Shown: piece after piece, positions 1 through 64,000 of the stretch | How positions within the stretch are numbered: position 1 is the stretch's first letter | How the letters are laid out: each line of letters opens with the position of its first letter | From: Thalia democratica | Taxonomy: Eukaryota | DNA: 64,000 bases | Reading direction: 5' to 3' | Assembly: GCA_965202585.1 (NCBI GenBank) | Contig: OZ241829.1 | Coordinates: forward strand, 50,716,001 to 50,780,000 | Made by a program: the position numbers and the translations under genes | Notes under the pieces: model-generated | Database searches by the model: none | What the model was told of the DNA's origin: nothing | The model's input: the letters and a program-made list of their open reading frames with translations, nothing else

Positions 1-830
1 TCTAGAATCTAGATAGTCTTAAATTAGATTGTTTTTTTTTTTACTTTCAAATTTTTATCTGTTTATTAATAATTTCATAAACGTATTCTTAAATGTTAGG
101 ATTAGTTGCTACACAAGAAGTCCTTACTAATTTATCTTGAAAACTTTCACTGCACAATATTTGCTGCTACAATTATTTTAACAGTTAGCAGAAATTGTTT
201 TCTTAATATTTATATTAATCATCTAAATAAAAAAAGATGAATATTGTTTTTAAAAGGTTTAAAATTACTTTTAATGAATTGTTTTTTTTTACTTTTGCAA
301 GTTTAAATTTAGACATTGTTTAATTTCGTTTACTTTTTATCAAAAGTTAGACCTAGGTAACCACTTAAACAACGTGACAATTAATAAAGAAACAAAATAA
401 AGAGTTTATAAATAAAATTACTAACTGAAGCCCACTTCATAACTTAAAAGTGTAACTTTTAATGAGTATTTTATTTAGTTTTGAAATGCTTAAATTTTAA
501 TAAATGAAGTATTTCGTCTTTTTTTAATTTTAGATAAAAAATAAACAGTTTAAGACAGTATAAACGTTTAAAAATGCGAATTAAAATACTATATTGCAGC
601 AACTAAATTGTTTGCAGCAAAGAGTCATAATGTTCTTAAACTTAAAACCTCAAGTATATTCAAAAATCAAAACGTGTGTTTATGACATCGCAAAAAGACA
701 TTTCATTTTAAAGTTAAGGTGTTCTTCATCTAGCGTAAAAAGTACAATAATTAAAAAAAAAACAAATAAAAAGTAATCAAGGTATTCATTAAATAAAGTT
801 TCTATTAATGTTTTTGACAAGACGTTAAAA

Positions 831-925
831 GGTATACAGGAGGTGCGACTCGATAACCGAAAGGTTGTTCGTGCACCAGGTTATAAGACCAAATATCTTA
901 AGCGTCTTTTTTTTCGTTCAATAGA
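831..925 (+). repeat. ~95-bp dispersed hairpin repeat, copy 1
   Basis: GGTGCGACTCGATAACCGAAAGGTT..GTGCACCAGG..CCAAAT..AGCG..TTCAATA recurs at five other places in the window. Confidence 0.75.
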
Positions 926-3686
926 CTATATGAAAAAGAACTTTAAACTAATACTTGTGCTTTACTTAACTAAAATTTTTAGTTAGCTTTTATAGCCATT
1001 ATTATATATAAAAAACTTTAGTTCTTTAAGTTTGTATATAATTTAATTGTTAATGATACTTAGATTTAGACAACATTATGATAAAACTCTATCACTTCGA
1101 GTATAAGTTATTGTTAGTGACACTTGACTTTATATAAAGTTAAACACTACCATAATTGAATTTTAAACATCGTTTGTTAGCAAATTTTATTGCATGCTAT
1201 AATTAATCAAAAACTAAAGTTTACATCTAGCTGGTGTTAAAACAAAAAATTAAGAACTTTCAAATGATTTAAAAGCTTAACTTTTTTTATGTTAAATATA
1301 GTTTTTGTTTAAATAGCTTAACTACTCAATCACTTAACTTCAGATGGATATAATTTTAAGATTTTTTTTTAAACTTGTTAAACATTACACCTGTAATTTA
1401 TCAAAAGGAAAATATGTTTAATGGTTATTAATAAAAATAACAAGTTTAAAATATGTTTCTTGCATACTTTGTGTTTAAAAATCAAAAAATGTTATTAATG
1501 TTTTGGTTATTTTTAAATTTTCAGACAACTTATAGTCTGTTTTAAAAAATTAGTTTACTTCGTACTTATTTAAACCTTAAACAAAAACTAAAGACTTTAT
1601 AAACACATTTTTGCAAACTTAAAAATAAACTTTGTTTGAAGAATTTTATCCTAGTAATTATAAATATATATTACCTTTATCATTTAATAACACAAAATTT
1701 TCATTTAATACAACTATTGTTCAAATTTTTAAACTACTTTTCCGAGAGAAAAATAGTAAATGTATATATGATTTTTTAAAATTAATAAAATACAATACTG
1801 TTTCGCTTTGAACTTGTATTAATTATATAAATTAATTATTATGTATTTTTACACTGTACAACCTTACAACTATGTTTAGTGTACTTAAGTAGGATCTATA
1901 AGCTTTAGTAAAAAAAATTATGGAGGATTTTAAAACAAATATACTAATTTAAAACTAGATAGAAACTATTGTCTTTTTGTAAGACTTTAAGAAAATAATA
2001 AAAAAATGAGGATCTAAAGTTTTTCGATTTCGAAAAAGCATTAAAACTTATCCAACTATTTCAGTTAAGAATTATATAGTCATATAGTCCTACTTATAAA
2101 TTTAAAACAGATGAAACCATTCCTTAAACAGAAACCGCTCAGTTCCAACCCGCCATCATTTCTCACCCGATTGATCAAGGGTAATGGGTAACATTAAAAA
2201 ATAAATAAAAACTAGAAAAAAAGAATAATAGAAAAATAAATAAACTAAGAAATTAAAATTATTTTTGGATGGAATTGTGCGCTGGTGGGAAATGATCTTG
2301 GGTGGTAATTGTTAGTATACCCCTTTAAAATTTGTTTAAGTGTTTTTATAAAAATAATCTTAAAAACTTAGTAAAAGAAACAAATAGAAAAGTTACTAAG
2401 AGCAAAAACATACTAATGGTATTTAGTTCTTTGTTGATTCTTGTATTACTAGAAAATAGATCAGCAAATGTATACAAACTGTAAATTTTCAATGCAATGC
2501 TTATTAAAAAAAAAGTAGCATTACAAGCCACATATTTTCGACGTCTGATCTAAAATACTTAACTTATTAGTAAAAATATTAGTACTACGATAGCTTGATA
2601 AAAAGTCTAAAACGTTAATATTTTTAAACAAACTAAGCAAAATACTTTAAGCAGATAAAGAGCAAAACTAATATACTTTTTGTGTTAGATATAAAATAGT
2701 CTAATGCTGTTTTGTTACTTATTTAATTAAAAACAAACTTAACATTGAACAAAATGTTTTAAATTAGAAAATATACTATAACAACACTAAAATTTGCAAA
2801 ACGTTAAAAAGTTTTGATACTTTTACCCTGCATAGTTATAATAATATAAATTTTTTTTTATTTGCAGTAATTAACCTACACTAAAAATTTTTAGTATTTA
2901 AAACAATTGTTGCAATAATACATATTTTAAAATAATTTAAATATGATGATTTAAATGAAACAAACAATGCTACACTGAGTTTATATTTTCACATTTAAAA
3001 AGGTAAGGTTGTGTATACTTTCAAATAAAAGTAACTTTTTTGTCAAAGTATAAAACAATTATTATAAAGATTTTTGTGACGGATAAAAAATATAAAAAAT
3101 CCACAGCTTTCTTGATGTTAATTAAACTACAAAATCCTAAAACAAAGCTAATCTTTCTAACATCGCACATCTCAAAAAACTTGATTAGAATTATAAATTA
3201 AATTGCCATGTTATATTTGTTACTGAAAATTTAAATAACTGTTATTATAGAAAGCATGTTAAAAAGCCCAAATATATTAAAAAAAACATATTATTAGAAA
3301 AAAAGTTTTCAAAGCAAAGAGTAAGAATGATTAAAAACTAAAACATTTACTTAAAAGTAACAAATTAATTGTTGTGTACAAAAAGAAAAAAATAAAAGCA
3401 AAACTAAGATTGGTAATATTTTTTTATTTCAAAGGTATATTTGTCTATAATTTTTTTTTTCAGAAACTATACGTTAAACTAGATTATACAACATAAAGCA
3501 TTTACAAAATTAATAACACAATTAGAAATATCACCAGGCCATTTTGTTAATTAAATTAAAACAACATTCATTAAGATAGGCACAAAAATCTATTTTAATA
3601 TTTCATTTAACGTTTATCACGTTTAAACCTTTATGCTTAATTAGTATTTTGACAAGTGTTTACAGTTTGTAATGTGGAAGTATTTT

Positions 3687-3884
3687 TTATTTTAAATGTT
3701 TAATAGAGACCGAACTCGTAGGTTTGTGAGAGCTTACATGACAACTTTTTCTAATCATTTCTTTGTTGATAGGAAGAAAAACTGTAAGTCTTTGTTGAAT
3801 ATTAACCCGACAAAAAGGACAGCTTTCAATTTGTTCTGAGCATGATTTACAACAAAGTTGGTGACCGCATGGAACAAATACAAC
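3687..3884 (-). CDS. MYLIP: MYLIP exon 8, RING and stop
   Basis: VVFVPCGHQLCCKSCSEQIESCPFCRVNIQQRLTVFLP..KHLK then TAA. Confidence 0.92.
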   Translation of the reverse strand, partial: VVFVPCGHQLCCKSCSEQIESCPFCRVNIQQRLTVFLPINKEMIRKSCHVSSHKPTSSVSIKHLK

Positions 3885-6800
3885 CTGTTAATTTTACAAA
3901 CATATATTTGTGTATCATAAACGCAATACAGAGTTTTTAAAAAGATACATATAGCCTTATATACTTATGCAATACGTAAAAGTTATAGTAATAATGTATA
4001 CATAAAAAGATGCTCTTTATTTGTATTCTTTAACAAAAAATTCAATTAAATTTGGTCATAGGATAACAAATATTTGCATACTAGAATTAAAACGTTTACT
4101 TCTTTATATGACAACTTGTACAAATAATAACAAAAATATAATCGTAGCTTCTTAAAAGTTTTCTAACTTAAATATATATTAGGAGACATTATATCTAGTT
4201 ATTATTTAATTTTAAATTTTCCAAGTAAATTTTTGATATTTTTAAGTGTTTAAGTTATGACTAGTACTTACTGATCAAAACACTTATTGATCAAAAAGTT
4301 TTATTATTTCAAAAACATGTGATTTATTTTCAAGTCACCTATACCCGAAAAGTACAACTCAATAACTATAAACTGTAATACTTATATTCAAATATTAAAA
4401 AATAATGAGAAGAACGAAGAAATTTAACTACTAACCTCTATCTCTTTGTCACAGCAGATATTACAAGTTAATGCCTCATTAATAGAGTCCACTAAGAAAC
4501 TTGTATCTTGACTAGACAGTATTTCAGATTCATTATTTACATTTTTTTCTACTTGTTTCATAGGCTTTCTTTTCTTTAACTTCTGCTGCTTTTTGTACAA
4601 AATTCTCCTCGCGTTATCATGTACCTCTCTTGCTGTACGTTGGATGTCAAACATATACTGTTTATCTATAAAAATTAACATTGGTCTTGAAATTTTAAAG
4701 TAGTACCAGCTTTTATTAAGGTTGACTCAATAATCTTATTTTTTAAAGAGCAAATTTTTTAATGATGATTGTTTTACAGTAATATAACTAAATTTTCTAC
4801 AAAGATTTAGTTAGAAAACTGACTCTATGGTAAAAGTATTACCTAAGGACTTAAACAAGAAAATAAAAAAATACATGAATATAAATTTTTAAAAGTATAA
4901 ATCCTTTAAATCTTCTTGAAACTGTATATGCGTAGTGTTTTGTTAACAATGTTTTTTAAGTTTAAATATCAATTGTTATACACAATTCTGTAGAGTTCAA
5001 AAATATTGTTAATGAACAACTTTGTAAACATTGAAACTTTAATTTAATTACATCACATTACAGTTCAAAACTAAATTAAAATATAACTTGTTGTTTTATA
5101 TTGTAATATCATTCATTTTATATCTTCAAAAAAGAGTTTAAGAAAAAGAAAACAACTATGGCTTTAAATCAAACATACAAACAAACCTGCATCAGGAATA
5201 TTTTTGGGTCGAAACAAAGCAATGAAGTGTCCTTTGAAGTCGAGTGAATGCTGATACCTTACATTGGGGTGAACTGTATCCCATGTGTAAAATGCCAGCA
5301 TCTCTGTAATTATCCTGTAAAAATTAAATTACTTACTAATAATTTGAAAACATCAAAAGAAATAACTCATACATAACTAAATATACATAAGGTCATAGCA
5401 GGGACAAAGATATTTTTAATAAGTTAATATAGTCTTTATTTATTAAGTACAAACTGTTAGAAAACTTTTATAGAAAACTAAAAATTTAACTATTTTGTGA
5501 GACCTAATATTTTTTTCAATTTTTTGATCTTCAAGGAAGCTTTTCACAGCTATTTTTTACACCAAAATTCTATGATTTAACTAGAAGTATATCTTCTCTA
5601 AATTATACTTAAACTTTTCTAACTTTTAGGAAACATTCTTTGCATGATTATAGAAAATAGTTTGGTAGCATTAAAAAAAAAACAGGCTTTGTACGCAAAA
5701 TATTTCAGTTTTAGACTGACATTTTCTTAACTCTTGCTTGGCGGCGCCTAGTTGGGCTTGTAAGCAGATAAAACGACGTAGCCTATTAGTTTTGTTGTAA
5801 TGGCGTAGACTATTAAAAAAGGACTTTTTGATTTTTTTCAACTAAAATTTAACTTTTTACATATAGCCCTTTTAAAATATCATAAAAATTTTAGTTGTTG
5901 GAGCTTGTATTGTCATGTAACTACTACAAAAATATTTTAAAGTTTACTTTCAGATTGCTAGTTCATAAATATTGATTTTTTTAAATAACTTCAACTACAG
6001 CATCTTTTTAAGCTTGAAATAAACTTATTCTTTTAATAAAATAAAAGGATAATACAAAAAAAAAAAGAAGGCTGCTACTAATTTAAAGTCGATTAAATTT
6101 TGTTCCGACAGAAATTTTTTTATTTAGATTTAATTTTCAGAAAAATTCTAGAATTTGTACTGACAAACCCTGGTTATTGCCACTATTTTCTTGATTTTAT
6201 TAAAATAAATGTGCTAAATAACTTTTTTGGGGTAAAAAATTTAAATAAAAAATGTTGACAAATACACTGCATTTTTTATTAAGTATAAATCTTTTTAAAA
6301 CACACTTATCAACTACTGTGATTTATTTAAGAAAATAAAAATTTCTACTAAACAAAAAATGCAATGTATTTGTCAATATTTTGTATTATGATAAATGTTT
6401 AATACATAAACCAATATTTTATTTTAAAAGACATTTACAACTTAATAATCTACTAAAAAAAGAGATTTTAAAACTTTTCACAGAAATTCATGTTTTTAAG
6501 CACTTGAAATTTCAAAAACTGACAATTTGATAATATTGCCAAAATAAAACTTATTAGCCTGATGAGTATAAGTAATTAATTTCAAATATACATCTTTAAG
6601 AGTATAACTAAAGTGATAAAATAAAAATATTCAAACAGTAAAATTTATTTTTACTAAATAACAATAAAGAATAAGATGATTTCAAAAGGATTGTTTAAAA
6701 ACTAATTAAACAGTTTTTCAAACGAATAATTTAAATTATAGAGAAAAAATTTAAATTTATATTGTTTATCGAAGTCTAAATAATCATATATTTTTACAAT

Positions 6801-9800
6801 TTTATCAAATAATAAATAACTGCAGATTTAGCTATCTTTAAAAAAAAATGTTATTGAAAATTTAACTTCAAGCTTTAATAATAGTTTTCAAAGAAAGTTT
6901 ATATTTAGTAGATATATTAAAAAAATGAAAAATAAATCTTTTTGAAATTGAAGCCATAGATAAGGGATATTTTTCTAAAAAAAAGTTCATTAAAAGATAA
7001 AAAATATTGATTTGTTAGTAAGATTTAAATATCAGTATAGCACTATGTAAAATTTTAGACTCTTGATATAATTACAGAAATGAAACAAAACAAACTTGTA
7101 CAAAGCAGCTCCCTGACTATCACTGTTGCTTTTTATCACAACAGATTTAACAGAGCCATCATCTTGGTGGATGTGTAGATCTATTTGCTTAGCTACACTG
7201 TTAGCTAAGTGAATAGTTCTAAATGGTATTCTATAAAAAATATTTATTGTATAGGAAATTTTATTTTACATAATTGTACAACTTATATTTTATTGAAGTA
7301 TATTCAAAACATTGAAATATATTAAAAAGTATTTAAAAACTTTTAATGAGAAAAAAAGTATTTAAATAATCTTATAATTAATTATTTAGTTTAAGTAATA
7401 GAATGATTCTTGTTTAAATCATTGTGGTAGATTCCTTAAGCTTCTATAAATTGATAGGATTCAACTTAAACTAGTTTACAAAATTTAGTTATATGTGTCC
7501 AACTAACTTTTAAAAAGTTACTTGAAAAAAACAATTACAAATATTTAAAATTTACTGAAGTTCATTTTACTTGTGTTAACTAACTTGTTTTAATTAGAAT
7601 ACCAACTAACAACTAATATTAATTTATTTTTAATTCAATTTGAAAAAGGTTCGGTAGTAAAACATAATATTAGCTAACATCTTGCTGTCTTTTGTATTTA
7701 ATTCAACAATTTTAATGCCTTTAGGTCCAATTAATAGGTCAATATCTTCCAAACTGTGCTTGTTGGAAACAAGGCTTGGGGAAGTTCTACCATTCATGTC
7801 ACTATTGTTTGCTTGATACTGAGACAAATCAGCAGTAGAGGCTTGTACATCCAACTTACATGAGTACTTTTCCATTCCGTACATTGTATTAGAACTTATA
7901 ATGTAAAGAAATTGGGAAATAGCTGCTGACTTAGTCATATTGTCTAAACATTGGTGCTCAAAAATGACTCTGTAAAAACATTATTTCAGTTTTATAAGTT
8001 ATAAAAAAATTTTAATGATTAAAAAATTTAAAACTGTTTTCTCTTTTCACAATTTTAAAGCAATTGCTTCAAACATTTCGAGTATAATCATTATAAAATA
8101 ATAAAATATTGTGAAACTTTTTAATATAAGTAAAAAGCAGATGTAAAGATTCTCTTGAAATTAAGTTAAACATATAGTTTCATAATTTGAAAATGTCTTT
8201 AAAAAAAATAACTCTAATCATGTAAGGATAACAATCAGAAGATTTAAAAGACTTAGCTTAAACAATCTAGAAAGAGATAGACCTTTGATGAAATGTAAAA
8301 AACTTTAAAAATAAGAAAAAAATCTTTACTTTGTTTCTATCTAAATTTTTACACAAAACTTACTATATCTATACAAATAGTTTAGTTACGGAGTATAAAT
8401 AACAATTAGTAATTCATAGTATGAACATCATAATTAAACCTTTCATTTGAAAAATAGTTTTTTCTTATAAAATATGCTTGCACCTTGTTATGGCATTAAC
8501 TTTAATTATTATATTAGATATATATTAGTCAGTTTTATAAAGCAGTTTCTGTGAAAAACTTAAATGACAAAAATGTTTGTATTAAACTATTAAGCTTTTG
8601 AAGGAATTAATTCAATCAAAACTATCCAGAGGAGAAAAAACAAATGAAAGTTTACGCAATAATATGCTTATCTTACAAAACCAAAAAAAAAGTGAGGAAT
8701 TTTCATTGAAGCATGCAATCACTTATTAGGTAACAAAAGATCTGAATTGTTTTAGAAAAAATAAAACTTTTACGAGTTATTACAAAATAATAGTCAAGTA
8801 AAAACACAATTTGCATGCTGACATCAAAATTTCTTTAGTAAATATATAAGACAATAATACATTAATATTTTATATAATTTAACAATAATACTTTATTTTT
8901 TAAATAGATAAAGTTGTGTAATATACTACCTTTAAATATTAATGTAAGTGATTTCAAAAACTAACTTTTCAATATCAAAGTTTTGATCTTCTTTTGTAAA
9001 ATTAAAAACAGTTGCATAACAATCAAACAAGTTTTGACTAAAATGTTGTACATAATTTCCTATTTCACATTGTGCAATAGTGGCTAGTGCTTTTGAAAGC
9101 ATATCTGAGGTCAAACTGAATTTGCCATTAAATAATTGCTGCTTCAATTGAGTATAGAACAACTTTCTGTTGTAAATTTAGTTAAAGTTGTTATCAACTT
9201 AATGAAAAATACATCAAACACTTATCTAATAAAAAACTTTAATTATACTATATCATAACAAAGATTTTTGAACTAAATAAGTAATGTGTCAAGTAAATTA
9301 AAAATTTAACTCTGTTCTATAAATAATTGTTAATCTTTATAGATTTATTGTATTTATAAAAGATAAATATTTCTTTTTTAACTTAAAACAAAACTTAAAC
9401 TCGATGGAGCTTTGTATTGTTTTCAAATAATTTAAGGATATTAAAACGTTTAATAACAAGTCAAAATTAACATAAGTATCATAAAACTAGTACATAACAA
9501 GAGGAAAATAATTTGATTGATAACACAAAGTTATAAAACATTATACTATGATCAAATTTAAAATTTTATTCAATTTTGACTATTACTTATTTTACAAAAA
9601 ATACCTGGTTACTTCTTGTAGTAAATAATGTGGTTCAACAAAATATTTAACTCTTAATTTCAATCTTAATGGGGATTGCCATGTAGATAATTGTGAAGTT
9701 ATTCTGTTTCTTAGATTAAGCCATATACTGCCAAATTTGTTTGTAGAATATTGAAGACCAAAATAATCCTTTTCAACTGTGCCTATAGATTCACATACCT

Positions 9801-10703
9801 GTTTTATCATATACAAGTAGTTATAATTAACTTATTCAAACCATTAAAACTTAAATAATATTACATAATATCAAATTTTAGCATAAAACTATAGGTATTA
9901 AAACATTTTTTGATTTTCATCAACATATAAGATTATCATAAAACATCGAAAACAACTAACTCATGCATCTATATAAATATAATTTAGTGTTAAGAAGCAA
10001 CAGTTTATATAACTAATATCTACCAGGGTTGCCAAGTGTTTTTAGCAAATTTTCTCCAGGTTTTCAAAATTTTTTCCAAATTTTCAAAATTACACGATTT
10101 AGGGTCTAATTTTCTAATAAATTATAAACTAATAAACTAAAAATTAAGTTTTATCTAGAAAACTGTGTAAAATAGTAAAAAACATTGAAAAGATATCTTA
10201 ATTAAAGTTTCTTTAAATGTGTTTTATAATAAAATAAATTTTTGATGATAACAAAAAAATAATTCATGTGATAGATTTTTTGTGTCAAATCAAAATTATA
10301 CTGCTTAACACTTATAAGTTGGTTAAAATTCTTAGGTTATTAGGTAATTTTTGTTCAAAACTCCAGTTTTTTTTTCAAAATTTCTCAAATTCCAGGTTTT
10401 TTGGCAACCCTGTATCTACCTAACTTTGAAAATTATTTAATTTAGTATTGTTTATATCAGTGTTTAAAAAAAACTTAGACTTATGATAGTTTTAAAGTTG
10501 TTGCGAATTTCTAAATATCTACTAATTCATAACAAGTAGAAATATATGTTTTAAACGCAAAAGTTAGTAGTATGTAAAAAAACCTTTTCGAGAATATCTT
10601 GGCCAATAGCATTTTTATCAACCTGCACTTCAATTACAACTGAATCTGGATTCGAAATAAAACAAACCAATTGAGTGTTTGACTGCCATGTTGATAGATC
10701 CAT
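3687..10703 (-). CDS. MYLIP: E3 ubiquitin ligase MYLIP/IDOL-like (FERM + C-terminal RING), 8 coding exons, 1497 nt, 498 aa
   Basis: Exons 10584-10703, 9605-9798, 8966-9166, 7679-7969, 7096-7230, 5187-5314, 4436-4665, 3687-3884, all GT-AG with matching phases. Peptides VCFISNPDSVVIEVQV, DYFGLQY..WLNLRNRI..RLKLRVKYFVEPH, FDIQRTAREVHDNARRILY and CNICCDKEI/FVPCGHQLCCKSC..CPFCR match human MYLIP as remembered. In-frame TAA lies 9 nt upstream of the ATG. Confidence 0.95.
4436..4665 (-). CDS. MYLIP: MYLIP exon 7, linker and RING start
   Basis: tttttatag acceptor, gttagt donor; KQYMFDIQRT..EALTCNICCDKEIE. Confidence 0.92.
5187..5314 (-). CDS. MYLIP: MYLIP exon 6
   Basis: IITEMLAFYTWDTVHPNVRYQHSLDFKGHFIALF, homologous to human ITETHAFYRCDTV..DLKGHLASLF. 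Confidence 0.92.
7096..7230 (-). CDS. MYLIP: MYLIP exon 5, FERM F3
   Basis: ttttttatag acceptor, gtttg donor; IPFRTIHLANSVAKQIDLHIHQDDGSVKSVVIKSNSDSQGAALY. Confidence 0.88.
7679..7969 (-). CDS. MYLIP: MYLIP exon 4, FERM F2-F3
   Basis: ttttacag acceptor, gttagc donor, phase 2/2; VIFEHQCL..YGME..LIGPKGIKI. Confidence 0.88.
8966..9166 (-). CDS. MYLIP: MYLIP exon 3, FERM F2 lobe
   Basis: cag acceptor, gttagt donor, phase 2/2; KLFYTQLKQQLFNG..AQCEIGNY. Confidence 0.9.
9605..9798 (-). CDS. MYLIP: MYLIP exon 2, FERM F1 lobe
   Basis: cag acceptor, gtat donor; VCESIGTVEKDYFGLQY..QEVTR. Confidence 0.93.
10024..10412. mobile_element. hAT-type MITE in MYLIP intron 1
   Basis: 12-bp TIRs CAGGGTTGCCAA / TTGGCAACCCTG; flanks share TATCTAC(C), a 7-8 bp TSD. 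Confidence 0.85.
10584..10703 (-). CDS. MYLIP: MYLIP coding exon 1 (MDLSTWQSNTQLVCFISNPDSVVIEVQVDKNAIGQDILEK)
   Basis: ATG at 10703, phase-0 GT donor. Not in the ORF track because it is only 40 codons. Confidence 0.9.
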
Positions 10704-11202
10704 TAGTTGTTGTTAGTGGGTTATAAATAATTATCTTTAAAACTATAACAAAAAACTAAGTAAGTACTATTATATTTGTATTCTTAAACAAAAATATTCA
10801 GTTAAAAAAACATATTTTTCATTGAACTATTATAAGCACGTAATAAAACTTATTTAAAATAATATTTACTGTATTTCTAACACTTTTTTTATAAATAACA
10901 CCTAAAATAAAAAGTATTCTAAACAAGTTTCTTTAGAAGAAATACCATATTCCATCAGGTACTGCATGCAATAATAATACAAACATCCGCATAATGTGAT
11001 TTAGTAGTCATTCAAAGAGACTTATTTTACTTCATAAATTTTAAAGCACGTGACTTAAAACGAGAGTTCTTTTTACGTCACAAAATTTTATCGTTTTAAC
11101 ACAAAGTAACCTACCAATGTACCAAAGTAAACTTAACGAGAGTTTAAAATAAAACATTTTAAAGTTTGCAAACGTGCTTAGTTTTTATTAAAAAGTAAAG
11201 CT

Positions 11203-11240
11203 ACTTACCGGGCACATGTGAACAATATTGCGTGCAAGCT
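11203..11240 (-). other. Candidate non-coding 5' exon end of MYLIP (strong donor CCG|GTAAGT)
   Basis: Consensus donor at 11208-11203 in a locally GC-richer patch ~500 nt upstream of the ATG exon; no transcript evidence. Confidence 0.35.
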
Positions 11241-13370
11241 TAATTATTTTTATTTAACTTTATAACAAGCTCTTTTAATTTTAATTATATATTACAATGT
11301 ATTTTCAATTTTTTTTTGTTATAAACATTATTTCAAAAAAAAAGTTCATTTATCAACTTAGCAACTTATATTTTATTTAATGAATTGCAATAATATTTTA
11401 CATATCTTTTTAAACTAATTAAAGTCCTACTTTCGCTTTTATTAGACTTTATAAAAACTATTTTATAAAAAAATCCTTTTGTACAATGATAAAAATATAC
11501 AACCTTTAAAAAAAATGTTATTAGTATTTACTTAATTTAATACTACTATGACTGCTACTAATTTAAATACTAATTCATTAAAAAGTTTGCTTAGATATAA
11601 AAAAATATTTTCAGGTAAGACTGAACAGTTAGTATTAAAACTTATATTTTACCATTTTAACATAGTAGTTGTAGAACTTTTTTTTAATGTAGAAACTTGT
11701 CAGGTTTTCAAAACTAATTTTTATAAAATAAAAAATTTAAATACTTTTTTATCAATTGCAATTGAATACCAGTTTCACTGACCGTTCCATTTATTTGAAT
11801 ATTGAATGTTAATTGTTTAAATATTGAATGTTGAGTATCATAAAACGAGCTAATTATAATGAGGGTGAAAATACTGAAGTAATTGCATTGAAAACATAAC
11901 AAAAAATATAGACATGTTTTGTTGTTAGTATATAGAGTTGATATTGAGATCTTGCATAAAGTTATAATTAGACCTATTTTAAAAACTGCTTGTTTATCTA
12001 TTGTTGTATGTTTATTATTTAAGCATTAAGAGTTTTTATTTAACAATACTTAATTGTTTTAGAGTTCTCTTAGTATTTTATAGTTCAACTATTTAAAATT
12101 TTAAAGTATTTTTCACTTAAACTTAAACTGTTATCAAGTTTTATTTGTTCGAAGTTATTTATAAAAATAACTTATACTTTTGAAGTAGTATTGTTATAAC
12201 AGTGTTTTTTAGTTTTTTTTATATAATAGATACATCACCCAAATTTTCTGTCTGATTTGTATAAAGTAGATTAAAGTAGCATCAAGTAATAAAACAGTTT
12301 CCCATAAATTTATGAGTGTTGACAAATTAAATAAGCAACAATCTATGTGTGATTACATTATGATTTTTATTATTACTGAATATAGGTTAGGAGAAAGAAA
12401 ACTTATTGAACACGCATTAAAGTTAGCAAACAAGTGAATTGTATAAGTTTTATGTTTTTATATTTTTAGGCTACTGATTTCTTTATACAACTACCTTTCA
12501 AATGTTTATTAAAAATACATGTTATAAAAACAATTTTATTATAATTAGTAATATTACGAAATCTTTTCCGACCAGATCTGGCCTTTTCTGTTAAGATTTA
12601 GACCTAATACAACTACTTTAAAATGGATATAGACAGTTTTAAAGAAAAAACTGAATTACAAAAAAAAATCTTTAAACTTGTAACAAAGCATTTCGTGAAA
12701 AAAAACGTTAAACATAAACAGACTTACAATATAAGATACTTTTACTATCTTTAAAACTTTATAGATGTTCTAGTTAAGTTATTGTTTTATTTAAGTTTAA
12801 AAAATATGATTATAAAGGAAGCTTAAGATTAAGCTTCCCTTAAACTTACTTAAAAACACACAACATCAATCAAAATTAAAAAAAGAACTATCAATTACTT
12901 TTATAAACATCATAAAAAATCATATAGAATTAGTCTTTTCGAAATAAGTTGAAGAAAACTTTATGAACATAAATAAACTACAGAACATTTTATGCATATA
13001 ATCAAAAACGTATTACTGTTCTACGTATAATTAGTTTATTATTTTATAAAGTAAACTTTATTAATTAATTTTTTTTTTTAGTTTCTCATTATACTTTTTT
13101 CAATACAATAAAATATAAAATCTATAAATTCTATTTAGTTTAGCCTATTTCAAATTTTTTATACATAAAAAAATTTAAAACGAGCTGACAAGATTTTATT
13201 TTAACCACAAATAAGAATTTAGGGTTGACAAACTAAATAACTAACTTTAATTAATCAAATTTTGGTCGTAACGTCTTTTTCTATAAAATATTTTGCATAG
13301 ACAATGTTATATTTGTTTAGTTACCTTTTCTTTTTTATAAAAATTTTCTTGAACAATGACGTTAAAACTG

Positions 13371-13465
13371 TATCCAAAGGTTGTGCGACTCGATAACCAA
13401 AACGTTCTTTTGTACACCAGGTCTTTGGGCCAAATATTTTGAGTACTTTTTTTGTGCTTCAATAA
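13371..13465 (+). repeat. ~95-bp dispersed hairpin repeat, copy 2
   Basis: GTGCGACTCGATAACC..GTACACCAGGTCTTTGGGCCAAATATTTTGAG..TTCAATA. Confidence 0.75.
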
Positions 13466-14892
13466 ATAGTTTATGACAATTTTAAGAAAGATAATGAGCC
13501 AAGCTAATATTTTGATTTTTGTTAAATTGTTTAGATAGAAAGTATAAGATCAATAAAAACAAACCACAGACAAACTGTTGACTTACTAAAACGATTTAAG
13601 AAACTGAAATATTGTTATACTATTACTGTATAATTATTTTTAAAGTGTATTTTTTGAAGTAATTGACTTTATTTTAATAACAGTTTTTTTTAATTTTTGC
13701 TTGTCAAAATATATCTTTGAGGAAATTAAAGGCAATTAAAGATTGGTTTATAAAATTAATTCAAGTTTTATTTATATTCAAAATTAGATATTTTATGATT
13801 TAAACACTTTTTTACATTTAGGCCCAAATTTAAATTAGTTAATTACGCTTTAAACTTTGTTCCAATTTAACAAAAATATTTTTAAAAATTTATGCTTTTT
13901 ATTTCTCTTAAGTTTTATTTACATTTAGTGAAACAAAATTTAAATTACAGTTTTGAAACCTATAAAGTAAATCTTATTTTTTAACTGTAGTTATGAAAGA
14001 TAAAAAGTCTTTTATTAGATAATTCAACCTTATATTTCTTACCAGTTTAAACAAAAAAATTGTAAAAAGTTAGTTTATTTTTAATTTAAATAAGTCTTAT
14101 TAAAATTTAGTATTAAAATTGAAAAAGTATTTCATTGCGGCTCTAAATTCTGGCTAGAATTACTTGTTTATTTTATGATAGTATTTATTTTTATATCTTA
14201 CGTTAACAATTTGAATACAATTTAAACAAAAATATCTTCAACTGAACTTTTTGATTTATATTTTTCAGAAGTTCTATTAAAATTGATTAATAAGTTTAAA
14301 AAAACACCTCTTTGCAAATCTAAGTTAAAGTTTTACTTGTTTGCTATTTACAAAATAACATTATTTTCGCTATTAAAGTTATTCCTTTTTATAAATAAAT
14401 ACAAAAACTAAAAATATTCTACTTTTTACAATTTCTTCAATCAATTTTTAATAATATTTGCGTTTATTCATAACACAACTAAACTTAATCTTTACTAATT
14501 CAGTTATTTTTACTTATTTTGCAGATATTAGAAAGCAGACATGTACATAAATGTAAACCTCTAAATCTATTTAGTAATCTAAAAAACAACAGCAACAGTT
14601 TTTAATGTTGAATATGACAAAAGTTAAAGTTTATAATATCATAAAAAGCCTATTTTTCAACAAACTTAGATTTATGGATTACATATAAATTGAAATTCTT
14701 AAAAAAGTAAATAGAGTTGTATCTCCAGACATAAATGAATTAAAGAATCAGGCATAGTATGTAATCAAAAATCAAAGTAGCTCGACACTGCCAAAAATGA
14801 TACCAAAACTTAAGTACTAATTAAAACCATACCAAATAAATGTAGTTCAATTTCAATATTATCCAGTTTAAAAAAAAAAAGTGGTATACTGT

Positions 14893-14990
14893 TTATTAAA
14901 CGACAGAAAAAGCGCTCTAATTATTTTGTCTAAGGACCTAGTGCACGAACAAACCTTTTCACATTTACCGAGCTTACACCCGGTTGTATA
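14893..14990 (-). repeat. ~95-bp dispersed hairpin repeat, copy 3 (diverged)
   Basis: Reverse complement reads ..AAAGGTTTGTTCGTGCACTAGGTCC..AGAGCGCTTTTT. Confidence 0.6.
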
Positions 14991-17900
14991 GTTTTCTTTA
15001 CAAAATATAACTCTTTATAAACAAGTATTAATTACAACGTCATTTTTAGCTTTTTATATGTTTGTATTTAATCAGCTCTATCAATTACTATTTTGATTAT
15101 TTATGTGTAAATGACTTTGTACGTAACTAATATTTGTTTATAGTGATTACTAGTGTTACTATATAATGCATTAAACATTTCTCAGGTTGGTTTTAAAGTT
15201 AGTCATTCATTTTACTAACTTAAATTTTTCCTGGTTTGTTGAAAAAGTGCTGTTAGCATTTGGTAAGGTAAGCAGTGTATGCAGTGCAGTAAGGTGCATC
15301 TTGTGTTCCTAAAAAATTATATTTTTTCAGTAGCGTAAAATAAATATTTTTCAGCGTGGCATATAAAAAATCATATAAAAAACAACACAAAATGTAGTTG
15401 TTCTCCTAGCTTTTATTGAAAGTATTCTAATGGCATTTGAAGATTTCTTATAATAAATGTTTGTAAAAAGCCAATGGAAGGAGATCAAGATTTTTTTAAA
15501 CACAGTTTTTCACTTTGTTTTTATTTTTTGCTACAATTAATTTTATAATCTGTTCGTATACTTCTCCAAAAATATTTTAACAGATGTTTACAGTTTTGTA
15601 TCTTTTATAAAATACATTAACGACAAACAATTGCTGATTTCTTTTTTAAACGAAAGTAAGACAAATTGATGAAATCGCTTTCACACTAATTTAGTTTTAA
15701 AATATAACTACTTTTTGAGGTTAGGTTAGAATAGAGTCACACAAGTACTTGTGATGAGCCCTGATGTTGCATGTTGTAGTGTCAAAATCTATACTGCTAA
15801 CGCTATTTGAACAGCTAGTTTAAAAAAAAGATTCCTTATTTCCTTACAAACACTTTTGCCACAAACGTTTTCAAACATTTTACTAACGAGGGAATTGTTA
15901 TAATTTTGTGTTCTTTTCTGAGATAGAAAGCGGCAAGCGTTTTACCTTTACAGTGCCATCCAATGTTCCATGTTGGATTTGTTTTATCGCCCCAATTCAT
16001 AAGAATGTTTTTTGGAGCAGTTAGTTTTTTTCTACAGTATAAGATACTTGTAAAAGTGTTTTTGAATATATAAGTAGCTTAATTTAACAGAGTTTCTATT
16101 TTCACCACAAATATAAATTGAAACAGAAACAATTTTTATAATTGAGCCGGAGAAATATTAGTTCTTTTTACATCACCAATTAACTTGAACACAGAGAAGA
16201 AATATTTTTTAAATTTTTACTTGTATACATTTATGTTTAAAAAGTGCGTATTTTAATTAATCAAAATTAAGTAAGTAAGCTAAAACTTAATTGAAATTTC
16301 ATAACTAAACTCTATTTGATTAAATTCTATTCATATTTTCATTAAATAAAGTTATTTCAAGTGTTTAAAGTTAGTGTTTATGAAAAAATCATGTGCCGTA
16401 CCAATAGTTAAATACAAGCTTTAACTATTTTAAGATTTAGTACATACTTATTTATCTAATACTGTATTTATTATTATTAATTTAACTAAAAAATTTAAAC
16501 ATAAGTCACTTATTTAAAAAATGTTTTTTATTTAATTTCATTTAGCGCATCATTAAAATAATCTTGCTTAAAACTGAAAATAATACTATAGTGTAAATTA
16601 AGTTATATACAATGAGTTTGAAAAGTCTAGCTAAAAATAGTTACGTCATAAAGTATAAAAGTCTGTTTAAAAGGTTTGAATTGAGTTAAGTTATTCTTTG
16701 CCAACTTGAAGTTATTTATAAGACAAAATTGTTAAGACAAAACATTTAAGATAGTAGAAATTTAAATTGAAACTAAATTAAATAAAAAGTAAATTACAAA
16801 AAGCGACAACAATAATACTAAAAACACGGTATTATAAAGTTTTAAGTTGTAAAAATTTCTTTGTTTGCAAATTTTCGGCTCGCGCGTTCAAATAAACAAA
16901 GATTCTAGAGCTGTGAGATGGTAGGAGTTTCTCGCTCTGGATAGAATTTTAAACCTACTGTCTAGGTAGTTCTCAGCACAACTAGGGTTTTTGAGGTACA
17001 CAACCAGGTCACGTTGTACCAATCAGCGTGAGTTTGAAGAAAAAATCGAAAATAGAACTATTAAGGTACCGTACAGTTTACATTGGGTCTCAATACTTTT
17101 TTAAGTCGGGTTGAACTTTTTATTTTCAATAATAGAGTATTTTGTGTAGTAGCTTTAAGTGATACACTTTAGAAAATACGCTACTGTCTACTACATAACT
17201 GTTAAAAAAAACTTCAGGCAAACAAAAATTTTTAAGCTTTAAACATTTAAAGAATACCAGTAAAATAGAATGCAAAATTTTTAACAAGTAAACTAGTTTT
17301 TTTGTTTTTATAAAAATAATTAAAACATATTATTATATAGAATAATTTAAATAAACCTAAGTCGTGTTTTTTTTTGAGAATGTGAAAACTTATTTTTACA
17401 TTGTGAAGCTAACATGAATAACGAAATATTTATACATAACAAACTGAAAACTAATTACTAATCAAAGTTAGTAATTAGCTTTTTTTGATAATAGAAAAAA
17501 CACATTCAACTATATGTAAATATATAACTCAGACAATGAGTTCCAATTAAAATAACTTAGCTATAAATCAAAATTAAATCAAAAGAAAATTATATTTATG
17601 AAAACAAACTAGCAGACGTGAACAACTATTTTACAACTTGATAAAAAAAGTTGTAAAACTACAGGTGTTCTAATTGTGTATAAACAAAAACAATATGTGA
17701 CATAGTCAAAAGTTTCCAAAATAAAATATGAAACTTTTTGAGTTGTAAAATCATTTAAAATAGTTTTTTAAAACACTTTTGGTTGACTAAATGAATAAAA
17801 AAGTTTCTTTTTCGCATTGCGCAATTTTCGTAATCATAAATTTTTTGCATAGTTTTTACATTTTGTTTACAAAAACTCTTATAAAACTTCGTGTATTTTT

Positions 17901-18335
17901 AAGTCATGATTTAAAAAATATGAAACAAAATTTACTAAATATCAAAAATTTAACGTTTATATGAATTTTTAGCAAAGTATTTAAAAACAAAGTCATAAAC
18001 AATCGTTTAAATAAAATAAATGATCACTTTTATTGTAGTTTTATTCAAGGGCCGCACTTGAAACAGGATACCAGTAAAAACACGCCCTTGTTGGGGTTGC
18101 TTTAAGAAAAAATATTTTGCCTTAATATACGCTGCTTTTAGTAACCTAAAATTTTTCACAGACTGTATTTTTTCTTAAACTTAAATTGATTCAAAAATTG
18201 CTCAAAATTCAAAGGTCGCCTAACCATTTTATAAGCACCCTAGTATATATTCATATGTGCAAACTTAAAATTAATTGCAACTCAAGGTTTTAGTACTGTT
18301 AGTAGGTCTTTTAAGCCAGTTTAATAATATATTGT

Positions 18336-18425
18336 TTATTGAATGACAAAAAAAAGTGCTAAAAATAGTTGGTCCAAAGACCCGGTGAACAAAAAACCTT
18401 TCGGTTATCGAGTCGCGCAGCATCT
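18336..18425 (-). repeat. ~95-bp dispersed hairpin repeat, copy 4
   Basis: Plus strand ..GGTCCAAAGACCCGGTGAAC..CCTTTCGGTTATCGAGTCGCGC. Confidence 0.75.
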
Positions 18426-18952
18426 ATTCGTGCTGTGTATGCACGAGTCCACTTGTTATGGTTTGTTTTTAAAACAATTTCTACCTGAATGAACAGACAT
18501 GTAGCTTAGTCGTTGCAGAAAATTTAAAGCCCTGTATGTTTCTTAAGAAAAAAAAGCTTATATTTTAATTTTTCATTTTATATAGACTTTGCTTTTAAAT
18601 CTTTAGATTTAGCATTTTTATTTAGTGTAAAATTTTAAGAGATAATTAAAATATGTAAAATCGTTTTTAAAGTTTCTTGTTAAAATTAAACTTTGATTGA
18701 ATAATAGTAAAAAAAAATTTGTTTGAAACTAGCAACATTTTTGTTTATCGAAAAGAAATTACAGATTTGTATAAATGAGAAAAAGAAAAGATAATAATAG
18801 GACATATAGAGTTTATTGAGTTTTATATTTTAAAATTAAAGTTTGTTGTAAAATTTTAAACTTATGTTTATCATTACAAACAACTTATAGTTATGAGGTT
18901 ACCATTTATGGACTTAGTCAGTTATAATCTAACAACAATGTTAACAACAATG

Positions 18953-19050
18953 TTTATTGAACAACAAAAAAACGCTCAAACTAATTTGTCCTAGGACCTA
19001 GTTCATGAAAAAACCTTTCGGTTATCGAATCGTACACCACTTGGATACAG
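18953..19050 (-). repeat. ~95-bp dispersed hairpin repeat, copy 5
   Basis: Plus strand TATTGAAC..CGCTCAAA..GGACCTAG..CCTTTCGGTTATCGAATCGTACACC. Confidence 0.75.
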
Positions 19051-19224
19051 TTTAACGTCGTGTCCAGGACAATTTTACTGTTTTTTTAAATTAATGAGTT
19101 AAAACTTTTTTATTCGTTTTAAACTAAAAAGATTTAATTCAAATAGTATAAATATCAGTAAAACTCAGAAACTTTCCATAAAAACAATATAAAAAAATTA
19201 AAACATTTTATATTATATGATTTA

Positions 19225-19560
19225 TCCCATCTAAATTAGCTAGTGATTTTTTCATTATTCTATTTGTAGTAATAACTAGTTTTATTTCTCAACCCCTACC
19301 CCTAACAAACTATTAATTTACGTTATTAATTTTCTACAAATGTGTTTGTATGTACTAAGCTATAGCCTTTTATATCAAGCATAAGCTTAAACTTGTTAGT
19401 GAGTTTCTTACATTTTCAACTTTGTTTAATGTTTATTTTTTGTTGAATACAAATGTACTTCATTTTATTCTATTTTATTCTATGTGTTTCTTGTTTAAGT
19501 GGCTCAGGTTTTGATGCCTGAGTCAAATATTGTACAATAAAAAATAAATAATAATAACCA
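19225..19560 (+). mobile_element. 5'-truncated CR1-like LINE 3' UTR fragment
   Basis: Colinear with 30765-31145 (CATCTAAATTA..GGTTTTGAT.CCTGAGTC.AA.ATTG.ACAATAAA) and ends in AAT-rich tail. Confidence 0.7.
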
Positions 19561-21374
19561 CTAAAAAAATTAATCTCAAGTAATAACTAATATACATATT
19601 TTACAACAAAATAAAGTTAGTAATTTGAAGTTTTATAATTATATTCTTTATTTAATGAATTGAAGTTTTTAAATAAAGCTTTACAAGGGTTTACTTTTAC
19701 ATAAACTTGAAGTTTTTACTCCTTGTTTTTATTTGCACTTTTTTCGATACAATCCTAGTTGAGTTAAAACTTATGTTATTTTTTCTGTCTGCCTGCAAGT
19801 TTTAAAGCTTAATTGATTGTTTATATCAGTATTAACAATAAAAAAAACATTAAGCAAAAAAATTTCAACAAACTAAAAACAGACTATTTACAATTACATA
19901 AACTAAATAAGTCTTAGAAGTTTCACAATATTGACTAATTCATCAATTGAAATTTAAACAAACTCTAAATCTATTTCAGTTTAAGCTAAAATCTATTTTT
20001 TCATAATGGCAGTTTTACAATTTATATAACACATAGTTTTTTGCAGTGTTTTAGGTTTCTATCAGCATTCATCCAGGTATTTTACTTAAACAATGTAAGA
20101 AGGTTTTTGTACCTTTTAAGATACTCATTTTTAATTACTCAGATTTTTTAAAACATCTATTTTTCTAAAGCTGCTTTAAATTAAGTAACCTAAACTCATG
20201 ATCGTGACAGTTGACTACTTTGAAACTTCTAATCTTATGCCTACATAGTTTGTAGTTTTAAATGGTAAAAAAGTTTAGAAGAAAACAGCGCTACGAGTGA
20301 TAAAAATGTAATATATGTTTTAAATAGATTATTTTACAAACTTGCTCATGCGTAAAAAACAAGCTTAAACTGTCTAGTATTTGAAACTGTTTAAAATAAA
20401 GCCATTTTTTTAGTCAACAATGAAAAATTATCAAGTTATTCAGTTCATATCAGCAGTTAAAAAAAAAACTATATAATTATTGAGATCTTCTAAAAAAGGT
20501 CTGTACATTTTTTAATGTATTTATTAATATTTTCAGACAAAGCTTAGTTTCATATTCATTATTTGATCACTAAATAATAGTATTGTATATTGAACAACAA
20601 AAAAGCTCAAAATAATTGCCACTGTCTGTCATTAAAGACTCATGAAATATCCATTGAATACTTTAGTAAAATTCCAATTACAATCTTAAGTGTTTTTAAT
20701 TTTAACTAACTTTTTATCAGTAATTTTTGCACGCAATTTAAATTTTTCTTAATATTATAGGAAATAAAAACAAAAGTATATTTAACAATTATAACTCTCT
20801 TGTAAGCTTTTTTCTTTAAATAAAAAAACTATAACATTTAAAAACTAGGCTTAGCACTAGCAAAATAAATGAATGAATTAATTATTTAAATCTTATCAGG
20901 TTTTACAATTTTATATAAATATCTAAGTCTAAAAACTATAACGAATATAACAATGTAAACAGGCACAAACAACACTTAAAATAGTATATTCATTTTATCT
21001 GTAAAAAGAATAAATAAAATAAGTCAAGTTATTATCAATTTAACATTTATCATAAATTTCAGTTAGTCATATAATAATTTGTTTTTTTATAGAATATCTT
21101 ATATAATATAGAGGTTAGTAATTTTATTTAGATAAAATAAGTTTTGGTTGTTTGATTAAACTCTTTTATTGTTATAAAAAACATTACAACTTTATTATAA
21201 CTTTCTACAATTTGTATTGAACTGATGCCATTAAAACCCAATAAATAACTTTAATTGAATATACTTAAATTTAAAAAACTATTAATCTATACCTTGTACA
21301 TACAAAACACTATCCTACTTTGTCTTATTTAAACCTATTTTAACTAGTTGATATTTTAATAAATTATCCTTTAG

Positions 21375-21485
21375 TTCAGCCTGGAATCTTCAGAGATGGC
21401 TTTAGTCCTTTAATTCATAAGTAGCTCTGTCTACAGCTATCTTTACAAGCTAGTTATTTATGACCATATTCATTATTAAATCTTG
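21375..21485 (+). other. Candidate non-coding 5' UTR exon of CEP83
   Basis: tttag acceptor at 21374, GTAAGA donor at 21486; ATG exon has acceptor ctag|caATG; in-frame TGA at 21461 makes it non-coding. Confidence 0.35.
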
Positions 21486-21666
21486 GTAAGAAATCTTTTT
21501 AGAGGACCTTCTCAATGATTATGTATTTTGTTTATACATTTAAAATAACTCTAAAAGTTTACAAATAGAAAATATTTCTAAACTTATAACGAAAAGAACC
21601 AAATCTATTCAAGTAAATAATAGTTTTCTTTCAGTTACTATGATCTTAAATACTTAAAAACTAGCA

Positions 21667-21848
21667 ATGGATGAAGAGAGTCTGTTTAAAGATGAAGAAA
21701 TATTAATGCATCCATCATCAATTCTAACAAATGACAAAAGAAATGTGGCTCGTGATGCAACAGAGCTTCAGAAACTACTGATAGATGAAAGAATGAGATG
21801 TGAAAGTCACAAAACAAATTATCAGCTTCTCAAAGAACAACATACCAA
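21667..21848 (+). CDS. CEP83: CEP83 exon 1
   Basis: ATG to phase-2 donor AA|GT; conserved LIDERxRCExHKxNY motif. Confidence 0.92.
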
Positions 21849-24800
21849 GTTGATTTTATATTCCATCTTTTACATTTTAATTTATATTCTAGCAGTAGCA
21901 GTTATATATAAAAAATTAAAATTTATAAATGTTTTTTGAATACTATTTTTATTTTACTACTTAGTTTATAGTTTATTGAACTAATGAAAAAAACAAAAAA
22001 ATGCTCAAAATTTTTTGGTTCAAGGATCTGGGCACACAAAAATACCTCTTGGTCATCGAGTTGCATACCCAATTGTGCTTAGCTAAGTTACAAAATTTTT
22101 TTACTAAAAAAATATAGCCTATAGAATTTACTATATTAAACAAAGGTGATTTAAAAAAAACTGTTCTTTTTTTTTGTATCATAAAAAAATATTTTTTTCT
22201 TATTTGTTCACTAACATGTATTTAAATTTAAAGGAATGGATTATAATTAACTGTTAAAATATAAGTATAAAAATATAAAGATTAAAAAAAAACTATTAGA
22301 AGTTTTTTTTACAAAAATGTTTTCCAAAAACTTTGTACAGTGTATTGTTTAACGTACTGTAGCTATTTTTATTTTTATGACTTAAATAATGTGATTGATT
22401 GCATTTTTTAGTTATTTTTGAAGAAGCTTGAATACTATTTTGTAGCTCTATACTAGGGGTGGGCAACATTTTTAATTGGCAGGCCGCATCCAAAAAAATT
22501 TAGTCCTTGGCTGGCCGCAGCATTTCAAATCAGTGATTTACTGTATCCAGTATCCAGATCAAACCGGATAACGCCTATTTAGGTCCGGTCAGGCCAAATC
22601 CTAATTTGAAAGTATCATCTTGATCTGACTAGATAATAATTTTAAATTAAGATTTGGATCAGTTTGGGTTCTAATTAAATTTCAGATGTTTTTATAATGT
22701 CTATATATAGAATTTAAAATGACAAAGATATATTAAATGTCAGATTTAAGTAAACACTTTGCTTAGGGTAATTTGACAAAAGAATATCCAAACTAACTTA
22801 GAACAACATAAGGTATTAGCAAAAAATGGTGTTTTTATCATTAGACATTAAATAAAAAAGCCGTTTAAAACATGTTTTTAAATTCAAACTCTTACAGTTT
22901 TGTTTTTTAAAAATATGATACAGTTTTTTTCTTTAATATTGACGTTTGTTGGCTTATCACTTTGCTTGCCGCCAGATTCCATTGAAATTTAAAAAAACCG
23001 TTGGAGGTCAATCATTTTCATTTCGCAGCCGTACATTGCTCACCCCTACACTATACCTATAGTCATTTAAGAAATCAAAGCATGAGGTTTCCAACATATT
23101 TTTTACAACAAATAATATAAGTTGTTAAATAAAAGCCCCCAGTCTGAATTTTATGTCAAAGAATATAAAAATCTAAATTATCTTTTGAGATTTAATTGTT
23201 TTGTAAAAAGTTTGAAAAACAAATATATACACCATATCTTTAATGTTGTAAATATTTTCAGTTACTTAAATATATTTAAAATTTCTCTACTTTTACATTT
23301 TTGGAGCTAGTGACCTCAAGTTTTTAATAAGTTATCCCTGCAATATTGAAAAAAATCTGTCAAATCAAATTAAAAAAAATTGAAAGTAATAATATAATAA
23401 AAAAAGTAGTTAACATAACATTGATCTTAAGTTGAAAGTTTTATCTAAAAGGTTTAATATTTTTTTACTACTGACTTTTCTAAAAATAAAATAACAGTAA
23501 AACTATATACTATTTATAAAAATAAAAACTGTAGCTAAATTAAGTTAAAGGAAACATTGGCAAAAGGCTGACAGAGCCTAAGCCTTGACTTTTGTTAGAT
23601 GTGAGCAAAGCTCAAAACAACATAAAGGTTTGATCATACCACTTTGATTATCAAATTACAAGATTTTGGTGGGCTGAGACTCTATTTTAGTTTTTATTAA
23701 AAATTTTCCCTCAGTGGCAACTGCAAAACCTGATATTGTTGATCTAAAAGCTGTTTATAATGTTTTGAAATATAATTACCGTTTGCTGATGTGATCAGCA
23801 GATTCAGATTTTTCTTTTCCTAGGCAACATTAAATACATTTGTCCACTAGGTAAGACATCTGGTATGCTTGCTTGGGTCTTAGTCTACCAAAAGCTTGTG
23901 ATCTGATAATCAAAGTGGTATGATCAAACCTTTAACTTGAGCTTTTATTAATATTAGGGCATACAAAAGTCCAGGCTTATGCTCTGTAGACTTTTGTCAA
24001 TTTTTTTTGAAAATATTCAAAATGAGCTTACCAGCTGTCTTGTCTAGTGGATAATGTATTACACATTTCCTGACAAAAGGACAAAACTTATGTCACTGAT
24101 CATACCAGCAGACGGTAACATCATGGTAAAACATGAAAAATTGTAGATTGACAATTGCAGGTTTTTAAGTTCCAACTGACTAAAGAGTCTCAATATGAAC
24201 AAAACCCCAGTCTCAATTTATCAAAAGCTTGTGGTCTGATGATCAATTGGTGTGATCAAACCTTTATGTTAATTAATGTTTAGTGATTTTTTTTTCCTTT
24301 TTAGTTAAGTTCTTACCTAAGTTAGAAACCTATAAAATTCTAAATATATAATTGCTTATTTCTCAAAAGTGACTTTAAGTTTAAACAAGGTAAAAAATAA
24401 TTGGTAGCTTGTTTATAACGAGAAAAAAACTTAATAAAATTATATTTTAATTCTAAAGGCTAAAATTAGTATTGTTGTTTTTTAAAATGTCGGTGTCTTG
24501 TTTAAAAAAAGAAGGTTTTTTCAATAAGCTAGATCTGATAGATTGCACATTTTTATAAATTTAAATTAATTCAAGTAATATTTAATATGTTTAGTTAGTT
24601 TTCTATTTGTTTAAAACAATAGTAAGAATATTAGAGTTTTAAGTATCTCAATTCTTCCCTTGGTTGTGTGTTGTTCTTCGTGATTTTTTTTGTTTTTATC
24701 AAAATTGTTTTAAATAATTTTTTTTTTTTTATTTTACAAAAAAATCTACAAATTTTTAATTATTTGTTATATTGCCTAAAGTACTTTCAAGTTCTTCTTC

Positions 24801-27800
24801 AGTAGGCAATTAGAACTGAATTAATTCAAAATTTTCTTGCATATAAAAAGTTTAAAAAAAGTATATTATGACGTAATTATAAATCAAGTTTTAAAGTAAA
24901 CTTTGTTTTAAAATGCCTGTCCTTGAAAATTTGAAAAATTTTTCAAATAGTAAATCTTATTAGTACCTCTAGTTTAAACTCGCAAAAACTAAATGAAATT
25001 AAAAAAAAATGAAATAAAATAAAATCAAAGACAAAGACTAAATAAAATTAAATTGTTCAACTTTGATGTGTTTGATTTAATGTTTTATAATACTTTAAAA
25101 TGTAAAAATAAAATAAAAATAGTAATCGAGCTTATTGTTGGTTAAAGTTAAAAAATGGAGTAAACAATCATAATAAATAAGTCGATAAAAGTAGTAGTGC
25201 GTATTACCTTAATTTGTTAAGATATTTAGAAATAATTTATAATCAAAAAACTTTATAAACATTAAAACATGTTAAATAATAGTATTTTAGTCAATTATCT
25301 GTAAAGTGGTAATATAGTTTTGTGTATTTTTATTGTTGCTTCGAGTTTATTGATCTATTAACTTTCTAAAAAATCCAAGTCTGAATAATTATTAGTGGTG
25401 TCTACAAAGATAATTGAAAAAGCTTCTTTTAAATCTTTTTTTGATGTTTTGTGTTTTTAGGCGTAATGTAGTTTAAAAGCTGCTCTATCACTAACTTCAT
25501 CTGTGATTGTACTCTTGAAGATGTGTCTGTGAGAGCACCATCTTTGCGAAAAGGACGTGATTGTTTGGCCGACATAGAACTCTTCGCATTCACTACACTC
25601 TACTTTTTATATGCAAGAAAATTTTGAATTAATTCAATTGCCTACTGAAGAAGAATTTGAAAGTACTTTAGGCAATATAACGAATACTTAAAATTTTGTA
25701 GATTTTTTTTTAAATAAAAAAAACTTTTTTATTTATTTCAATAGTATACACAGGGTTCTAATTTCCCTTAATTTCTCTAGATTTGTGCAATTTTCTGAAA
25801 AATCACTAGTTTTTACTGTTTTACTGCATAAGTGCTGAAATTTTTGTGACAATTTTACAGATTTTTTTGTTTTACTAATAATATTTAATTTTTCTAGTTA
25901 AAGCTTAAAGAGTTTTAAAACTATAATAAGCTAAACAGATTTTTTTAGATTTTGTATTTCAATAGTTTTTATTTTCTTTATCTTAAAATAATAAAAAATA
26001 AATAGTAAAGTATTTAAAGTTTAAAAAATAGTAGTTTTTTGCTAACTAAATAGTTCCTTGTTTTAGAACAAGAATTATATACTGTTTTTGTTTAGAGGTT
26101 AAAACATGCTCTCTAAAGTCTAAAGTAGTTGATATTTAGTTTTAATTTAAATTTCTTTAAGTTGAAAGAAAAAATATTCTTTTTACTAAACTTAAATAAT
26201 TCTATTTAAGCCACTACTACTTTTTATTGTTTTTAAAATTTAACAGTTTTTTATTTACTTTAAAACTTTAATAGTAAACTTAGATAACAGTTGTTAATAC
26301 TTCTCAATTATAATATTTTTTTCAGTTTAACATGTATAGTATAGAAGTGTTTATAGTTTAGTAAGTCTGCCATTGATTGATGTTTGTTTTTTATTTTGAA
26401 TTAAAATGTATTGAATACCAGTATGACCAAAATAAAATATAAAACACATTTTATGATTTGTGGCTAGATGAGAGTGATTTTAAATTTTTGATAAAAAAGT
26501 TCCTAATTTTTATAAATCCTTTGTCAATGGTTCAAATTTACAAGGTGTTTATCTACCACGCAAATCAGCTTTTGTTTAGTATTTAACCACTAAAAGCATC
26601 AGATGGCGGTTAAAAATATTAGAGGTATAATTGTACAAGAATATTATAGTTGTCCAAAAAACAATCTAATCTTGACACCCTTTTATTTCCATCATCCTCA
26701 AGTTCATTTCCCTTTAAAAATAGTATGTTTTCTACTACAGATTGTACAGCAGCTGGAATTCCTTGAGTATTAAAACTAGTAGAGAATAATTATTTACTTA
26801 ATTTAGCAGATAATTTTGCAGATGTATTTAAAACCTTGTTTCCTGATAGTTTGGTAGCTAAAAACTATTAAATGAAATCAAAAAAGTTGTCTTACATCTG
26901 CAATTTTTGCTTTGGTCAGTATGCAAAAAGTATTTTGTAGAGTAAATTCAAAAGAGCAGTTATAACGTTTTTATTTTGATGAATCGTTAAATACAGGTAT
27001 CCATAAAACTCAGTTGGACATTATTGTCAGATTTTTGACAAAAAAATTATAATGAGTTAAACAATATTTGAAATCTTGAGTTTTTGGCACAAGGCACATC
27101 AAAAGATCTTCATAACCTTCTTAAAAATGTAAATAGTAACTAAAAATTTTAAATAAAGAAAGTTTATGTAACCATTTATGGATGGTCGGGCTGTGAACTA
27201 GATATTTTAAAAACCTTAAGTAAAGAATGTGATTACTAACAGCTTTCTTATCTAGTTAGCATAGGTAGCCTACACATTCTTCATGGGAAATTCCAAAAAG
27301 AGCAGAAACAACAAGTTGGAAATTGAAAAGATTACTCAAACACTTGCACAATTCTTATGCTTTATATTTCATAATGCTGGTGCTTGTAGAGAATTTTTTT
27401 AGTGATTAGCTCACAACAGTTACTTCTTTCGTTTTGCAATGTAAGGTGGCTTGAACCTAATTTTGAGTAAAAAAAATCCTAGAATTATGCTAAACTCCAT
27501 AGATTTTACCTAGATATTTTTTTTGAAATTTTATTAGGAACCCTATTTACACCCCATACTGTTCAATGTCAATTTTTTCATAAACTAAAAAAAAACACCA
27601 ACATTTTATCTCATTTTTTTGTAAGATACTTAAAATTTATATAAACTACACTTTTATTTTTAAAACTTTTAAATCTTGAATTTTTAAAAGTTTAAAAAAA
27701 AATATTATTTAACCTAAAAAGATTTTAATTATAATAGAAAATCCGTACAGGGCGAAGTTCTGAGAAGTAAGGTAGTAAAATTCAGTTTAATCTATGTTTA

Positions 27801-30800
27801 AAAGATATTCTAACACCCAATATTCAGACTGTTAGCTAAAAAAAAGTTAGTCGCAGAGAAGTCAGTGACTAGTTAAATAGTTAGAAAAGATCTTTCTATT
27901 TTACATAAGCTAGTTATCACTTCAACTCTACCATTTAACGATGGCACACAACTTGAAAAAACAAGATGGATCCCTCCCTGCTCTTGCTCTGAAAAATTTT
28001 TCTGAAAAATTGAAAAAAACATTTACTAATTTTACATAGGGTTTTCTTATCACATGTTTAAATTATTATGTTAAGTTTTTAAGTTTGTTAAGGTTTATTA
28101 TTAGTTTATGAACAATTAATATACCATTAATCAGACAAACTAATATTTTTTTAGCTATTATAGGAAAGAGTATAGTTCACAAACAGATTATATTTATATA
28201 AGAATATACAACTTATTTATAATATTTGTAAAAAATTCTTTGTAGTGTTGTTTTCTATTTTTAGTCTAATTATTGAACATTGTAATGTTGTTTAATTTGT
28301 TTAAAATTCCTAGAAATTTTCTAAGACAAAGTAATTTTTAGGCTACAAAACGAACTGCTAAAATGTCAAGAAGAGCTGACTGAAGTTTTAAGAGTAAAAA
28401 GACATGTATTAAATGAACAGGAAAATAAAGATAATATAATACAAAAGCTTGAAAGAAAACTTGAATTAAAACACCAAGAAGTAAGATATAAATAATATTT
28501 TTATTAAAAAACACAATCTTGAATAAGAAGAAAAATTCTGCAAAAACCCAAATTAAAAGAAGTTTTATAATTACATAAAATATAAACTTTAATTAAGTAT
28601 ATACTACAAAAACACTTTTATATGACAATGATAAAGATAAAACAGTAACCTCTGATTTTGAAATAGCCTCACTTTTTAACAGAAGTTTTCAAAAAGTATT
28701 TAGAAAAGATGATAACCATGGAAATTTTAAACTAGCTCAAAAAATTTTTAGTAAAATAGAATTTTTTTTTATAATTCATGAAGACATTAAAAATTCGATT
28801 GACCAACTATAAGATAAAATCATTAGAACCCCAGAAAATATCCAACCTTATTTTATTAAGTATGCAATTCCATCAATAATTTTTCCACTTTCATTAATTT
28901 TCAATTGCTCTATAGAATTGGCTGAAGTACCAAAACAATAGAACATGTCTTTTGTCATTCCAGTCCATAAGAAAGGTAACAAACACAACGCGTTATACTA
29001 TAGGCCAATATCTTTAACTAGTAGTTTTTCTTGAATTTTTGAACGCATTATACCTATAAAAATTCTTAATCCACTGTTTGACTATAATTTACTATCTCAT
29101 AAACAATTTGTTTTTTTCCCAAACCTTTCGTCAAATATCTAACTGTTAACATGTTTACATTCATAGACAGTTCCTTATCTCAAAAAAAATATATTAAAGT
29201 ATACTTATATTTAAAAAGCATTCGATTCAGTATCACACAAACGATTATTAAAAATATTGAGTCTGTATGGACTACATGAATGCTTATAGAAGTGATTCAA
29301 TGATTTCTTTAATTGGGAGATCACAAAAAGTGGTCATTAATGATACGCTGTCAGACTCTTAAACAATATACAATGGTGTACCACAAGGTGGTGTAATTGG
29401 TAGTAATTTGCATTAAGGGTATTACTTCAAACATTTATTTAAAATTGATATGAGTTTGGTTGCAGATGATACAAAAAAAATTAGTGCGTCAAATATCTCT
29501 TTGCAATTTACTCTGGCTAAAAACAAGAAACCTGAATTTAAATCCTTGCAAATGTAAAATTCTAAATATTTAAAAATATTACAAAATACATTTCATTTTT
29601 CTCAAATTTATTCGAGTACTTTCATAGTAAGGCTCATCAGAAATTGTTTGTTACTAGTTAAACTAAATTGAAATTGAAATAAAACTATACTGTAGTATAA
29701 GGTTTTAAAATATAAAATGACTTAATAATCGAAAATTAAAACTAACTAAAATCTTATACTATAGAACTTTGCTGTACTAATAAAACTCGTTAGATTAAAA
29801 TCAAACTAACATAAACCAGCGATAAAAATGAAAATAAAACTATACTTTTGAAAATTTTAACAGGGAAAAAATTACTTTAAAATTACTTAATATAAGGATT
29901 TAAAAAGTCTAGTCTAGTTTACAAACTTTTTCTGCTTAAATAAACTGGGCCTTAAAGATTGAATGCATAAGGCTTTCAGAATATGTATTTTGTTATATTT
30001 TATAAATAAGTTATGCACTGGAAAAAAAGCTGTTCTATTCATTAAGAAAAACAAACCGTTTGAGCGGATTGACCATTAATCAACAACACTAATATACCAA
30101 CAGTTAAAGTTTTTAAGGATTTAGGAATATATACCTCTGAAAGTTCAAAATAAAATGAACACATAATTTATTTATATAAAGTTGCACACATTTCATCCTT
30201 TAAAATATTAAAAAGTTTTAAAACTAGTTCAGCTAATCAACTGGCAAAACTATTTAAAAAATACGTTCGTCCTAAGCTTGTGTACAACACCCAAATTTGA
30301 TCACCCTATTTAAAAAATATATTAATAAAATTAAGTCTGTGCAAATAAATTTTACCCGTTTTATATGTAGTCATTGTAACATTTCAATACATCATACAAT
30401 GATAGATTAGTTAGCCTTAAATTGAAATCTCTAAAATATAGAAGATGGGAATTTGATTTATTTGCTTTTTATAAATTTAGTAATGGCAAATATAAGGTTT
30501 AATTCAGTCAAATTTTCAGATTTTCTCATAATAAATATCAGTTAAGAGGAAATAATAAAAAAATAAAATGTGTACATTGTTTTAACAACAGTCAGTGGCA
30601 AGGTTCATTTTTTCACAGAGCTAAGTTGCCACAGGATGTGGTATTGTGTGAGAGGGTGGAACATTTTTGCTTAAAACTAAAAATATTTAATTTAAATACT
30701 ATAAAGATCAGTAAAATCCATTATTTCCATTAAAAACAATAAAACAAAAAATTTTTAATAGTTTATCTCATCTAAATTAAGTAGTGATTTATTTATTTTT

Positions 30801-33800
30801 ATAATTTTTAATACTAATTGTTTTTTTACTTCCCTGCGTCTCCTCCCTAACAGAATATTAATTTAATTTTATTAATTTTGTACAATCATTTGTTTATATG
30901 CTTATACTTTCTTATAAATGTGCATTTATTATTTCTTCTTTGTATGTATTAAGTTATCGCCTTTTATATTTAGCAAATAAGTTTAAACTTATTAATGAGT
31001 TTTTTATTATTTTCACTTAGTTAAGTTTATGTTTATTTTTTGTGAAATATCAATTTATTTTATTTTTATTTTCTTCTTGTGTGTCCTCTTGAAGTAGCTA
31101 AGGTTTTGATTCCTGAGTCCAACATTGCACAATAAACAATATAATAGTATAATAAAATTGGTAGATGTAGTTACTTCTTATTTTAATATCAAAAAATAAA
31201 TTTTTAATGTAAATAGACTTCAAGTTCTTAGAATATGAATTAAAAATGATAAGATTGATATTTAATGATCATTACTAACTATTTTCATTGATTATTGTTG
31301 TAATATAATATTTTTGTATAAATGTTTATGAAATTCACTTTTGTAATTATAAAAAAAATCTGTTTTGATTAATTGAATCAAAATGTTTTGAGAATTTAAA
31401 TAATGTGGTGTAAGTTTTGTAGCTAAGTACTTTGAAGTTTGGTCGATTTTCAAACTTTTAGTTTAATAATAAAAAAATGATAAATAAAGTGCTAATAAAT
31501 TAAAAAAAAACACAATAATAATATGTGTTTTTTTAGCAATTGTTCTAAAAAAAAACTAAATAATAAAACTTACTTATTTTCTCTAAAAATAAAATAATAA
31601 TAGTTGGAGGTTACAAAAACTCAAGTTGTAAATCCAACTAAATTAGAAGCAATTAAAGGAGAAATTTCAAAGGAACTTGAAGGTCCCATCAAAGATTATA
31701 TGATTTCTATGGATAAGGTTATAATCTTATATTAGCAGTTTTGATTATGTTTATTATAAAAATATAAAGATTGTATACAAGTTTAAAGTTATTTCATACT
31801 TGTGAGGTATCTTAAGCATTTAAAATCTTTTGTTTTTTAATTGATGTTTTAACCTTTTCGTCTTATAATTTACTGGGTTGCCACACTCAGGCTAGTTTAG
31901 GTTTTTTGAAAAGTAGAGACAAACTTAGGCTAATTTTTTGTACCTTATGCCAGTTTTTGATCACTCAATTTGAATTTTTTGTTTCAAAGTGTCAACCTTG
32001 CTTTTATATTTAGTTTAATTAAATAATGTTTTAATTTATTAAATTTATTTCTGTTAACTTTCAGAAATAGTCAGAAACTTATATCTAAACAATATCAATT
32101 TCCTATCTAACTGATAAAGATAGTAAATTCATCAAAACAATGTTAGACTTTTATAAATGCAAATTAAACTTCAATATTAAAATCTAATAATAAGTTCTCT
32201 TTGGTTTATAGCAAAAATTATATCAATAAGTAAAAAGGCGATATCTAATAAAAGTGGAGAATTAAGTTTCTTCGAAGTAGGAGATTATTAACCTGAGTTT
32301 GGGAAACCCTGCTTTTTAACAATTTAAATATAAAGCTGCAAAAAGAAACATTGATATTAAATTGATTTATTCATTTATGTAACTATATTTAAATCTTTTA
32401 AAATTGTTTCATTTTAAACAATTAGGAAGTAGAGAAATACAGAACAGAATACAACAAGATAAGACATGAGTTTACCATGCTTCAAGCTAATGCTGATCAT
32501 ATTAAAAAAAAGCAGACGCGTGATATAGAAGAACAAAAAATGAGGTTTTTAAAAGTTTTTCAGACCATTTAACTCGATGATAAATTTATACTAGTTTTTT
32601 TAAGTGCTTTTATTTATCATCAATGTTTTAAGCCATAAACAAGGTATTGTTTTTTTGTAAACTTTTGCATCTTTGTTTACCAAAGTGCTTTTTATTTTAA
32701 ATTTGAACTGGCTGAAGATTAAAGACAATCTTTTTTTTCTTTATGAAATATATGTTCCAGTATTTTTAAAATCGTCATTTCAATAAGTTATATATATATA
32801 TATATACCCAGCTCGTGCGCATAATAAATACACATGTAAGTCGTTTTATATTATGATTTGTTATTTTATTTTACTTTACTTTGTTCAATTTAGACTTGAT
32901 AATAAAAACAATTATATAGTTGTATAACAGTCGGATTTAACATTATGTATTGCATCGATTATTAACCATTTGTTTACAATAATGTATAGTAATTACTTTT
33001 ATTTTTATTAAACACATGTATATACCTACTTTAGCTTCTAAACTTTCCTTACAGTATTTATTTTTTTTGCAGAGCTCCGTTGAAGTGTGTTAACCCGTTA
33101 ACACACAGAAACATATTTATTTGTTTATATATTTTTTAATATTCATAAATTTTGTCATCGTCATATATTTTTATTTAAAATAAAGTTTAAGTTATATAAA
33201 ACTTTTTAATTTGAAAAAAAAAACTAACTAAAAAAGCTAAAAACAGGCACCAAGCAGAATTATCAACATTAGAATATGAAAGAGATGAACTAAAAAATAA
33301 GCTTCAAATAGTAGCAAGTAGTACTGATGACAATGATAATGAGTTACTCCAATTAAAAAAAAGTAAAACTCATCTCGAACAAAGAGTAAGATTGAATTAA
33401 AAAAATATTAAATTTTAAACAAAATTTATAAATTGAAATAATATTTTTTACTTATCTTGTCTTACTACGTTTTTTTGTATTAAAAACTAAGCAGTTATAC
33501 GGAGTTTGTAAAAATTATATCGTTAGGAAAAATATTTGTTCCAAAAGCTATACTCGGTCTTCAATTGTAATCTTTAAGTTGTTTTCTAGACCTGGTTGTT
33601 TGTATAGGGCAGGGTACCCAAGTTTTTTTTTCAAAAGGCTTTCTTTAGTTAAATTAAAAAAACTACATCCCCCTTCCAACAAGATTTCTCAAATAACTAC
33701 CATGAAAACTGCTTAAGACATTTTTTTTTGCTCTTCATCATCAACTCTAGAATATTTAGTATAGGATGACCTCATAGCCCCCCTGTGACCCTTTGCTGCT

Positions 33801-36800
33801 CATGTCCCCTTAAACTTCTGTAATGGCCAATTGATCCAGTTTGGGAAACCCTGGTTTAGGGTGATTTTAATGTACTAGACATTTTTAGTACATGTTTTTG
33901 CTGTTTCAATTTTTCTTTTCATCTAAAAAGTTGTAAAGTTTATAATATCAGTCAAATACACAATGTGTTAAAATATTTTTCTCTGTTTATAGGTTTTCTT
34001 TAAAATAAATAAAGTTTTATAACAAATAAGGTTTGAATACCTTTCAAAACAAATTTCAAAGCTCTTTAATAGGGGTGTGCAGTGTACTGTACAGCCCGCG
34101 GTGAAGATCCAGCCGGCCAACAAATTTCTGGCCCATGAAATTTTTTAAGTTTGAAAAAAAAGGTTTTCAGCAATGATATAGAACTTCAAAGAACTTTTTT
34201 TATATATTTGCAGTGAAACTTTGAAAATTACACGGCTAAACGTTATTTTTATTAAGTCCAGGCCGCAAAAGATATTTTCTGGCCCGCAGAAAAGAAAAGT
34301 TGCATACTCTATGTTATAAGCTAGACAGGTTATCAAATTAGTTTTTTGTTAAACACAACCAAATGAATTTAAGGTAACGAAGTATCCAGTAAATTAGTTT
34401 CCTATGAATGCTTGTAAAAGCTTTGTTTAAAAAAAAGTATACGAACATAATCGATTTTTTTGTATTAAAAAAACAACGTGATACTTCAATTTCAATAGAG
34501 TTTTCAACAATTTTTTTCACAAAAAATAAAATTGGCTCGTATATGAAAGCTTTAAGTACAAACTACAAACCAGTTTTTGTAGAGCTTAAAAATATTATTT
34601 AACTTTTGAGATATAAATTTTTTCTAAAAGAGTTTCCGATACAAACGTATGGACCGTTATTTTTCAGGGTCAATTTTCTCTGAAATTGCAAAAATCACTA
34701 AAAATATATTTTTTCCTTCATTTTTTGAGCTAGAGACCTGTTACATTCAGGAAATGTTCCTTTAAATGTTGCGATTTTAGAAATATTGAAAAATAAATAT
34801 TTTAGATTAAAAAACAAAAAAGTAAGTGGTTTTTTTTAATAACATTTTATTTTCGAAAATTGAAAAAATTCCTGCATTAAATCTAATAGAAATTTAGTAA
34901 TGGAGTTTCTGTGAAATTTTGAAGAAGGTTGCTTTAAAATATAAAGGAGGAGATATATTTTTAATGAAATAGCCTTTTTTCGCGTTTATTGTTTGCGCCT
35001 TCCATAAGGAAACTATTGAGCACACAGGTTTTGATCGCTTATATCTCAAAAGTTAATTTGAACTTTTTTACGCAATTAAAAATGTCTAATAGCTCAGATA
35101 AAACCCTATAAAATAAGATCAACTTATAAAAATCAAGGTGAATACCTTATGCCCTTTATATACGAAAATAACTGTTCTGTATTAGCATATGGTAATATTT
35201 ATAATCAGATTTTTAAAATATAGGTTGTGACTGCATCGGGTAAAGCTGCATATACACTGCAAATGGGAACAGAAGCTTATTGATTAAAGATTAGATATAT
35301 ATAGTTTATAATTTTGGTTTAAAAAAATTTTTTTTGTCATGTCATCAAAAAATAAAAGATAAAACATCATTAATTTTGTTAACAAATTAAGTACAAATTT
35401 ATATAAAAAATCTTATTTCAACAATCCAAATCCAAACAGATATTTTTTACATGTTATAATTTTAATTCTTATGATTTTTCCATAAATCATATAACGGATG
35501 TTTGTGTAATAACTTTTGTTTAGTGAAATAAGATTTTTTACTTAAATTTGTACTTGAATAATTTGTTATTTCAATAGTAAGAACTTGGTTAATATACAAC
35601 ATTTGATTCAAATTTATTTGTAAAAATGTTTAAACACTTATTGTATAGTTTTTATTGTGTGATTTTAGTTTATATTTAATATATACTGTTAAGTTAATTT
35701 ACTAAATACTAGGTTTGCATATTACAAGAAGAGATAGACGAAGAAAGGAAGCTACGGGAAAACATAAATAGAGATATGTCATCCTTGCAAAAAAATTACT
35801 ATCAAGATATCGCTAAAATTGAAGCTAATCTAAAGACTGTTGAGGTGGGTAGTAGTTTCGGGCAGTATATACAAAGTGTATAAATATAGTATTTTTTAGT
35901 TCTGTGTTTTTAAAACACCTAAATTGAATAGTATGTTTATTTATTTTGTTTGCCACTAATAAAACAGATGGAATGCAAATCACTAGAAAGTCAATGTGAT
36001 AGATACAAACATGAATTACAAGCCAGTAACGAAAAAATATTAATTTTATCTCAAGATCTCCAACAAGCTAATAAGCAATCTGCATTTTTAAGGTTATACT
36101 TTTTTGTTTTAAGGTTATTAGTGCATTTTTCTTTATAATGATAAATAAATTTTGATGGTTTCAATTCGTATTCAATAGCTTTTTTTTTGGAAAGATATGT
36201 TACTAAGTATAGTTTTATTGTAAAAGATTGTTATATAACTTAAAAATAAAATTCTTTATAAAATACATATTTCATTCCATAATTTTTTTGAATACAATTC
36301 AACGTGACCAAAGTCTGATTGTTAAAGTATAAATTTACTGTTTACTTAGAATCATAATTCTTTTAATGAAATTTCAAAAGCCCGTCACTTAAAAGCGTTA
36401 TTTACTAAAAAATAATAGTTGAGATTTTGAAATCTTAAAATATATGAAAATGTATATAAAAACCTACATATTAGTTATATCTTTTTAATCTGACTGAAAT
36501 ACTAATTTTCAAATATAACTTTTAGTTACTGCTTTTTTATTTAAATAAGTTGTACTACTTTTATCTATGTAGTATTGTCTGACTTCAGTATTACTTTAAA
36601 TTAAAGTTTATATTTATTTCTGTAGATATATTTGGATATATATATTTTAAACTATAGAGTGTACATATTTAAGTTAATGTTTATGAACAGAGAGGAGTTA
36701 GATGAGAGTTTGCATAGAAAAAAAATAAGTGACGGCGAACAAAAAATGAATCTTCTTAAAGTAACAGGCGAACTCAAAAGAGAAAATGACAGCATGTGTG

Positions 36801-39800
36801 CCAAAAATAAAGGTTTGTGAAGTAACTAGAATGTTTTTAGTACGAAATAGCAAAGATGAGTAAAATATTTAAATGGCTAATCTGTATGTTAAGTCTTTTA
36901 TTCTTGATGTATCTTTTGAACAAATCACGCAAAAAGTTGTTATAAGTGTATTGCAGTGTTTCCTTAAAAGTTTATAAATATGGTATATACTTTTTAATAG
37001 CTTTATTATAATTTGTTTCCATAGAAATAATTACAACTATAGCTGAACTTTGTCCAAAAAGAACATATGTTTTACAAAATATATAATCCTTTGCTATTAA
37101 ATTTGGGTCAGCATTATTTATTTGAGTAAGTTTGCTAGTACTCAAAATCTTGCCCACTCGTGGCTTGCTTAGTTGCCATTTTGCAAATGCTATAAGTAAT
37201 ACTTTTCCTTGCCTGTTGCTACTACTCACAGTAGCAACACAAAGAGCTACTTTATTGGTATTATTTCAATTACAACCTTAATGCTTAAGTAAAAATATTA
37301 AGTGAACTAATTCTAAGTGTCTTTAGTTTAGTTAACTAAAGCTACTTAAATATAACTTCAACGGTGAGTTTCATCATTCTTATTGATAAAAATTCAAAGT
37401 ATTGAAACTGTACTAAAACACTTATAAAAAACTAAACTTATGAGATTCATCTGATTTATTTCCTTAGTTTCATTATGTATAATTAGTTTCATTCAGAATG
37501 ATTATAATAAAAACTAGGGGAGGGCAAATTTTCTGTTTGGCAGGCTAGTCTTACTTGAAAAACTCTTCGCAGGTCGGTTTATCTAAAAATATGTAGTATA
37601 AATTAAAAAATGTATCTAGTCAAAAATGTTTCGAAGTTATTTTTTAAGAATCACTACTGTGAGTTGAAAATTAAATTATGAGTACTCTTCAAAATACTTG
37701 TTATAAAAAATTATGTTTTGCACTACATAAACAATTTCAATTGTAAAATAAAAATTTTAGTCGTTTTGAGTTAACATTTGTACATTAATAAATAATTTAA
37801 ATTTTTGTATAAACTATTAAGTTTTTTATTAATAGACTAAATTTTATGATACTTTGAAATGAATATTAAATCAGTATTTATGTCTTTTAGATTCAAAAGG
37901 TTAACATGCAATCACCTTATTTATCAAGCTTATATAATAGTTTTTTAGTAATTTATAGTGTTCACTTTGTTTTAAAACTTTGTTGATTGAACAATTCTAC
38001 ATGATTTTTCTTCCTTTAAAAACCCTTGTTGTTCTAAATCTCTTACTTCAAGTTGATTCTTTATTCGTATTGTACTTTGTTCGAAATAAACAAACGAGTT
38101 AACTGTAGTTAGTACGAAATTTTTATTGTAAATGTTATTTTTACTAAGTTAAAAACCTAGTGAAATCGAAGAAAACTTAGTTTTCATAAAACAAAGTTTT
38201 AAATTTTCTGCTACTTAGATTCTACGGGTTAAAGTTCTACTTCACAAGTACTGCTTTAGTTTTTCTTTCCGTGTAAATGTCAGCCATATCAATCTCTGAA
38301 ATGTTGTTTCTCAGAAATTATTGGGTAGTGATGATTAATTTAAGATCCTTTAGCTAAACTAAATTAGGTCTTTTCTTGCAGTCATGCTAGATGAAAATAA
38401 TGAAGTTGCATAATAGCTGGTAGTACAAGTAGTTTAAAATTTCAAAATATCGGTTTCAATTTTTTTCATAATGGCTCTCTTTTCTTCAATCAAGCAAGTT
38501 AATTTAGTACTAATTGAGTTATAGTATTTACAACTTAGTAAAAGTCTCTCACCACTACTACTTAATGTAGATGTTTAAGTCAGCATCAACTTAAATGGTC
38601 CGTCTCTCTAATACTCTTCCTAATGCTTCTCTCTTTTAATCTCTTTCTTCTTGAATAAAACAAAAAAAAAATGTCTAAAGCTCTAAAGAATTTTAATAAA
38701 CACTTAGTTGTATTTTCTTAGTTTTAAACAAACAGTTTATTGCTATTTCACAAAAGTTATTACTTTTACTTACATTAGCTTTTAGGTTTGTAGTTTAAGA
38801 TTTCCTCAAATTAATAGCACAATGAAAATCCATCTGTCAAAAAAAAAAAAAAGTCATGAGCTAAACCTATTTCTTTCAGCCGTCGTTTCCTCAAATTATT
38901 TTGTAACTAATTTGCATTATGTTTTTGCTCTTATTGTGTATTACAGAATGTTTCTTGATTTTATTTTAATGCAAACTTTCTTATTTTTTCGTCACTACAT
39001 TACCATTTTTTTTACATTGATAGATCTTTTAATGTTTTAAGATACTAATGTATTATAATAAAATAACTCTGATTTCATTAAATAGCTTATAACACATTTA
39101 TTATCCAGTAAATATCTCTTTAATTTACTGAACAACAAGTTTAAAACAAAGAAGCCAAAAGAGAACCCACACTTAATCACTTTTAGTTTTAAAAACCATA
39201 CCATTACACATTAATAATCTTGTTAAGAGTTCTAGTTTATTTTTTTACAGCTTTTTATTTTTTAATTGAGCTCAATTGATTGCAAATGAACTTGCACTCA
39301 ATTATCATATTAATCCTTATTTGTTATTTTTTCGGCTATAAACACTAAGTACTCTCACAGATTTGTTCACACTTAGCATGGAATCGAAAAACGGAATACT
39401 TTTCAAATATTTTAAGTTCTCAAGCTTTTTTATTAGTACTTGAAGTTTTAAAAACTTACTTTACAATTTTTTTTGATAGATTAAATTTAGCCATATTTGT
39501 AGTTTCAATAAAATGCCTTAAAAATCTTTACTATATACTACTGTTTAAATGTTAAAATGTTCACTTTAGATTTAAGAAAGTCCCTGAAATATTATTTAAC
39601 TTAGATTTGGAAACTAAATTAGAGCTTCAGAAAAGTACAGTTGAAGAGTTAGAAAAAGAACTGGCTAAAGTTGAAGAAGATAACAAAGTAAAGATGCAAG
39701 ATGAAATCAAAATCGAGTTGGAAAAGTATAACACTCTTTCCAACGAAAAGTTTGTTGTTTTAAAATATGAATGTTTTTTTAATTATCTGTTAAAATAAAC

Positions 39801-42800
39801 TTAAAAAGGTTTAATCATTATTTTGAAGTATTTGAGTATTGGAACTTATTTCTAAGTTTTACGGAATTTTACAAACAAAAATTTACCAGGCTACTTCATA
39901 AATTTAGTAACTTATGTTTTTTTCTATATTAGTTACAACTTATTAAAATAGCTTTATTTTTTTCCCTTGTATGCTTTCTTGAACTTTTCAGCTAGCTCAA
40001 TCCAAATAAGTTTTATAAAAATACTAAATAAAAAAAAAAAATAAAGTTTTTGCTACTTCTTTGACCAAAGTTTCAAACTACAACAGTTTTAAATAAAACA
40101 AAGTAAACTTTCACATGCACAGTGGGCTGGCAAGTGGTCATTGACTATTTTCGCGACTAAGCAGTTAAAGCAAGATTTTTATTTAATTGTTTAGAGCGGG
40201 GTTTAGTCTTTTAAAAACTCGGTTTATTTCTGTTCTGCTTAAAGTATACTAAAAGTTATGTAAGCTTAAATGTAGCCAAAGTTTGCTTTTTTTAAGTTTA
40301 AAAAAGCCTCGAAAAATGCTTAAATTTTTGTCAAAATTAAGGTCTACATCTACTGTTAAAAAACACCTTATAAGCTTTTATACAAATACTTTTTTTTAAG
40401 TTTTTTCATTTCTTTGGTTTAATGTTCATTGAAAAAAGTCAAAATTCTTTGAATATTTAAATGTAAAAGTATATTATTTCTCATTTAAAAAATCTTCTAT
40501 TCTCACCGAAAATTCATTGATGCTTTTCTGACAATTTTGGGTATTCTTCAGGGTTAATTTTCTCAATTCGCCACCGAAGAACCAACATAATTTTTTTTTA
40601 AATAATCTAGTAAAAATGACAAGGAATCTATATACAAATTTACAGACAAATCTATTATGTGGAATATAACTATTTTTTTGGTTTTGAAAAGCGATATTTC
40701 TGTTAAAAAAATTGATATAATATCCTATCCCTGGTTTTTCACTGTGAAAAAAAAGACCATTTTGTATGTTCTAGAAGGTTCTTAATGTGTATAGATTCAC
40801 TTACTTTTGTTTACAGATCATTTAAGCTCCAAGAATGATGAGAACAGTTAGTATTGGTCAAAACATGGTAGCTTAGTATATGTTTTAGTCATTGAAATAG
40901 TTTTTTTTATACTATTTTAGCAAATTAAAGGTTTTCTTGAAAAACCGTATCCCACAGGCCATGGTGGAACTTCTACAACAGGTAACGAAGTCAAAACTTC
41001 GCTAAACACCAATAATAGGACTCTGCTGACGAAGCATATTTCTGATGTTAGTTTAAAAGAAAACATTTACAAAATTATTATGTATGTTTCCATTATTTTA
41101 TGGCCTATAAATTCTAACAGAAAGATTAATGTAGAGAAATACTCAGTCTTATTTCAAAAAACAATGATGCTGGTCATGTCGGTTAAATGGATTCGCTTTA
41201 CTCCAACTACGCATACTGTTCTCGCACATAGTGCTGAACTAATTGAGCAAAACAACGGTAGAGGTTTGCTAAACTACACCGAAAGTGGATTGGAAGCTAA
41301 AATTAAGTTTCTAAGACAGTAAAGAATGAACTTTTCAAGGAAAACTTCTCAGTATGAAAATTTAACAGACTGTTTAAATCGATTATGGGACAAGAGTGAC
41401 TACGATGTTAATAACACTTTAGACAGACTGAATTGCACTTATTGTAAAGAAGTCGGACATACTGCGCGAAGTTGTTTGCAGCTAAATTAAATAAATTCAT
41501 CATGTATTTCAGAATGAGAAACGTTGTTACATATGCTTTGTGCTACTGAATAGAGTGTTTTATTTATTTGAGAAACTTAATTTCAAAGAAGTTTTAAGAA
41601 CTTACTGTTTGACTTATATTTTATAGTAAATTTAAAGTACTTTTTTTAATCACAGGCTAAATTATTTTGTTTTTTGCACTGTTTTGCATCGAATAAATGT
41701 TTTTATTGTTCAAATTGTTTACAGTTTTTTTCTTTTGATAAACTAGTACAAATGTAACGTTATTAATAATACAAACTTTGATATACAAAGATCAGCCTTA
41801 AATTAAAAATAAACTGTATTTAAAGTATAGTTTCACCCGGCTTGATATTGAAAATTCATTCATATTTAAACTAAAATGGAAGTAAATGTGACTCTCTTGA
41901 GGTAGCCAATTATAATTTTCTTTTTTTTTTTAAGTTTCTTTCTTTAAAGTTTCATTAGAAATTAAAATTTAAACTATTTTTTAAATAAAAACAAACATTA
42001 TTCTTATTGTAACACTAAGTGTAACTTTAATTTGTATTATAGTGCTTCTTATGACAGTTTTATGTCAATGGCCGCTTGATCCCCGTTTTCAGCCCACTGT
42101 GACATGTTGTAGAAAATTTATAGTTTTTATTTCTACTCATTTATCAAATACTTACTAATTTTAATATTCCTTACTTTATATATAAATAGCTAATAAGACT
42201 TAGATAATTTTTTTAACTTTTTTTTAGATCAGTTTTGGATCAACATGTATCTGATTTAAAGCAAAGATTACAAGATGAAAAAAATCACAACAATAAAAGA
42301 TTAGATAAGCTAAATGAAGAAGTTCATAATAAGGAAATCGAACTTAAGAATACAATAAAAAATCATAATATACTCAAGTAAATAATAAGTTTAAAACCAT
42401 TAATTTTGTAAGAGCGCTTTTACTAGTTGATAATGAAGAAATCGAAACTAAGAATACAATAAAAAATCGTGATATACTCAAGTAAATAATAAGTTTAAAA
42501 CCATTTAATTTGTAAGAACGCTTTTTCTAAATTCAATATTTGTTTTTCAATCTCAATAACGATAAAACAAAGTTAACTTTGTTCGTATTTGTTAAAAACT
42601 TACGAGACGAAATGCTAAAACTTTTTTTGCAAAATGTTTTAATTGTATTGAATAGTTTAGATAATAATATCAGTAATCAAAACAATCTAATAATGATTAA
42701 AAGTAGGTTCAATACATTTTTATGTGACATAATACATCCTTAAGCATAAAAACATTTATAGAGACAAATTTCGGGATTTAGAAACAGAATTAAGCAAGAT

Positions 42801-45800
42801 GAGTAGACAGGTACAAGACAATGAACACATAAAACAGCGATTAGTTGAGAAGGAGTGTTTACTAAATGATGCTTGTAAACATAAACAAGTTGTACAAGAT
42901 GAATGTGAAAAGTATAAACATCAACTTACAATTGTTAGAAATGAAGTAGAACTAATGAGAAAAAAAGCTGATGATGAAGTTTGCGATGTTAAAAAGTGTG
43001 TTTTCGACTAATACTTAAGATATTTAGTATTAAAGTTGAAAATAAACATTAAACAAACTTTCAAACTTGAAGAGTTCTTTAATATAGACCTACTTAAAAT
43101 GTATTACCACTAAATTAAATGTACATATTTATACTTACAGAAGTTTACAGAAAAATAAAGAAATGTTTGTATGTGAAAAACAAAAACTTCAAAATTCTCT
43201 TAAAGAATCTAAAGATATTTTAAAGAAAGTCAACTGTGAAAAGGAAAAGACTAAAATAAATTATAAAAAGTTAGTTTTGTAAAGAAAAGTAGGAACTGTA
43301 TTAATTTTTTTCAGCATTTTATATCATACAATAGAAATTTGAAACCACTTAAAATTTAATTATATCAAAGATTAAAAGTAAGCTGCTTCAAGAAAATTCA
43401 AAATTTGTGCAATGAAAATGAAATACTTAAAGCAGAACAAGAGAAGCTTCAAATTCAAATTAAAGCCGGAAAGTTGGTTGTATATATTTAGTAAAACATA
43501 AAACTCTTTATGTGTAGTTTGAACGTAGTAATTTAAGCTTTCATACTTGTTTTAGATTGAGCTTAAATACTTTCCTTTATATTTAGGTAAAATTGTGAAT
43601 TAAAATTGTTAATAAATAAATAGTTATAAAGCAAGTATAAAATACTGTAAGTTTGTTAGTATAATAAGTTTTTTTTTAATATTGAACAGTTTTATACTTT
43701 CTACACTAGTTTAAATATTTTTTTTAGAGTAGTAGTATGTGTTTTTTTATTATAAAAAAAGAATCATGTTTTCTATTTTGGTTTTGTAAATAAGCCATTT
43801 ACAGTTGTTTTTAGTGATCTGCCAGATACAAGATCCTAATTTTTTTTTAAATAACCGGATCCGGTCACATCCTAATGTTATGGATCCAGTAGATCAATGA
43901 ATTAACTTTACTTGTTTCAGCTCCTTCCAGTTTTTTAAGAAAATTGTAGAATATAAAAGTGTTTACAGATCTTTAGCCCCATATTAGTTGACGAAAAAAT
44001 ATTTAGAGTTTTTTATCTTGAAACTTTAAAATAAGAGAATTTATGATAGTTTCTTTATATTAATATAAAGAAAAATTATATATATATATTTATTTATTTG
44101 ATTATATAAAAAACAACGTATTATATAATTATTATAATCAAATAAATATTTAGCTCCAAGATTTGTTTTATCAAGTTAAATTATCAAGTTTTTACGCCGT
44201 TAGTCGGAATAAAGTTTTAACACAAAAACATCTGTGGTATATATATGTATGTAAAGAAATAAGTTGATTAACTTAATAAATAAATTTTTTCAACACAGAG
44301 CCCATCTTAAGGGCTTTTTAAAAAAATAAAGTTTATTAGAAAACGTAAAAACTTGCAGAACTCAAGTTTCGTACCTACGCACTCCTCAACTGTAAAACAA
44401 GCTCAAAATAAAGTACAAAACAAAAAATTCAAACGAAAGTTTAAAATTTAAGCATAAGTATATTATGACGTAGATATAAAACTGTTAAAAATCATGCAAA
44501 ACGGCCTGTACAAAAATTATCTTCCCAATCGACAATAAACTGGCAAAAGTTCATAAAACTTCAGTGAGTAACTACAAATTTGAAATGAAATTTGAATAAG
44601 ATAAAAAGTTAAATAAAAATAGAAATTTAAATTAATATAAAGCGAAATCAAAACTTATTAAACTGTAAAAGCGATTTTTTTATATGTCTACAAGACGATA
44701 CAAACTCGCTTCTTTTGTTTAGGCAGGTCTTATCTTTCAGTGCATACACAAGGCTGTTGCTTCTTTGAGACACAGGCTACATATCGGGCTATTGCCGTCA
44801 GCTATAGACTGTGCTCTTTTTATAACTTCCCAAGATATTTCAAAGTCAATGCCGCTGTGGCTCGGTCTTTGGCAGTTAAAATATACTTATTATTACAAGA
44901 TGACTCATTTAAAGGACCGACAAGATCTATGTGAACAAACTGGAATCGTTCCGTATTGTCTGGAAAAAAACCAATTTTTGGACGATTATATCTTGTTACT
45001 TTGGTCGCTTGACATACCACACAGCTTTTGACCCAATGAGTCACATCTTTTATCAATGTAGGCCAGTAATAGTCTTTTGCAATAGACTCGATTGTTTTAT
45101 CAATTCCCAGGTGCAACCTATCATGGGCCACATTAAATGCTGTTAGGCGCATAGATTCGGGCAGAATGATTCGCTTATTATTTTCGTCTACCACTACCGC
45201 TAAATTATCTGGTTGTAAATATTCGACCGTTTTCTTCATATTACGTGCGGTATCTACTAGCCCCGGTTCATTACATTGCAAGACCGCAATAACTTCCCTA
45301 TTTATCATATTAAAGCTAGTCGTATTTTCCCCGATCACTTCATTTAACGGACTACCTAAAATTTCCTCTTCACCGTCTAAATCACCGTAATCAGACTCGC
45401 TGTCTTCAGCCTCTGACTCAGACGTATAAACAAAATCAGAATCCTGGTTATACGCACGAACATGCATTGCCGACTGTGGGGGTCGGCTTAAACTATCTGC
45501 TACTACATTATCATGGCCATCTATATGCCTTACTATTGGATTAAATTCCTTGATTGCGCATATCCAACGTTGTTCCGCTGGAGAATGATTACCCATTTCG
45601 TTTTTAATGGCCCTTTCTACTGATTTACTATCAGTACGTATTATTAAGGATCTCCCCAATATTCTGCTTTGAAAGTGCTTAAGAGACAAATACACCCCGC
45701 GAAGTTCCTTATAAAAAGTAGAACGTACTTGCTTAAATGGAGGGAGCTTTTTTGAAAAAAACGCAAGCGGTTGCATTCCCCCATTTCTCCCTTCTTGTTC

Positions 45801-48800
45801 CAGAACTGCGCCAACGTGACTGTCGGAAGCGTCCGTGAAGAGAACTAGGGGTTTTGTGTGGTCTTCATAGCTTATTGTTGCTGCTTTAACTAACAGAGCT
45901 ATTGTGTCATGATAAGCTTTGATTTGGCCATCAGTAAGTTTAATAATTGCCCTATTGCTTGCCTTAGATCCCCCCGAAATTTCATTAAGCGGTGCCATTA
46001 CTTCGGCCAAGTTTGGTATGAATCGATGATAGTAATTAATCATACCAATTACCCTTTTTAACTCTTTGCGCGTGTTTGGTAAGGGTAATTTTTTTATAGC
46101 TTCTACCTTAGATTCCATAACATCAACCCCGTCAACACCTACTGTATGACCTAAAAAATCTACCTTAGTTCTAGCAAAAGAACATTTTGCTTGATTTAAA
46201 AATAAACCGTTTGTCGATAATGTTTCTAAAACCTGTTTTAAATGTGATATGTGACTGTCCGCGGAATCTGAAAACACAAGAATATCATCTAAATATACAA
46301 AAGTGAAAGCCCCACAAGAGGACAAGATACTGTCCATAAACTGCTGAAAACGTGTTGGCGCATTCCGCAACCCGAAAGAAGTCACCTTAGGGACGAATAC
46401 CCCGGAATTAGTTATGATAGCAGCATATTTTCGTGAGTTTGGATGAAGAGGTAAGCTATGGTAAGCTTCTTTAAGATCTAACGTGCTGAAAAAACGGGTA
46501 CCTCCCGGAATTCTTTCCGAGAGCGTATCTATGCGCGGTAGCGGGTATGAAAATGGGCGTGTGTGGGCATTCAAAACTGTATAATCAACACAAATACGCA
46601 AATCACCATCTTTTTTGGGCACTACCGTGATTGGTGATGCACACATGTCGGCATCCCCCTTTACAACAGCACCTCTCGCAATTAGGTCTGAATAATTTTT
46701 ATCTACCTTTTGTTGACAAGTTAAATTACATCTTCGCGCCTTAATCATTCGCGGTTTATAATTGTCAACTATAATTTCTAGAAAGTGGTTGTGTTTTCTA
46801 GGAGCAGTATAATCAGGAGTTTTTGTAAGCTCAGGGTAATTCAACAGTAGTGCTTCACACTTGGTCTCTAACGTAGCTATGTTATTACTATCCTTAACTT
46901 CCCCCGTATTAATTGACACAACTACCGACGCAGGCAAGTCAGCGGCCCTAAACAGTTTAGTCGTTTTGTTAGACAATTGATGCGTCAATTCTAACGTGAA
47001 AGGGCATATTAACAGTTTGTTTGACATTAAAATGTCCATACCTAAAATGCCATAACTCCTATACTCTTGAGTAACCCAAAAATTATGTTTAATGGTTTTT
47101 AAATTACCTAGCTTAAGGTCAACGCAAGCACTCCCTATGGGGTGGATTTCATTGTCGCCAATACCCTTTATAGTTCTACTGAACGGCTTAAAGTAGTGGT
47201 TTATGCCATTTGTTAGATTCTTAGGCAATATAGAAACTTCACATCCAGAGTCAATTAAGAAAAGAACGTTTGTAACATTGTCCTTTGCAAATAATAGACT
47301 TTGAGGCAAGGTTTTTGGATTTATAGACGATTTATTTAAATAGCAAACGACCAATTAGTTTTTACAGTTGGTTTTGTCGTGATATCATTACGCAATTGAG
47401 AGTGAGAGTTTGTTTCAGGTGATGGCTTTTTAGGCTGCCATGGTTTGGCAGAGGGACGAATTGGTACGGATTCTACAGGCTTATTAAGAGGAACTCTGTT
47501 CCCATCCTCATGTCCTCTCATTGTTTTGAAGATGGGAAATCGTTTTTTTGATCGTGTTGTTGCCGTAACGGGGACATAGGGCAAGTTGAAACTGCAGCAC
47601 AATAGTCTGCCCTATCTCCAAACTTTGCATGTTTGTGACAAAGCGCGTTTTGTTCGTAATTCGTGCGCTTGTTATACCCTTCCCCGAAATACCCCTGACT
47701 ACGACTGTGTTCATAGCTGCGGAAATGTTCCCTTTTTTGTGGAATGTTCTCATGCCATTTTTGTTTGTAATATCTCTTATTGTGCTTAAATCGCTGAGGT
47801 TCGTATGAAAAGTTTTTAGCATTTTCAAAGACCCTCTGTTCTTCAATGTCGCATATAAATTCCGTGCGCCTAATAAACTCATTATATTCAAGCCCAAAAC
47901 ATTCCTTTATTTTGTTTTTTAAATTATTAGGGGCATGTCTGTGCATAAAGTATTTAATTCTGTCTTCCTCTTTAGACTTTGCCCATTGCTTAGCTGCCAA
48001 AAACAAGTCCTGGAATTGAACTGGCTCTGGCCATGATGGGCTTGCACCTAATATGCGAGGCAATTTGCTTCCTTTCCCTTGTAAAAAGTTAACAAGACTG
48101 CTATACGTTCTGTCTTCGTCGTGTGTTTCAACGAAGTCAATTATATCTGAACGGGGCCAAATTCTCTGGAGAATTTCAAACTTCTCCATTTCAGATGTTA
48201 TACCATAAGCCGTACACCGGTCTTCAAAAAAACGTAACTCCACAGCCGGATCGCGTACGGCATCAATTTTTTGAAAAAGCTTACAATTTTCAAGAGTTTT
48301 TTTCTTGAAACTTATTTGTGTTGACATTTCACCTAAAGCGTGCGAGGTGTGATTGTTAAGGGTGAGGCCGCTGTCATTTATGGTCTTATTGGTATCTAAT
48401 CTTCTATAAATAGCTTTTAGTTCATTTTTTAGTTTATTTTTTTTCTCTAAAACCTTAGCTTGCTCTAGTAAGTGAGCTAAATCCTCAACGTCTAAGTCAA
48501 CTTCATCTAAAGCATTAAAATCTACAATTTCATTATTGTCCCTAGTCTGCGCGCTTACTTCTGTTTCATGAGCGCTGTTTATTGTCGCTTGAATATTGCT
48601 GGGAGATTGTGAGTTCGATATCAAGTCAGAGTCGCCATTGAAGTCAGCAGATACTGATGGCTCAGTATCTGCATGACCCGTTAACTTATTTTTTTGTCTT
48701 AAGCCCTTCTTAGTCTTAATCATTCTAATGGTATAGTAATCACTTAAATAGTAGCTTAAACTAAAAACAACCGGTTATAATTTACACAGCACAGTTTAAT

Positions 48801-51800
48801 CAACAATATTTAATAACAAATGTGATTTAAAAAATACGTATTAACTCAAGTAAAATTATACAAAAAGTTGATAAAGCTAAAGGGTTTCTTGTAACTATGC
48901 CGATCACAGATAAGAAAGCTTTGACTGTCAGGAATGCTTTTTTTCAATGCTGGGTTGGTCCATTCGGGGTCCCTCAAGTTGTTGTTTCTGATAACGGTCG
49001 TGAATTTGTTAACACCGTGTTAACCGAAGCGTTCGAGCAGTTAGGAATAGATCATCGTTTGGTATCCCCATACAGCCCTCAATCTAACGGTTTCATCGAG
49101 AGGCAACATAAGACTATCAATGTTGCACTTCGCGCGTTATCTGATAAGACAAACTGGGCAAACCGCTACGCTTTAAGCCACAAACATACTTTGAAAGCTC
49201 AGTGTCATTTTTATATATGCTGCATTTAAAATATTTTTATGATTGGCATACCTGAATCTGAACTGAGTCGAGTACAAGCCGATTTAGAACCTCGTCATAA
49301 CGTCAGAGTTAACTGTGGCCCTGTAAACGATGTTCTGCGAACGGCAATCGCCCCCTTTCAAATGATATTTACAGCCACCAGCGCAACCACATTGACTCTG
49401 AATTTCTGAGTTTTGATTTCAAAATATTTTGGTTGTGTGCTTTGATGATACTCTCTAAATTTGCCGTACACGAATAATTTATTCCCATATTATGTTTGTT
49501 GAAAATTTTTGTTAGCGGATTTTGTTTATTGAAGTGTTTTAGGACTGGATTTATAAATTTTCTTTGATTTTACTGAATTGTTAAAAGATGGGTTGTACCA
49601 TATTACATTTCTTTTTCTTTTGTGTTTTTGATTAGTTTTAGGTTGTTACTCAGGTTTTTCAAATTTAAGTTTATTATCGTAGCCGCATTTTTTCATTATT
49701 TTTACATATTCATCTTTAATCTTTAAAAAATTTTCTTCTTTACTTGATCGTAATAAAAAGCCAGAAGATTTAGGTTATACAGCTAGTCCATCGTCTCTGT
49801 ACAACACAACTCTATTTAAACCAAAGATATATTTTAACCCGTCTAAAAATAAAGTCCCACAAGTTCGCATAGCTCCGCGCCCATATAAGGTCCCTGTGCT
49901 ACGTCAAAAAGTGAGTTAGTGTTATTTACTCTCTTTTTGCTGCACCGAGCTTATTGTTTGCAGAGTACCGATTTGCAGGCATTTATTATCAGGGTTAAGT
50001 CCTCAGCAGGTACGCTAATGTAACTATTAGCAAAATTCAATGATTTAATCACCAACTCTTCGCTAATAGAAGGATAATAATCGAACTTAAATCGAACAAT
50101 GTTTTCCAAGAATACCTTCAGCAAACCACAAGTTTCTTCGTAGATCAAGCCTGAACTACACATGACACGGCCCGACGAACCAATCGACGAATGGTGGGCT
50201 TGGTGATACCCTTGATGTTATTACAAAGGACTTTGCGATGACGTTTGGTGCCTCCTTTTCCCAAACCTTTTCCTCCTATACCACGACTAGACATGATGAT
50301 GATTAATCGTCCTGTTCTAAATGTTGAGCAATTGCTTATCAGTTCTATTCATTGACACGTTTTATGATGTACTAACCAACCGTGAGCCATCATTCTGCTG
50401 TTGTGCTTGGTGACTGCTTTTGTACTTTCAGGGGACGGTGTTTTTAGCCAACTAAGCGACAATAACATACGAACAGCAGTTTAAATTTGCGACTGCTGAT
50501 GGTTTAAAGCTTGTTGTAGTGAGCCAGGGAGAAGCCTGGGTGAAACTTCAGCGGCAATAGAAGAGATCCTGATGCTTATGGTCTTGCTGAATATACCAGT
50601 GTCGGTGTGTACTTGCTTGAGCATATTGTACATGCAGATGCTGAAGCTTTTCTTGCGACGTGATGCGCTTCTTCTTGCCGTCAGCTGGGACATTATTTAC
50701 GGCGTTTTTTGCTACTTCTGCCATTGTGAATGAAATGAAGCCTGGGTGAAGGAGCCATATTGACAGCGAATTTTCAATTCTGGGCTCAGTTGACCCGAAC
50801 CATTGGCAAAGTAGTTCACCACTGAAAGTTTCTCAGTTTAAGTAAATTAACGTATGTGAAAAAGCGAGTTTTAATGTGCAAAAATTAAAAATAAATCACA
50901 AGTCTTTACATATTAACTATCAAACATTCAAAAATGTTTTGAAAAACGATAATATTAATTAAAAAAAATCACAAAAATCTATAATTAAAAAAAAAAAATA
51001 GATTTTTAATAGTCTAATGAAATATTTCAAATAACTTTTAAAGAAACACCATTAAAGGTTGTAAAAAATAAACTGTAAGTTTCACAATATTTGGCGTTCT
51101 GAGAGCTGTAGAAAAACAAAAAGTTTGAAGTTGCAAAACATAATTAAATTTGCATTTTATATTTTGTTAGCAAAAATTCTTTTTCATATTATATTAACTG
51201 AGTATCAAACTTAATAAAAACAAAAAATTGACATTTTAACTCAAAAACAATTTAATAATGTTTAACTTGCTAATCAGCAACCATCTTTGACTTAAAAATC
51301 AAAAATAAGTTTTTAAAGTTTGTGTTTTTAAACTCACACTTTACAATTTTCACTTGTGGACAATTCAGTTAATGGCTGCTATCATCAGGCTTAAGGAAGA
51401 AAACTAATTTCATTCGTCGCAACCAGTACTTTCTGCATAATTTATCACTTCTCTCCTTCTAAGGTTATACAGAATTTCTCTTGTAATTTTACCATCACCT
51501 AAGTCTGGATTATCACGAGGTATGAAAGACTTAACATTTCTAATAGAAACTTTCTCTACTCTATTTTTATTAGTATGTGCATACTATGTTCGGAGGTGTC
51601 CAATACTTCGTATGGCCCGTGATATAGGGTATTTAATTTTTTTTCTTTATCCGTTTCAGCCAAACCCTTTTACAAGTGACGGTGTAGGTTCATAAAAGAT
51701 GTTATAGTTCTTGTAATACTTACGTTTCTTACAAATGGTTGTTATAAATTTAAGGAAGAGCCGCATGTCTGCTTCTGAACAGTTTATTACTTCCCCCTGG

Positions 51801-54800
51801 GTTTTGTTCATAAATATCTGTCCAGGTGAATTCACACACGCTCCAAGTGCTTATTGTGATAGTCTAAATAGTGTCCTCTCTATAGGGGTATGATTTAGCT
51901 ACTGTTGTTATTGGCAATCTTAATGCCCAGTTTGTCTTGATTGTTTCTGTACGAAGAAATTTGTCACACGATGCTGGCGCTCAATGAGTCCACTTGTTTG
52001 GGGACTGTATGGTGATACACTTCGATGTTCTATTTCCAACTACTCACAAGCTTTTTTAATTAATTTTTTTATTGATTGTTAAATTCTCTTTTATTGTTGC
52101 TAATAATAACTTGTGGGATTCAAACGTGCCCACACCAATGCGTTTTGTATTGTTTCTACCTGTTTGTTTGGTATCGGAGCAGTGACTAAAAAATGTGCCG
52201 CGATCATTCATTGTGAGATGTTTTGTTGTTCTCTGAGGCTACATCCATTGAGCCAACAGTGTCAATGTGCACGACCAGGAAACGTTCATTCCGCTGAGGA
52301 AAAAGTCACATTTAGGTTTATTGTGACGGGTTATTTTGACAGCTTGACACTCCACGCATGACCGAGTCCAATGTTCGACATCTTCTTTCAAATTCGGCCA
52401 CCAGTAATCCTGTGCAACCATAGTTGTGGATTTGACTATTCCTAGTTGTAGTCGTTGTTGGGCTATTTTAAAAGCATTGACGTTGCTTGGGGAGGCTGAC
52501 TGAGTGCATCAGCGACGATGTTTTCTGATCCTGGTATGTGTACCATTTCAGGGTCATACTGTTTGATTCTTTAAAGATCTCTTTGTTTGATGGTAGTTGG
52601 TCTTAAAGCTCGTTTCTTTCTGCATTTACCAAATCTGAACAATGAGATCTAATAATGAGTTTTGACCAAATTTTCTAGAATGAAAGTGTTTCATACTTTA
52701 AGAAAGAGCTCAAAGTTCTTTGTAGAAAACAGAGCGTACCCTAGTTAGCCTTGGTAGGCTTCTCGAAAAAACGCCAGAGGGACTATTTTCCCATCTTCTT
52801 TCTAATGCTCTAGAACTACCCTAAAATGAGTGTCAGAGGCGCCTGATGACAATATTAGGGGTTTGTTGTGATCTTTGTACTCTAACGTTGCTGCCTCAAC
52901 AAGTGCAAATTTTTGCATTTTCAAAAGATCGCACATGTGCTTCCTTCAGTTGTAGTATTGTCTTGTTAGTCTTTTTGGGCTCCCTGAGATCTCGTTCAAT
53001 GGTGCTGTTATCATTTTGGGGATAAACTTGTGGTAATAGTTTATTAATTCTAAGAACCTTTTTAGGTCTTTTCGGGTTAGCATTACAGGGTACTCCCTAA
53101 TAGCTTGAACTTTTGCACTTAAGACGTCTATTCCGTTGACCCCAACACAGTGACCAAGAAATTCAAGTTATGGTTTCGCAAAATCGAACTTTGATGTTTT
53201 GAGAAACAAACCGTTATGAGATAGTACATTTAATCCTCTTTTCACAGTTGTGTTCTTCTTCACTTTAGGAATAAATTAAATGTCATCCAAATAGACATAT
53301 TTAAAACTTTCACAACCTTTTAGTAGGCTTTCCATCTAGCTCTGAAAGCGCATGGGGGCATTTTTCAGCCCAGATTGACAACGTGACGGAATAAATATTC
53401 TATTGTGAGTTATCACGGCTGCATACATTCTGGAATTAACAGCTATAGGTAAGCTAAAGTAAGCCTCCTGAAGGTTCAAGTTTGTAAAAAAACTGGTCCA
53501 CTTGGAATGATAGCAGATTACTCATCGATTTTTGAAAATAAGTAGCATAAAGGTCGTGTGAAGGAGTTTAATCTGGTGTAATCCACACAAACTCTTAGAT
53601 CCCCGTCCTTCTTTTTACACACGTGTCCCGACTACCTCGCTTGACATTTCGCTTTTATAATAGGTCATTGAAATGCTCTATTTCGGGTTGTAGTTATCCA
53701 CCGCAATCTCAAGAGCGTGATTGTGTTTTGGACTTCGTTGTAGTCTGGCTCTCTGGTGGTTTCTGAAAATGCCTCTACTAGTTTCCTACATTTCTCTTTT
53801 AATGAGGAATATCCTGGCCAGTTACCGCTAACTTGTTAACTGAGACTACCATATTTGTAGCCATTTGGATAAGACATTTTGGCTACTGTTTTTGACCCTA
53901 TTTCACATAATTCTGCTGAAGCCGGTGATATGTTTACACGATGGTTCTTCAGTATGTCTAAACCATGGTTTCCTGGTAGGATCCAAAAAGTGTGCTTGAT
54001 GGTGTCTAAATCGCCTAGCTTAAGGGTAATATCGGCGCTACTACGCCTCTTATTCCCTGAATTGTTTTAATTTGAGGTGGGAAATATCTATTGACTCTAT
54101 TTGTGAGCTATTTAGGTAGAACTGATAGTTCATTTCCTTTATCCACCATGAACACCACGTTGCTGTTGGTATCTACTACAAACTGTAGATTTTGTTGTAG
54201 GTCTTTGGGGGGTCGATTGTTGGAGTCCTTTTTTACTGTAAATATCCATTTTTATACTTTACTCTACTTTGTATTAAGCACTGTCTTTAGCTGTCTATCG
54301 TTGATTAACTTTTGAGTAACGGAATGAGATTTTTCTGCATGCTGTCTAGAACTTTTAAAGTCAGAATTTTTTCTTTCATCATTCACAGCAAATGTGTTTT
54401 GGCTTTTTTCCCCTCTGTGGTCTGTACAATGCTTCTGAAATAATATATCTAAAATGTACTTTATTTATATTTTTCACAACTGTATGTTGACTTTGTTTTC
54501 CCTTTGTATGCATTACGGTGCTCTCTGGCATTATAGTTCGATGTAAATAGGGTGGAGCAGTTTGGCTGGTTTTATCCACAGCTTTTGATCCAATATTTTG
54601 ATTACTATCTTCACCAAGTAAATTAGTGCTTTTGTCTCTTGTAGACGACAATGTTCTTGAAATTTTGGAGACTGGGATTAGCTTATTGGTTCTGCTAGGC
54701 ATACCAGTCTTTGAGAGAAGACATTTACCCCCATTCTCTGATCCTTTCTATGTGAGGAGGACGGTTTGCCGTTTTTTTTATTTATATGGCGCAATAATAT

Positions 54801-57800
54801 CCCCCCATGTGTTGATTACTATCACACCCTTTGTTCAGTGTCTATAACAACGCTCATCATTTACCTGATTTATATATCGTCTGTTAATATAATTTTGATA
54901 GTGAGCGCTGTCAAACTAGTTTTTGGGACGTCCTTAGCCATAATTGACTTGTCTAATTGGTGGTTCATTTCTCTTTTGTAATGATTACTGTTCTTTTTTT
55001 TTGAGGTGTGTTAAAATACTTAACTTCCCTTGCTGCATCCCTAGTTTTCCCATGTATGCATCACAAATGTCCATTACCCACCTTTTAAAATCAACCAACC
55101 CAAGTTAAAGAGTAATTGATACTGTGTTTTTCAAGTGGTTTGGGATCAAGTGTAAGTAAAAGAACTTGTGTAAAGCTTCCTTATCTTCTAATTCCATCAT
55201 CAATTTGTTGACTTCGCTATTAAGGTCACATCCACTGATGGCGTGATGTTGTTTTTTTGGTAGTAAGACCCTTGGTAGTACTCCTTTTTTTTTATGAGAT
55301 ATCTTCGTAAACTTTTAAAATCCCTATGATTAGGCTCCGTGCATAATAAATAGGCTGACATGTCGTTATTCGGCCAAAATTCGCGAAGCACCCAGTATTT
55401 CTCAGCGTTATCAGTAATGCCTTGATTGGCCATTTTTTTTCTCGAAGTACAAGAACTAAGCCTTCGCACTTTCAATATCAAATTTAAAAGTCTTTAGCCA
55501 CTTGAGTCTCTAATCTCTCAATCTAATTGACTCAGGGTTCATGATCCGCACACTCTCATATTATTTTTTATAAACTGTTGGTAATAAGGTGTTAGCACTA
55601 ATATGTTTTGTGCTAGCTGAATAATTTGGTGTTTCCATGTAGTGCAATGGTTCTCTTACAGTTGTGGGGAGATTTTGTCTAGTATCTTTAGCAGGGAGAT
55701 TTGTGCTAGTATCTTTGGCTGAATAATATGGTGCTTTACTTTTGTGCAAGGGTTCTCTTACAGTTGTGAAAATATTTTGCCCAATGCCAAAACTATTTTG
55801 TTCATGTCAATTCTTTCCCCTACCTGTTCACTTTGATCTACTTGAGTCACTTATCTGGTTAATTACGCCTCAGCAGCTGTAATTCCTCTTCTAATGCTCC
55901 AGCTGCTTTTTGTCTTTACAGTTCCTGATTTACTCAATTTAACTGTCTGACTTCATCCTCTAAAGTTTTTGTTAGCCAACTAGCAGTATAAGCTATGTTT
56001 CCTGCCATCATGGGACTATTTTCATTTTTTAAACTCAAAAAGTTGGGTCTTCCTACATCTGTAGTATCAGGAGGTCCCATGTACTTATTAGAATACGGGT
56101 CACCATTTTTAATAGACCCAGCATGGTTTGGGTTGTTACTTTTAGAGGTAAGAGCTTTGATCCTTTTTTGGCCACACGTTTGAGTGTTTAACTCTAAAAG
56201 TAATATCTGAGCTTTCCTCACTCATTGTACTACTATTATATCACAATTAGAATATATGAATATTAGAGCTATTTTTAGTCATTAACTGCCAAGTATACAT
56301 AAAACTCTAGTAATAGCTGTGCTCAAATGTTTATTCAACAAAGCAATACAAAAAATACACTAACTAATCTTGTAGCAACTGATGAAACAGAATAATCGTA
56401 AGAAAACATAAATGCTTTCCGGTGCCAATTTTATAAAAAAAAGTGTGGTAGGGAAAAAGCTAAAAGTAACAAAGGAAATTTTGTTACACTACATCAAAAA
56501 AAATCAGTTCTTTCAAAACTAGAATCTATAGTTTTTTTAAGTCAAATCTGTTAAACACCTTTCTGAGTTTTTTTTGAAAGCCATTAATAATTGGACCTAA
56601 CTTACTTTCTACGATAGCTAAGCCATCGTCTCTATTAATTCCAAACTTGTTTTGCTGAAAGATATTTTCGTTCTCAAGTTCATATAATATAAGCAACCCT
56701 ACTAGTTCGCATACTTCTGCAATTTGAAAACTTCCCTGCGGCATATCAAAACCATCACCCGTATCCTTCTTCGACCACGCACAGTTATTATAAATAAGGA
56801 TTGATTAGCAGAAGTGAACTACTGTGTCAATTTCGTCCTTACTAATTGCGCAATAGTTTTTAGCTAATGCTAAAGCTTCTAGCAGCGTATTTCTAGAAAT
56901 ACTCGGGTAGAAGTCTTTGACAACAAACTTAATGAATCTATGCTTTTGTTTGTTATCAATATTATTGAACTAGTAATAACGAATTGAGTGTTTTTCCATT
57001 AGTTTGACTTCATAACAGACCTCATACTATTAACTAACTTATCTAAAATGTTCATAGCTATTTGGCCGATATTTGTTTTAGACGGGTTTATTACTCTACA
57101 CTTAGGTTTATTTGGAAATCCAGGTTTATGATTTTTTAAAGTAATAAATGCATCTTGTTGTTGTAATTTTCGAATTTGACAGGAAATTTTTTAAGTTACT
57201 GATAGTTTTTCGAGCTTCTTCATCAATTATTTCTAATGCGTTGCTTTCGCACTTTTTGTAGTTTGTAGTTATGTTTTTTTTTAGTAGGTTTTTGTTATAC
57301 TTAGGTTTATTTTTATTAATATTTAGTGAATTGTCAGCAAAATTAATTTATTTATTTGAGTTTCTTATTTCTTATAAATCATATCTAATTTTTGTGAACA
57401 ACGGGTTAATTAATCCTATTTTTATGCATCTGGTTGATCACTAGTTGTTTCTGGTTTATAAAGATTAGTCAAACTTAGTGCTAAGTAAATTATTTGAGCA
57501 GACCTTTTAAACACTTCGTATTTTTTTTTAAGTATTTTTTTTGAGTTATTTTATTTATAAAGTACTTTAAATTAAAGGTTTTTATTTATATTTATTTATT
57601 TTAAGTTTCTCTTTTCTAGTTGAAACAAATAAAACACACCTTTTTGCATGATTTATGTAGACTTAGTGTATAAAATATATATATTAAAACTAAATACCTT
57701 TTTATCTAGGCACGGAGTTTCAACAGAGGAGCACAATAGAGTAAGAAGTGAACTTCGTGATATGAAGAGAAAGTTGAGTCAGTTTCAAAGATGTATTTCT

Positions 57801-57893
57801 GAAGAACAACAAACCATCGGTTTTTCAAGCCCCTCGCAATATAATAATAATTTACGTAAATCCTTAAATTCGTCATCCCACGCCAACTTTTAA
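21667..57893 (+). CDS. CEP83: Centrosomal protein CEP83 (CCDC41), 14 coding exons, 2016 nt, 671 aa
   Basis: Exons 21667-21848, 28342-28480, 31604-31717, 32426-32544, 33247-33385, 35713-35844, 35968-36092, 36691-36812, 39605-39749, 42228-42377, 42762-42995, 43141-43269, 43371-43472, 57710-57893, phases all consistent. [44 protein letters not shown] and [18 protein letters not shown] match human CEP83 ([53 protein letters not shown]) as remembered. Confidence 0.92.
21973..22070 (-). repeat. ~95-bp dispersed hairpin repeat, copy 6 (diverged), in CEP83 intron 1
   Basis: Plus strand TATTGAAC..GCTCAAAA..GGTCATCGAGTTGCATACC. Confidence 0.6.
22454..23048. mobile_element. hAT-type MITE in CEP83 intron 1
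   Basis: TIRs TAGGGGTGGGCAA / TTGCTCACCCCTA; 8-bp flanks CTCTATAC / CACTATAC (7/8). Confidence 0.8.
23555..24270. repeat. Foldback MITE with ~130-bp inverted arms plus an adjacent partial inverted second copy
   Basis: 23557-23690 is the reverse complement of 23875-24005 (shared AAAGGTTTGATCATACCACTTTGATTATCA); 24028-24270 is an inverted copy of the core and left arm. Confidence 0.75.
24600..25720 (-). mobile_element. Penelope-like element 3' fragment (GIY-YIG endonuclease end + 3' UTR) with inverted terminal arms
   Basis: Minus strand 25620-25285 reads [52 protein letters not shown]; 24731-24851 and 25602-25720 are inverted repeats. Confidence 0.75.
25751..27545 (+). mobile_element. Decayed hAT-like DNA transposon
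   Basis: Broken frames 26450-27480 ([33 protein letters not shown]) resemble hAT transposase; candidate ends CAGGGTTCTAAT / ATTAGGAACCCTA; TSD not clean. Confidence 0.6.
28342..28480 (+). CDS. CEP83: CEP83 exon 2
   Basis: tttttag / gtaag; [15 protein letters not shown].. Confidence 0.9.
28590..31145 (+). mobile_element. CR1-like LINE, 5'-truncated and decayed (RT + 3' UTR), interrupted at ~29620-30050
   Basis: [49 protein letters not shown] motifs with stops and frameshifts; AAT-rich 3' end. Confidence 0.85.
31604..31717 (+). CDS. CEP83: CEP83 exon 3
   Basis: [28 protein letters not shown], homologous to [28 protein letters not shown]. Confidence 0.9.
32426..32544 (+). CDS. CEP83: CEP83 exon 4
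   Basis: [20 protein letters not shown].. Confidence 0.92.
33247..33385 (+). CDS. CEP83: CEP83 exon 5
   Basis: cag / gtaag; [19 protein letters not shown].. Confidence 0.88.
34070..34311. mobile_element. hAT-type MITE related to 22454-23048
   Basis: Ends TAGGGGTGTGCA / TTGCATACTCTA, internal GGCCCGC/GGCCGC motifs; no clean TSD. Confidence 0.55.
35713..35844 (+). CDS. CEP83: CEP83 exon 6
   Basis: Phase 0/0 coiled-coil exon [13 protein letters not shown].. Confidence 0.85.
35968..36092 (+). CDS. CEP83: CEP83 exon 7
   Basis: [23 protein letters not shown], homologous to [23 protein letters not shown]. Confidence 0.87.
36691..36812 (+). CDS. CEP83: CEP83 exon 8
   Basis: aacag / gtttg, phase 2/1. 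Confidence 0.85.
39605..39749 (+). CDS. CEP83: CEP83 exon 9
   Basis: ttag / gtttg, phase 1/2; [19 protein letters not shown].. Confidence 0.85.
40118..42101 (+). mobile_element. Transib/RAG1-like DNA transposon, internally deleted non-autonomous copy, 1984 bp, in CEP83 intron 9
   Basis: Both ends begin CACAGTGGGCTG; perfect 5-bp TSD ACATG (40113-40117, 42102-42106); transposase C-terminal remnant inside. Confidence 0.92.
40921..41490 (+). pseudogene. Transib/RAG1-like transposase C-terminal half (one premature stop at 41320)
   Basis: [60 protein letters not shown] parallels RAG1 [42 protein letters not shown]..HHW; ends [14 protein letters not shown]. Confidence 0.85.
42228..42377 (+). CDS. 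CEP83: CEP83 exon 10
   Basis: Polypyrimidine tag / gtaaat, phase 2/2; [14 protein letters not shown].. Confidence 0.85.
42326..42529 (+). repeat. 104-bp tandem duplication of CEP83 exon 10 3' end, donor site and intron start
   Basis: ATAAT.A.GAAATCGAA..TAAGAATACAATAAAAAATC.T.ATATACTCAAGTAAATAATAAGTTTAAAACCATT occurs at 42326 and 42430. Confidence 0.9.
42762..42995 (+). CDS. CEP83: CEP83 exon 11
   Basis: tag / gtgtg, phase 2/2; contains ORF-track peptide [15 protein letters not shown].. Confidence 0.85.
43141..43269 (+). CDS. CEP83: CEP83 exon 12
   Basis: ttacag / gttagt; [17 protein letters not shown].. Confidence 0.83.
43371..43472 (+). CDS. CEP83: CEP83 exon 13
   Basis: caaag / gttgg; [29 protein letters not shown]. 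Confidence 0.75.
44340..44856 (-). mobile_element. Penelope-like element 1, 3' part (C-terminus + 3' UTR)
   Basis: [39 protein letters not shown], a typical PLE GIY-YIG C-terminus. Confidence 0.8.
44345..44396 (-). ncRNA. Degenerate hammerhead-ribozyme-like motif in the PLE 3' UTR
   Basis: UUGAGGA-GUG-cguagg-UAC-GAAA-CUUG-aguucug-CAAG-UU: stems II and III pair, core C3 is U, stem I is poor. Hammerheads in PLE UTRs are established. Confidence 0.35.
44857..47354 (-). CDS. pol: Gypsy pol: protease, RT, RNase H, integrase N-terminal part (intact frame)
   Basis: [65 protein letters not shown]; last 12 aa of the track ORF are read-through into the PLE. Confidence 0.95.
47499..47548 (-). promoter_or_regulatory. 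Programmed -1 ribosomal frameshift signal at the gag end
   Basis: Heptamer A AAA AAC (47548-47542) in gag frame, followed 3 nt later by a 12-bp stem TTCCCATCTTCA / TGAGGATGGGAA; the -1 frame is open (47602-47336 ORF). Confidence 0.7.
47518..48723 (-). CDS. gag: Gypsy gag, 401 aa
   Basis: Intact ORF upstream of pol; C-terminal [15 protein letters not shown] (CX2HX9C) motif of CsRn1-like elements. Confidence 0.88.
   Translation of the reverse strand: MIKTKKGLRQKNKLTGHADTEPSVSADFNGDSDLISNSQSPSNIQATINSAHETEVSAQTRDNNEIVDFNALDEVDLDVEDLAHLLEQAKVLEKKNKLKNELKAIYRRLDTNKTINDSGLTLNNHTSHALGEMSTQISFKKKTLENCKLFQKIDAVRDPAVELRFFEDRCTAYGITSEMEKFEILQRIWPRSDIIDFVETHDEDRTYSSLVNFLQGKGSKLPRILGASPSWPEPVQFQDLFLAAKQWAKSKEEDRIKYFMHRHAPNNLKNKIKECFGLEYNEFIRRTEFICDIEEQRVFENAKNFSYEPQRFKHNKRYYKQKWHENIPQKREHFRSYEHSRSQGYFGEGYNKRTNYEQNALCHKHAKFGDRADYCAAVSTCPMSPLRQQHDQKNDFPSSKQ
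48882..49162 (+). CDS. Gypsy integrase catalytic core, direct continuation of the minus-strand pol
   Basis: [37 protein letters not shown] continues ..LTAKDRAT without loss. Confidence 0.9.
49163..50092 (-). mobile_element. Penelope-like element 1, 5' part (RT remnant to GIY-YIG), decayed
   Basis: [66 protein letters not shown]. Confidence 0.85.
50092..50294 (-). pseudogene. Histone H4 pseudogene, 3'-truncated
   Basis: [40 protein letters not shown] / [18 protein letters not shown]; 1-nt frameshift and many substitutions. Confidence 0.9.
50390..50724 (-). pseudogene. Histone H2B pseudogene
   Basis: [47 protein letters not shown] with indels and stops. Confidence 0.85.
51300..56230 (-). mobile_element. 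Second Ty3/Gypsy element, heavily decayed (gag ~56220-55000, PR ~54250, RT/RH ~53750-52500, IN ~52450-51500)
   Basis: [41 protein letters not shown]-like and FLGHC fragments; gag peptide related to the first gag; PPT AGAAGGAGAGAAG (51460-51448) followed by TG. Confidence 0.8.
56480..57470 (-). mobile_element. Penelope-like element 2, decayed RT fragment
   Basis: [30 protein letters not shown]-like, [29 protein letters not shown]; overlaps the homologous part of PLE 1, so it is a separate copy. Confidence 0.8.
57710..57893 (+). CDS. CEP83: CEP83 exon 14 (terminal exon of the short form)
   Basis: tttatctag acceptor, phase 2; [25 protein letters not shown]; TAA followed immediately by AATAAA (57894-57899). 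Confidence 0.85.
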
Positions 57894-58121
57894 AATAAAT
57901 TTTATTGTATTACGTTTCATTACGCTTTCAAAATACATATAATTTTTATTACGTTTTTTTTTTTCAGTTATGTTAGTCTACGCATGTTTTAAATATTGTA
58001 AACATAAAAAACTAATGTAGAGTATATTGAGTTAGTGAGTTTTATTGTTAGAAAGAAATAGTTGCAGATATTATATTATGAAGCACCATTTTTTGTTGAA
58101 AACATAACTTTTAAATTACAG

Positions 58122-60487
58122 GTGAGTGTGACTACGCATCAACTTCTTGGTGTAACAGCAGACCGTACCAAAGTACTGCTGAAATATGCTTTAATCCTAC
58201 TAAGAAGTTTCTTAAAAGATTTGGTTACAAAGCTAGCATTGAATACTTAGAAAGGTGCATTAAAAATTTTCTGTGTAGAATTAGAAGTTACAACAAAGTT
58301 ACAGATAAAATTAAAGACTTTAGCTACCCTTGCGATTTGCTAATTCAATTAAATAATGAAATAACCACTGCTCTGACTTCTTTAAAAAACCAGCAAGTTA
58401 AAGACTTTTCGACAAACACTAATACTCAAATCTTTGTAAACAAGAGTACTTCTTACAACCCTTACTCTAACAAAGGATGTTGTATCAATAAAGCAAAAGT
58501 CTCTGTTGATAAGTGTTTTTCGAACATAAGTAGCGTACTGCCCAAAGTAGATGTTGACAACGTAGTTACAAATAATAAGCAAGTAAGAAGTTCATCTACT
58601 TTTAGCTCTTATAACTGTAATATAAACAAACCTTCAGTTGGTTGCTTAAATATTATTTCAAAAAGCACAGAAGAAATTTTACCTAAGTTACCAACTTTTT
58701 TTGCAGCGAACAAGTCTTCTGAAAACCTTTTGAAAAAAAACTTTAAAAAAGATAAAATTGTTCAACATAATAAAGATTTCCAAATGTTTTTGGGCAATGT
58801 TGGTTTTTTAACTAACACAAAAGTTTGCAAACCTGATATTAAACCAACTAAATGCTCAAGTCAAATTATTTCTAAAGAAGAATCTTCAAACTATAATAAT
58901 ACACATCCAATCGCATCAATTTTCGACAAAAATAAAACACATTTAGCCACTGGAAAACTTAAAAATTTTAAAAGTACAGCGAGTTCAGATTTTAGTGTAG
59001 TTCCAAGTCATTTTAATTCAGTTTCTCACAATAAAGATCTCAAAGCTGTTGAGTCAGAAGGTTGCCCGGAAAATTCTTCAAATATGTGGGTCCACCCTTC
59101 TAGTTTAATTACGAATAAGCAAAAAAGTATTTTTAATAAACTGAAATCTTCTTATTTTAATTTGTCTCCAACAAAAACATCACATTCCAGTTTTGATGTC
59201 AATAAAGCTAGCTTTTCGCATTCAAAATTGCCATCAAATATCATAACTACAGATAATAAGGACTATAGTAAAAGTTTAAAAGAGAATTTAAATAGAACAC
59301 AAAATCCTACCAAAAGCACTTCAAAACCTTCGAGCGATGCGGTTGGTATAGTTTATAAAAAAAGTTTACCTAAAGAAAATTGTTTTGAACAAGTTAATAC
59401 AAGCAAACATAATTTGCTTGATGCGAACAAAGTTTCAACAGCTTTAAATAGTAGTTGTTTCACGAATGAATCTGCGGCGATAAGTTCTTTAAATTGTAAA
59501 AATCTATTAATGCCAAATTTAGATAAAAGCAAATTGATGGAAGGTGTATACAATGAGGTAAAAAACTGTTTTTTGCATTACTTTGACGTTTTTAATGATA
59601 TTAGTCTTCCTTGTCAATCTAATAATCACGTTAAAGACCAAATAGATCTTAAAGTACCGTTTTTATGTAAAACAAAAAATAACGAAAAGAAAAACATATC
59701 AAAAGCTAGTTATAAATTAACTGAAAACAAAAAATCATTCATGAAACCTTTAAACAGTCAAAAACTTCCTTGCCATAAATCTAAAGATGATAGAATTTTT
59801 AATAAAGCCTTCTCAAAAAACCTTATGCCTGCTAAAAACTATGACAGAAATAAAACTAATTGTGGTTCCGCTTTACCTATTTTTAAAACATTTCCACAGA
59901 AAGTACCAAACAGAACCAAGTCAAATAATAGTAATTATTCTGATAAAAACTGTATGAAACAATATTTGTCGTGTAATGATAAAACAATAGCTAAGGTACC
60001 TAAAAAGACAATGTCCGTTTTAACTCTTGGAAAGGAGTTTTATAGTTTTAAACTAAATTTCCATCAGTCTGCAGCTAGTTGCAATAACTTTAAAAACCAA
60101 CTATGTAAAGATTACAGAAATTTCAAGCTTCAGACTTCCTCCTCAAATTGTAAGATAAAGATTTCTAATAAGAACAATTATGTTAACACTGCACATACAA
60201 CAAAACTTCATTCTAAAAGCACTGCTGAATTAGTTGCAACCAATCAAAAAGTTTCAGCTCCGTCAAATAAAATCTGCAGTGTTAAATCAAAAACTCACTC
60301 CAGCTTATCCAACAGCTTAAACTTAATAAATATATCAAAGAGCAGTAATCATGTCTCAAAAAGGGACCGAAAAATCAGTTCTGTTAAGAACAATGCAAGC
60401 AAGCTTAAAATTAAGTTTTCAAGCCCAAATTGTAACTCAGATACAGTTTTATCTAATAACCCTAAAGATCACTTTAAAAAAATCTAA
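58122..60487 (+). CDS. 2366-nt open exon encoding ~788 aa of Ser/Asn/Lys-rich, probably disordered protein; candidate CEP83 exon 15 or last exon of an unknown gene
   Basis: The frame of the 716-aa track ORF stays open upstream to 58115, with no ATG before the track start, and begins at a ttacag acceptor (58121, phase 1). About 790 stop-free codons in DNA this AT-rich are unlikely by chance. Confidence 0.75.
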
Positions 60488-63196
60488 AGATGAATGGGTG
60501 TGTAATAAGTTAAGGAATAGGTATTCATTTAAAAAAATCTGTCCTAGTTTTGAAATATTTTTATAGTGTTTATTTAAAAAGTTTTAGCTAGTATTACTTT
60601 ATAGTTTATACTTAAGTTTTATGTGTAGTGAATTGAAGCCTCAGATTAATTACGTTTTAAATACTATGAATGTTTCTGCCACTTATAAGATAATAAAATA
60701 TTATCTTATTTTGTTTGATTTGCAGTGTTTTCAATATTAAATAATAAAAGATAGATCAAGCAAGCTCGTTATAATAGTAAAAACATCTCTGATTTTTATA
60801 ATTGTTATTAAGTGACGTTTTGTTATGTTAAGTTGACATGACAATCTTTAGTTGCTTGTTAAATAAGTATGTTAAAAATTGGTCAGAAAAATAATTTTCA
60901 TAAAAACACGACAATAGTATAAAGTAATAATTTAAATTTATTGTTGTAAAAGTGTAGGACATTTGGGACAGAAACAAATAGCTTATAAATGTTATCGTCT
61001 CTCTAGAGGTTTTATTTCACGAGGAATTTTATTCGATGATGAATATTAATCATAGTTGCCAAAATTACTTACAAACCCATTACATACACAAAGTCAGCAT
61101 ATAACAAATACATGGGAAAAAATTACGTAAAATAATGTCTTTAAGTTTTAAAAACGTAGTTCTTTTGTACTTAGCCTGTTAAGTACAACTAAATATTTCT
61201 CTATCTAACATGAAAACTTTAAGAAACAATACCTTAAAAGCAAAATGTTCTTTTTTTACATAGTTCTATGAGGAAAAATAGTTTGCTATCTCTCTGTACA
61301 AACTGTTAAGTGGTTGATTTAATTACCTATAAATAATTAATTGTTTCATTTTTCTTATCTCAACTTTAACATATAACTTTATTATAAGCTGATAAATTAT
61401 AAACATAATAAAAAAAAATCTATTTAGCTATTAGTTTTAAAAATACAACACACTTTTTTTCTTAAAAATAAAACCTTTTCTCTGATTAGTAGTAAAGTTT
61501 GTATTCTAAATAAAAACTCAATAGAAGCTTTGTGAGAAACTTTAGATCAATACTAAAAACTTATATTGAAAGCATTGTTAAAGCGAAAAGATACATGTTT
61601 CTGCAAACTGTCATAGATATTATTTTGCTGTAATTTCACTGTCAATTGTAAGTTTGTTAATTTAAACAGAGTCGTTTTAAATAGACTATTTTAAAATCTA
61701 GCAATTTAAACTTTTACTGTTATGCTTTTGTAAAATTAAACACACGATCAAAACGAAGAAACCACAACTGTTAAACTTACTGAAACACATATAATGCGGC
61801 TATATAAATAAGTGTATTTGTAACTAAAATATTATTTATTTTAAAACGAAAACATACTTTTGTTTCCAGAACAAAAACGTCAACAGTTTTGCAAATTTGT
61901 AACAATGCCAATAAAAAGTATTTTACAACTAATACTAGCTTACGTAAAATAAAACATTTAAGATACTCAACTAGTTTATTATTTTATAGTTAAGATTTTA
62001 TAATTATAGAATCTTTTTCAATGCTATCAATAATTAATGCGCTAGTTGTTTTTTTTTTGCACAATGTCACTTTTGCATGAGTCGTCAACTTAGCACAAGG
62101 AATTACTTTTACGCGGCATCAACTTTCCGAGCTTGAATTTTGTGAAATTACAATAAAACCCAATTAGAAGTTTTTTAAATTATTTTTCAACCTAAATAAA
62201 AGTTTGTCTTTGACTAAATTCAAACTTATATAATTAAAAAACTATAATATAATTACAATTAAATAAACCTATCAAAATTAAGTTTAAAACAAACAAAAAA
62301 AAGCTAAAACGAAGTTCAAAAAATAAATTTTATTACTAATCCAAGTTAATTTAAATGATTAGTTTTTTTACATTTATATGAAAAGAAATTTTTACTCAAC
62401 TTAAAAAAAAACTTTTTAATCTATAGTTTGTCGTTTCAAAAAGGTTTTTATATTTTCAGTTTTATACTAATTAACTTGATCCAAATATCGACACCGTGGT
62501 TTTTCTGTCAAACGTAAAGTTTTTTTAGATAAGACAGTAATGGATACTGAAGAAAAACTAAGTATTTAATCTTAACAAATATGTGATTTAGAATAAAGTT
62601 TAGTATTATTCTAAATCTACTTATTTTTACTTGTTAAAATATTCGAAAAAAAGAAAAATATATAAATGCAGGAAGATTGTTTTCTCAATTTAAATATTAG
62701 CTTGTTTAAACTATTTTAACATTAACAAAATAAGTCTATTTAAAGATTACTTTGACTAATTTTGAAATAAAGTTATAAATTAAAATACGAAAACGCACTA
62801 TCAGTTTAGTACGAATCAGGGTGTTTAGAAACAATATGGTTTTTTTTTAATTTTACTTATTCACATTTTGATAATTAGAAAATATCTTTGCTTAAAAACT
62901 TTTTAAAAGATTTATTTCTTAAAAACACTATATTCTAATAGATAAACAACAGTTTGATAGTTGATACTAAAAGCGAACTGTTTTGATAAATTATAGTAAT
63001 CGCATTTAAAAATAAGATTTGTTTTTTTTAATGACCGCCGGTGGCGTTAGAGGATTATTTATTAAAAAACACTTTATGAAAATATAAACAATGTATGGCT
63101 TTGTGCTCTGTCAGCTTGTGCACCAAGCAAATCACATTTATTTTCTGTACTTATTATTATAATATAAAAAAATCTTTTACCTTATATATTTATAGT

Positions 63197-63829
63197 GGAA
63201 CGGTTCAAAATTGCACGAGGGGACTAAATTCCACGAAAACAAAATTTCACGAAGGTTCAAATTTGAACGTGATACTTTTGCACAAAGGGTCAATTTTGCA
63301 CGAATTTGTACCTAGGGTAATTTTTGCACGAGAGTAAAAAGATACAGAATAAAAAACTAAAAGAAAATGTAGTAATAAAAAAAAAAAAAGTTACTGACCG
63401 AGGGTAAAGGTTAAGGGTAACAGTGATAGTAAAAATCTAAAATAATAATATAAATTGTTCCAAAAAAAAAAAATACAAGAAGATTTAATAAATAAAAATA
63501 AACTATTTTAAAAGAAAAAAAAAATCTACCGACCGAAGGAAAGTGTTAGGAGTAACAATTATAGTAAAAATAAAAGTTACTTACCGAGGGTAAGGGTTAG
63601 GGATAACAGTTATAGTAAAATAAATATAAATGCTAAATTTAAAGAAAAACAAAAAATATATTTAATAAAAAAAAATAATTCAACCCGTGAAAATTTGTCT
63701 GCTCGTGCAAAAGTACTTTCGTGAAAAAGTGACTGTTCGTGCTTAAGCGTCTTCGTGCAATTTAGTCCCCTCGTGCAATTTAATCCTTTCGTGCAGTTTT
63801 TTCCGCTCGTGCAAATTTGACACCAACCC
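63197..63829. mobile_element. Mutator-like non-autonomous element
   Basis: Perfect 9-bp TSD ATTTATAGT (63188-63196, 63830-63838); G..C termini; inverted subterminal arrays of TTGCACGA; internal ACCGAGGGTAA-type repeats. Confidence 0.8.
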
Positions 63830-64000
63830 ATTTATAGTATAATAAAGTTTATGCTTATTACTATGTTTATATTATTTTAATAAAGTATAGTCGCTTTTTA
63901 TTTTTTAACTAACTGACTTCATTAGTAAGATATTGTAGTTCTAATCTTTGGTAACTTAAACCTAGTGAGTCAGAACAACTCACGTCTTTTTAATTTATTA

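Follow-up and report, generated by a model that had tools for sequence, protein, structure and literature searches.

The window, i.e. the whole 64-kb stretch of DNA that was analysed, has a GC content of about 24%. It carries a transposon of 1,984 bp which, as read from the sequence, is flanked on either side by a perfect 5-bp duplication (TSD). Both ends of the element open with the same terminal 12-mer, CACAGTGGGCTG, comprising the heptamer CACAGTG and the adjoining GGCTG. Only two occurrences of this 12-mer were found in the window, inverted with respect to each other and coinciding with the ends of the element, compared to about 0.01 expected even when one mismatch is allowed. The 15-bp block that follows the 12-mer likewise occurs only twice in the window, at the same two ends (about 0.12 expected with two mismatches). 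The coordinates of the features are summarized in Table 1.

Table 1. Features of the transposon locus with their positions in the 64-kb window
Feature	Position	Strand	Basis or remark
Left TSD, ACATG	40113-40117		Identical to 42102-42106
Whole element, non-autonomous internal-deletion Transib derivative	40118-42101	+	Bounded by the TSD plus the two inverted 12-mers
5' (short) end, 28 bp: CACAGTG (40118-40124), GGCTG (40125-40129), single G (40130), distal block CAAGTGGTCATTGAC (40131-40145)	40118-40145	+	Read directly
5' internal region, no transposase coding detected	40146-40920	+	tblastn with longer relatives
Transposase remnant, last ~200 codons	40921-41553	+	Translations; alignments of relatives
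Internal deletion junction	40922-40935	+	The longer copy L006 has 414 bp more transposase sequence here
C-x2-C-x3-G-H-x4-C zinc-knuckle tail, CTT1/CCGHC type	41434-41475	+	Translation
3' (long) end, 38 bp, read inward: CACAGTG (42101-42095), GGCTG (42094-42090), 11-nt segment AAAACGGGGAT (42089-42079), distal block CAAGCGGCCATTGAC (42078-42064)	42064-42101	-	Read directly
Right TSD, ACATG	42102-42106		Same letters as 40113-40117

The block is offset from the 12-mer by 1 bp on the left and by 11 bp on the right, and its distance from the heptamer is 6 bp versus 16 bp. The left and right blocks are identical at 13 of the 15 positions, and the similarity between the ends runs out after 28 bp on the left and 38 bp on the right. 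This end anatomy, together with the TSD, had been described in the initial annotation and was exact to the base on re-reading. As the aligned ends read, a conserved 11-nt segment at the 3' end replaces the single G of the 5' end, thereby shifting the distal block by about one helical turn. The 12/22 geometry that had also been proposed is a post hoc count, for which the block's final 9 bp have to be treated as a 'nonamer'; the actual spacing is 1/11, or 6/16 when counted from the heptamer. This choice of nonamer was rejected, as the conservation of the block across families lies in its first 11-12 bp (CAAGYGGNCAT) and not in the last 9. The earlier caveat that the block is not the ACAAAAACC nonamer is in accordance with this core.

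The interior of the element retains only the C-terminal part of a transposase gene, in which the region around the third catalytic residue (TESGLEA) is preserved, and this remnant is interrupted by three in-frame stops at 41320-41322, 41488-41490 and 41515-41517. The region of the first two catalytic aspartates is deleted in the window copy, as is the alpha11-alpha12 ZnB region, which is covered by the partial relatives P0177, P0012 and L011. The remnant is 89% identical to the metagenomic homologue P0171, itself uninterrupted, and residues 154-354 of P0177 align to 40936-41538. The tblastn search with the longer transposase relatives gave no match in 40146-40920, and no record was identical to the 54-aa ORF of the window.

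The direct match of the 133-aa piece translated from the window to residues 345-425 of HzTransib (Helicoverpa zea, PDB 6pqn) was weak (E 0.31), and the same piece gave no match to RAG1 in Pfam. As these direct matches are too weak to stand alone, the Transib homology rests on the profile of the clade. The profile of the clade's transposase C-terminal domain was compared with the PDB, and HzTransib was the best solved-structure match at 2.6e-21, with lancelet BbeRAG1L at 1.1e-9 and RAG1 at about 3e-6. The HzTransib match spans the catalytic region at the C-terminus with the motif of the third catalytic glutamate, and the HMMER alignment ends before the CCGHC motif. The full-length relative P0034 scored 37 bits with Pfam RAG1 (cut-off 25) and matched HzTransib at 7.6e-22; the full-length relatives are about 670 aa long, which is the size of a Transib transposase. 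The tail of the window copy matched Pfam zf-CCHC with an E value of 0.001 and 19.5 bits, slightly below the cut-off of 20.8. The CCGHC motif is kept in six of the seven aligned relatives, and in lancelet RAG1L this tail is a TIR-binding clamp (PMC10629977, PMC9435367).

The 5-bp TSD, the CACAGTG terminus, the C-terminal transposase remnant and the clade profile support the Transib/RAG1-superfamily identity given in the initial annotation. The element shows the features of the Transib superfamily, namely a TSD of 5 bp, which is the Transib/RAG length (PMC1131882, PMC4840297), CAC... RSS-heptamer-like inverted termini and a remnant of a RAG1-core-homologous DDE transposase, and no RAG2-like gene was found in the window copy. 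All Subgroup I Transibs were reported to combine asymmetric bipartite TIRs with a CTT1 (CCGHC) tail (Tao et al. 2022, Natl Sci Rev, PMC9435367). Like the window clade, they have a single gene without RAG2L, asymmetric bipartite TIRs, a 5-bp TSD and the CTT1 tail of the form C-x2-C-x3-GH-x4-C. A different tail, CTT2, is found in the transposases of the HzTransib type (Subgroup II; PMC9435367), and HzTransib too has a 5-bp TSD. The window copy carries both Subgroup I features, i.e. asymmetric bipartite TIRs (1/11) and the CTT1 tail, and it matches the Subgroup I Transibs by these described features.

Other copies of the same family were obtained from marine metagenomes. The window element is 89-95% identical to L001-L006 and L025, which lie at other insertion sites and are short-read contigs that are possibly chimeric. 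The sequencing runs containing the element sequence were marine metagenomes and those of three organisms. The 3' end of L003 is identical to that of the window at 38/38 bp, and that of L006 matches at 37/38 bp with its sole change inside the 11-nt segment; the flanks of both differ from those of the window copy. The contig L005 carries a short-type 5' end (at 129) together with a long-type 3' end, the latter being the window's 38-bp end minus its last 5 nt; L005 and L010 are without the outermost 5-6 nt. The 5' internal region of the window copy shows 89% identity with L005:157-987, whereas L006:23-197 matches 40764-40935 and L006:612-1784 matches 40922-42101. The window copy and L005 derive from a longer form (represented by L006 and L001) by internal deletions that differ, which implies that the asymmetry goes back to this longer parent rather than to a single deletion lineage. 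No autonomous copy of the window family was recovered among the retrieved sequences, in which L006 and L001 represent longer forms. The check proposed in the initial annotation, whether the 10-bp asymmetry is fixed across copies, holds in the three 3' ends and the one 5' end retrieved elsewhere; with the window copy this is a small sample of four right ends and two left ends. An exact-pattern scan for both end types gave no matches in the viral contigs and none in the metagenome-contig collection, which evidently lacks the pattern-bearing JGI contig L005.

The related families were analysed for the same layout. A complete element of 3.46 kb with the perfect TSD CAGCG was found at L007:8327-11789 in a genome of 37% GC, and the C-terminus of its transposase is 52% identical to that of the window. 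Its 5' end reads CACAGTG-GGCTC-G-CAGGCGGACAT and its 3' end CACAGTA-GGCTT-ATAGAGGGGGT-CAAGCGGACAT; this is the one other family for which both ends of a single element were available. A short-type 5' end lies at L011:158 (transposase 55% identical), and L024 (61% identical) carries the decayed remains of a long-type 3' end, with AGAGAGGGGTT, at about 1273. The protein-based metagenome scan yielded 14 loci, of which L010 and L011 alone belong to the close clade, both stopping before the 3' end. The distant families L012, L014, L016, L017 and L020 show a single CACAGTGGG... end each. In the contigs of the longer relatives, L008 (from P0012) and L009 (from P0034), no transposon ends were found.

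The comparison of the families revealed a conserved design for the two ends. The short and long offsets differ by exactly 10 bp in every family seen, so that the distal block stays on the same face of the helix, and the two end types always occur together on one element, the short one lying upstream of the transposase reading frame in every case. The 11-nt segment of the 3' end follows A-N-A-N-N-G-G-G-G-N-T (ANANNGGGGNT) in three families (window, L007 and L024), with positions A1, A3, G6-G9 and T11 invariant and 7-9 of the 11 positions conserved between families. Beyond the block, each end has its own conserved continuation, which is T-rich (TATTTT / ATTTTT) at the 5' end and (A/T)AACT-T at the 3' end. 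The 3' ends of the window element and L007 match at 29 of 38 positions, whereas only 2 of 30 match at positions 51-80; by this alignment the layout is kept while the adjoining internal DNA diverges past alignment. On the ends compared, the one-turn asymmetry with constant polarity is a fixed property of the window family and at least one sister family. The layout is, by the same comparison, older than the split of at least two transposase families, and probably older than the split of four.

The idea of a 12/23-like asymmetric end pair, raised in the initial annotation, is not new; asymmetric Transib ends were already described in 2005 (PMC1131882) and 2022 (PMC9435367). Transib5 of D. melanogaster and Transib2_AG and TransibN1-N3_AG of Anopheles gambiae have an RSS12-like 5' TIR and an RSS23-like 3' TIR (Kapitonov & Jurka 2005, PMC1131882), and, as in the window element, the short end precedes the transposase and the long end follows it. 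These insect families have an A-rich nonamer-like distal element at a 12/23 +/- 1 spacing, whereas the window element has a marine host, the G/C-containing CAAGYGGNCAT at 6/16 bp and a conserved G-tract in the extra segment. PflRAGL-A (Ptychodera flava) and AanRAGL (Aureococcus) share with the window clade the heptamer, an adjacent conserved element, a length-asymmetric spacer and a distal conserved element, as well as the 5-bp TSD and the CCGHC tail, which is there on RAG1L. In PflRAGL-A the two spacers differ by 10 bp, and in AanRAGL they measure 4/13 bp (PMC10629977, PMC9435367). Unlike the window clade, both carry a RAG2-like gene, and the distal element of PflRAGL-A is an AT-rich nonamer. 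The 12RSS/23RSS pair of V(D)J recombination shares the heptamer CACAGTG at the cleavage site and a second element whose position differs between the partners by about one turn of the helix. The window ends differ from it in having a 10-bp and not an 11-bp difference, no ACAAAAACC nonamer, a conserved 5 bp adjacent to the heptamer and a conserved extra segment. The RSS layout of a heptamer, a variable 12/23-bp spacer and an A-rich nonamer is hence replaced here by the 6/16 spacing, the CAAGYGGNCAT block and the conserved ANANNGGGGNT.

It is considered highly probable that the element is a dead, internally deleted and non-autonomous Transib of the CCGHC (CTT1)-tail type, having ends that are unequal by design, with asymmetric synapsis without RAG2 as the mechanism we infer. 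On this reading, the element arrived by cut-and-paste transposition, which generated the 5-bp duplication ACATG. In the proposed mechanism, each of the two active sites of a transposase dimer would hold the 12-bp terminal element of one end, while the distal block would be read by a second DNA-binding module, namely an NBD-like domain and/or the CCGHC tail. The extra turn, and perhaps also the G-tract itself, would set the 3' end structurally apart, and the resulting synaptic complex would be intrinsically asymmetric, favouring one 5' end together with one 3' end with no RAG2 partner.

Two other explanations were considered for the element and its ends. The 10-bp difference could be an indel private to the window copy, or to a single non-autonomous lineage that was amplified recently, and meaningless for the family; the initial annotation had entered such an indel as a caveat, and every retrieved copy of the window family is indeed a deletion derivative. 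The same 1/11 layout is nevertheless present at other insertion sites (L003, L005 and L006), in copies with independent internal deletions and in the complete L007 element of a different genome and 52% protein identity, and the single ends of L011 and L024 also fit. Misassembly of the window locus is countered by the differing flanks of the metagenome contigs and their 5-11% divergence, and a private indel is most improbable. The element could also be a deleted RAGL (RAG1L+RAG2L) transposon and not a Transib, and 'without RAG2' would then no longer describe the asymmetry. Invertebrate RAGL elements likewise have the CCGHC tail and asymmetric bipartite TIRs (PMC10629977), and the autonomous parent of the window family was not found, which leaves room for this reading. 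It is made very unlikely by the clade profile, which favours HzTransib over RAG1L and RAG1 as does the full-length relative, and by the Transib-sized transposases. In accordance with this, the single transposase gene of the complete L007 relative of 3,463 bp is accompanied by no further ORF >123 aa, and in L011 only about 1 kb of ORF-free DNA separates the 5' end from the transposase.

Unlike binding sites at the two ends are known from many cut-and-paste transposons, for example P, Ac and Tn7. The asymmetry may accordingly be conserved without any pairing rule: the 11-nt segment and the subterminal sequences would simply make the two ends differing sites, and any two ends with the 12-bp element would be accepted. 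The end-specific sites could then serve an extra transposase subunit, a host factor, transcription termination or a promoter. This explanation is a serious competitor, with a chance somewhat short of even. The conservation of the 11-nt segment, which is unlike the variable spacer of an RSS, and the separate continuations of the two end types past the block both speak for it, as does the finding that RAG1 without RAG2 drops the asymmetric-substrate requirement and that HzTransib transposes a 12/12 RSS substrate (PMC4840297). The enforcement of the 12/23 rule has been largely credited to RAG2, and HzTransib alone handled 12/12 RSS substrates (Carmona et al. 2016, PMC4840297); in view of these results, a pairing rule should not be presumed for an element that lacks RAG2. 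The absence of a pairing rule agrees less well with the exact 10-bp difference, which keeps the distal block on one helix face in all families seen, and with the independent recurrence of 9-11 bp differences (AanRAGL 4/13, PflRAGL-A 10 bp, RSS 12/23); elements with two ends of one type were absent from the sample, which is tiny.

The 12/23-like asymmetric end pair without RAG2, as put forward in the initial annotation, is upheld for the fixed asymmetry and for the lack of a RAG2-like gene, whereas a transposase that requires or prefers a short/long pair was an overstatement. The view of the extra right-end segment as an RSS-like variable spacer does not stand, since its 11 bp are conserved in sequence in three families. 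Judged by its conserved G-tract, a sequence-specific site of the 3' end fits as well as a length spacer. As a more speculative extension of asymmetric synapsis, for which the odds are rather poor, the transposase itself might read the asymmetry, with the 3' G-tract segment acting as a recognition or bending element that would make 5'/3' pairing obligatory without RAG2.

V(D)J recombination owes its order to the 12/23 rule, the evolutionary origin of which is under debate, i.e. whether the rule came with RAG2 or from the ends of the ancestral transposon. Asymmetric Transib ends have been known since 2005 and their combination with the CCGHC tail since 2022, and the locus raises no new question in this respect. 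What it offers is a well-defined set of substrates for an end-pairing experiment, of which no report was found for any Transib. To the view of the rule as a property of the ancestral transposon's ends, the locus contributes clean natural data: a one-turn asymmetry of fixed polarity is kept across transposase families that are 50-60% identical, with no RAG2-like gene and with the exact RSS heptamer retained. The sequence-conserved 'spacer' of the window clade is a concrete and testable difference from the RSSs. If 5'/3' pairing is obligatory, it would constitute a natural 12/23-type rule without RAG2, operating through a partly sequence-specific 'spacer', and the origin of the pairing rule would precede the capture of RAG2, against the models which credit RAG2 with it.

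The two ends of the element were each composed of the 12-mer CACAGTGGGCTG and a 15-bp distal block, which are separated by 1 bp at the 5' end (short type) and by 11 bp at the 3' end (long type). Throughout the 64-kb window the 12-mer, at one mismatch or fewer, was present only at these two ends, against about 0.01 matches expected, and the 15-bp block was present in the same two places only. When the ten extra bases were taken out, the arms of the window copy were identical at 25 of 28 positions, after which the likeness ended abruptly. The end anatomy described in the initial annotation is correct as read in the sequence and is far above chance. The short motifs directly inside the two distal blocks are T-runs on the plus strand at both ends.

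Coordinates of the element, its ends and associated features (window positions unless a contig is named)
Feature	Location	Strand or reading	Remark
Left TSD ACATG	40113-40117	read directly	
Left end CACAGTG-GGCTG-G-CAAGTGGTCATTGAC	40118-40145		directly inside the TSD
TATTTT	40146-40151		directly inside the 5' distal block
Only coding-like DNA between the ends	40921-41553	plus	
Only transposase coding (tblastn, longer relatives as queries)	40936-41538		
ATAAAA	42058-42063	inward reading	directly inside the 3' distal block
Right end CACAGTG-GGCTG-AAAACGGGGAT-CAAGCGGCCATTGAC	42101-42064	minus, inward reading	
11-nt segment of the right end	42079-42089		
Right TSD ACATG	42102-42106	read directly	
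ORFs of 844 and 401 aa	44820-48723	minus	GC about 36%, about 24% around
Complete sister element, 3,463 bp	L007:8327-11789 (ENA ERZ25067903 ctg32160, record 1108848-1129432)		perfect TSD CAGCG
3' end of L005, beginning at TGGGCTG	L005 ~2139-2144		outermost 5-6 nt absent
5' end of L010, GTATATGGGCTGG	L010:81-92		outermost 5-6 nt absent
Tandem repeats of about 170 bp closing the contigs	L010:3012-3464; L011:3011-3463		self-matches, 77-88% identity

The coding-like DNA was translated into the last ~200 transposase residues including TESGLEA, with three in-frame stops (41320, 41488 and 41515). This fragment alone gave a marginal match to HzTransib (PDB 6pqn, E 0.31) and no match to the Pfam RAG1 model. 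An exhaustive HMMER search returned 347 homologues, many of them of 600-790 aa. Among the relatives, the 671-aa P0034 matched HzTransib (7.6e-22) and RAG1 (about 1e-8), passing the Pfam RAG1 threshold of 25 with 37 bits, and the profile built from the C-terminal domain of the close clade (A3) gave 2.6e-21 for HzTransib, 1.1e-9 for lancelet RAG1L and about 3e-6 for vertebrate RAG1. The metagenomic relative P0171, 89% identical to the fragment, keeps the same frame with no stops. The 5-bp TSD and the CAC terminus are as expected of the Transib superfamily, and the CCGHC tail is present on the transposase. No transposase coding was detected by tblastn with the longer relatives in the 5' 800 bp of the window copy, and in a longer copy, L006, positions 40922-40935 are the exact site of 414 additional bp of transposase sequence. 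Because coding is confined to that single stretch and the longer copy has the extra sequence, the window copy is an internally deleted, non-autonomous and mutated element of the Transib superfamily. The GC content of the window is about 24%, and the two ORFs at 44820-48723 resemble the pol (protease, RT, RNase H and integrase motifs) and gag of an LTR retrotransposon.

The other copies were reached through protein fragments and then the contigs carrying them; exact-pattern scans of contig collections for both end types gave 0 matches. The copies of the same family were 89-95% identical to the window copy. In L003, from Tara Oceans, the 3' end agrees at 38/38 bp and adjoins a different flank, and L006 has a window-type 3' end with one substitution, within the 11-nt segment, beside a third flank. 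L005 shows both types on a single contig: its 5' end is of the short type, CACAGTGGGCTG-G-CAAGTGGCCATTGAC, and its 3' end is of the long type with the segment AAAACAGGGAT; its outermost five bases are missing, and its internal deletion differs from that of the window copy. The missing termini of L005 and L010 are either immobilising terminal deletions or artefacts of short-read assembly. The caveat of the initial annotation that the 10-bp asymmetry could be a private indel does not hold, as it recurs in L003, L005 and L006, at different flanks in L003 and L006 and with a different internal deletion in L005. The window copy and L005 are independent deletion derivatives, so a longer common parent must already have had the asymmetric ends. 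Longer forms of the family, perhaps autonomous, exist, since the transposase parts of L025, L004 and L001 (93-94% identical to the window copy) diverge upstream of 40922-40938 and the coding region of L001 extends ~50 aa farther, up to the contig end.

The asymmetry was also observed beyond the family. The protein P0010 matches the window fragment at 52% identity; the 2.97-Mb contig that carries it belongs to a different genome, with 37% GC over the 20 kb read. The complete sister element on L007 has the 5' end CACAGTG-GGCTC-G-CAGGCGGACATGTAG and the 3' end CACAGTA-GGCTT-ATAGAGGGGGT-CAAGCGGACATTTAG, so spaced by 1 versus 11 bp, and its short end lies upstream of the frameshifted transposase frame, as in the window. 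A third family (L011 and L010, 55% identical) has a short-type 5' end on L011, and both contigs end short of the 3' terminus; in a fourth (L024, 61% identical) the decayed 3' end carries the 11-nt segment AGAGAGGGGTT followed by GATGCGGACAT. Between the window and L007, 29 of 38 positions of the 3' end match, as against 2 of 30 at positions 51-80, and the ends are therefore under constraint, with an unalignable interior. The asymmetry predates the window family and is clade-wide. The fixed polarity agrees with Kapitonov and Jurka, who likened the 5' end to RSS12 and the 3' end to RSS23 (PMC1131882).

The initial spacing of 12 and 22 bp depends on taking the final 9 bp of the block for a nonamer and cannot be kept. 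What the families conserve of the block is its opening 11-12 bases, CAAGYGGNCAT with the core GYGGNCAT, at short-end positions 14-24 and long-end positions 24-34, and the last bases vary (TTGAC, GTAG, TTGG). The defensible spacings are 1/11 bp if counted between the two conserved elements and 6/16 bp if counted from the heptamer, with a difference of 10 bp. The 11-nt segment of three families (AAAACGGGGAT in the window, ATAGAGGGGGT in L007 and AGAGAGGGGTT in L024) shares 7-9 of 11 positions pairwise; because its consensus ANANNGGGGNT is conserved, it is no sequence-free spacer. Subterminal conservation reaches beyond the 28/38-bp arms in the related families, and the continuation past the block is end-specific, a T-rich run at 5' ends, (A/T)AACT-T at 3' ends. 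The ends thus differ in sequence as well as in length.

The 'without RAG2' part of the earlier proposal is supported. No second gene was found in the window copy, no ORF above 123 aa accompanies the transposase in the complete L007 element, and in L011 the ~1 kb from the 5' end to the transposase is free of ORFs. The full-length relatives are ~670 aa, which is Transib-sized, and the A3 profile favours HzTransib over RAG1L by twelve orders of magnitude; the autonomous parent of exactly this family was not recovered among the copies retrieved. In its architecture the asymmetry is independent of RAG2.

The bipartite ends are conserved with a fixed 10-bp offset and polarity, and the asymmetric elements are mobile, given their distinct insertion sites and the perfect TSDs. 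If the biochemistry of RAG, RAGL and Transib is taken as a guide (PMC10629977, PMC9435367, PMC4840297), a transposase dimer would engage the 12-bp terminal element of each end in its active sites, cleaving at CAC by nick-hairpin chemistry, and the distal block would be contacted by a second DNA-binding module, either an NBD-like domain at the N-terminus or the CCGHC tail, or both. In lancelet RAG1L the CCGHC tail clamps the TIR (PMC10629977). The synaptic complex would be intrinsically asymmetric because the distal block lies one turn farther at the 3' end. Alternatively, the two ends may just differ in the binding sites they carry, with no particular pairing required. Carmona et al. credited RAG2 with enforcement of the 12/23 rule and found HzTransib to act on 12/12 substrates (PMC4840297); this alternative is therefore given substantial weight, somewhat short of an even chance. 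Of the 12/23-like reading first put forward, the real, clade-wide asymmetry without RAG2 in the architecture stands and the 12/22 numbering falls.

The concept of asymmetric ends is already published. The hypothesis of Yakovenko et al. (2021) was founded on a prior description of such ends; Tao et al. (2022; PMC9435367) defined Subgroup I Transibs, all with asymmetric bipartite TIRs and a CTT1 tail, and reported AanRAGL spacers of 4/13 bp; Martin et al. (2023; PMC10629977) reported a 10-bp asymmetry for PflRAGL-A and counted both the CCGHC tail and TIR asymmetry among the traits known earlier from Transib. The window element shows the same TIRs and tail as Subgroup I, a fit resting on these two criteria, and is not novel in kind because this combination was already published. 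Its own features are a distal block containing G/C, in contrast to an A-rich nonamer, and a 'spacer' with a sequence-conserved G-tract.

The sequence of 40050-40400 was found mostly in marine or seawater metagenome runs of at least nine studies (2014-2025), and additionally in three organism-labelled runs; its carrier is therefore probably a widespread and abundant marine planktonic organism. In some samples the family has a high copy number or abundance, and the assembler coverage of L025 (ENA ERZ17174903 NODE_40281) was 254x. The L007 element is a ready second substrate pair for end-pairing experiments, and the window element adds cross-family evidence for maintenance of the offset.

Follow-up and report, generated by a model that had tools for sequence, protein, structure and literature searches.

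Does a zinc knuckle in a decayed transposase of the pelagic tunicate Thalia democratica mark a lineage on its way to RAG, or is it the usual tail of a usual transposon? The motif in question, CX2CX3GHX4C, is that of the CTT* tail of invertebrate RAG1-like (RAG1L) proteins, where it has a role in binding the terminal inverted repeats (TIRs) (Martin 2020, PMC7204232), and knuckles of this type are present in invertebrate RAG1L and absent from jawed-vertebrate RAG1 (PMC7204232; bioRxiv 10.1101/2023.08.20.553239). Transibs, too, have been found with asymmetric TIRs, the CCGHC tail and a GRPR/K nonamer-binding domain, all of which are considered probably ancestral (Martin 2023, bioRxiv 10.1101/2023.08.20.553239). 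We suggest, with a probability of roughly 0.88, that the 42 bases studied here encode the CCHC knuckle of a Transib C-terminal tail, held in a dead, internally deleted copy of a 3658-bp autonomous element.

The knuckle and the element that carries it

We use "the window" for the whole 64-kb stretch of DNA that was analysed, which has a GC content of 27%. Retranslation of 40921-41490 places CX2CX3GHX4C exactly at 41434-41475 on the forward strand, in frame with a transposase remnant. This is as the first-pass annotation had read it, and its reading that the frame of the knuckle runs on past a premature stop, the TAA at 41320-41322, also holds, as does its assignment of the motif to the C-terminal tails of invertebrate RAG1L, the CTT*/CTT1 type (PMC7204232; bioRxiv 10.1101/2023.08.20.553239). 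Six-frame translation of the entire window yields the motif a single time; it arises in none of 300 dinucleotide-preserving shuffles of the window, and the looser CX2CX4HX4C in 10 of the 300. The knuckle lies 52 residues past the catalytic-glutamate motif (TESGLEA). Among 82 relatives, comprising fetched representatives and a few cluster members that each extend at least 75 residues beyond this motif, 62 carry a knuckle 51-56 residues past it.

Against the Pfam zf-CCHC model (PF00098), the window piece scores 19.5 bits and the tail of an intact protein of the same family, P0203, scores 19.1 bits, both below the curated gathering cut-off of 20.8. We regard this shortfall as the near miss of a short model, because the spacing of the ligands is canonical and nucleocapsid knuckles in the PDB match. 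Indeed, the tail searched alone against the PDB finds its best match in retroviral nucleocapsid knuckles (MoMLV NCp10, E 0.002), which have the same CX2CX4HX4C spacing and a Gly before the His (PF00098; MoMLV NCp10, PDB 1a6b). This match is what one would cite in favor of a chance motif, or of a piece of retroelement Gag nucleocapsid captured downstream of the remnant. Here, in contrast to the retroviral arrangement, a single knuckle is appended to a DDE transposase, with no Gag protein. The shuffles and the shared offset from the catalytic glutamate also argue against chance or capture, as do the identical tail of intact proteins of the same family, an alignment that runs without gaps through the knuckle, and zinc ligands that are invariant across relatives at 29-57% identity. 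Collinear homologues refute such an origin, to which we give practically no credence.

The element in which the knuckle lies is 1984 bp long (40118-42101), with the 5-bp target-site duplication ACATG on both sides. Its 12-bp terminus, CACAGTGGGCTG, has only two matches in the window, at 40118 (+) and 42101 (-), where 0.01 would be expected by chance. A second box, GG(T/C)CATTGAC, lies 6 nt inside the left terminus and 16 nt inside the right one. The insertion lies between host exons, in non-coding DNA. Its features are as follows.

40113..40117, no strand: left target-site duplication ACATG, read from the sequence; same pentamer at 42102-42106
40118..40129, +: left TIR CACAGTGGGCTG, an RSS-heptamer-like CACAGTG plus GGCTG
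40136..40145, +: left subterminal box GGTCATTGAC, separated from the 12-bp terminus by 6 nt
40118..40938, +: 5' non-coding arm, equivalent to 159-979 of the full-length element L008, upstream of the master ORF (blastn)
40922..40939, +: internal-deletion junction, reading ...AAAGGTTTT and, directly across the join, CTTGAAAAACC; the two collinear blocks overlap at 40922-40935
40939..41553, +: transposase remnant, about codons 505-710 of 710 (gap-free tblastn and alignment)
41320..41322, +: in-frame stop 1, TAA; Tyr in intact copies
41434..41475, +: CCHC zinc knuckle, CX2CX3GHX4C (translation, Pfam, PDB match, alignments, cluster members, shuffles)
41476..41550, +: post-knuckle tail, carrying stops 2 and 3
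41488-41490, +: in-frame stop 2; Glu in intact copies
41515-41517, +: in-frame stop 3; Trp in intact copies
41551-41553, +: natural stop, TAG
41554..42089, +: 3' non-coding arm (blastn against L008)
42064-42073: right subterminal box, reverse complement GGCCATTGAC, 16 nt inside the terminus
42090..42101, -: right TIR, reverse complement CACAGTGGGCTG
42102..42106, no strand: right target-site duplication ACATG, read from the sequence

How much of the element has been lost is evident from comparison with L008, a complete 3658-bp element with the same two ends. In blastn alignments, 40118-40935 of the window corresponds to L008 159-979, which is 5' non-coding DNA (92.8% identity over 822 columns), and 40922-42101 corresponds to L008 2629-3816 (93.8% identity), for an overall identity of about 93%. 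It follows from this two-block match that about 1650 bp are absent from the window copy: L008 980-2628, which takes in the last stretch of the 5' UTR and roughly codons 1-500, and with them the two catalytic aspartates (D261 and D361 in P0203). What remains is the last ~205 of 710 codons, which align without gaps to intact proteins, through the knuckle, at 92% identity over 200 columns with P0203 and at 54-58% identity (tblastn) with the intact relatives P0166, P0164 and P0165. Still present in the remnant are the ZnH2 histidines, the third catalytic glutamate, the C-terminal domain and the tail, but not the conserved ANNK that follows this glutamate.

In-frame stops interrupt these ~205 codons three times, and there is no start codon at the junction. 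The first-pass annotation had counted one premature stop, but the stop just past the knuckle, at 41488-41490, is premature as well, since intact copies run on from there to the natural stop. The start that it gave to the frame also needs correction: QIKGF (40921-40935) is read-through of 5' non-coding DNA, and homology to the transposase begins at ~40936-40939. The relic in the window is a Transib copy that is dead, non-autonomous and internally deleted, with both ends kept. It owes the survival of the motif solely to the fact that the 3' portion of the gene escaped deletion. The exact junction sequence has one hit in JGI metagenomes, on an unrelated contig.

It could still be argued that the remnant serves the host as an expressed, domesticated short DNA or RNA binder bearing a knuckle, and about 23% of the words sampled from the element do occur in three metatranscriptome runs. 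Full-length copies could equally be the source of those words, however, and domestication is made very improbable by a frame that is broken by three stops within 205 codons, lacks a start codon where the junction lies, is about 8% diverged from the master protein, has lost the conserved ANNK and lies in non-coding DNA.

The intact family and its enzyme

The relic has intact relatives. An exhaustive HMMER search with the 133 amino acids upstream of the first stop recovered 347 cluster representatives at E <= 1e-3, and a word search found intact proteins of 704-715 amino acids that belong to the nearest clade. Through the P0167 cluster (109 members at 90% identity) we reached P0203 and P0207, two 710-aa proteins of the window copy's own family, with a tail identical to that of the window save for the stops. 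The knuckle, which the first-pass annotation had allowed might be absent from other copies, is kept in all 12 of the listed cluster members that cover the tail, in two variants, and 13 sequences, with identities as low as 29%, all have its four zinc ligands. The alignment of relatives likewise shows no variation at the DDE residues or at the CC/HH zinc ligands.

At the level of whole elements, L008 contains one long ORF of 714 codons, and all its other ORFs are at most 114 codons long and antisense to the main one. A matching target duplication was not found in the flanks of L008 on its metagenome contig, which is probably a collapse of several copies. The relative L005 is an intact 3953-bp element with the target duplication CCCTA and one called gene (the ORFs of L008 and L005 encode 710/711 amino acids), and a third element, L001, is flanked by the duplication CAGCG. 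The 6-nt versus 16-nt spacing of the second box is common to the window copy, L008, L005 and L001. Non-coding DNA in the full-length elements amounts to only 0.6-1.0 kb per side; neither L008 nor L005 holds a RAG2-like kelch ORF, and there is no room for one. In P0203, a Pfam search found no RING or zinc-dimerisation domain, and nothing at all in residues 1-280. The N-terminal domains of RAG1L and the RAG2L partner, for which the first-pass annotation had proposed to inspect full-length copies, are hence both missing from these relatives, which are plain single-ORF Transibs encoding 704-715 amino acids.

Modeled in AlphaFold with 34 homologues, P0203 gives a mean pLDDT of 88.9, falling to a moderate 72-82 in the tail. 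The VIA alignments of this model are listed here with its first and last aligned residues, ranges that involve no residue-level superposition of the knuckle.

HzTransib: Z 32.2, model 158-710, rmsd 2.7, 468 of 480 residues
mouse RAG1: Z 31.4, model 91-671, taking in the nonamer-binding domain
amphioxus RAG1L (BbRAG1L, 6b40): Z 28.1, model 159-693, past the knuckle at 672-685
isolated RAG1 nonamer-binding domain: Z 5.6, model 88-155

Foldseek matches of the same model agree (RAG1, HzTransib, BbRAG1L). The solved chain of HzTransib (residues 21-499) starts at model residue 158, so that it leaves the nonamer-binding-like domain at 88-155 uncovered; alignments to RAG1 end at model residues 671-679, before the knuckle. 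As predicted by the model, then, the intact 710-aa enzyme has the full layout of the RAG1 core, with a nonamer-binding fold that begins at about residue 88, an RNase-H domain, a zinc-binding domain and a C-terminal domain, and this last is followed by the knuckle and by two short terminal helices.

Transib, RAG1L and the history of the knuckle

The family has the properties by which Transibs are recognized. Its elements generate 5-bp target duplications (ACATG in the window, CCCTA in L005 and CAGCG in L001) and end in 5'-CACAGTG terminal inverted repeats, CACAGTGGGCTG being found at both ends. Its DDE transposase is homologous to the RAG1 core (P0203 against HzTransib, E 6.5e-24) and is the sole gene in L008 and L005. 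Membership in Chapaev was considered and rejected, since every match, by structure or by sequence, is with RAG1, RAG1L or HzTransib, and the target duplication measures 5 bp.

Within the Transibs, Tao 2022 (PMC9435367) distinguishes a Subgroup I, with asymmetric TIRs, a CTT1 tail and a retained alpha11-12 region, whose members it regards as the intermediates nearest RAG1L; HzTransib, which has another kind of tail, is assigned there to Subgroup II. The family studied here has asymmetric TIRs (6 versus 16 nt in the window copy, L008, L005 and L001), a CTT1 tail of the form CX2CX3GHX4C, and an insert in the zinc-binding domain, whose residue-level equivalence to alpha11-12 is assumed. In P0203, P0151 and P0042 this insert makes the interval from the CxxC to the following conserved helix about 45 residues longer than that of HzTransib; the stretch is aligned by HMMER with BbRAG1L and is modeled as helical at high pLDDT in P0203. 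On these three architectural counts (knuckle tail, unequal ends and zinc-domain insert), the family matches Subgroup I.

A close published counterpart in architecture is MleTransib_3931 of Mnemiopsis leidyi, a Subgroup I element (PMC9435367) that likewise has a single ORF, unequal bipartite ends and a retained zinc-domain stretch. Its published tail, ...CKKCSGRGHIGRYC..., has the CX2CX3GHX4C of the window family, and the element, read side by side with P0203, stays collinear with it through the zinc-domain insert, sharing GLGGAFC.LC, CYH..A...HWSE and ARK.SQ..NL.DC. The likeness is one judged by reading; the hosts differ, and the window copy, unlike MleTransib_3931, is a deletion derivative. 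We found nothing directly relevant in the literature on Transibs in tunicates.

The best match of the family in both sequence and fold is nevertheless HzTransib of Helicoverpa zea (PDB 6pqn/6pqx), a "minimal" element of Subgroup II. The two have in common the 5-bp target duplication, ends of the CACAGTG type and the lack of RAG2L, but HzTransib has no knuckle in its tail, which reads ...SDPLISFTRPKLDAHKRQTYFKETVELLQLQD, and also lacks some 45-46 residues of the zinc-binding domain.

With BbRAG1L (PDB 6b40), in turn, the family shares CX2CX3GHX4C directly after the C-terminal domain, the CTT* position. BbRAG1L, however, acts together with RAG2L and carries an extended zinc-finger region at its N-terminus, and the window family has neither: the convergent RAG2-like kelch ORF is absent from full-length L008 and L005, and the N-terminal zinc-finger or RING dimerisation region from the 704-715-aa proteins. 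The family also has about 25 extra residues, in two short helices, past the knuckle, and its similarity to BbRAG1L is low. In numbers, P0203 scores 87.6 bits against HzTransib and 34.8 bits against BbRAG1L, and a profile of the tail region gives 115 bits for HzTransib, 71 for BbRAG1L and about 52 for RAG1. The HzTransib-like protein P0196 scores 390 bits against HzTransib and 19 bits against BbRAG1L.

These comparisons bear directly on whether the element could be the relic of a true RAG1L-RAG2L transposon, or of a transitional lineage, that has lost its RAG2-like gene. A knuckle tail and unequal ends are also features of invertebrate RAGL elements (PMC7204232; bioRxiv 10.1101/2023.08.20.553239), the zinc-domain insert that is missing in HzTransib aligns with BbRAG1L, and the 34.8 bits of the family against BbRAG1L lie above the 19 bits of P0196. 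Yet the intact 3658- and 3953-bp elements hold one 710/711-aa ORF and short non-coding flanks, the RING/zinc-dimerisation domain is missing by Pfam, with the nonamer-binding fold starting already at about residue 88, and both the P0203 scores and the tail profile favor HzTransib over BbRAG1L. We consider such a relic quite improbable. The element is a plain RAG2-less Transib.

In a tree with intact relatives, the window remnant pairs with P0203 (100% SH-aLRT) inside a clade of intact, knuckle-bearing proteins, and a branch with 100% SH-aLRT separates the family from three rows that include P0196. The clustering with tail-less Transibs that the first-pass annotation had entertained is hence not what is seen, as the HzTransib-like rows stand apart in the unrooted tree. 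Both trees were drawn by midpoint or outgroup and built without RAG1L rows, and because they are so drawn we infer no root. A scan of bacterial and archaeal genomes for outgroup relatives gave 35 pattern matches, none of them a relative. In the tree of 41 diverse relatives, from which the tails were cut away before building, 31 rows carry the knuckle, and mapping the trait requires six state changes, at least four of them forced by well-supported branches. In these relatives the knuckle is the norm, and it has been lost more than once. With the knuckle in 31 of 41 relatives and at least four to six state changes, it is a shared old character and no transitional mark; being both common and repeatedly lost, its presence alone is no sign of closeness to RAG. 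The proposal that this element stands nearer the transition from Transib to RAG1L than a minimal Transib therefore survives in one sense only, that of a published architectural class; as a statement of kinship it is not borne out by the 87.6 bits to HzTransib against 34.8 to BbRAG1L or by how widespread the knuckle is.

Proposed action of the knuckle and its significance

How the knuckle would act in the intact enzyme can be proposed by analogy with amphioxus RAG1L, whose knuckle is described as a DNA clamp (Zhang 2019, as cited in PMC7204232 and bioRxiv 10.1101/2023.08.20.553239). We posit that it would bind one zinc ion through C672, C675, H680 and C685, and clamp the transposon end beside the CACAGTG heptamer. 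The likely contact would be GGCTG, a guess made from its conservation at both ends. The N-terminal nonamer-binding-like domain, again by analogy, would read GG(T/C)CATTGAC, the box that on the right end is set a further helical turn inwards. In the window copy the knuckle is without function, about 500 codons and two of the three catalytic residues being deleted and three stops added. With both of its ends intact, this copy could still be mobilized by the enzyme that full-length copies make.

The finding is an ordinary one, since the knuckle is the normal tail of a published type of RAG2-less Transib and the copy that bears it is shortened and dead. It was also already known that knuckle-tailed, unequal-ended Transibs form the Transib group most like RAG1L (PMC9435367). 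A modest gain is the identification of an intact master, the protein P0203 and the element L008, for an abundant Transib family of marine animals. Whether this family is a still-active Transib of the Subgroup I type in a chordate, the pelagic tunicate itself, is a further proposal that we hold as possible, though doubtful. If it were true, all the DNA-recognition modules postulated for the ancestor of the RAG transposon (the nonamer-binding fold, bipartite ends offset by one helical turn, and the CCGHC knuckle) would be combined in an active family without RAG2L, and together with a terminal helix like that of HzTransib. Such a family would provide a one-protein test system for the redundancy of knuckle-based and nonamer-based end recognition, and likewise for the origin of the HzTransib tail by loss of the knuckle. 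P0203 and L008 may offer a way to study, in a system free of RAG2, what the knuckle does in end recognition.

Element ends and the copies that carry them

The window copy, an internally deleted Transib element of 1984 bp, provides the following non-coding features:

Window 40118-40145 and 42064-42101: element-end regions
Window 41912-41949: T-rich run within the 3' non-coding arm

The spacing from the 12-bp terminus to the GGNCAT box, 6 nt versus 16 nt, is conserved among the window copy, the full element on metagenome contig L008 and the related elements L005 and L001, including elements from another assembly (ERZ25067903) whose proteins are only about 54% identical. The right spacer is also partly conserved, as GGGG.TCAAGC. 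The L008 flanks (1-158 and 3817-3910) show no matching 5-bp duplication (GATTT versus CAGTT); the right flank is also present in L009. Several copies have probably been collapsed into L008 during assembly.

N-terminal part of the intact transposase

P0203 residues 1-157 (L008 1128-1598): N-terminal part of the transposase

In the AlphaFold model of P0203, the intact 710-aa transposase of this family, residues 88-155 adopt a RAG1-like nonamer-binding-domain fold (Z 5.6, rmsd 2.7 to 3gna, the isolated RAG1 domain). At the position of the RAG1 GRP motif, most clade members have KRP, whereas P0203 has GKKIS. The fold is preceded by a confidently modelled helical region of about 87 residues, for which no convincing match was found.

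The knuckle and the tail beyond it

Window 41476-41553: post-knuckle tail, about 25 residues beyond the knuckle in intact copies, pattern ..LK....C..E...LL..

In P0204 (192 aa, same 90%-identity cluster as P0203), ...PYKGIKVD is joined directly to a 17-residue stretch, a join that removes the knuckle; this protein, too, appears to derive from a family member that suffered an internal deletion. In the related, decayed Transib of L003 (region 2629-5574), whose right end lies near position 3071, the knuckle has degenerated to CTFCRENDRTIRSC; retroelement-like ORF fragments downstream lie beyond that right end.

The alignment of the P0203 model with HzTransib, a knuckle-less minimal Transib, reaches the final residue of both proteins (VIA), and the HzTransib tail, ..TYFKETVELLQL.., resembles ..SSEWETLLHML... 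A terminal acidic/hydrophobic motif is kept in the knuckle-less relatives listed. The 'type II' tail may thus be nothing more than a 'type I' tail that lacks the knuckle.

A published salp contig

Under the heading 'Transib loci', Supplementary Data 2 of Tao 2022 (PMC9435367) includes SthRAG1L_2902, a 1043-bp Salpa thompsoni contig matching hemichordate RAG1L-B at 38%. Since its stretch ...ARKTSQMENLHDII resembles the ARKTSQ..NL.DC motif of P0203's Transib clade, its RAG1L label may be worth re-examining.

Follow-up and report, generated by a model that had tools for sequence, protein, structure and literature searches.

Gypsy sequence inserted without LTR termini as an inverted and a direct piece in Thalia democratica: probable repair of a staggered break by reverse transcription from both ends

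A 4,306-bp block derived from a Gypsy retrotransposon lies between two copies of CCGCT inside an old Penelope-like repeat of Thalia democratica (assembly GCA_965202585.1, contig OZ241829.1). The block consists of an inverted 5′ piece (segment A) and a direct 3′ piece (segment B) that are contiguous in the parent element. We favor, with a probability of roughly 0.55, an origin in which reverse transcription of one Gypsy RNA from both ends repaired a 5-nt staggered break in a dead Penelope-like copy. Coordinates are those of the window, the 64,000-nt stretch of DNA that was analyzed (Table 1).

Table 1. Features of the inserted block and its host repeat
Feature	Position	Strand	Basis or remark
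Host repeat, 3′ part (decayed Penelope-like; GIY-YIG-type C-terminal end and 3′ UTR)	44238..44856	-	Paralog homology
Left target-site duplication, CCGCT	44852..44856		Single copy in paralogs
Segment A, Gypsy reverse complement, LTR position ~311 to mid-integrase	44857..48878	-	Parent alignment
Integrase H2C2 zinc-binding domain	44997..45161	-	Pfam PF17921, E 8.5e-18
RNase H	45543-45935	-	Pfam RT_RNaseH_2, E 5e-22; RT_RNaseH, E 3e-19
Reverse transcriptase	46140-46622	-	Pfam RVT_1, E 9.5e-33
Aspartic protease	47034..47270	-	Pfam Asp_protease_2, E 1.8e-4, below curated cut-off
1-nt pol deletion	47337..47338	-	Relative to parents and all read contigs
gag ORF, 401 aa, intact	47518..48723	-	ORF; starts inside LTR, reads through primer-binding site
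Primer-binding site TGGCGACTCTGAC	48625..48637	-	1 nt past LTR end
Last ~240 nt of 552-bp LTR, presumed R-U5	48639..48878	-	Parent comparison
Two A residues at inversion junction	48879..48880		Filler, or U3 -1/-2 of CTTT-type source LTR
Segment B, integrase core (GFLVTMP..NWA), 279 nt	48881..49159	+	Pfam rve, E 3.6e-8
AAA filler	49160..49162		Absent from parents
Right target-site duplication, CCGCT	49163..49167		Single copy in paralogs
Host copy, upstream part, GIY-YIG-like motifs, 5′ truncated	49168..49751	-	Sequence motifs

The sequence of the site before insertion can be read from paralogs of the host repeat. When the two flanks are joined with one CCGCT, the resulting sequence aligns ungapped across the junction, at 85-92% identity, with no fewer than 17 paralogs of the flanking repeat, and all of these empty sites read ..GTCAATGCCGCT(G/A)CGCTTTAAG.. 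with one CCGCT each. Because the uninterrupted paralogs have a single CCGCT, the block is a precise insertion with a 5-bp duplication. In line with the original prediction, CCGCT is found on both sides, and excision of the block together with one CCGCT restores the Penelope frame on the minus strand. This continuity is local, since the upstream part of the host copy retains ..IVYRATV.. and a stop codon replaces the Y of YIGL, with a frameshift just upstream. One paralog of the host repeat also carries a CCGCTA variant. No empty allele was present in the assembly at 0-1 mismatches. The target sequence, AATG/CCGCT/ACGC, matches neither the TTTT/AA site of L1-type endonucleases nor the AT-rich sequences that Penelope-like endonucleases are reported to prefer (PMC11167929).

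The host copy itself is old and dead, as seen from its stop codon, its frameshift, and its identity of only 83-88% to its paralogs; the 3′ part matches more than 40 genomic paralogs at 82-88% identity. The motifs ..VYRATV..YIGLT.. are visible by eye in these paralogs, and protein-atlas neighbors carry the GIY-YIG domain PF01541; Pfam searches gave no GIY-YIG match for the host repeat at E≤1 and no RVT match for paralog ORFs with ..LYRDDGL... Contig word depth is 46,000-75,000 for the Penelope-like family, compared with about 1,500-1,900 for the Gypsy family. The block is younger than this diverged host, being 99.6% identical to young parents over segment A, and host and block were therefore not made together.

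The donor belongs to Ty3/Gypsy, its Pfam domains showing gag followed by pol in the order PR-RT-RH-IN. Its full-length parents are 6.2 kb long, with LTRs of 552 bp that have TG..CA ends, a TGGCGAC primer-binding site past the 5′ LTR, and a purine tract ahead of the 3′ LTR. Segment A corresponds to positions 367-4391 of the C8 copy. Its length is 4022 nt, but a source LTR with CTTT would extend it as far as 48882, giving at most 4026 nt. Its nearest sampled parents, L002/L003/L031/L032, are 99.6% identical to it, not 100% (12 substitutions and two 1-nt deletions). U3, the integrase C-terminus, the polypurine tract, and the 3′ LTR are missing from the block; the integrase core starts just downstream of the H2C2 domain and is cut at 44857. 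The block had been predicted to lack LTR, primer-binding site, and poly(A), and to contain intact ORFs. Poly(A) is indeed absent from its ends, the right end lying inside integrase and being followed by AAA only, and no LTR terminus (TG..CA) is found at either insertion end, but some 240 nt of LTR and a primer-binding site beginning TGGCGAC are present. Similarly, gag is intact, whereas the deletion in pol leaves a frame of 91 + 832 codons, compared with 1181 in the parents. A near-identical 401-aa Gag (100% as printed, not an exact match) occurs in a marine metagenome contig, and the exact Gag sequence of the block had no match in the public record. The representative of the near-identical Gag cluster lies on a DNA metagenome contig from Tara Oceans; as U3 is part of this contig, it is uninformative on the transcription start.

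Segment A has its 5′ end within the LTR, between -4 and +1 relative to a pyrimidine-purine step. Downstream of this end lie two ATTAAA motifs at a distance of ~65-85 nt (within 48792-48817) and a GT-rich stretch at ~110-120 nt (48758-48772). Judged from sequence, these motifs are what an R region would contain, and a transcription start at or near the end of segment A is plausible. Tf1-like self-priming was considered as another way of locating the RNA 5′ end and was rejected, as hand analysis found only 6 nt that pair, which we attribute to chance.

Segment B is 100% identical to L002/L003/L016/L031 and directly continues segment A in the parent. As originally predicted, the two pieces are contiguous and share only AG: in the parent, the minus-strand piece ends ..GCCAC(AG) and the plus-strand piece starts (AG)GGTTT, so that parent positions ..4390/4392 and 4391.. 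meet. This adjacency is found in at least 20 parents, and no nucleotide has been lost at the boundary. Relative to the target 3′ end that it adjoins, each piece is antisense, so that one sense-strand template suffices to account for both pieces and for the exactness with which they abut.

Microhomology had been predicted at both outer junctions. It is present on the left, where AG is shared with the target (3 nt, CAG, if the target carried G), and is lacking on the right, where the integrase frame had been expected to run on as AACCGCT. Beyond 49159, GGGC|TTTGCATTTGCC is the continuation in every parent and every read contig (parent, GGGC|TTTGC), and the right junction has a 3-nt AAA filler instead, which with its neighbors reads CAAAC and repeats the CAAAC at 49150-49154. 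At the inversion junction the sampled LTRs are polymorphic, 18 reading CTTC|AGC and 12 CTTT|AGC, and depending on the variant carried by the source LTR this joint has either a 2-nt microhomology or a 2-nt filler.

We propose that the left end of the break (..CCGCT-3′) annealed by a 2-3 nt match (AG or CAG) to the integrase-core region of a Gypsy RNA and was extended for ~4.0 kb, reaching the 5′ terminus of the RNA inside the LTR or stopping just short of it. Synthesis from the right end, preceded by three extra nucleotides, would have begun on the same RNA 279 nt downstream of that first priming site and would have continued up to the position of the first primer. The two cDNA 3′ ends could then have been joined by the AG microhomology or the 2-nt filler, and the remaining gaps filled in. 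The expected product is a target-site duplication, an inverted 5′ piece, a direct 3′ piece, and a second target-site duplication, made with no involvement of integrase and containing no LTR termini. The boundaries of the insertion, its duplication, the contiguity and polarity of the pieces, the microhomologies and fillers, and the relative youth of the block are direct observations; that the template was RNA, in which order the steps took place, and which polymerase acted are inferred. RNA is the likely template, as segment A ends inside the LTR at a plausible, putative start site; that extension ran to the RNA 5′ end is a reading that depends on this putative start. The twin-priming geometry of the original prediction is thus retained, with its duplication, inverted 5′ piece, and direct 3′ piece. 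Its suggestion, one of two, that a non-LTR or Penelope-like reverse transcriptase acted in trans is not supported; the polymerase could be the element's own reverse transcriptase, a Penelope-like or LINE reverse transcriptase acting in trans, or a repair polymerase. Capture of LTR-element fragments without LTRs at breaks, with microhomology and occasional short duplications (PMC4516963), and of Ty1 cDNA and replication intermediates (PMC11372161) has been described. The Gypsy family's own duplication, measured at a nested solo LTR in L023, is 4 bp (AGAG; n=1) and sits at TG..CA termini; its difference from the 5 bp and non-LTR ends seen here counts in favor of repair by reverse transcription. 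Counting against it are the right junction, which lacks microhomology and has a filler resembling an end-joining signature, the absence of poly(A) and of an endonuclease-type target motif, and the failure to find a second such event.

The strongest competitor, although we consider it unlikely, is a DNA-level event in which a linear Gypsy cDNA or a chromosomal copy suffered three breaks, one in the LTR, one in the integrase core, and one 279 nt beyond, and end joining ligated two adjacent fragments into a filled-in staggered break; in another version, a broken end copied the donor by microhomology-mediated template switching (MMBIR/FoSTeS). Microhomologies of 2-3 nt and a 3-nt filler repeating the nearby CAAAC are typical of alternative end joining, multi-fragment captures of retrotransposons at breaks are documented (PMC4516963, PMC11372161), and the transcription start of the Gypsy family is putative. 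Such an event, however, requires three donor breaks and three joints. No nucleotide is lost at the boundary between segments A and B, and a DNA-level event explains neither why segment A ends in mid-LTR at a plausible start site nor why both pieces are antisense to the primer ends that they adjoin.

More doubtful is cross-class mobilization, in which a non-LTR-type complex (Penelope-like or LINE) nicked both target strands and carried out target-primed reverse transcription of Gypsy genomic RNA in trans. This is a narrower version of repair by reverse transcription from both ends, for which a dimeric Penelope-like protein is the foremost candidate. The purified protein cleaves and extends both DNA strands and initiates reverse transcription internally on RNA without target homology (PMC11167929), Penelope-like insertions often carry an inverted 5′-truncated copy (PMC8557442), and the family is, by the word depth given above, extremely abundant. 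On the other hand, the target is neither AT-rich nor ATT-like, the purified protein needs a motif of its own RNA (PMC11167929), the block has no tail, pseudo-LTR, or poly(A), and the event is single. The A/B junction pattern is unique in the genome. A genome screen for further LTR-less Gypsy copies had been suggested earlier; in a search for copies that begin at this LTR position and are preceded by foreign sequence, with a pattern expected to detect about 56% of such junctions, the present locus was the only match. Nor did the genome yield poly(A)-tailed processed Gypsy copies ending at the predicted R end.

An assembly artifact in this repeat-rich region is very improbable. No contig of the public runs spans the junctions, but an assembler would create neither a precise target-site duplication, nor the exact contiguity of the pieces, nor private substitutions over the whole 4 kb. 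In searches of public runs, the share of words recovered from the junction-rich stretch never exceeded 0.79, about what family words alone give. Logan contigs from four runs continue at 44855/57, 48881/82, and 49159 solely as the parents do, and others represent paralogous empty sites; divergence of the contigs sets in at about 48638 (the 3′ LTR/flank boundary) and at 48882 (U3), and this comparison of contigs, not reads, gives no verdict on the junctions or the empty allele. Joints in run X10 that appeared to skip the block, and might have been taken for an allele, have 24-25 nt on one side and multi-copy depth, and we assign them to contigs of Penelope-like paralogs.

Insertion of a full element by integrase followed by inversion and two deletions, already disfavored originally, is effectively excluded, since on each side the duplicated target is met by sequence from the interior of the element. 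A 5-bp duplication is within the range of Ty3/Gypsy integrases, but three later breakpoints would have to match the duplicated target on both sides and the A/B boundary exactly, the family's one measurable insertion has a duplication of different length, and what is left of an LTR is 240 nt of a single copy, internal to the block and lacking a terminus. Autointegration is ruled out, the inversion junction not being at an LTR terminus. A template switch onto Gypsy RNA during retrotransposition of the Penelope-like copy itself can be dismissed: although Penelope-like reverse transcriptases yield complex tandem and inverted products (PMC8557442), the host is old (83-88%, with a stop codon and a frameshift) compared with a block 99.6% identical to active parents, and segment B would need an antisense template.

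Most likely, the locus is a single case of a known kind of repair and not a new system, and it leaves the understanding of the element families unchanged. It is nevertheless a clean natural example in which the pre-insertion sequence can be inferred, the arrangement of the pieces speaks for priming at both broken ends, and the locus suggests that the transcript or a replication intermediate of an LTR retrotransposon can enter the germ line without integrase. If the template was RNA, the block marks the transcription start of the Gypsy family, and twin-priming geometry is not specific to the L1 machinery. Should more such copies exist, they would provide a measure of how frequently breaks are patched by reverse transcription in T. 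democratica, and if cross-class mobilization were true, twin-primed LTR-less retrocopies would be a regular, rare by-product in Penelope-rich invertebrate genomes.

Several known systems share parts of this layout. Processed pseudogenes of endogenous retroviruses made by LINEs (HERV-W type) are integrase-free copies of LTR-element transcripts that start at R, have an R-poly(A) end, and are flanked by L1-type duplications. The present block resembles them in that an LTR-element transcript would have been copied without integrase from R and not from the LTR end, and it differs in ending inside integrase with no poly(A). Penelope-like insertions (PMC8557442, PMC11167929) likewise feature two extendable target strands, internal initiation, and common inversions, but these are inverted repeats of the element's own sequence, whereas the present block consists of two pieces of a foreign element that do not overlap. 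L1 twin priming, known from 5′-inverted L1, Alu, SVA, and processed-pseudogene insertions (PMC2912911), has the same duplication-flanked layout of an inverted 5′ and a direct 3′ part, the parts meeting at the same template position with an overlap of a few nucleotides and the second priming site showing microhomology; unlike those insertions, the present one has an LTR-retrotransposon template, an internal 3′ end, no poly(A), a target other than TTTT/AA, and a duplication of only 5 bp. Break repair by reverse transcription or cDNA capture, as described for mouse MuERV-L and MaLR (PMC4516963) and yeast Ty1 (PMC11372161), similarly leaves fragments without LTR termini at breaks, with microhomologies of 1-7 nt, short fillers, and occasional short duplications, independently of integrase. 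The reported captures are mostly single fragments of less than 1 kb or unrelated multiple fragments, whereas the 4.0-kb and 0.28-kb pieces described here are adjacent on the template and opposite in orientation.

The 4,306-bp Gypsy-derived block lies between two copies of CCGCT and splits an old, probably Penelope-like repeat, the host copy, of which more than 40 genomic paralogs were scored at 82-88% identity. When the block is removed and the flanks are joined through one CCGCT, the minus-strand reading of the host continues, as the original prediction had stated, and this reconstructed empty site matches at least 17 paralogs end to end at 85-92% identity, ungapped at the junction. Every aligned paralog contains a single CCGCT, in the context ..GTCAATGCCGCT(G)CGCTTTAAG.. 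Because the paralogs cross the empty site without a gap and carry one CCGCT each, the boundaries of the insertion are real. The CCGCTA variant of the window is also present in one paralog, so the A at 49168 is probably ancestral to the host copy. The target duplication is probably 5 bp and would be 6 bp only if base 49168 had mutated after insertion. No empty allele of the insertion site was found in the assembly.

Features of the insertion and its host repeat (window positions; parents are full-length Gypsy-family copies in the same genome)
Feature	Position	Strand	Remarks
Host repeat	44238-44856 + 49168-49751		Interrupted by the block
CCGCT, left copy	44852-44856		
CCGCT, right copy	49163-49167		
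Segment A	44857-48878	minus	Reverse complement of parent positions 367-4391
gag ORF	47518-48723	minus	401 aa
PBS	48625-48637	minus	Within segment A
Segment B	48881-49159	plus	Parent's next 279 nt, forward

Segment A starts 240 nt before the end of the LTR (LTR position ~311), runs through the primer-binding site (PBS), gag and pol, and ends in the integrase core at ..LTAKDRAT. Its minus-strand pol frame encodes protease, RVT_1, RNase H, and the integrase H2C2 zinc domain, and the integrase core (Pfam rve) is encoded on the plus strand from 48881, in segment B, which is 100% identical to four parents. The last bases of segment A (..CAC-AG) and the first of segment B (AG-GGTTT) adjoin in the parent, and at the left junction the CT of the left CCGCT could account for the AG as well. 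The site of the inversion junction is polymorphic in the parents (CTTC/AGC in 18 sampled LTRs, CTTT/AGC in 12), so the AA at 48879-48880 either belongs to the LTR or was added as a 2-nt filler; if it belongs to the LTR, segments A and B would overlap by AG. At the right junction, the window reads AAA and then CCGCT, whereas all parents and all read contigs run on as GGGC/TTTGCATTTGCC, which contradicts the AACCGCT microhomology proposed there. With its neighbors, the AAA forms CAAAC, repeating a CAAAC nine nucleotides upstream, and it may be a small templated filler. The block lacks U3 (about 310 nt), the 3' LTR, and some 1.0 kb from the 3' part of the internal region, where the integrase C-terminus and the purine tract lie. 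Overall, the layout described in the original prediction was largely correct, but not its right-hand microhomology, nor its claim that LTR and PBS are missing, since part of the LTR and the PBS lie in segment A.

Over its 4022 nt, segment A carries 12 substitutions and two 1-nt deletions relative to the closest of the sampled parents (99.6% identity). The deletion near 47338, which is found in none of the parents and in none of the contigs of four public sequencing runs, divides pol into 91 and 832 codons. The block, though young, is not pristine.

The genome contains at least 20 full-length copies related to the block, at 96-99.6% identity. The parent copy on contig C8 is 6.2 kb long, with terminal repeats initially measured at 610 bp; the true LTR length is 552 bp (TGTAACG..GACTTCA), judged from a nested solo LTR and from the sequences flanking 25 further LTRs. 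This solo LTR lies in opposite orientation within a full-length copy (L023:4056-4608; C10:15028043-15028596) and is flanked by AGAG, a 4-bp duplication, making it the family's sole insertion with a reconstructable target. The parents have a purine tract upstream of the 3' LTR, TGGCGACTC.. one nucleotide past the 5' LTR, a gag frame, and a 1181-codon pol frame, and this domain order and these features identify the donor as a Ty3/Gypsy element. The first 85 nt of the gag ORF lie within the LTR (window 48639-48723), and the ORF continues through the primer-binding site; gag of yeast Ty1 likewise begins within the LTR and crosses the primer-binding site.

In the parents nearest the block, L031/L002 (C8:40454988-40461283) and L032/L003 (C6), the 56 nt upstream of the 5' LTR, including the polypurine tract, are the same as those upstream of the 3' LTR, suggesting recombinants or copies arranged in tandem as LTR-internal-LTR-internal. 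No target site duplication is visible around the C8 copy. A derivative of about 3.6 kb that has LTR and gag but no pol occurs in many copies (more than 15 scored, among them L025-L030; for example C7:23322815-23326420, C6:53474909-53478509, and C5:45429367-45434920), with 96-97% identity to window 47485-48882, and has the appearance of a non-autonomous element related to the donor family. On the window's own contig, an inverted partial copy of the gag region (C5:45431265-45431608; 89% identity) adjoins a short element of the same family (C5:45431622-45433020) head-to-head. The 5' flanks of L004 (C24) and L005 (C10:14856848-14863877) are identical, and wherever one of these copies differs from the block, the other differs in the same way; contig C24 (176 kb) probably represents either a haplotig of the C10 region or a recent duplicate of it. 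A Tara Oceans metagenome contig (L054; PRJEB4352) encodes a Gag scored, as printed, as 100% identical to that of the window, with clearly diverged LTR sequence upstream (for example AGCTTTAAAAAC versus AGCTTTATCAAC in the window).

On both sides of the block, the strand continuing from the 3' end of the target carries antisense sequence of the element, and both of these tracts converge on a single template position. This polarity and shared meeting point are the expected product of two primers acting on one sense-strand template. The left primer (..CCGCT-3') would anneal to AG (or CAG) within the integrase core and be extended toward the template's 5' terminus, the right primer would begin 279 nt downstream and end at the site of the first, and both 3' ends would then be joined. 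The far end of segment A falls in the middle of the LTR, at -4 to +1 relative to a pyrimidine-purine step, with ATTAAA signals about 65-85 nt and a GT-rich element about 110-120 nt downstream. This position and these R-like signals favor an RNA template, with R presumed to start at the far end of segment A; a DNA break placed at random upstream of the integrase breakpoint would reach such a place in only a few per cent of cases. In 801 Mb, this locus alone matches a pattern of the presumed R start with non-U3 bases before it, and a search for copies with a poly(A) tail at the predicted R end found none.

The main rival to twin priming on RNA operates at the DNA level: two neighboring fragments of a broken cDNA would have been captured, or repair would have proceeded by template switching. 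The very short microhomologies and right-junction filler are typical of such repair. As to the enzyme, the geometry of the original interpretation stands, but its non-LTR or Penelope-like reverse transcriptase acting in trans on Gypsy RNA is unproven. Three points speak for that proposal: a Penelope-like protein, when purified, cleaves both strands, extends them, and begins reverse transcription at an internal site without target homology (PMC11167929); inverted 5'-truncated copies are frequent in Penelope-like insertions (PMC8557442); and Penelope-like copies are very abundant here. Three others speak against it: the target is GC-rich rather than of the preferred AT-rich kind, the purified protein requires a motif of its own RNA, and the insertion has neither tail nor pseudo-LTR. 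A full insertion followed by rearrangement is very unlikely, as three breakpoints would have to match the duplicated target and the A/B boundary exactly. Integrase is excluded as the inserting activity, because no insertion end is an LTR terminus and the duplication is unlike the family's 4 bp (one insertion measured). Joint origin of block and host copy in one Penelope-like retrotransposition is excluded by the much greater age of the host copy. An assembly artefact is unlikely, because an assembler would not make a duplicated target with exact template contiguity. Both families are present in public runs (Logan contigs; marine metagenomes and three coded organisms), and at the junctions the contigs of four runs show only parental continuations and paralogous empty sites.

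The host repeat is likely a Penelope-like element. Its intact paralogs contain ..VYRATV..YIGLT.. together with a CxLC motif at the C-terminus, and language-model neighbors carry PF01541 (GIY-YIG); Pfam gave no significant match to the repeat. The host copy in the window is dead, with a stop codon replacing the Y of YIG and a frameshift ahead of the insertion point. In three public runs (X6, X12, and X10), contig word depth reaches 46,000-75,000 over the Penelope-like flank (44600-44760) and about 1,500-1,900 for the Gypsy family, so the repeat is extremely abundant in the organisms of those runs. Histone H4- and H2B-like pseudogenes (49757-50760) adjoin the 5'-truncated end of the host copy; since 49757-50097 is shared with paralogs L043, L044, and L046 at 88% identity, histone-like sequence travels with several repeat copies. 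A second, degenerate Gypsy-like pol of a different, older family lies on the minus strand at 52239-53479; its short ORFs contain fragments of RT, RNase H, and the integrase zinc finger.

The support for two-primer copying of a Gypsy template comes from one locus, and the processes involved, twin priming and RT-mediated break repair, are already known. The logic proposed for the block is that of L1 twin priming, and the same logic underlies the "direct RT" break repair proposed for MuERV-L fragments at breaks (PMC4516963).

Follow-up and report, generated by a model that had tools for sequence, protein, structure and literature searches.

We consider it likely that exon 14 of a coiled-coil gene in the pelagic tunicate Thalia democratica, a gene that we tentatively regard as CEP83-like, is a composite exon from which either a 671-aa or a 1435-aa protein can be made. 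The gene spans 14 exons on the + strand of the window, the 64,000-nt stretch of DNA analyzed here. Assembled RNAs of a sister species (species C) include the splice junction, mRNAs of either form and others that retain the intron, while the window itself carries identical splice sites and the corresponding RNA 3' ends. From this correspondence, we infer that the long form is also made by the window's own species. The gene model comprises the following parts.

21667..43472, + strand: exons 1-13 of the coiled-coil gene, placed by mapping of sister-species cDNA (L019/L020); the joined CDS is open
21667-21848, 28342-28480, 31604-31717, 32426-32544, 33247-33385, + strand: CDS blocks of exons 1-5
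35713-35844, 35968-36092, 36691-36812, 39605-39749, + strand: CDS blocks of exons 6-9
42228-42377, 42762-42995, 43141-43269, 43371-43472, + strand: CDS blocks of exons 10-13
57710..57819, + strand: exon 14 as far as the short and long forms share it; its end is matched by L018 and L019
57820..57893, + strand: short-form extension of exon 14, with the stop at 57891-57893 preceded by the final 24 codons (FSSPSQ...SSSHANF)
58122..60487, + strand: coding part of the alternative terminal exon, ~2.4 kb, encoding a 787-aa tail and its stop

The blocks of exons 1-13 match the mapped cDNA at 92-97% identity with GT..AG borders throughout, and four RNA contigs carry the junction between exons 13 and 14 (43472|57710). 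RNA contigs continue through the extension of exon 14 without splicing; the short form measures 2016 nt and 671 aa. Its 24-residue C-terminus is strongly conserved: positions 57856-57893 retain 92% identity to L002, a relative with 67% identity overall. The tail lies in a stop-to-stop open frame at 58112-60487, which opens 10 nt before an acceptor at 58121|58122 that sits 228 nt past the short-form stop. At local base composition, the chance of an open frame this long is about 1e-30, and the frame is single-copy in the 802-Mb genome, which rules out a transposon or repeat origin. As the original prediction had it, this large downstream frame lacks an ATG near its 5' end, the first in-frame one falling at 58784 (residue 221), and opens at a phase-1 acceptor reading ttacag|GT. 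With its UTR, from 58122 to a poly(A) site at 60763, the terminal exon measures 2.6 kb.

The decisive evidence for the long form comes from two cDNA contigs of the sister species, L018 (JGI 3300018898) and L019 (Logan ERR1719320), which lack all 13 upstream introns and each hold a single 1398-aa ORF. Both read ...ACCATCG|GTGAGTGTGAC... across a canonical GT..AG joint equivalent to window 57819|58122, with donor and acceptor letter-identical in the window. The homologous 345 nt missing from this pair are kept in two other contigs of the same species, L020 and L021. The two fused contigs were built by different assemblers and differ at 11 bases; their joint shares only 3 nt across, which excludes a k-mer chimera. 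One sample gave the fused path assembled end to end. In the sister species, then, the internal 5' splice site of exon 14 is used to reach the downstream terminal exon. The elements concerned are as follows.

57820..57825, + strand: internal 5' splice site of the long form, G|GTTTTT, phase 1; junction in L018/L019
57820..58121, + strand: long-form intron, 302 nt, retained in read-through RNA
58091..58132, + strand: conserved 3' splice-site block, from sequence comparison

The original prediction had named two phase-1 GTs in exon 14, and both are there, G|GTTTTT at 57820 and C|GTAAAT at 57856, the latter indeed sharing its hexamer with the donor of exon 10. It gave figures for joining 57855 to 58122, for which the computed product is, as had been calculated, 4344 nt and 1447 aa. 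An RNA junction from exon 14 to 58122 does exist in the sister species, but its donor is the second candidate, 57819, and not 57855. The anticipated form of ~1450 aa consequently stands as a long form with a revised donor, 57819|57820, and a revised size: with the window's splice sites as in the sister species, the joint of 57819 with 58122 yields a coding sequence of 4308 nt for 1435 aa. GTTTTT also serves as the donor of exon 4 in this gene. At exon 14 it is the same in the window, in L004 and in species C, while the GT is missing from L002; on the acceptor side, 58110-58132 is identical even in a relative of 67% overall identity.

RNA 3' ends complete the picture, and bear out the expectation that AATAAA would be found directly after the short-form stop and again near 60692.

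57894..57899, + strand: short-form AATAAA, inside the long-form intron (from the sequence)
57925..57951, + strand: short-form RNA 3' ends, at 57925/6 in X2 and L023/L024 and at 57951 in X1
60692..60697, + strand: AATAAA; the L005 contig ends ~26 nt later
60743..60763, + strand: third AATAAA (60743-60748) and poly(A) addition site at 60763 (X1 contig 4)

X1 contig 4 carries 21 untemplated A residues after 60763, and the tail RNA is a polyadenylated transcript of the + strand. In the sister species, short-form contigs (L022-L024, the last two of which stop at the position matching 57925/6) coexist with intron-retaining contigs of 4.9 kb (L020 and L021, with ORFs of 672 aa and 643 aa). The short-form stop, its poly(A) signal and the contig ends of two species all fall within the long-form intron, 57820-58121, as the original prediction of a short form made by intronic polyadenylation would have it. 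Four RNA runs from two samples of the window's lineage gave only the short form and unspliced RNA: in these four metatranscriptome contig sets exon 14 is read through both candidate donors, one contig crosses 58122 colinearly, and the 57819-58122 joint was not seen. Both X2 contig 6 and L005 run unbroken over 58122, which indicates intron retention. Nor did the protein collection searched contain a fused protein of the window type or the L004 type. Assembled contigs can drop rare forms and yield no isoform ratios; the form assembled varies by sample, which in such contigs is no measure of ratio.

Together, these observations suggest a mechanism in which splicing of a composite exon competes with intronic polyadenylation. 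By the short route, cleavage and polyadenylation ~30-60 nt past the stop at 57891-57893 would yield the 671-aa protein. By the long route, the weak donor 57819|57820 would be used first, removing a 302-nt intron together with the stop and poly(A) site within it; exon 14 would then be joined in phase to the 2.6-kb terminal exon, and the last 24 residues replaced by the 787-aa tail. The choice between forms would be regulated by this competition.

The mechanism is of an already known kind, the composite terminal exon. The switch between secreted and membrane forms of the immunoglobulin mu heavy chain is one of intronic polyadenylation versus splicing. As in that gene, the short form's terminal exon at the tunicate locus contains a 5' splice site, the short-form stop and poly(A) site fall within the intron of the long form, and the mRNAs are alike except for their C-terminal coding part and 3' UTR. 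Unlike immunoglobulin mu, the tunicate addition is a single 2.4-kb coding exon for 787 residues, in a host that also trans-splices and so may add a third competing reaction. The likeness is one of gene layout, with regulation of the tunicate forms a hypothesis.

Trans-splicing also underlies a different reading of the locus, in which the tail ORF would be a gene of its own, lying second in a tunicate operon and processed by spliced-leader (SL) trans-splicing at 57967|57968, with the fusion in the sister species a by-product. A candidate acceptor lies at the appropriate place.

57954..57967, + strand: acceptor-like T11-CAG; 57971 is the first position of two assemblies from a single strain

L005 and X2 contig 6 start at 57971, 3 nt past this site, and RNA of the upstream gene ends before it, at 57925-57951. 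L002 and species C both preserve the T11-CAG site, the Ciona leader plus GT occurs 1048 times in the genome versus 22 for the control, and cistrons of Ciona operons are separated by little intercistronic DNA or none (PMC1488885). Together with the mitochondrial genetic code, the leader copies identify the organism as a tunicate. Like the SL operons of Ciona and Oikopleura (PMC1488885), the tunicate locus has both parts on the same strand, a very short gap to a pyrimidine-rich AG, a read-through precursor covering the two parts and abundant copies of the Ciona-type leader in the genome. Unlike in them, the downstream part lacks its own start codon and is joined by cis-splicing to coding sequence upstream, and among assembled contigs no leader was seen on it: the two that begin at 57971, which may derive from the same reads, carry no leader letters. 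Read-through RNA of species C (L020/L021) is, moreover, unbroken across the T11-CAG site.

Translation poses a further difficulty for a second cistron. No ATG in the tail frame is conserved across taxa; the first lies at residue 221 in the window, ~187 in the L004 type and 48 in L002, so that such an mRNA would lack a start codon for the conserved first 187-220 codons, and unspliced RNA presents eight short upstream ORFs before the first in-frame tail ATG. The only in-frame route found is a 30-nt mini-exon from ATG 57970, joined 57997|58122 (donor 57997|57998, 124-nt intron). Its frame fits in the window and in L004, but in species C an early stop and a lost donor abolish it; it is also missing from L002, and no RNA shows it. 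The colinear RNA starting at 57971 would by itself suggest a separate downstream gene, but the 1398-aa fused ORFs argue otherwise, and we regard the operon as improbable. A broader scenario is unlikely, yet deserves mention. Perhaps the tail exon began as, or even still doubles as, an independent gene downstream in an operon, captured by the distal-appendage gene via a weak donor in the latter's last exon. Polyadenylation, cis-splicing and perhaps leader trans-splicing at 57968 might then be switched by life stage, so that certain ciliated or germ cells would carry a distal-appendage protein with a basic and disordered arm of 790 residues.

The composite-exon reading must also be weighed against the possibility that the long form is splicing or read-through noise and the tail a decaying relic without further importance as protein. 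Comparison with related species, which the original prediction had proposed, bears directly on this. The tail sequence is barely constrained and evolves almost neutrally, with dN/dS of 0.6-0.8 versus 0.14 for the rest of the gene: 0.79 (CI 0.58-1.07) between window and species C, 0.75-0.88 between window and L004, and 0.61 (CI 0.49-0.74) against L002. Values near 1 are as expected of a relic, as are the three frame breaks in the L002 tail (seen in two assemblies, alongside the absent donor GT), an A10/A11 run that shifts the frame in some species-C genomic contigs, the loss of the last 39 codons from the species C tail, and a deletion polymorphism of 77 codons.

58696..58926, + strand: 231-nt (77-codon) stretch missing in frame from the L004-type strain

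This stretch is skipped by the X2 contig, absent from P0005/L005 and an N gap in L004, and is kept in species C and L002. Relative contig depth was also low in sample S2.

A relic would nonetheless be expected to accumulate stops. Between window and species C, 247 substitutions across 744 tail codons produced 0 stops versus 11.8 expected, an outcome reached in 0 of 5000 simulations, and all five indels are in frame. Between window and L004, there are again 0 stops versus 4.2 expected (P = 0.011), with indels of 3, 6 and 231 nt inside the ORF versus 2, 7, 1 and 8 nt outside it. Across the three donor-bearing taxa, every indel preserves the frame, and these counts indicate that the tail frame has been under selection to stay open. 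The value of 0.61 against L002, whose interval ends at 0.74, the conserved acceptor block and a fused path strong enough for end-to-end assembly in one sample likewise speak against noise, to which we give little credence.

Other models fail: joining exon 13 straight to 58122 puts the phase wrong, in-frame stops block any frameshift or stop-codon read-through that sets out from the short-form frame or upstream ORFs, and initiation at AUU 58112 has a poor context and no support. Introns of 22-53 nt that would mend the frame breaks of L002 are not credible, because the shortest intron in the gene is 100 nt.

The tail itself has a basic pI of 9.7 and an abundance of Ser, Lys and Asn; most of it is probably disordered. 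A helical-looking start had been foreseen; two long helices are predicted there, at low confidence (AlphaFold2, first 119 residues, pLDDT 44).

58124..58450, + strand: first ~110 tail residues, Cys/aromatic-rich; two long helices predicted, pLDDT 44

No family emerged for the tail from Pfam, the ESM Atlas or the low-confidence AlphaFold2 model of its first 119 residues, and neither a word-index search with its first 192 residues nor pattern scans of JGI metagenome contigs gave a match. By these searches, the novel tail of ~790 aa that was predicted, 787 aa as it proves, appears confined to this tunicate clade, with no relatives outside it.

The assignment of the gene to CEP83 is presumptive: an N-terminal motif (...LIDER.RCE.HK.NYQ.LK...) and the last helix appear to resemble those of human CEP83. 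Searches with the coiled-coil protein returned a single borderline COG6_N match in Pfam, none in the PDB, generic coiled-coil clusters with nothing specific in the ESM Atlas, and nothing below E = 0.6 among Swiss-Prot models by Foldseek; AlphaFold2 predicts three long helices (pLDDT 78) for residues 1-330 of P0011, a full-length reference protein of 672 aa. Like the 671-aa tunicate protein, human CEP83 (CCDC41), a distal-appendage protein, is ~670-700 aa and almost wholly coiled coil. The optional tail sets the tunicate gene, a presumptive orthologue, apart from known CEP83 proteins, and we know of no tail of such kind in CEP83 proteins or other animals. Because the C-terminal end of human CEP83 is needed for centriole targeting (PMC6781440), the tail probably alters the working of this end of the protein.

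These findings have implications at several levels. In annotation, an ATG-less ORF of 2.4 kb would be overlooked or called a separate gene. In protein evolution, the exon offers a natural case of a long coding exon whose frame is clearly selected while its sequence drifts almost freely; that the one relative without the donor GT has a broken exon bears on the birth, keeping and loss of disordered extensions. And if the gene is CEP83, these tunicates would possess a distal-appendage protein whose C-terminal end can optionally be swapped for a very long tail found in their lineage only.

In the sister species, species C, RNA of the coiled-coil gene is assembled both as a short form that ends in the last exon, exon 14, and as a long form in which that exon is spliced to a large open frame downstream, the tail. 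The elements concerned lie in the window as follows.

Sequence elements around the alternative ends of the gene
57891-57893, + strand: stop codon of the short form, in the last exon of the coiled-coil gene and 228 nt upstream of the tail acceptor; an AATAAA follows directly
58112-60487, + strand: open frame of the tail, read stop to stop, with 787 residues after the acceptor
58121/58122, + strand: acceptor ttacag/GT; the tail frame opens 10 nt before it

A word-index search with the whole ORF led to the protein P0009 (76% identity), whose 90% cluster has two members of 1398 aa and several of 671-672 aa. At the level of contigs, L018 (JGI 3300018898, 4419 nt) and L019 (Logan ERR1719320, 4515 nt) carry one 1398-aa ORF each, L020 and L021 (JGI 3300018893, 4.9 kb) carry a 672-aa ORF followed by one of 643 aa, and L022-L024 carry the 672-aa ORF only. 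L019 maps to the window in 15 blocks without any introns, and contigs of the L018/L019 type are therefore cDNA. Both lack 345 nt present in L020; their joint, ...ACCATCG/GTGAGTGTGAC..., corresponds to 57819/58122 in the window, with GT..AG in the unspliced form, an ambiguity of 3 nt only, and a protein that reads ...ISEEQKTIG/ECDYASTSWC... across it. L018 and L019 were built by different assemblers and disagree at 11 positions. Read-through RNA, continuous from exon 1 to the 3′ UTR of the tail, is represented by L020 and L021, and the short-form contigs L023 and L024 stop at the equivalent of 57925/6, as does a contig of X2, a metatranscriptome set from the window's own lineage. Which form is assembled varies between samples, and the contigs give no ratios. 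In species C the long-form intron contains a threefold tandem repeat with a unit of ~24 nt (…AGCATCCAGATATTATGTTATAA…; L020:2290-2360), missing in the window, because of which it measures 345 nt there and 302 nt in the window.

With the sister-species cDNA as guide, the window gene model has GT..AG at 14/14 junctions. Its shortest intron has 100 nt and its longest, intron 13, 14.2 kb; a retrotransposon block sits within intron 13. Weak-looking donors are frequent in the gene (GTTTTT at exon 4, GTAAAT at exon 10, also GTTATA and GTTGGT), and the long-form donor and acceptor are letter-identical between window and sister species. The two phase-1 GTs that the original prediction placed in exon 14 are present at 57820 and 57856, as is its AATAAA at 60692; a third AATAAA lies at 60743. 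While the short form comprises 2016 nt and 671 aa, joining 57819 to 58122 gives 4308 nt and 1435 aa, and the product predicted for 57855 to 58122 (4344 nt, 1447 aa) was reproduced.

The G+C content of the window is ~23-25%. An open frame like that of the tail has a chance probability of ~1e-30 at local base composition. The tail frame occurs once in the 802-Mb assembly and reaches its first ATG in frame at 58784. Its 787 residues have a pI of 9.7 and are rich in Ser (14%), Lys (14%) and Asn (12%); two long helices are predicted in the first ~100, at a pLDDT of only 44. No relatives were found in Pfam, the ESM Atlas or elsewhere, and an exhaustive HMMER search returned Tara Oceans fragments only.

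For the window's own lineage, contigs from four marine metatranscriptome runs, which cover two samples of one study, were placed on 57000-62000. An upstream exon, whose loose end maps to 43443-43472, is joined to 57710 in 4/4 runs. Exon 14 contigs show no splicing at 57820 or 57856 and read on past the stop, ending at 57904, 57925 or 57951. One X2 contig is colinear over 57971-58631, and hence unspliced across 58122, and L005, a JGI contig of the same strain, runs colinearly from 57971 to 60723. A contig of X1, a second set from this lineage, ends at 60763 and continues with 21 untemplated A; the tail RNA is therefore of the + strand and polyadenylated. Since the four runs leave both the intron before 57710 and the sequence beyond 60840 uncovered, this is processed RNA rather than contaminating DNA. 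The splice from exon 14 to 58122 originally proposed holds in the sister species, from 57819; none of the window-lineage contigs of the four runs carries an exon 14-to-58122 joint.

A T11-CAG acceptor-like site at 57954-57967, 17-43 nt past the short-form RNA ends, is kept in species C and in L002, a ~67%-identical relative. X2 contig 6 and L005, both assembled from one strain, begin at 57971, 3 nt beyond it, and site and starts together could mark leader trans-splicing that yields a tail-only RNA; such an RNA would be without a usable start codon. A site of this type (...TTTCTTTCAG/TTACTATG) also stands at the 5′ end of the gene itself, at 21634, where L019 and L024 begin; L020 and L023 reach 65 nt further upstream. 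A separate downstream gene, suggested by colinear RNA over 58122 and the 57971 starts, is made unlikely by the fused 1398-aa cDNAs.

In the genome at large, COX1 on the mitochondrial contig C1833 has AGA/AGG at invariant glycines (for example in the GGFGNW, DPAGGGDP and FFGHPEVY motifs), which is the tunicate mitochondrial code. COX1-like copies with many TAA/TAG stops (C4:56.84-56.95 Mb and C757:31.3-32.1 kb; L007-L009) presumably derive from mitochondrial DNA inserted in the nuclear genome. Followed by GT, the 16-nt leader of Ciona, in the form printed in PMC1488885, occurs in 1048 copies genome-wide versus 22 for a control. Mitochondrial code and leader copies, taken with the Tara Oceans origin of the related sequences, point to a pelagic tunicate. 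Six copies examined (L010-L015, position 1501 in each) have mutually unrelated flanks; apparent protein starts lie 20-70 nt after the copy in L012 and L014, and inverted leader-like copies accompany that in L015. Such copies could represent SL RNA genes scattered through the genome, or leaders reinserted into it together with the 5′ ends of mRNAs.

Evolutionary rates differ between the parts of the long form.

dN/dS in pairwise comparisons with the window
Species C, coiled-coil part: 0.14; 95% aa identity
Species C, tail: 0.79 (CI 0.58-1.07); 77% aa identity; 247 substitutions, even over codon positions
L004, exon 14: 0.09
L004, tail: 0.75-0.88; 0 stops versus 4.2 expected (P = 0.011)
L002, tail: 0.61 (CI 0.49-0.74)

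Against species C, 744 aligned tail codons contain 0 stops where 11.8 are expected (zero stops in 0/5000 simulations), and 5/5 tail indels are whole codons. L004, a syntenic metagenome scaffold of ~95% identity with an N gap at 58678-59002, has indels of 3, 6 and 231 nt within the ORF versus 2, 7, 1 and 8 nt outside. Protection therefore applies to the frame, whereas the tail sequence drifts; patches such as KPDIKPTKC, WVHPS, FLH..(x)..LK.PFL and SNHVSK are still conserved. In L002 and L003 (~67% identical, syntenic), the last exon lies ~220 nt before the same acceptor, and the tail is recognisable along its whole length but spread over four frames. The frame breaks recur in both L002-type assemblies, although SNPs distinguish the two. 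Window and L002 agree at every base of 58110-58132. L002 has TCT in place of the donor's GGT and three frame breaks in the tail; exon integrity therefore goes with the donor.

A 77-codon deletion, a species-C stop that shortens the tail by 39 codons and an A10/A11 run are read as signs of loose constraint on the tail. L004-type RNA contigs lack 231 nt (77 codons, in frame) at 58696-58926, a stretch that holds the longest conserved run of the tail, 58828-58854. A deletion allele in the genome agrees with this better than splicing does, because the stretch ends TT..GA and the matching metagenome scaffold is interrupted there by 101 N. The species-C-like genomic assemblies L025 (3260-3275) and L026 have A11 in tail coding sequence versus A10 in the cDNA L020, splitting the ORF into 509 + 176 aa, which may be a slippage-prone polymorphism or a homopolymer/sequencing artefact. 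L016:631-930, a Tara metagenome scaffold from another relative, follows intron 13 and exon 14 as far as ~57814 and then turns to unrelated G+C-rich sequence; this break just before the internal donor is either an assembly chimera or a rearrangement. P0003 (114 aa) was rejected as a real variant: it begins with the translated reverse complement of sequence upstream of its own tail fragment, and comes from a hairpin-type chimeric contig.

Exon 14 is probably a composite exon. The short protein results from polyadenylation within the 302-nt intron; if the weak donor is used first, the stop and poly(A) site are removed and the long protein is made. The mechanism is of a known kind, competition between splicing and intronic polyadenylation. 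The C-terminus of the short form is strongly conserved (57856-57893, 92% identical to L002). Within it, the 23 nt of 57867-57889, the last short-form codons (NSSSHAN), show no difference, even at synonymous sites, from those of a relative that is 67% identical overall, and the codons used are G+C-rich and unusual for this genome; for both reasons the sequence suggests RNA-level constraint, for example 3′-end or splice-choice control, besides protein constraint. None of the tools applied confirmed the name CEP83 for the coiled-coil gene. Human CEP83 depends on its C-terminal region for targeting to centrioles (PMC6781440), and for this reason a C-terminal swap could alter anchoring or add a long basic arm, which is the putative role of the tail.
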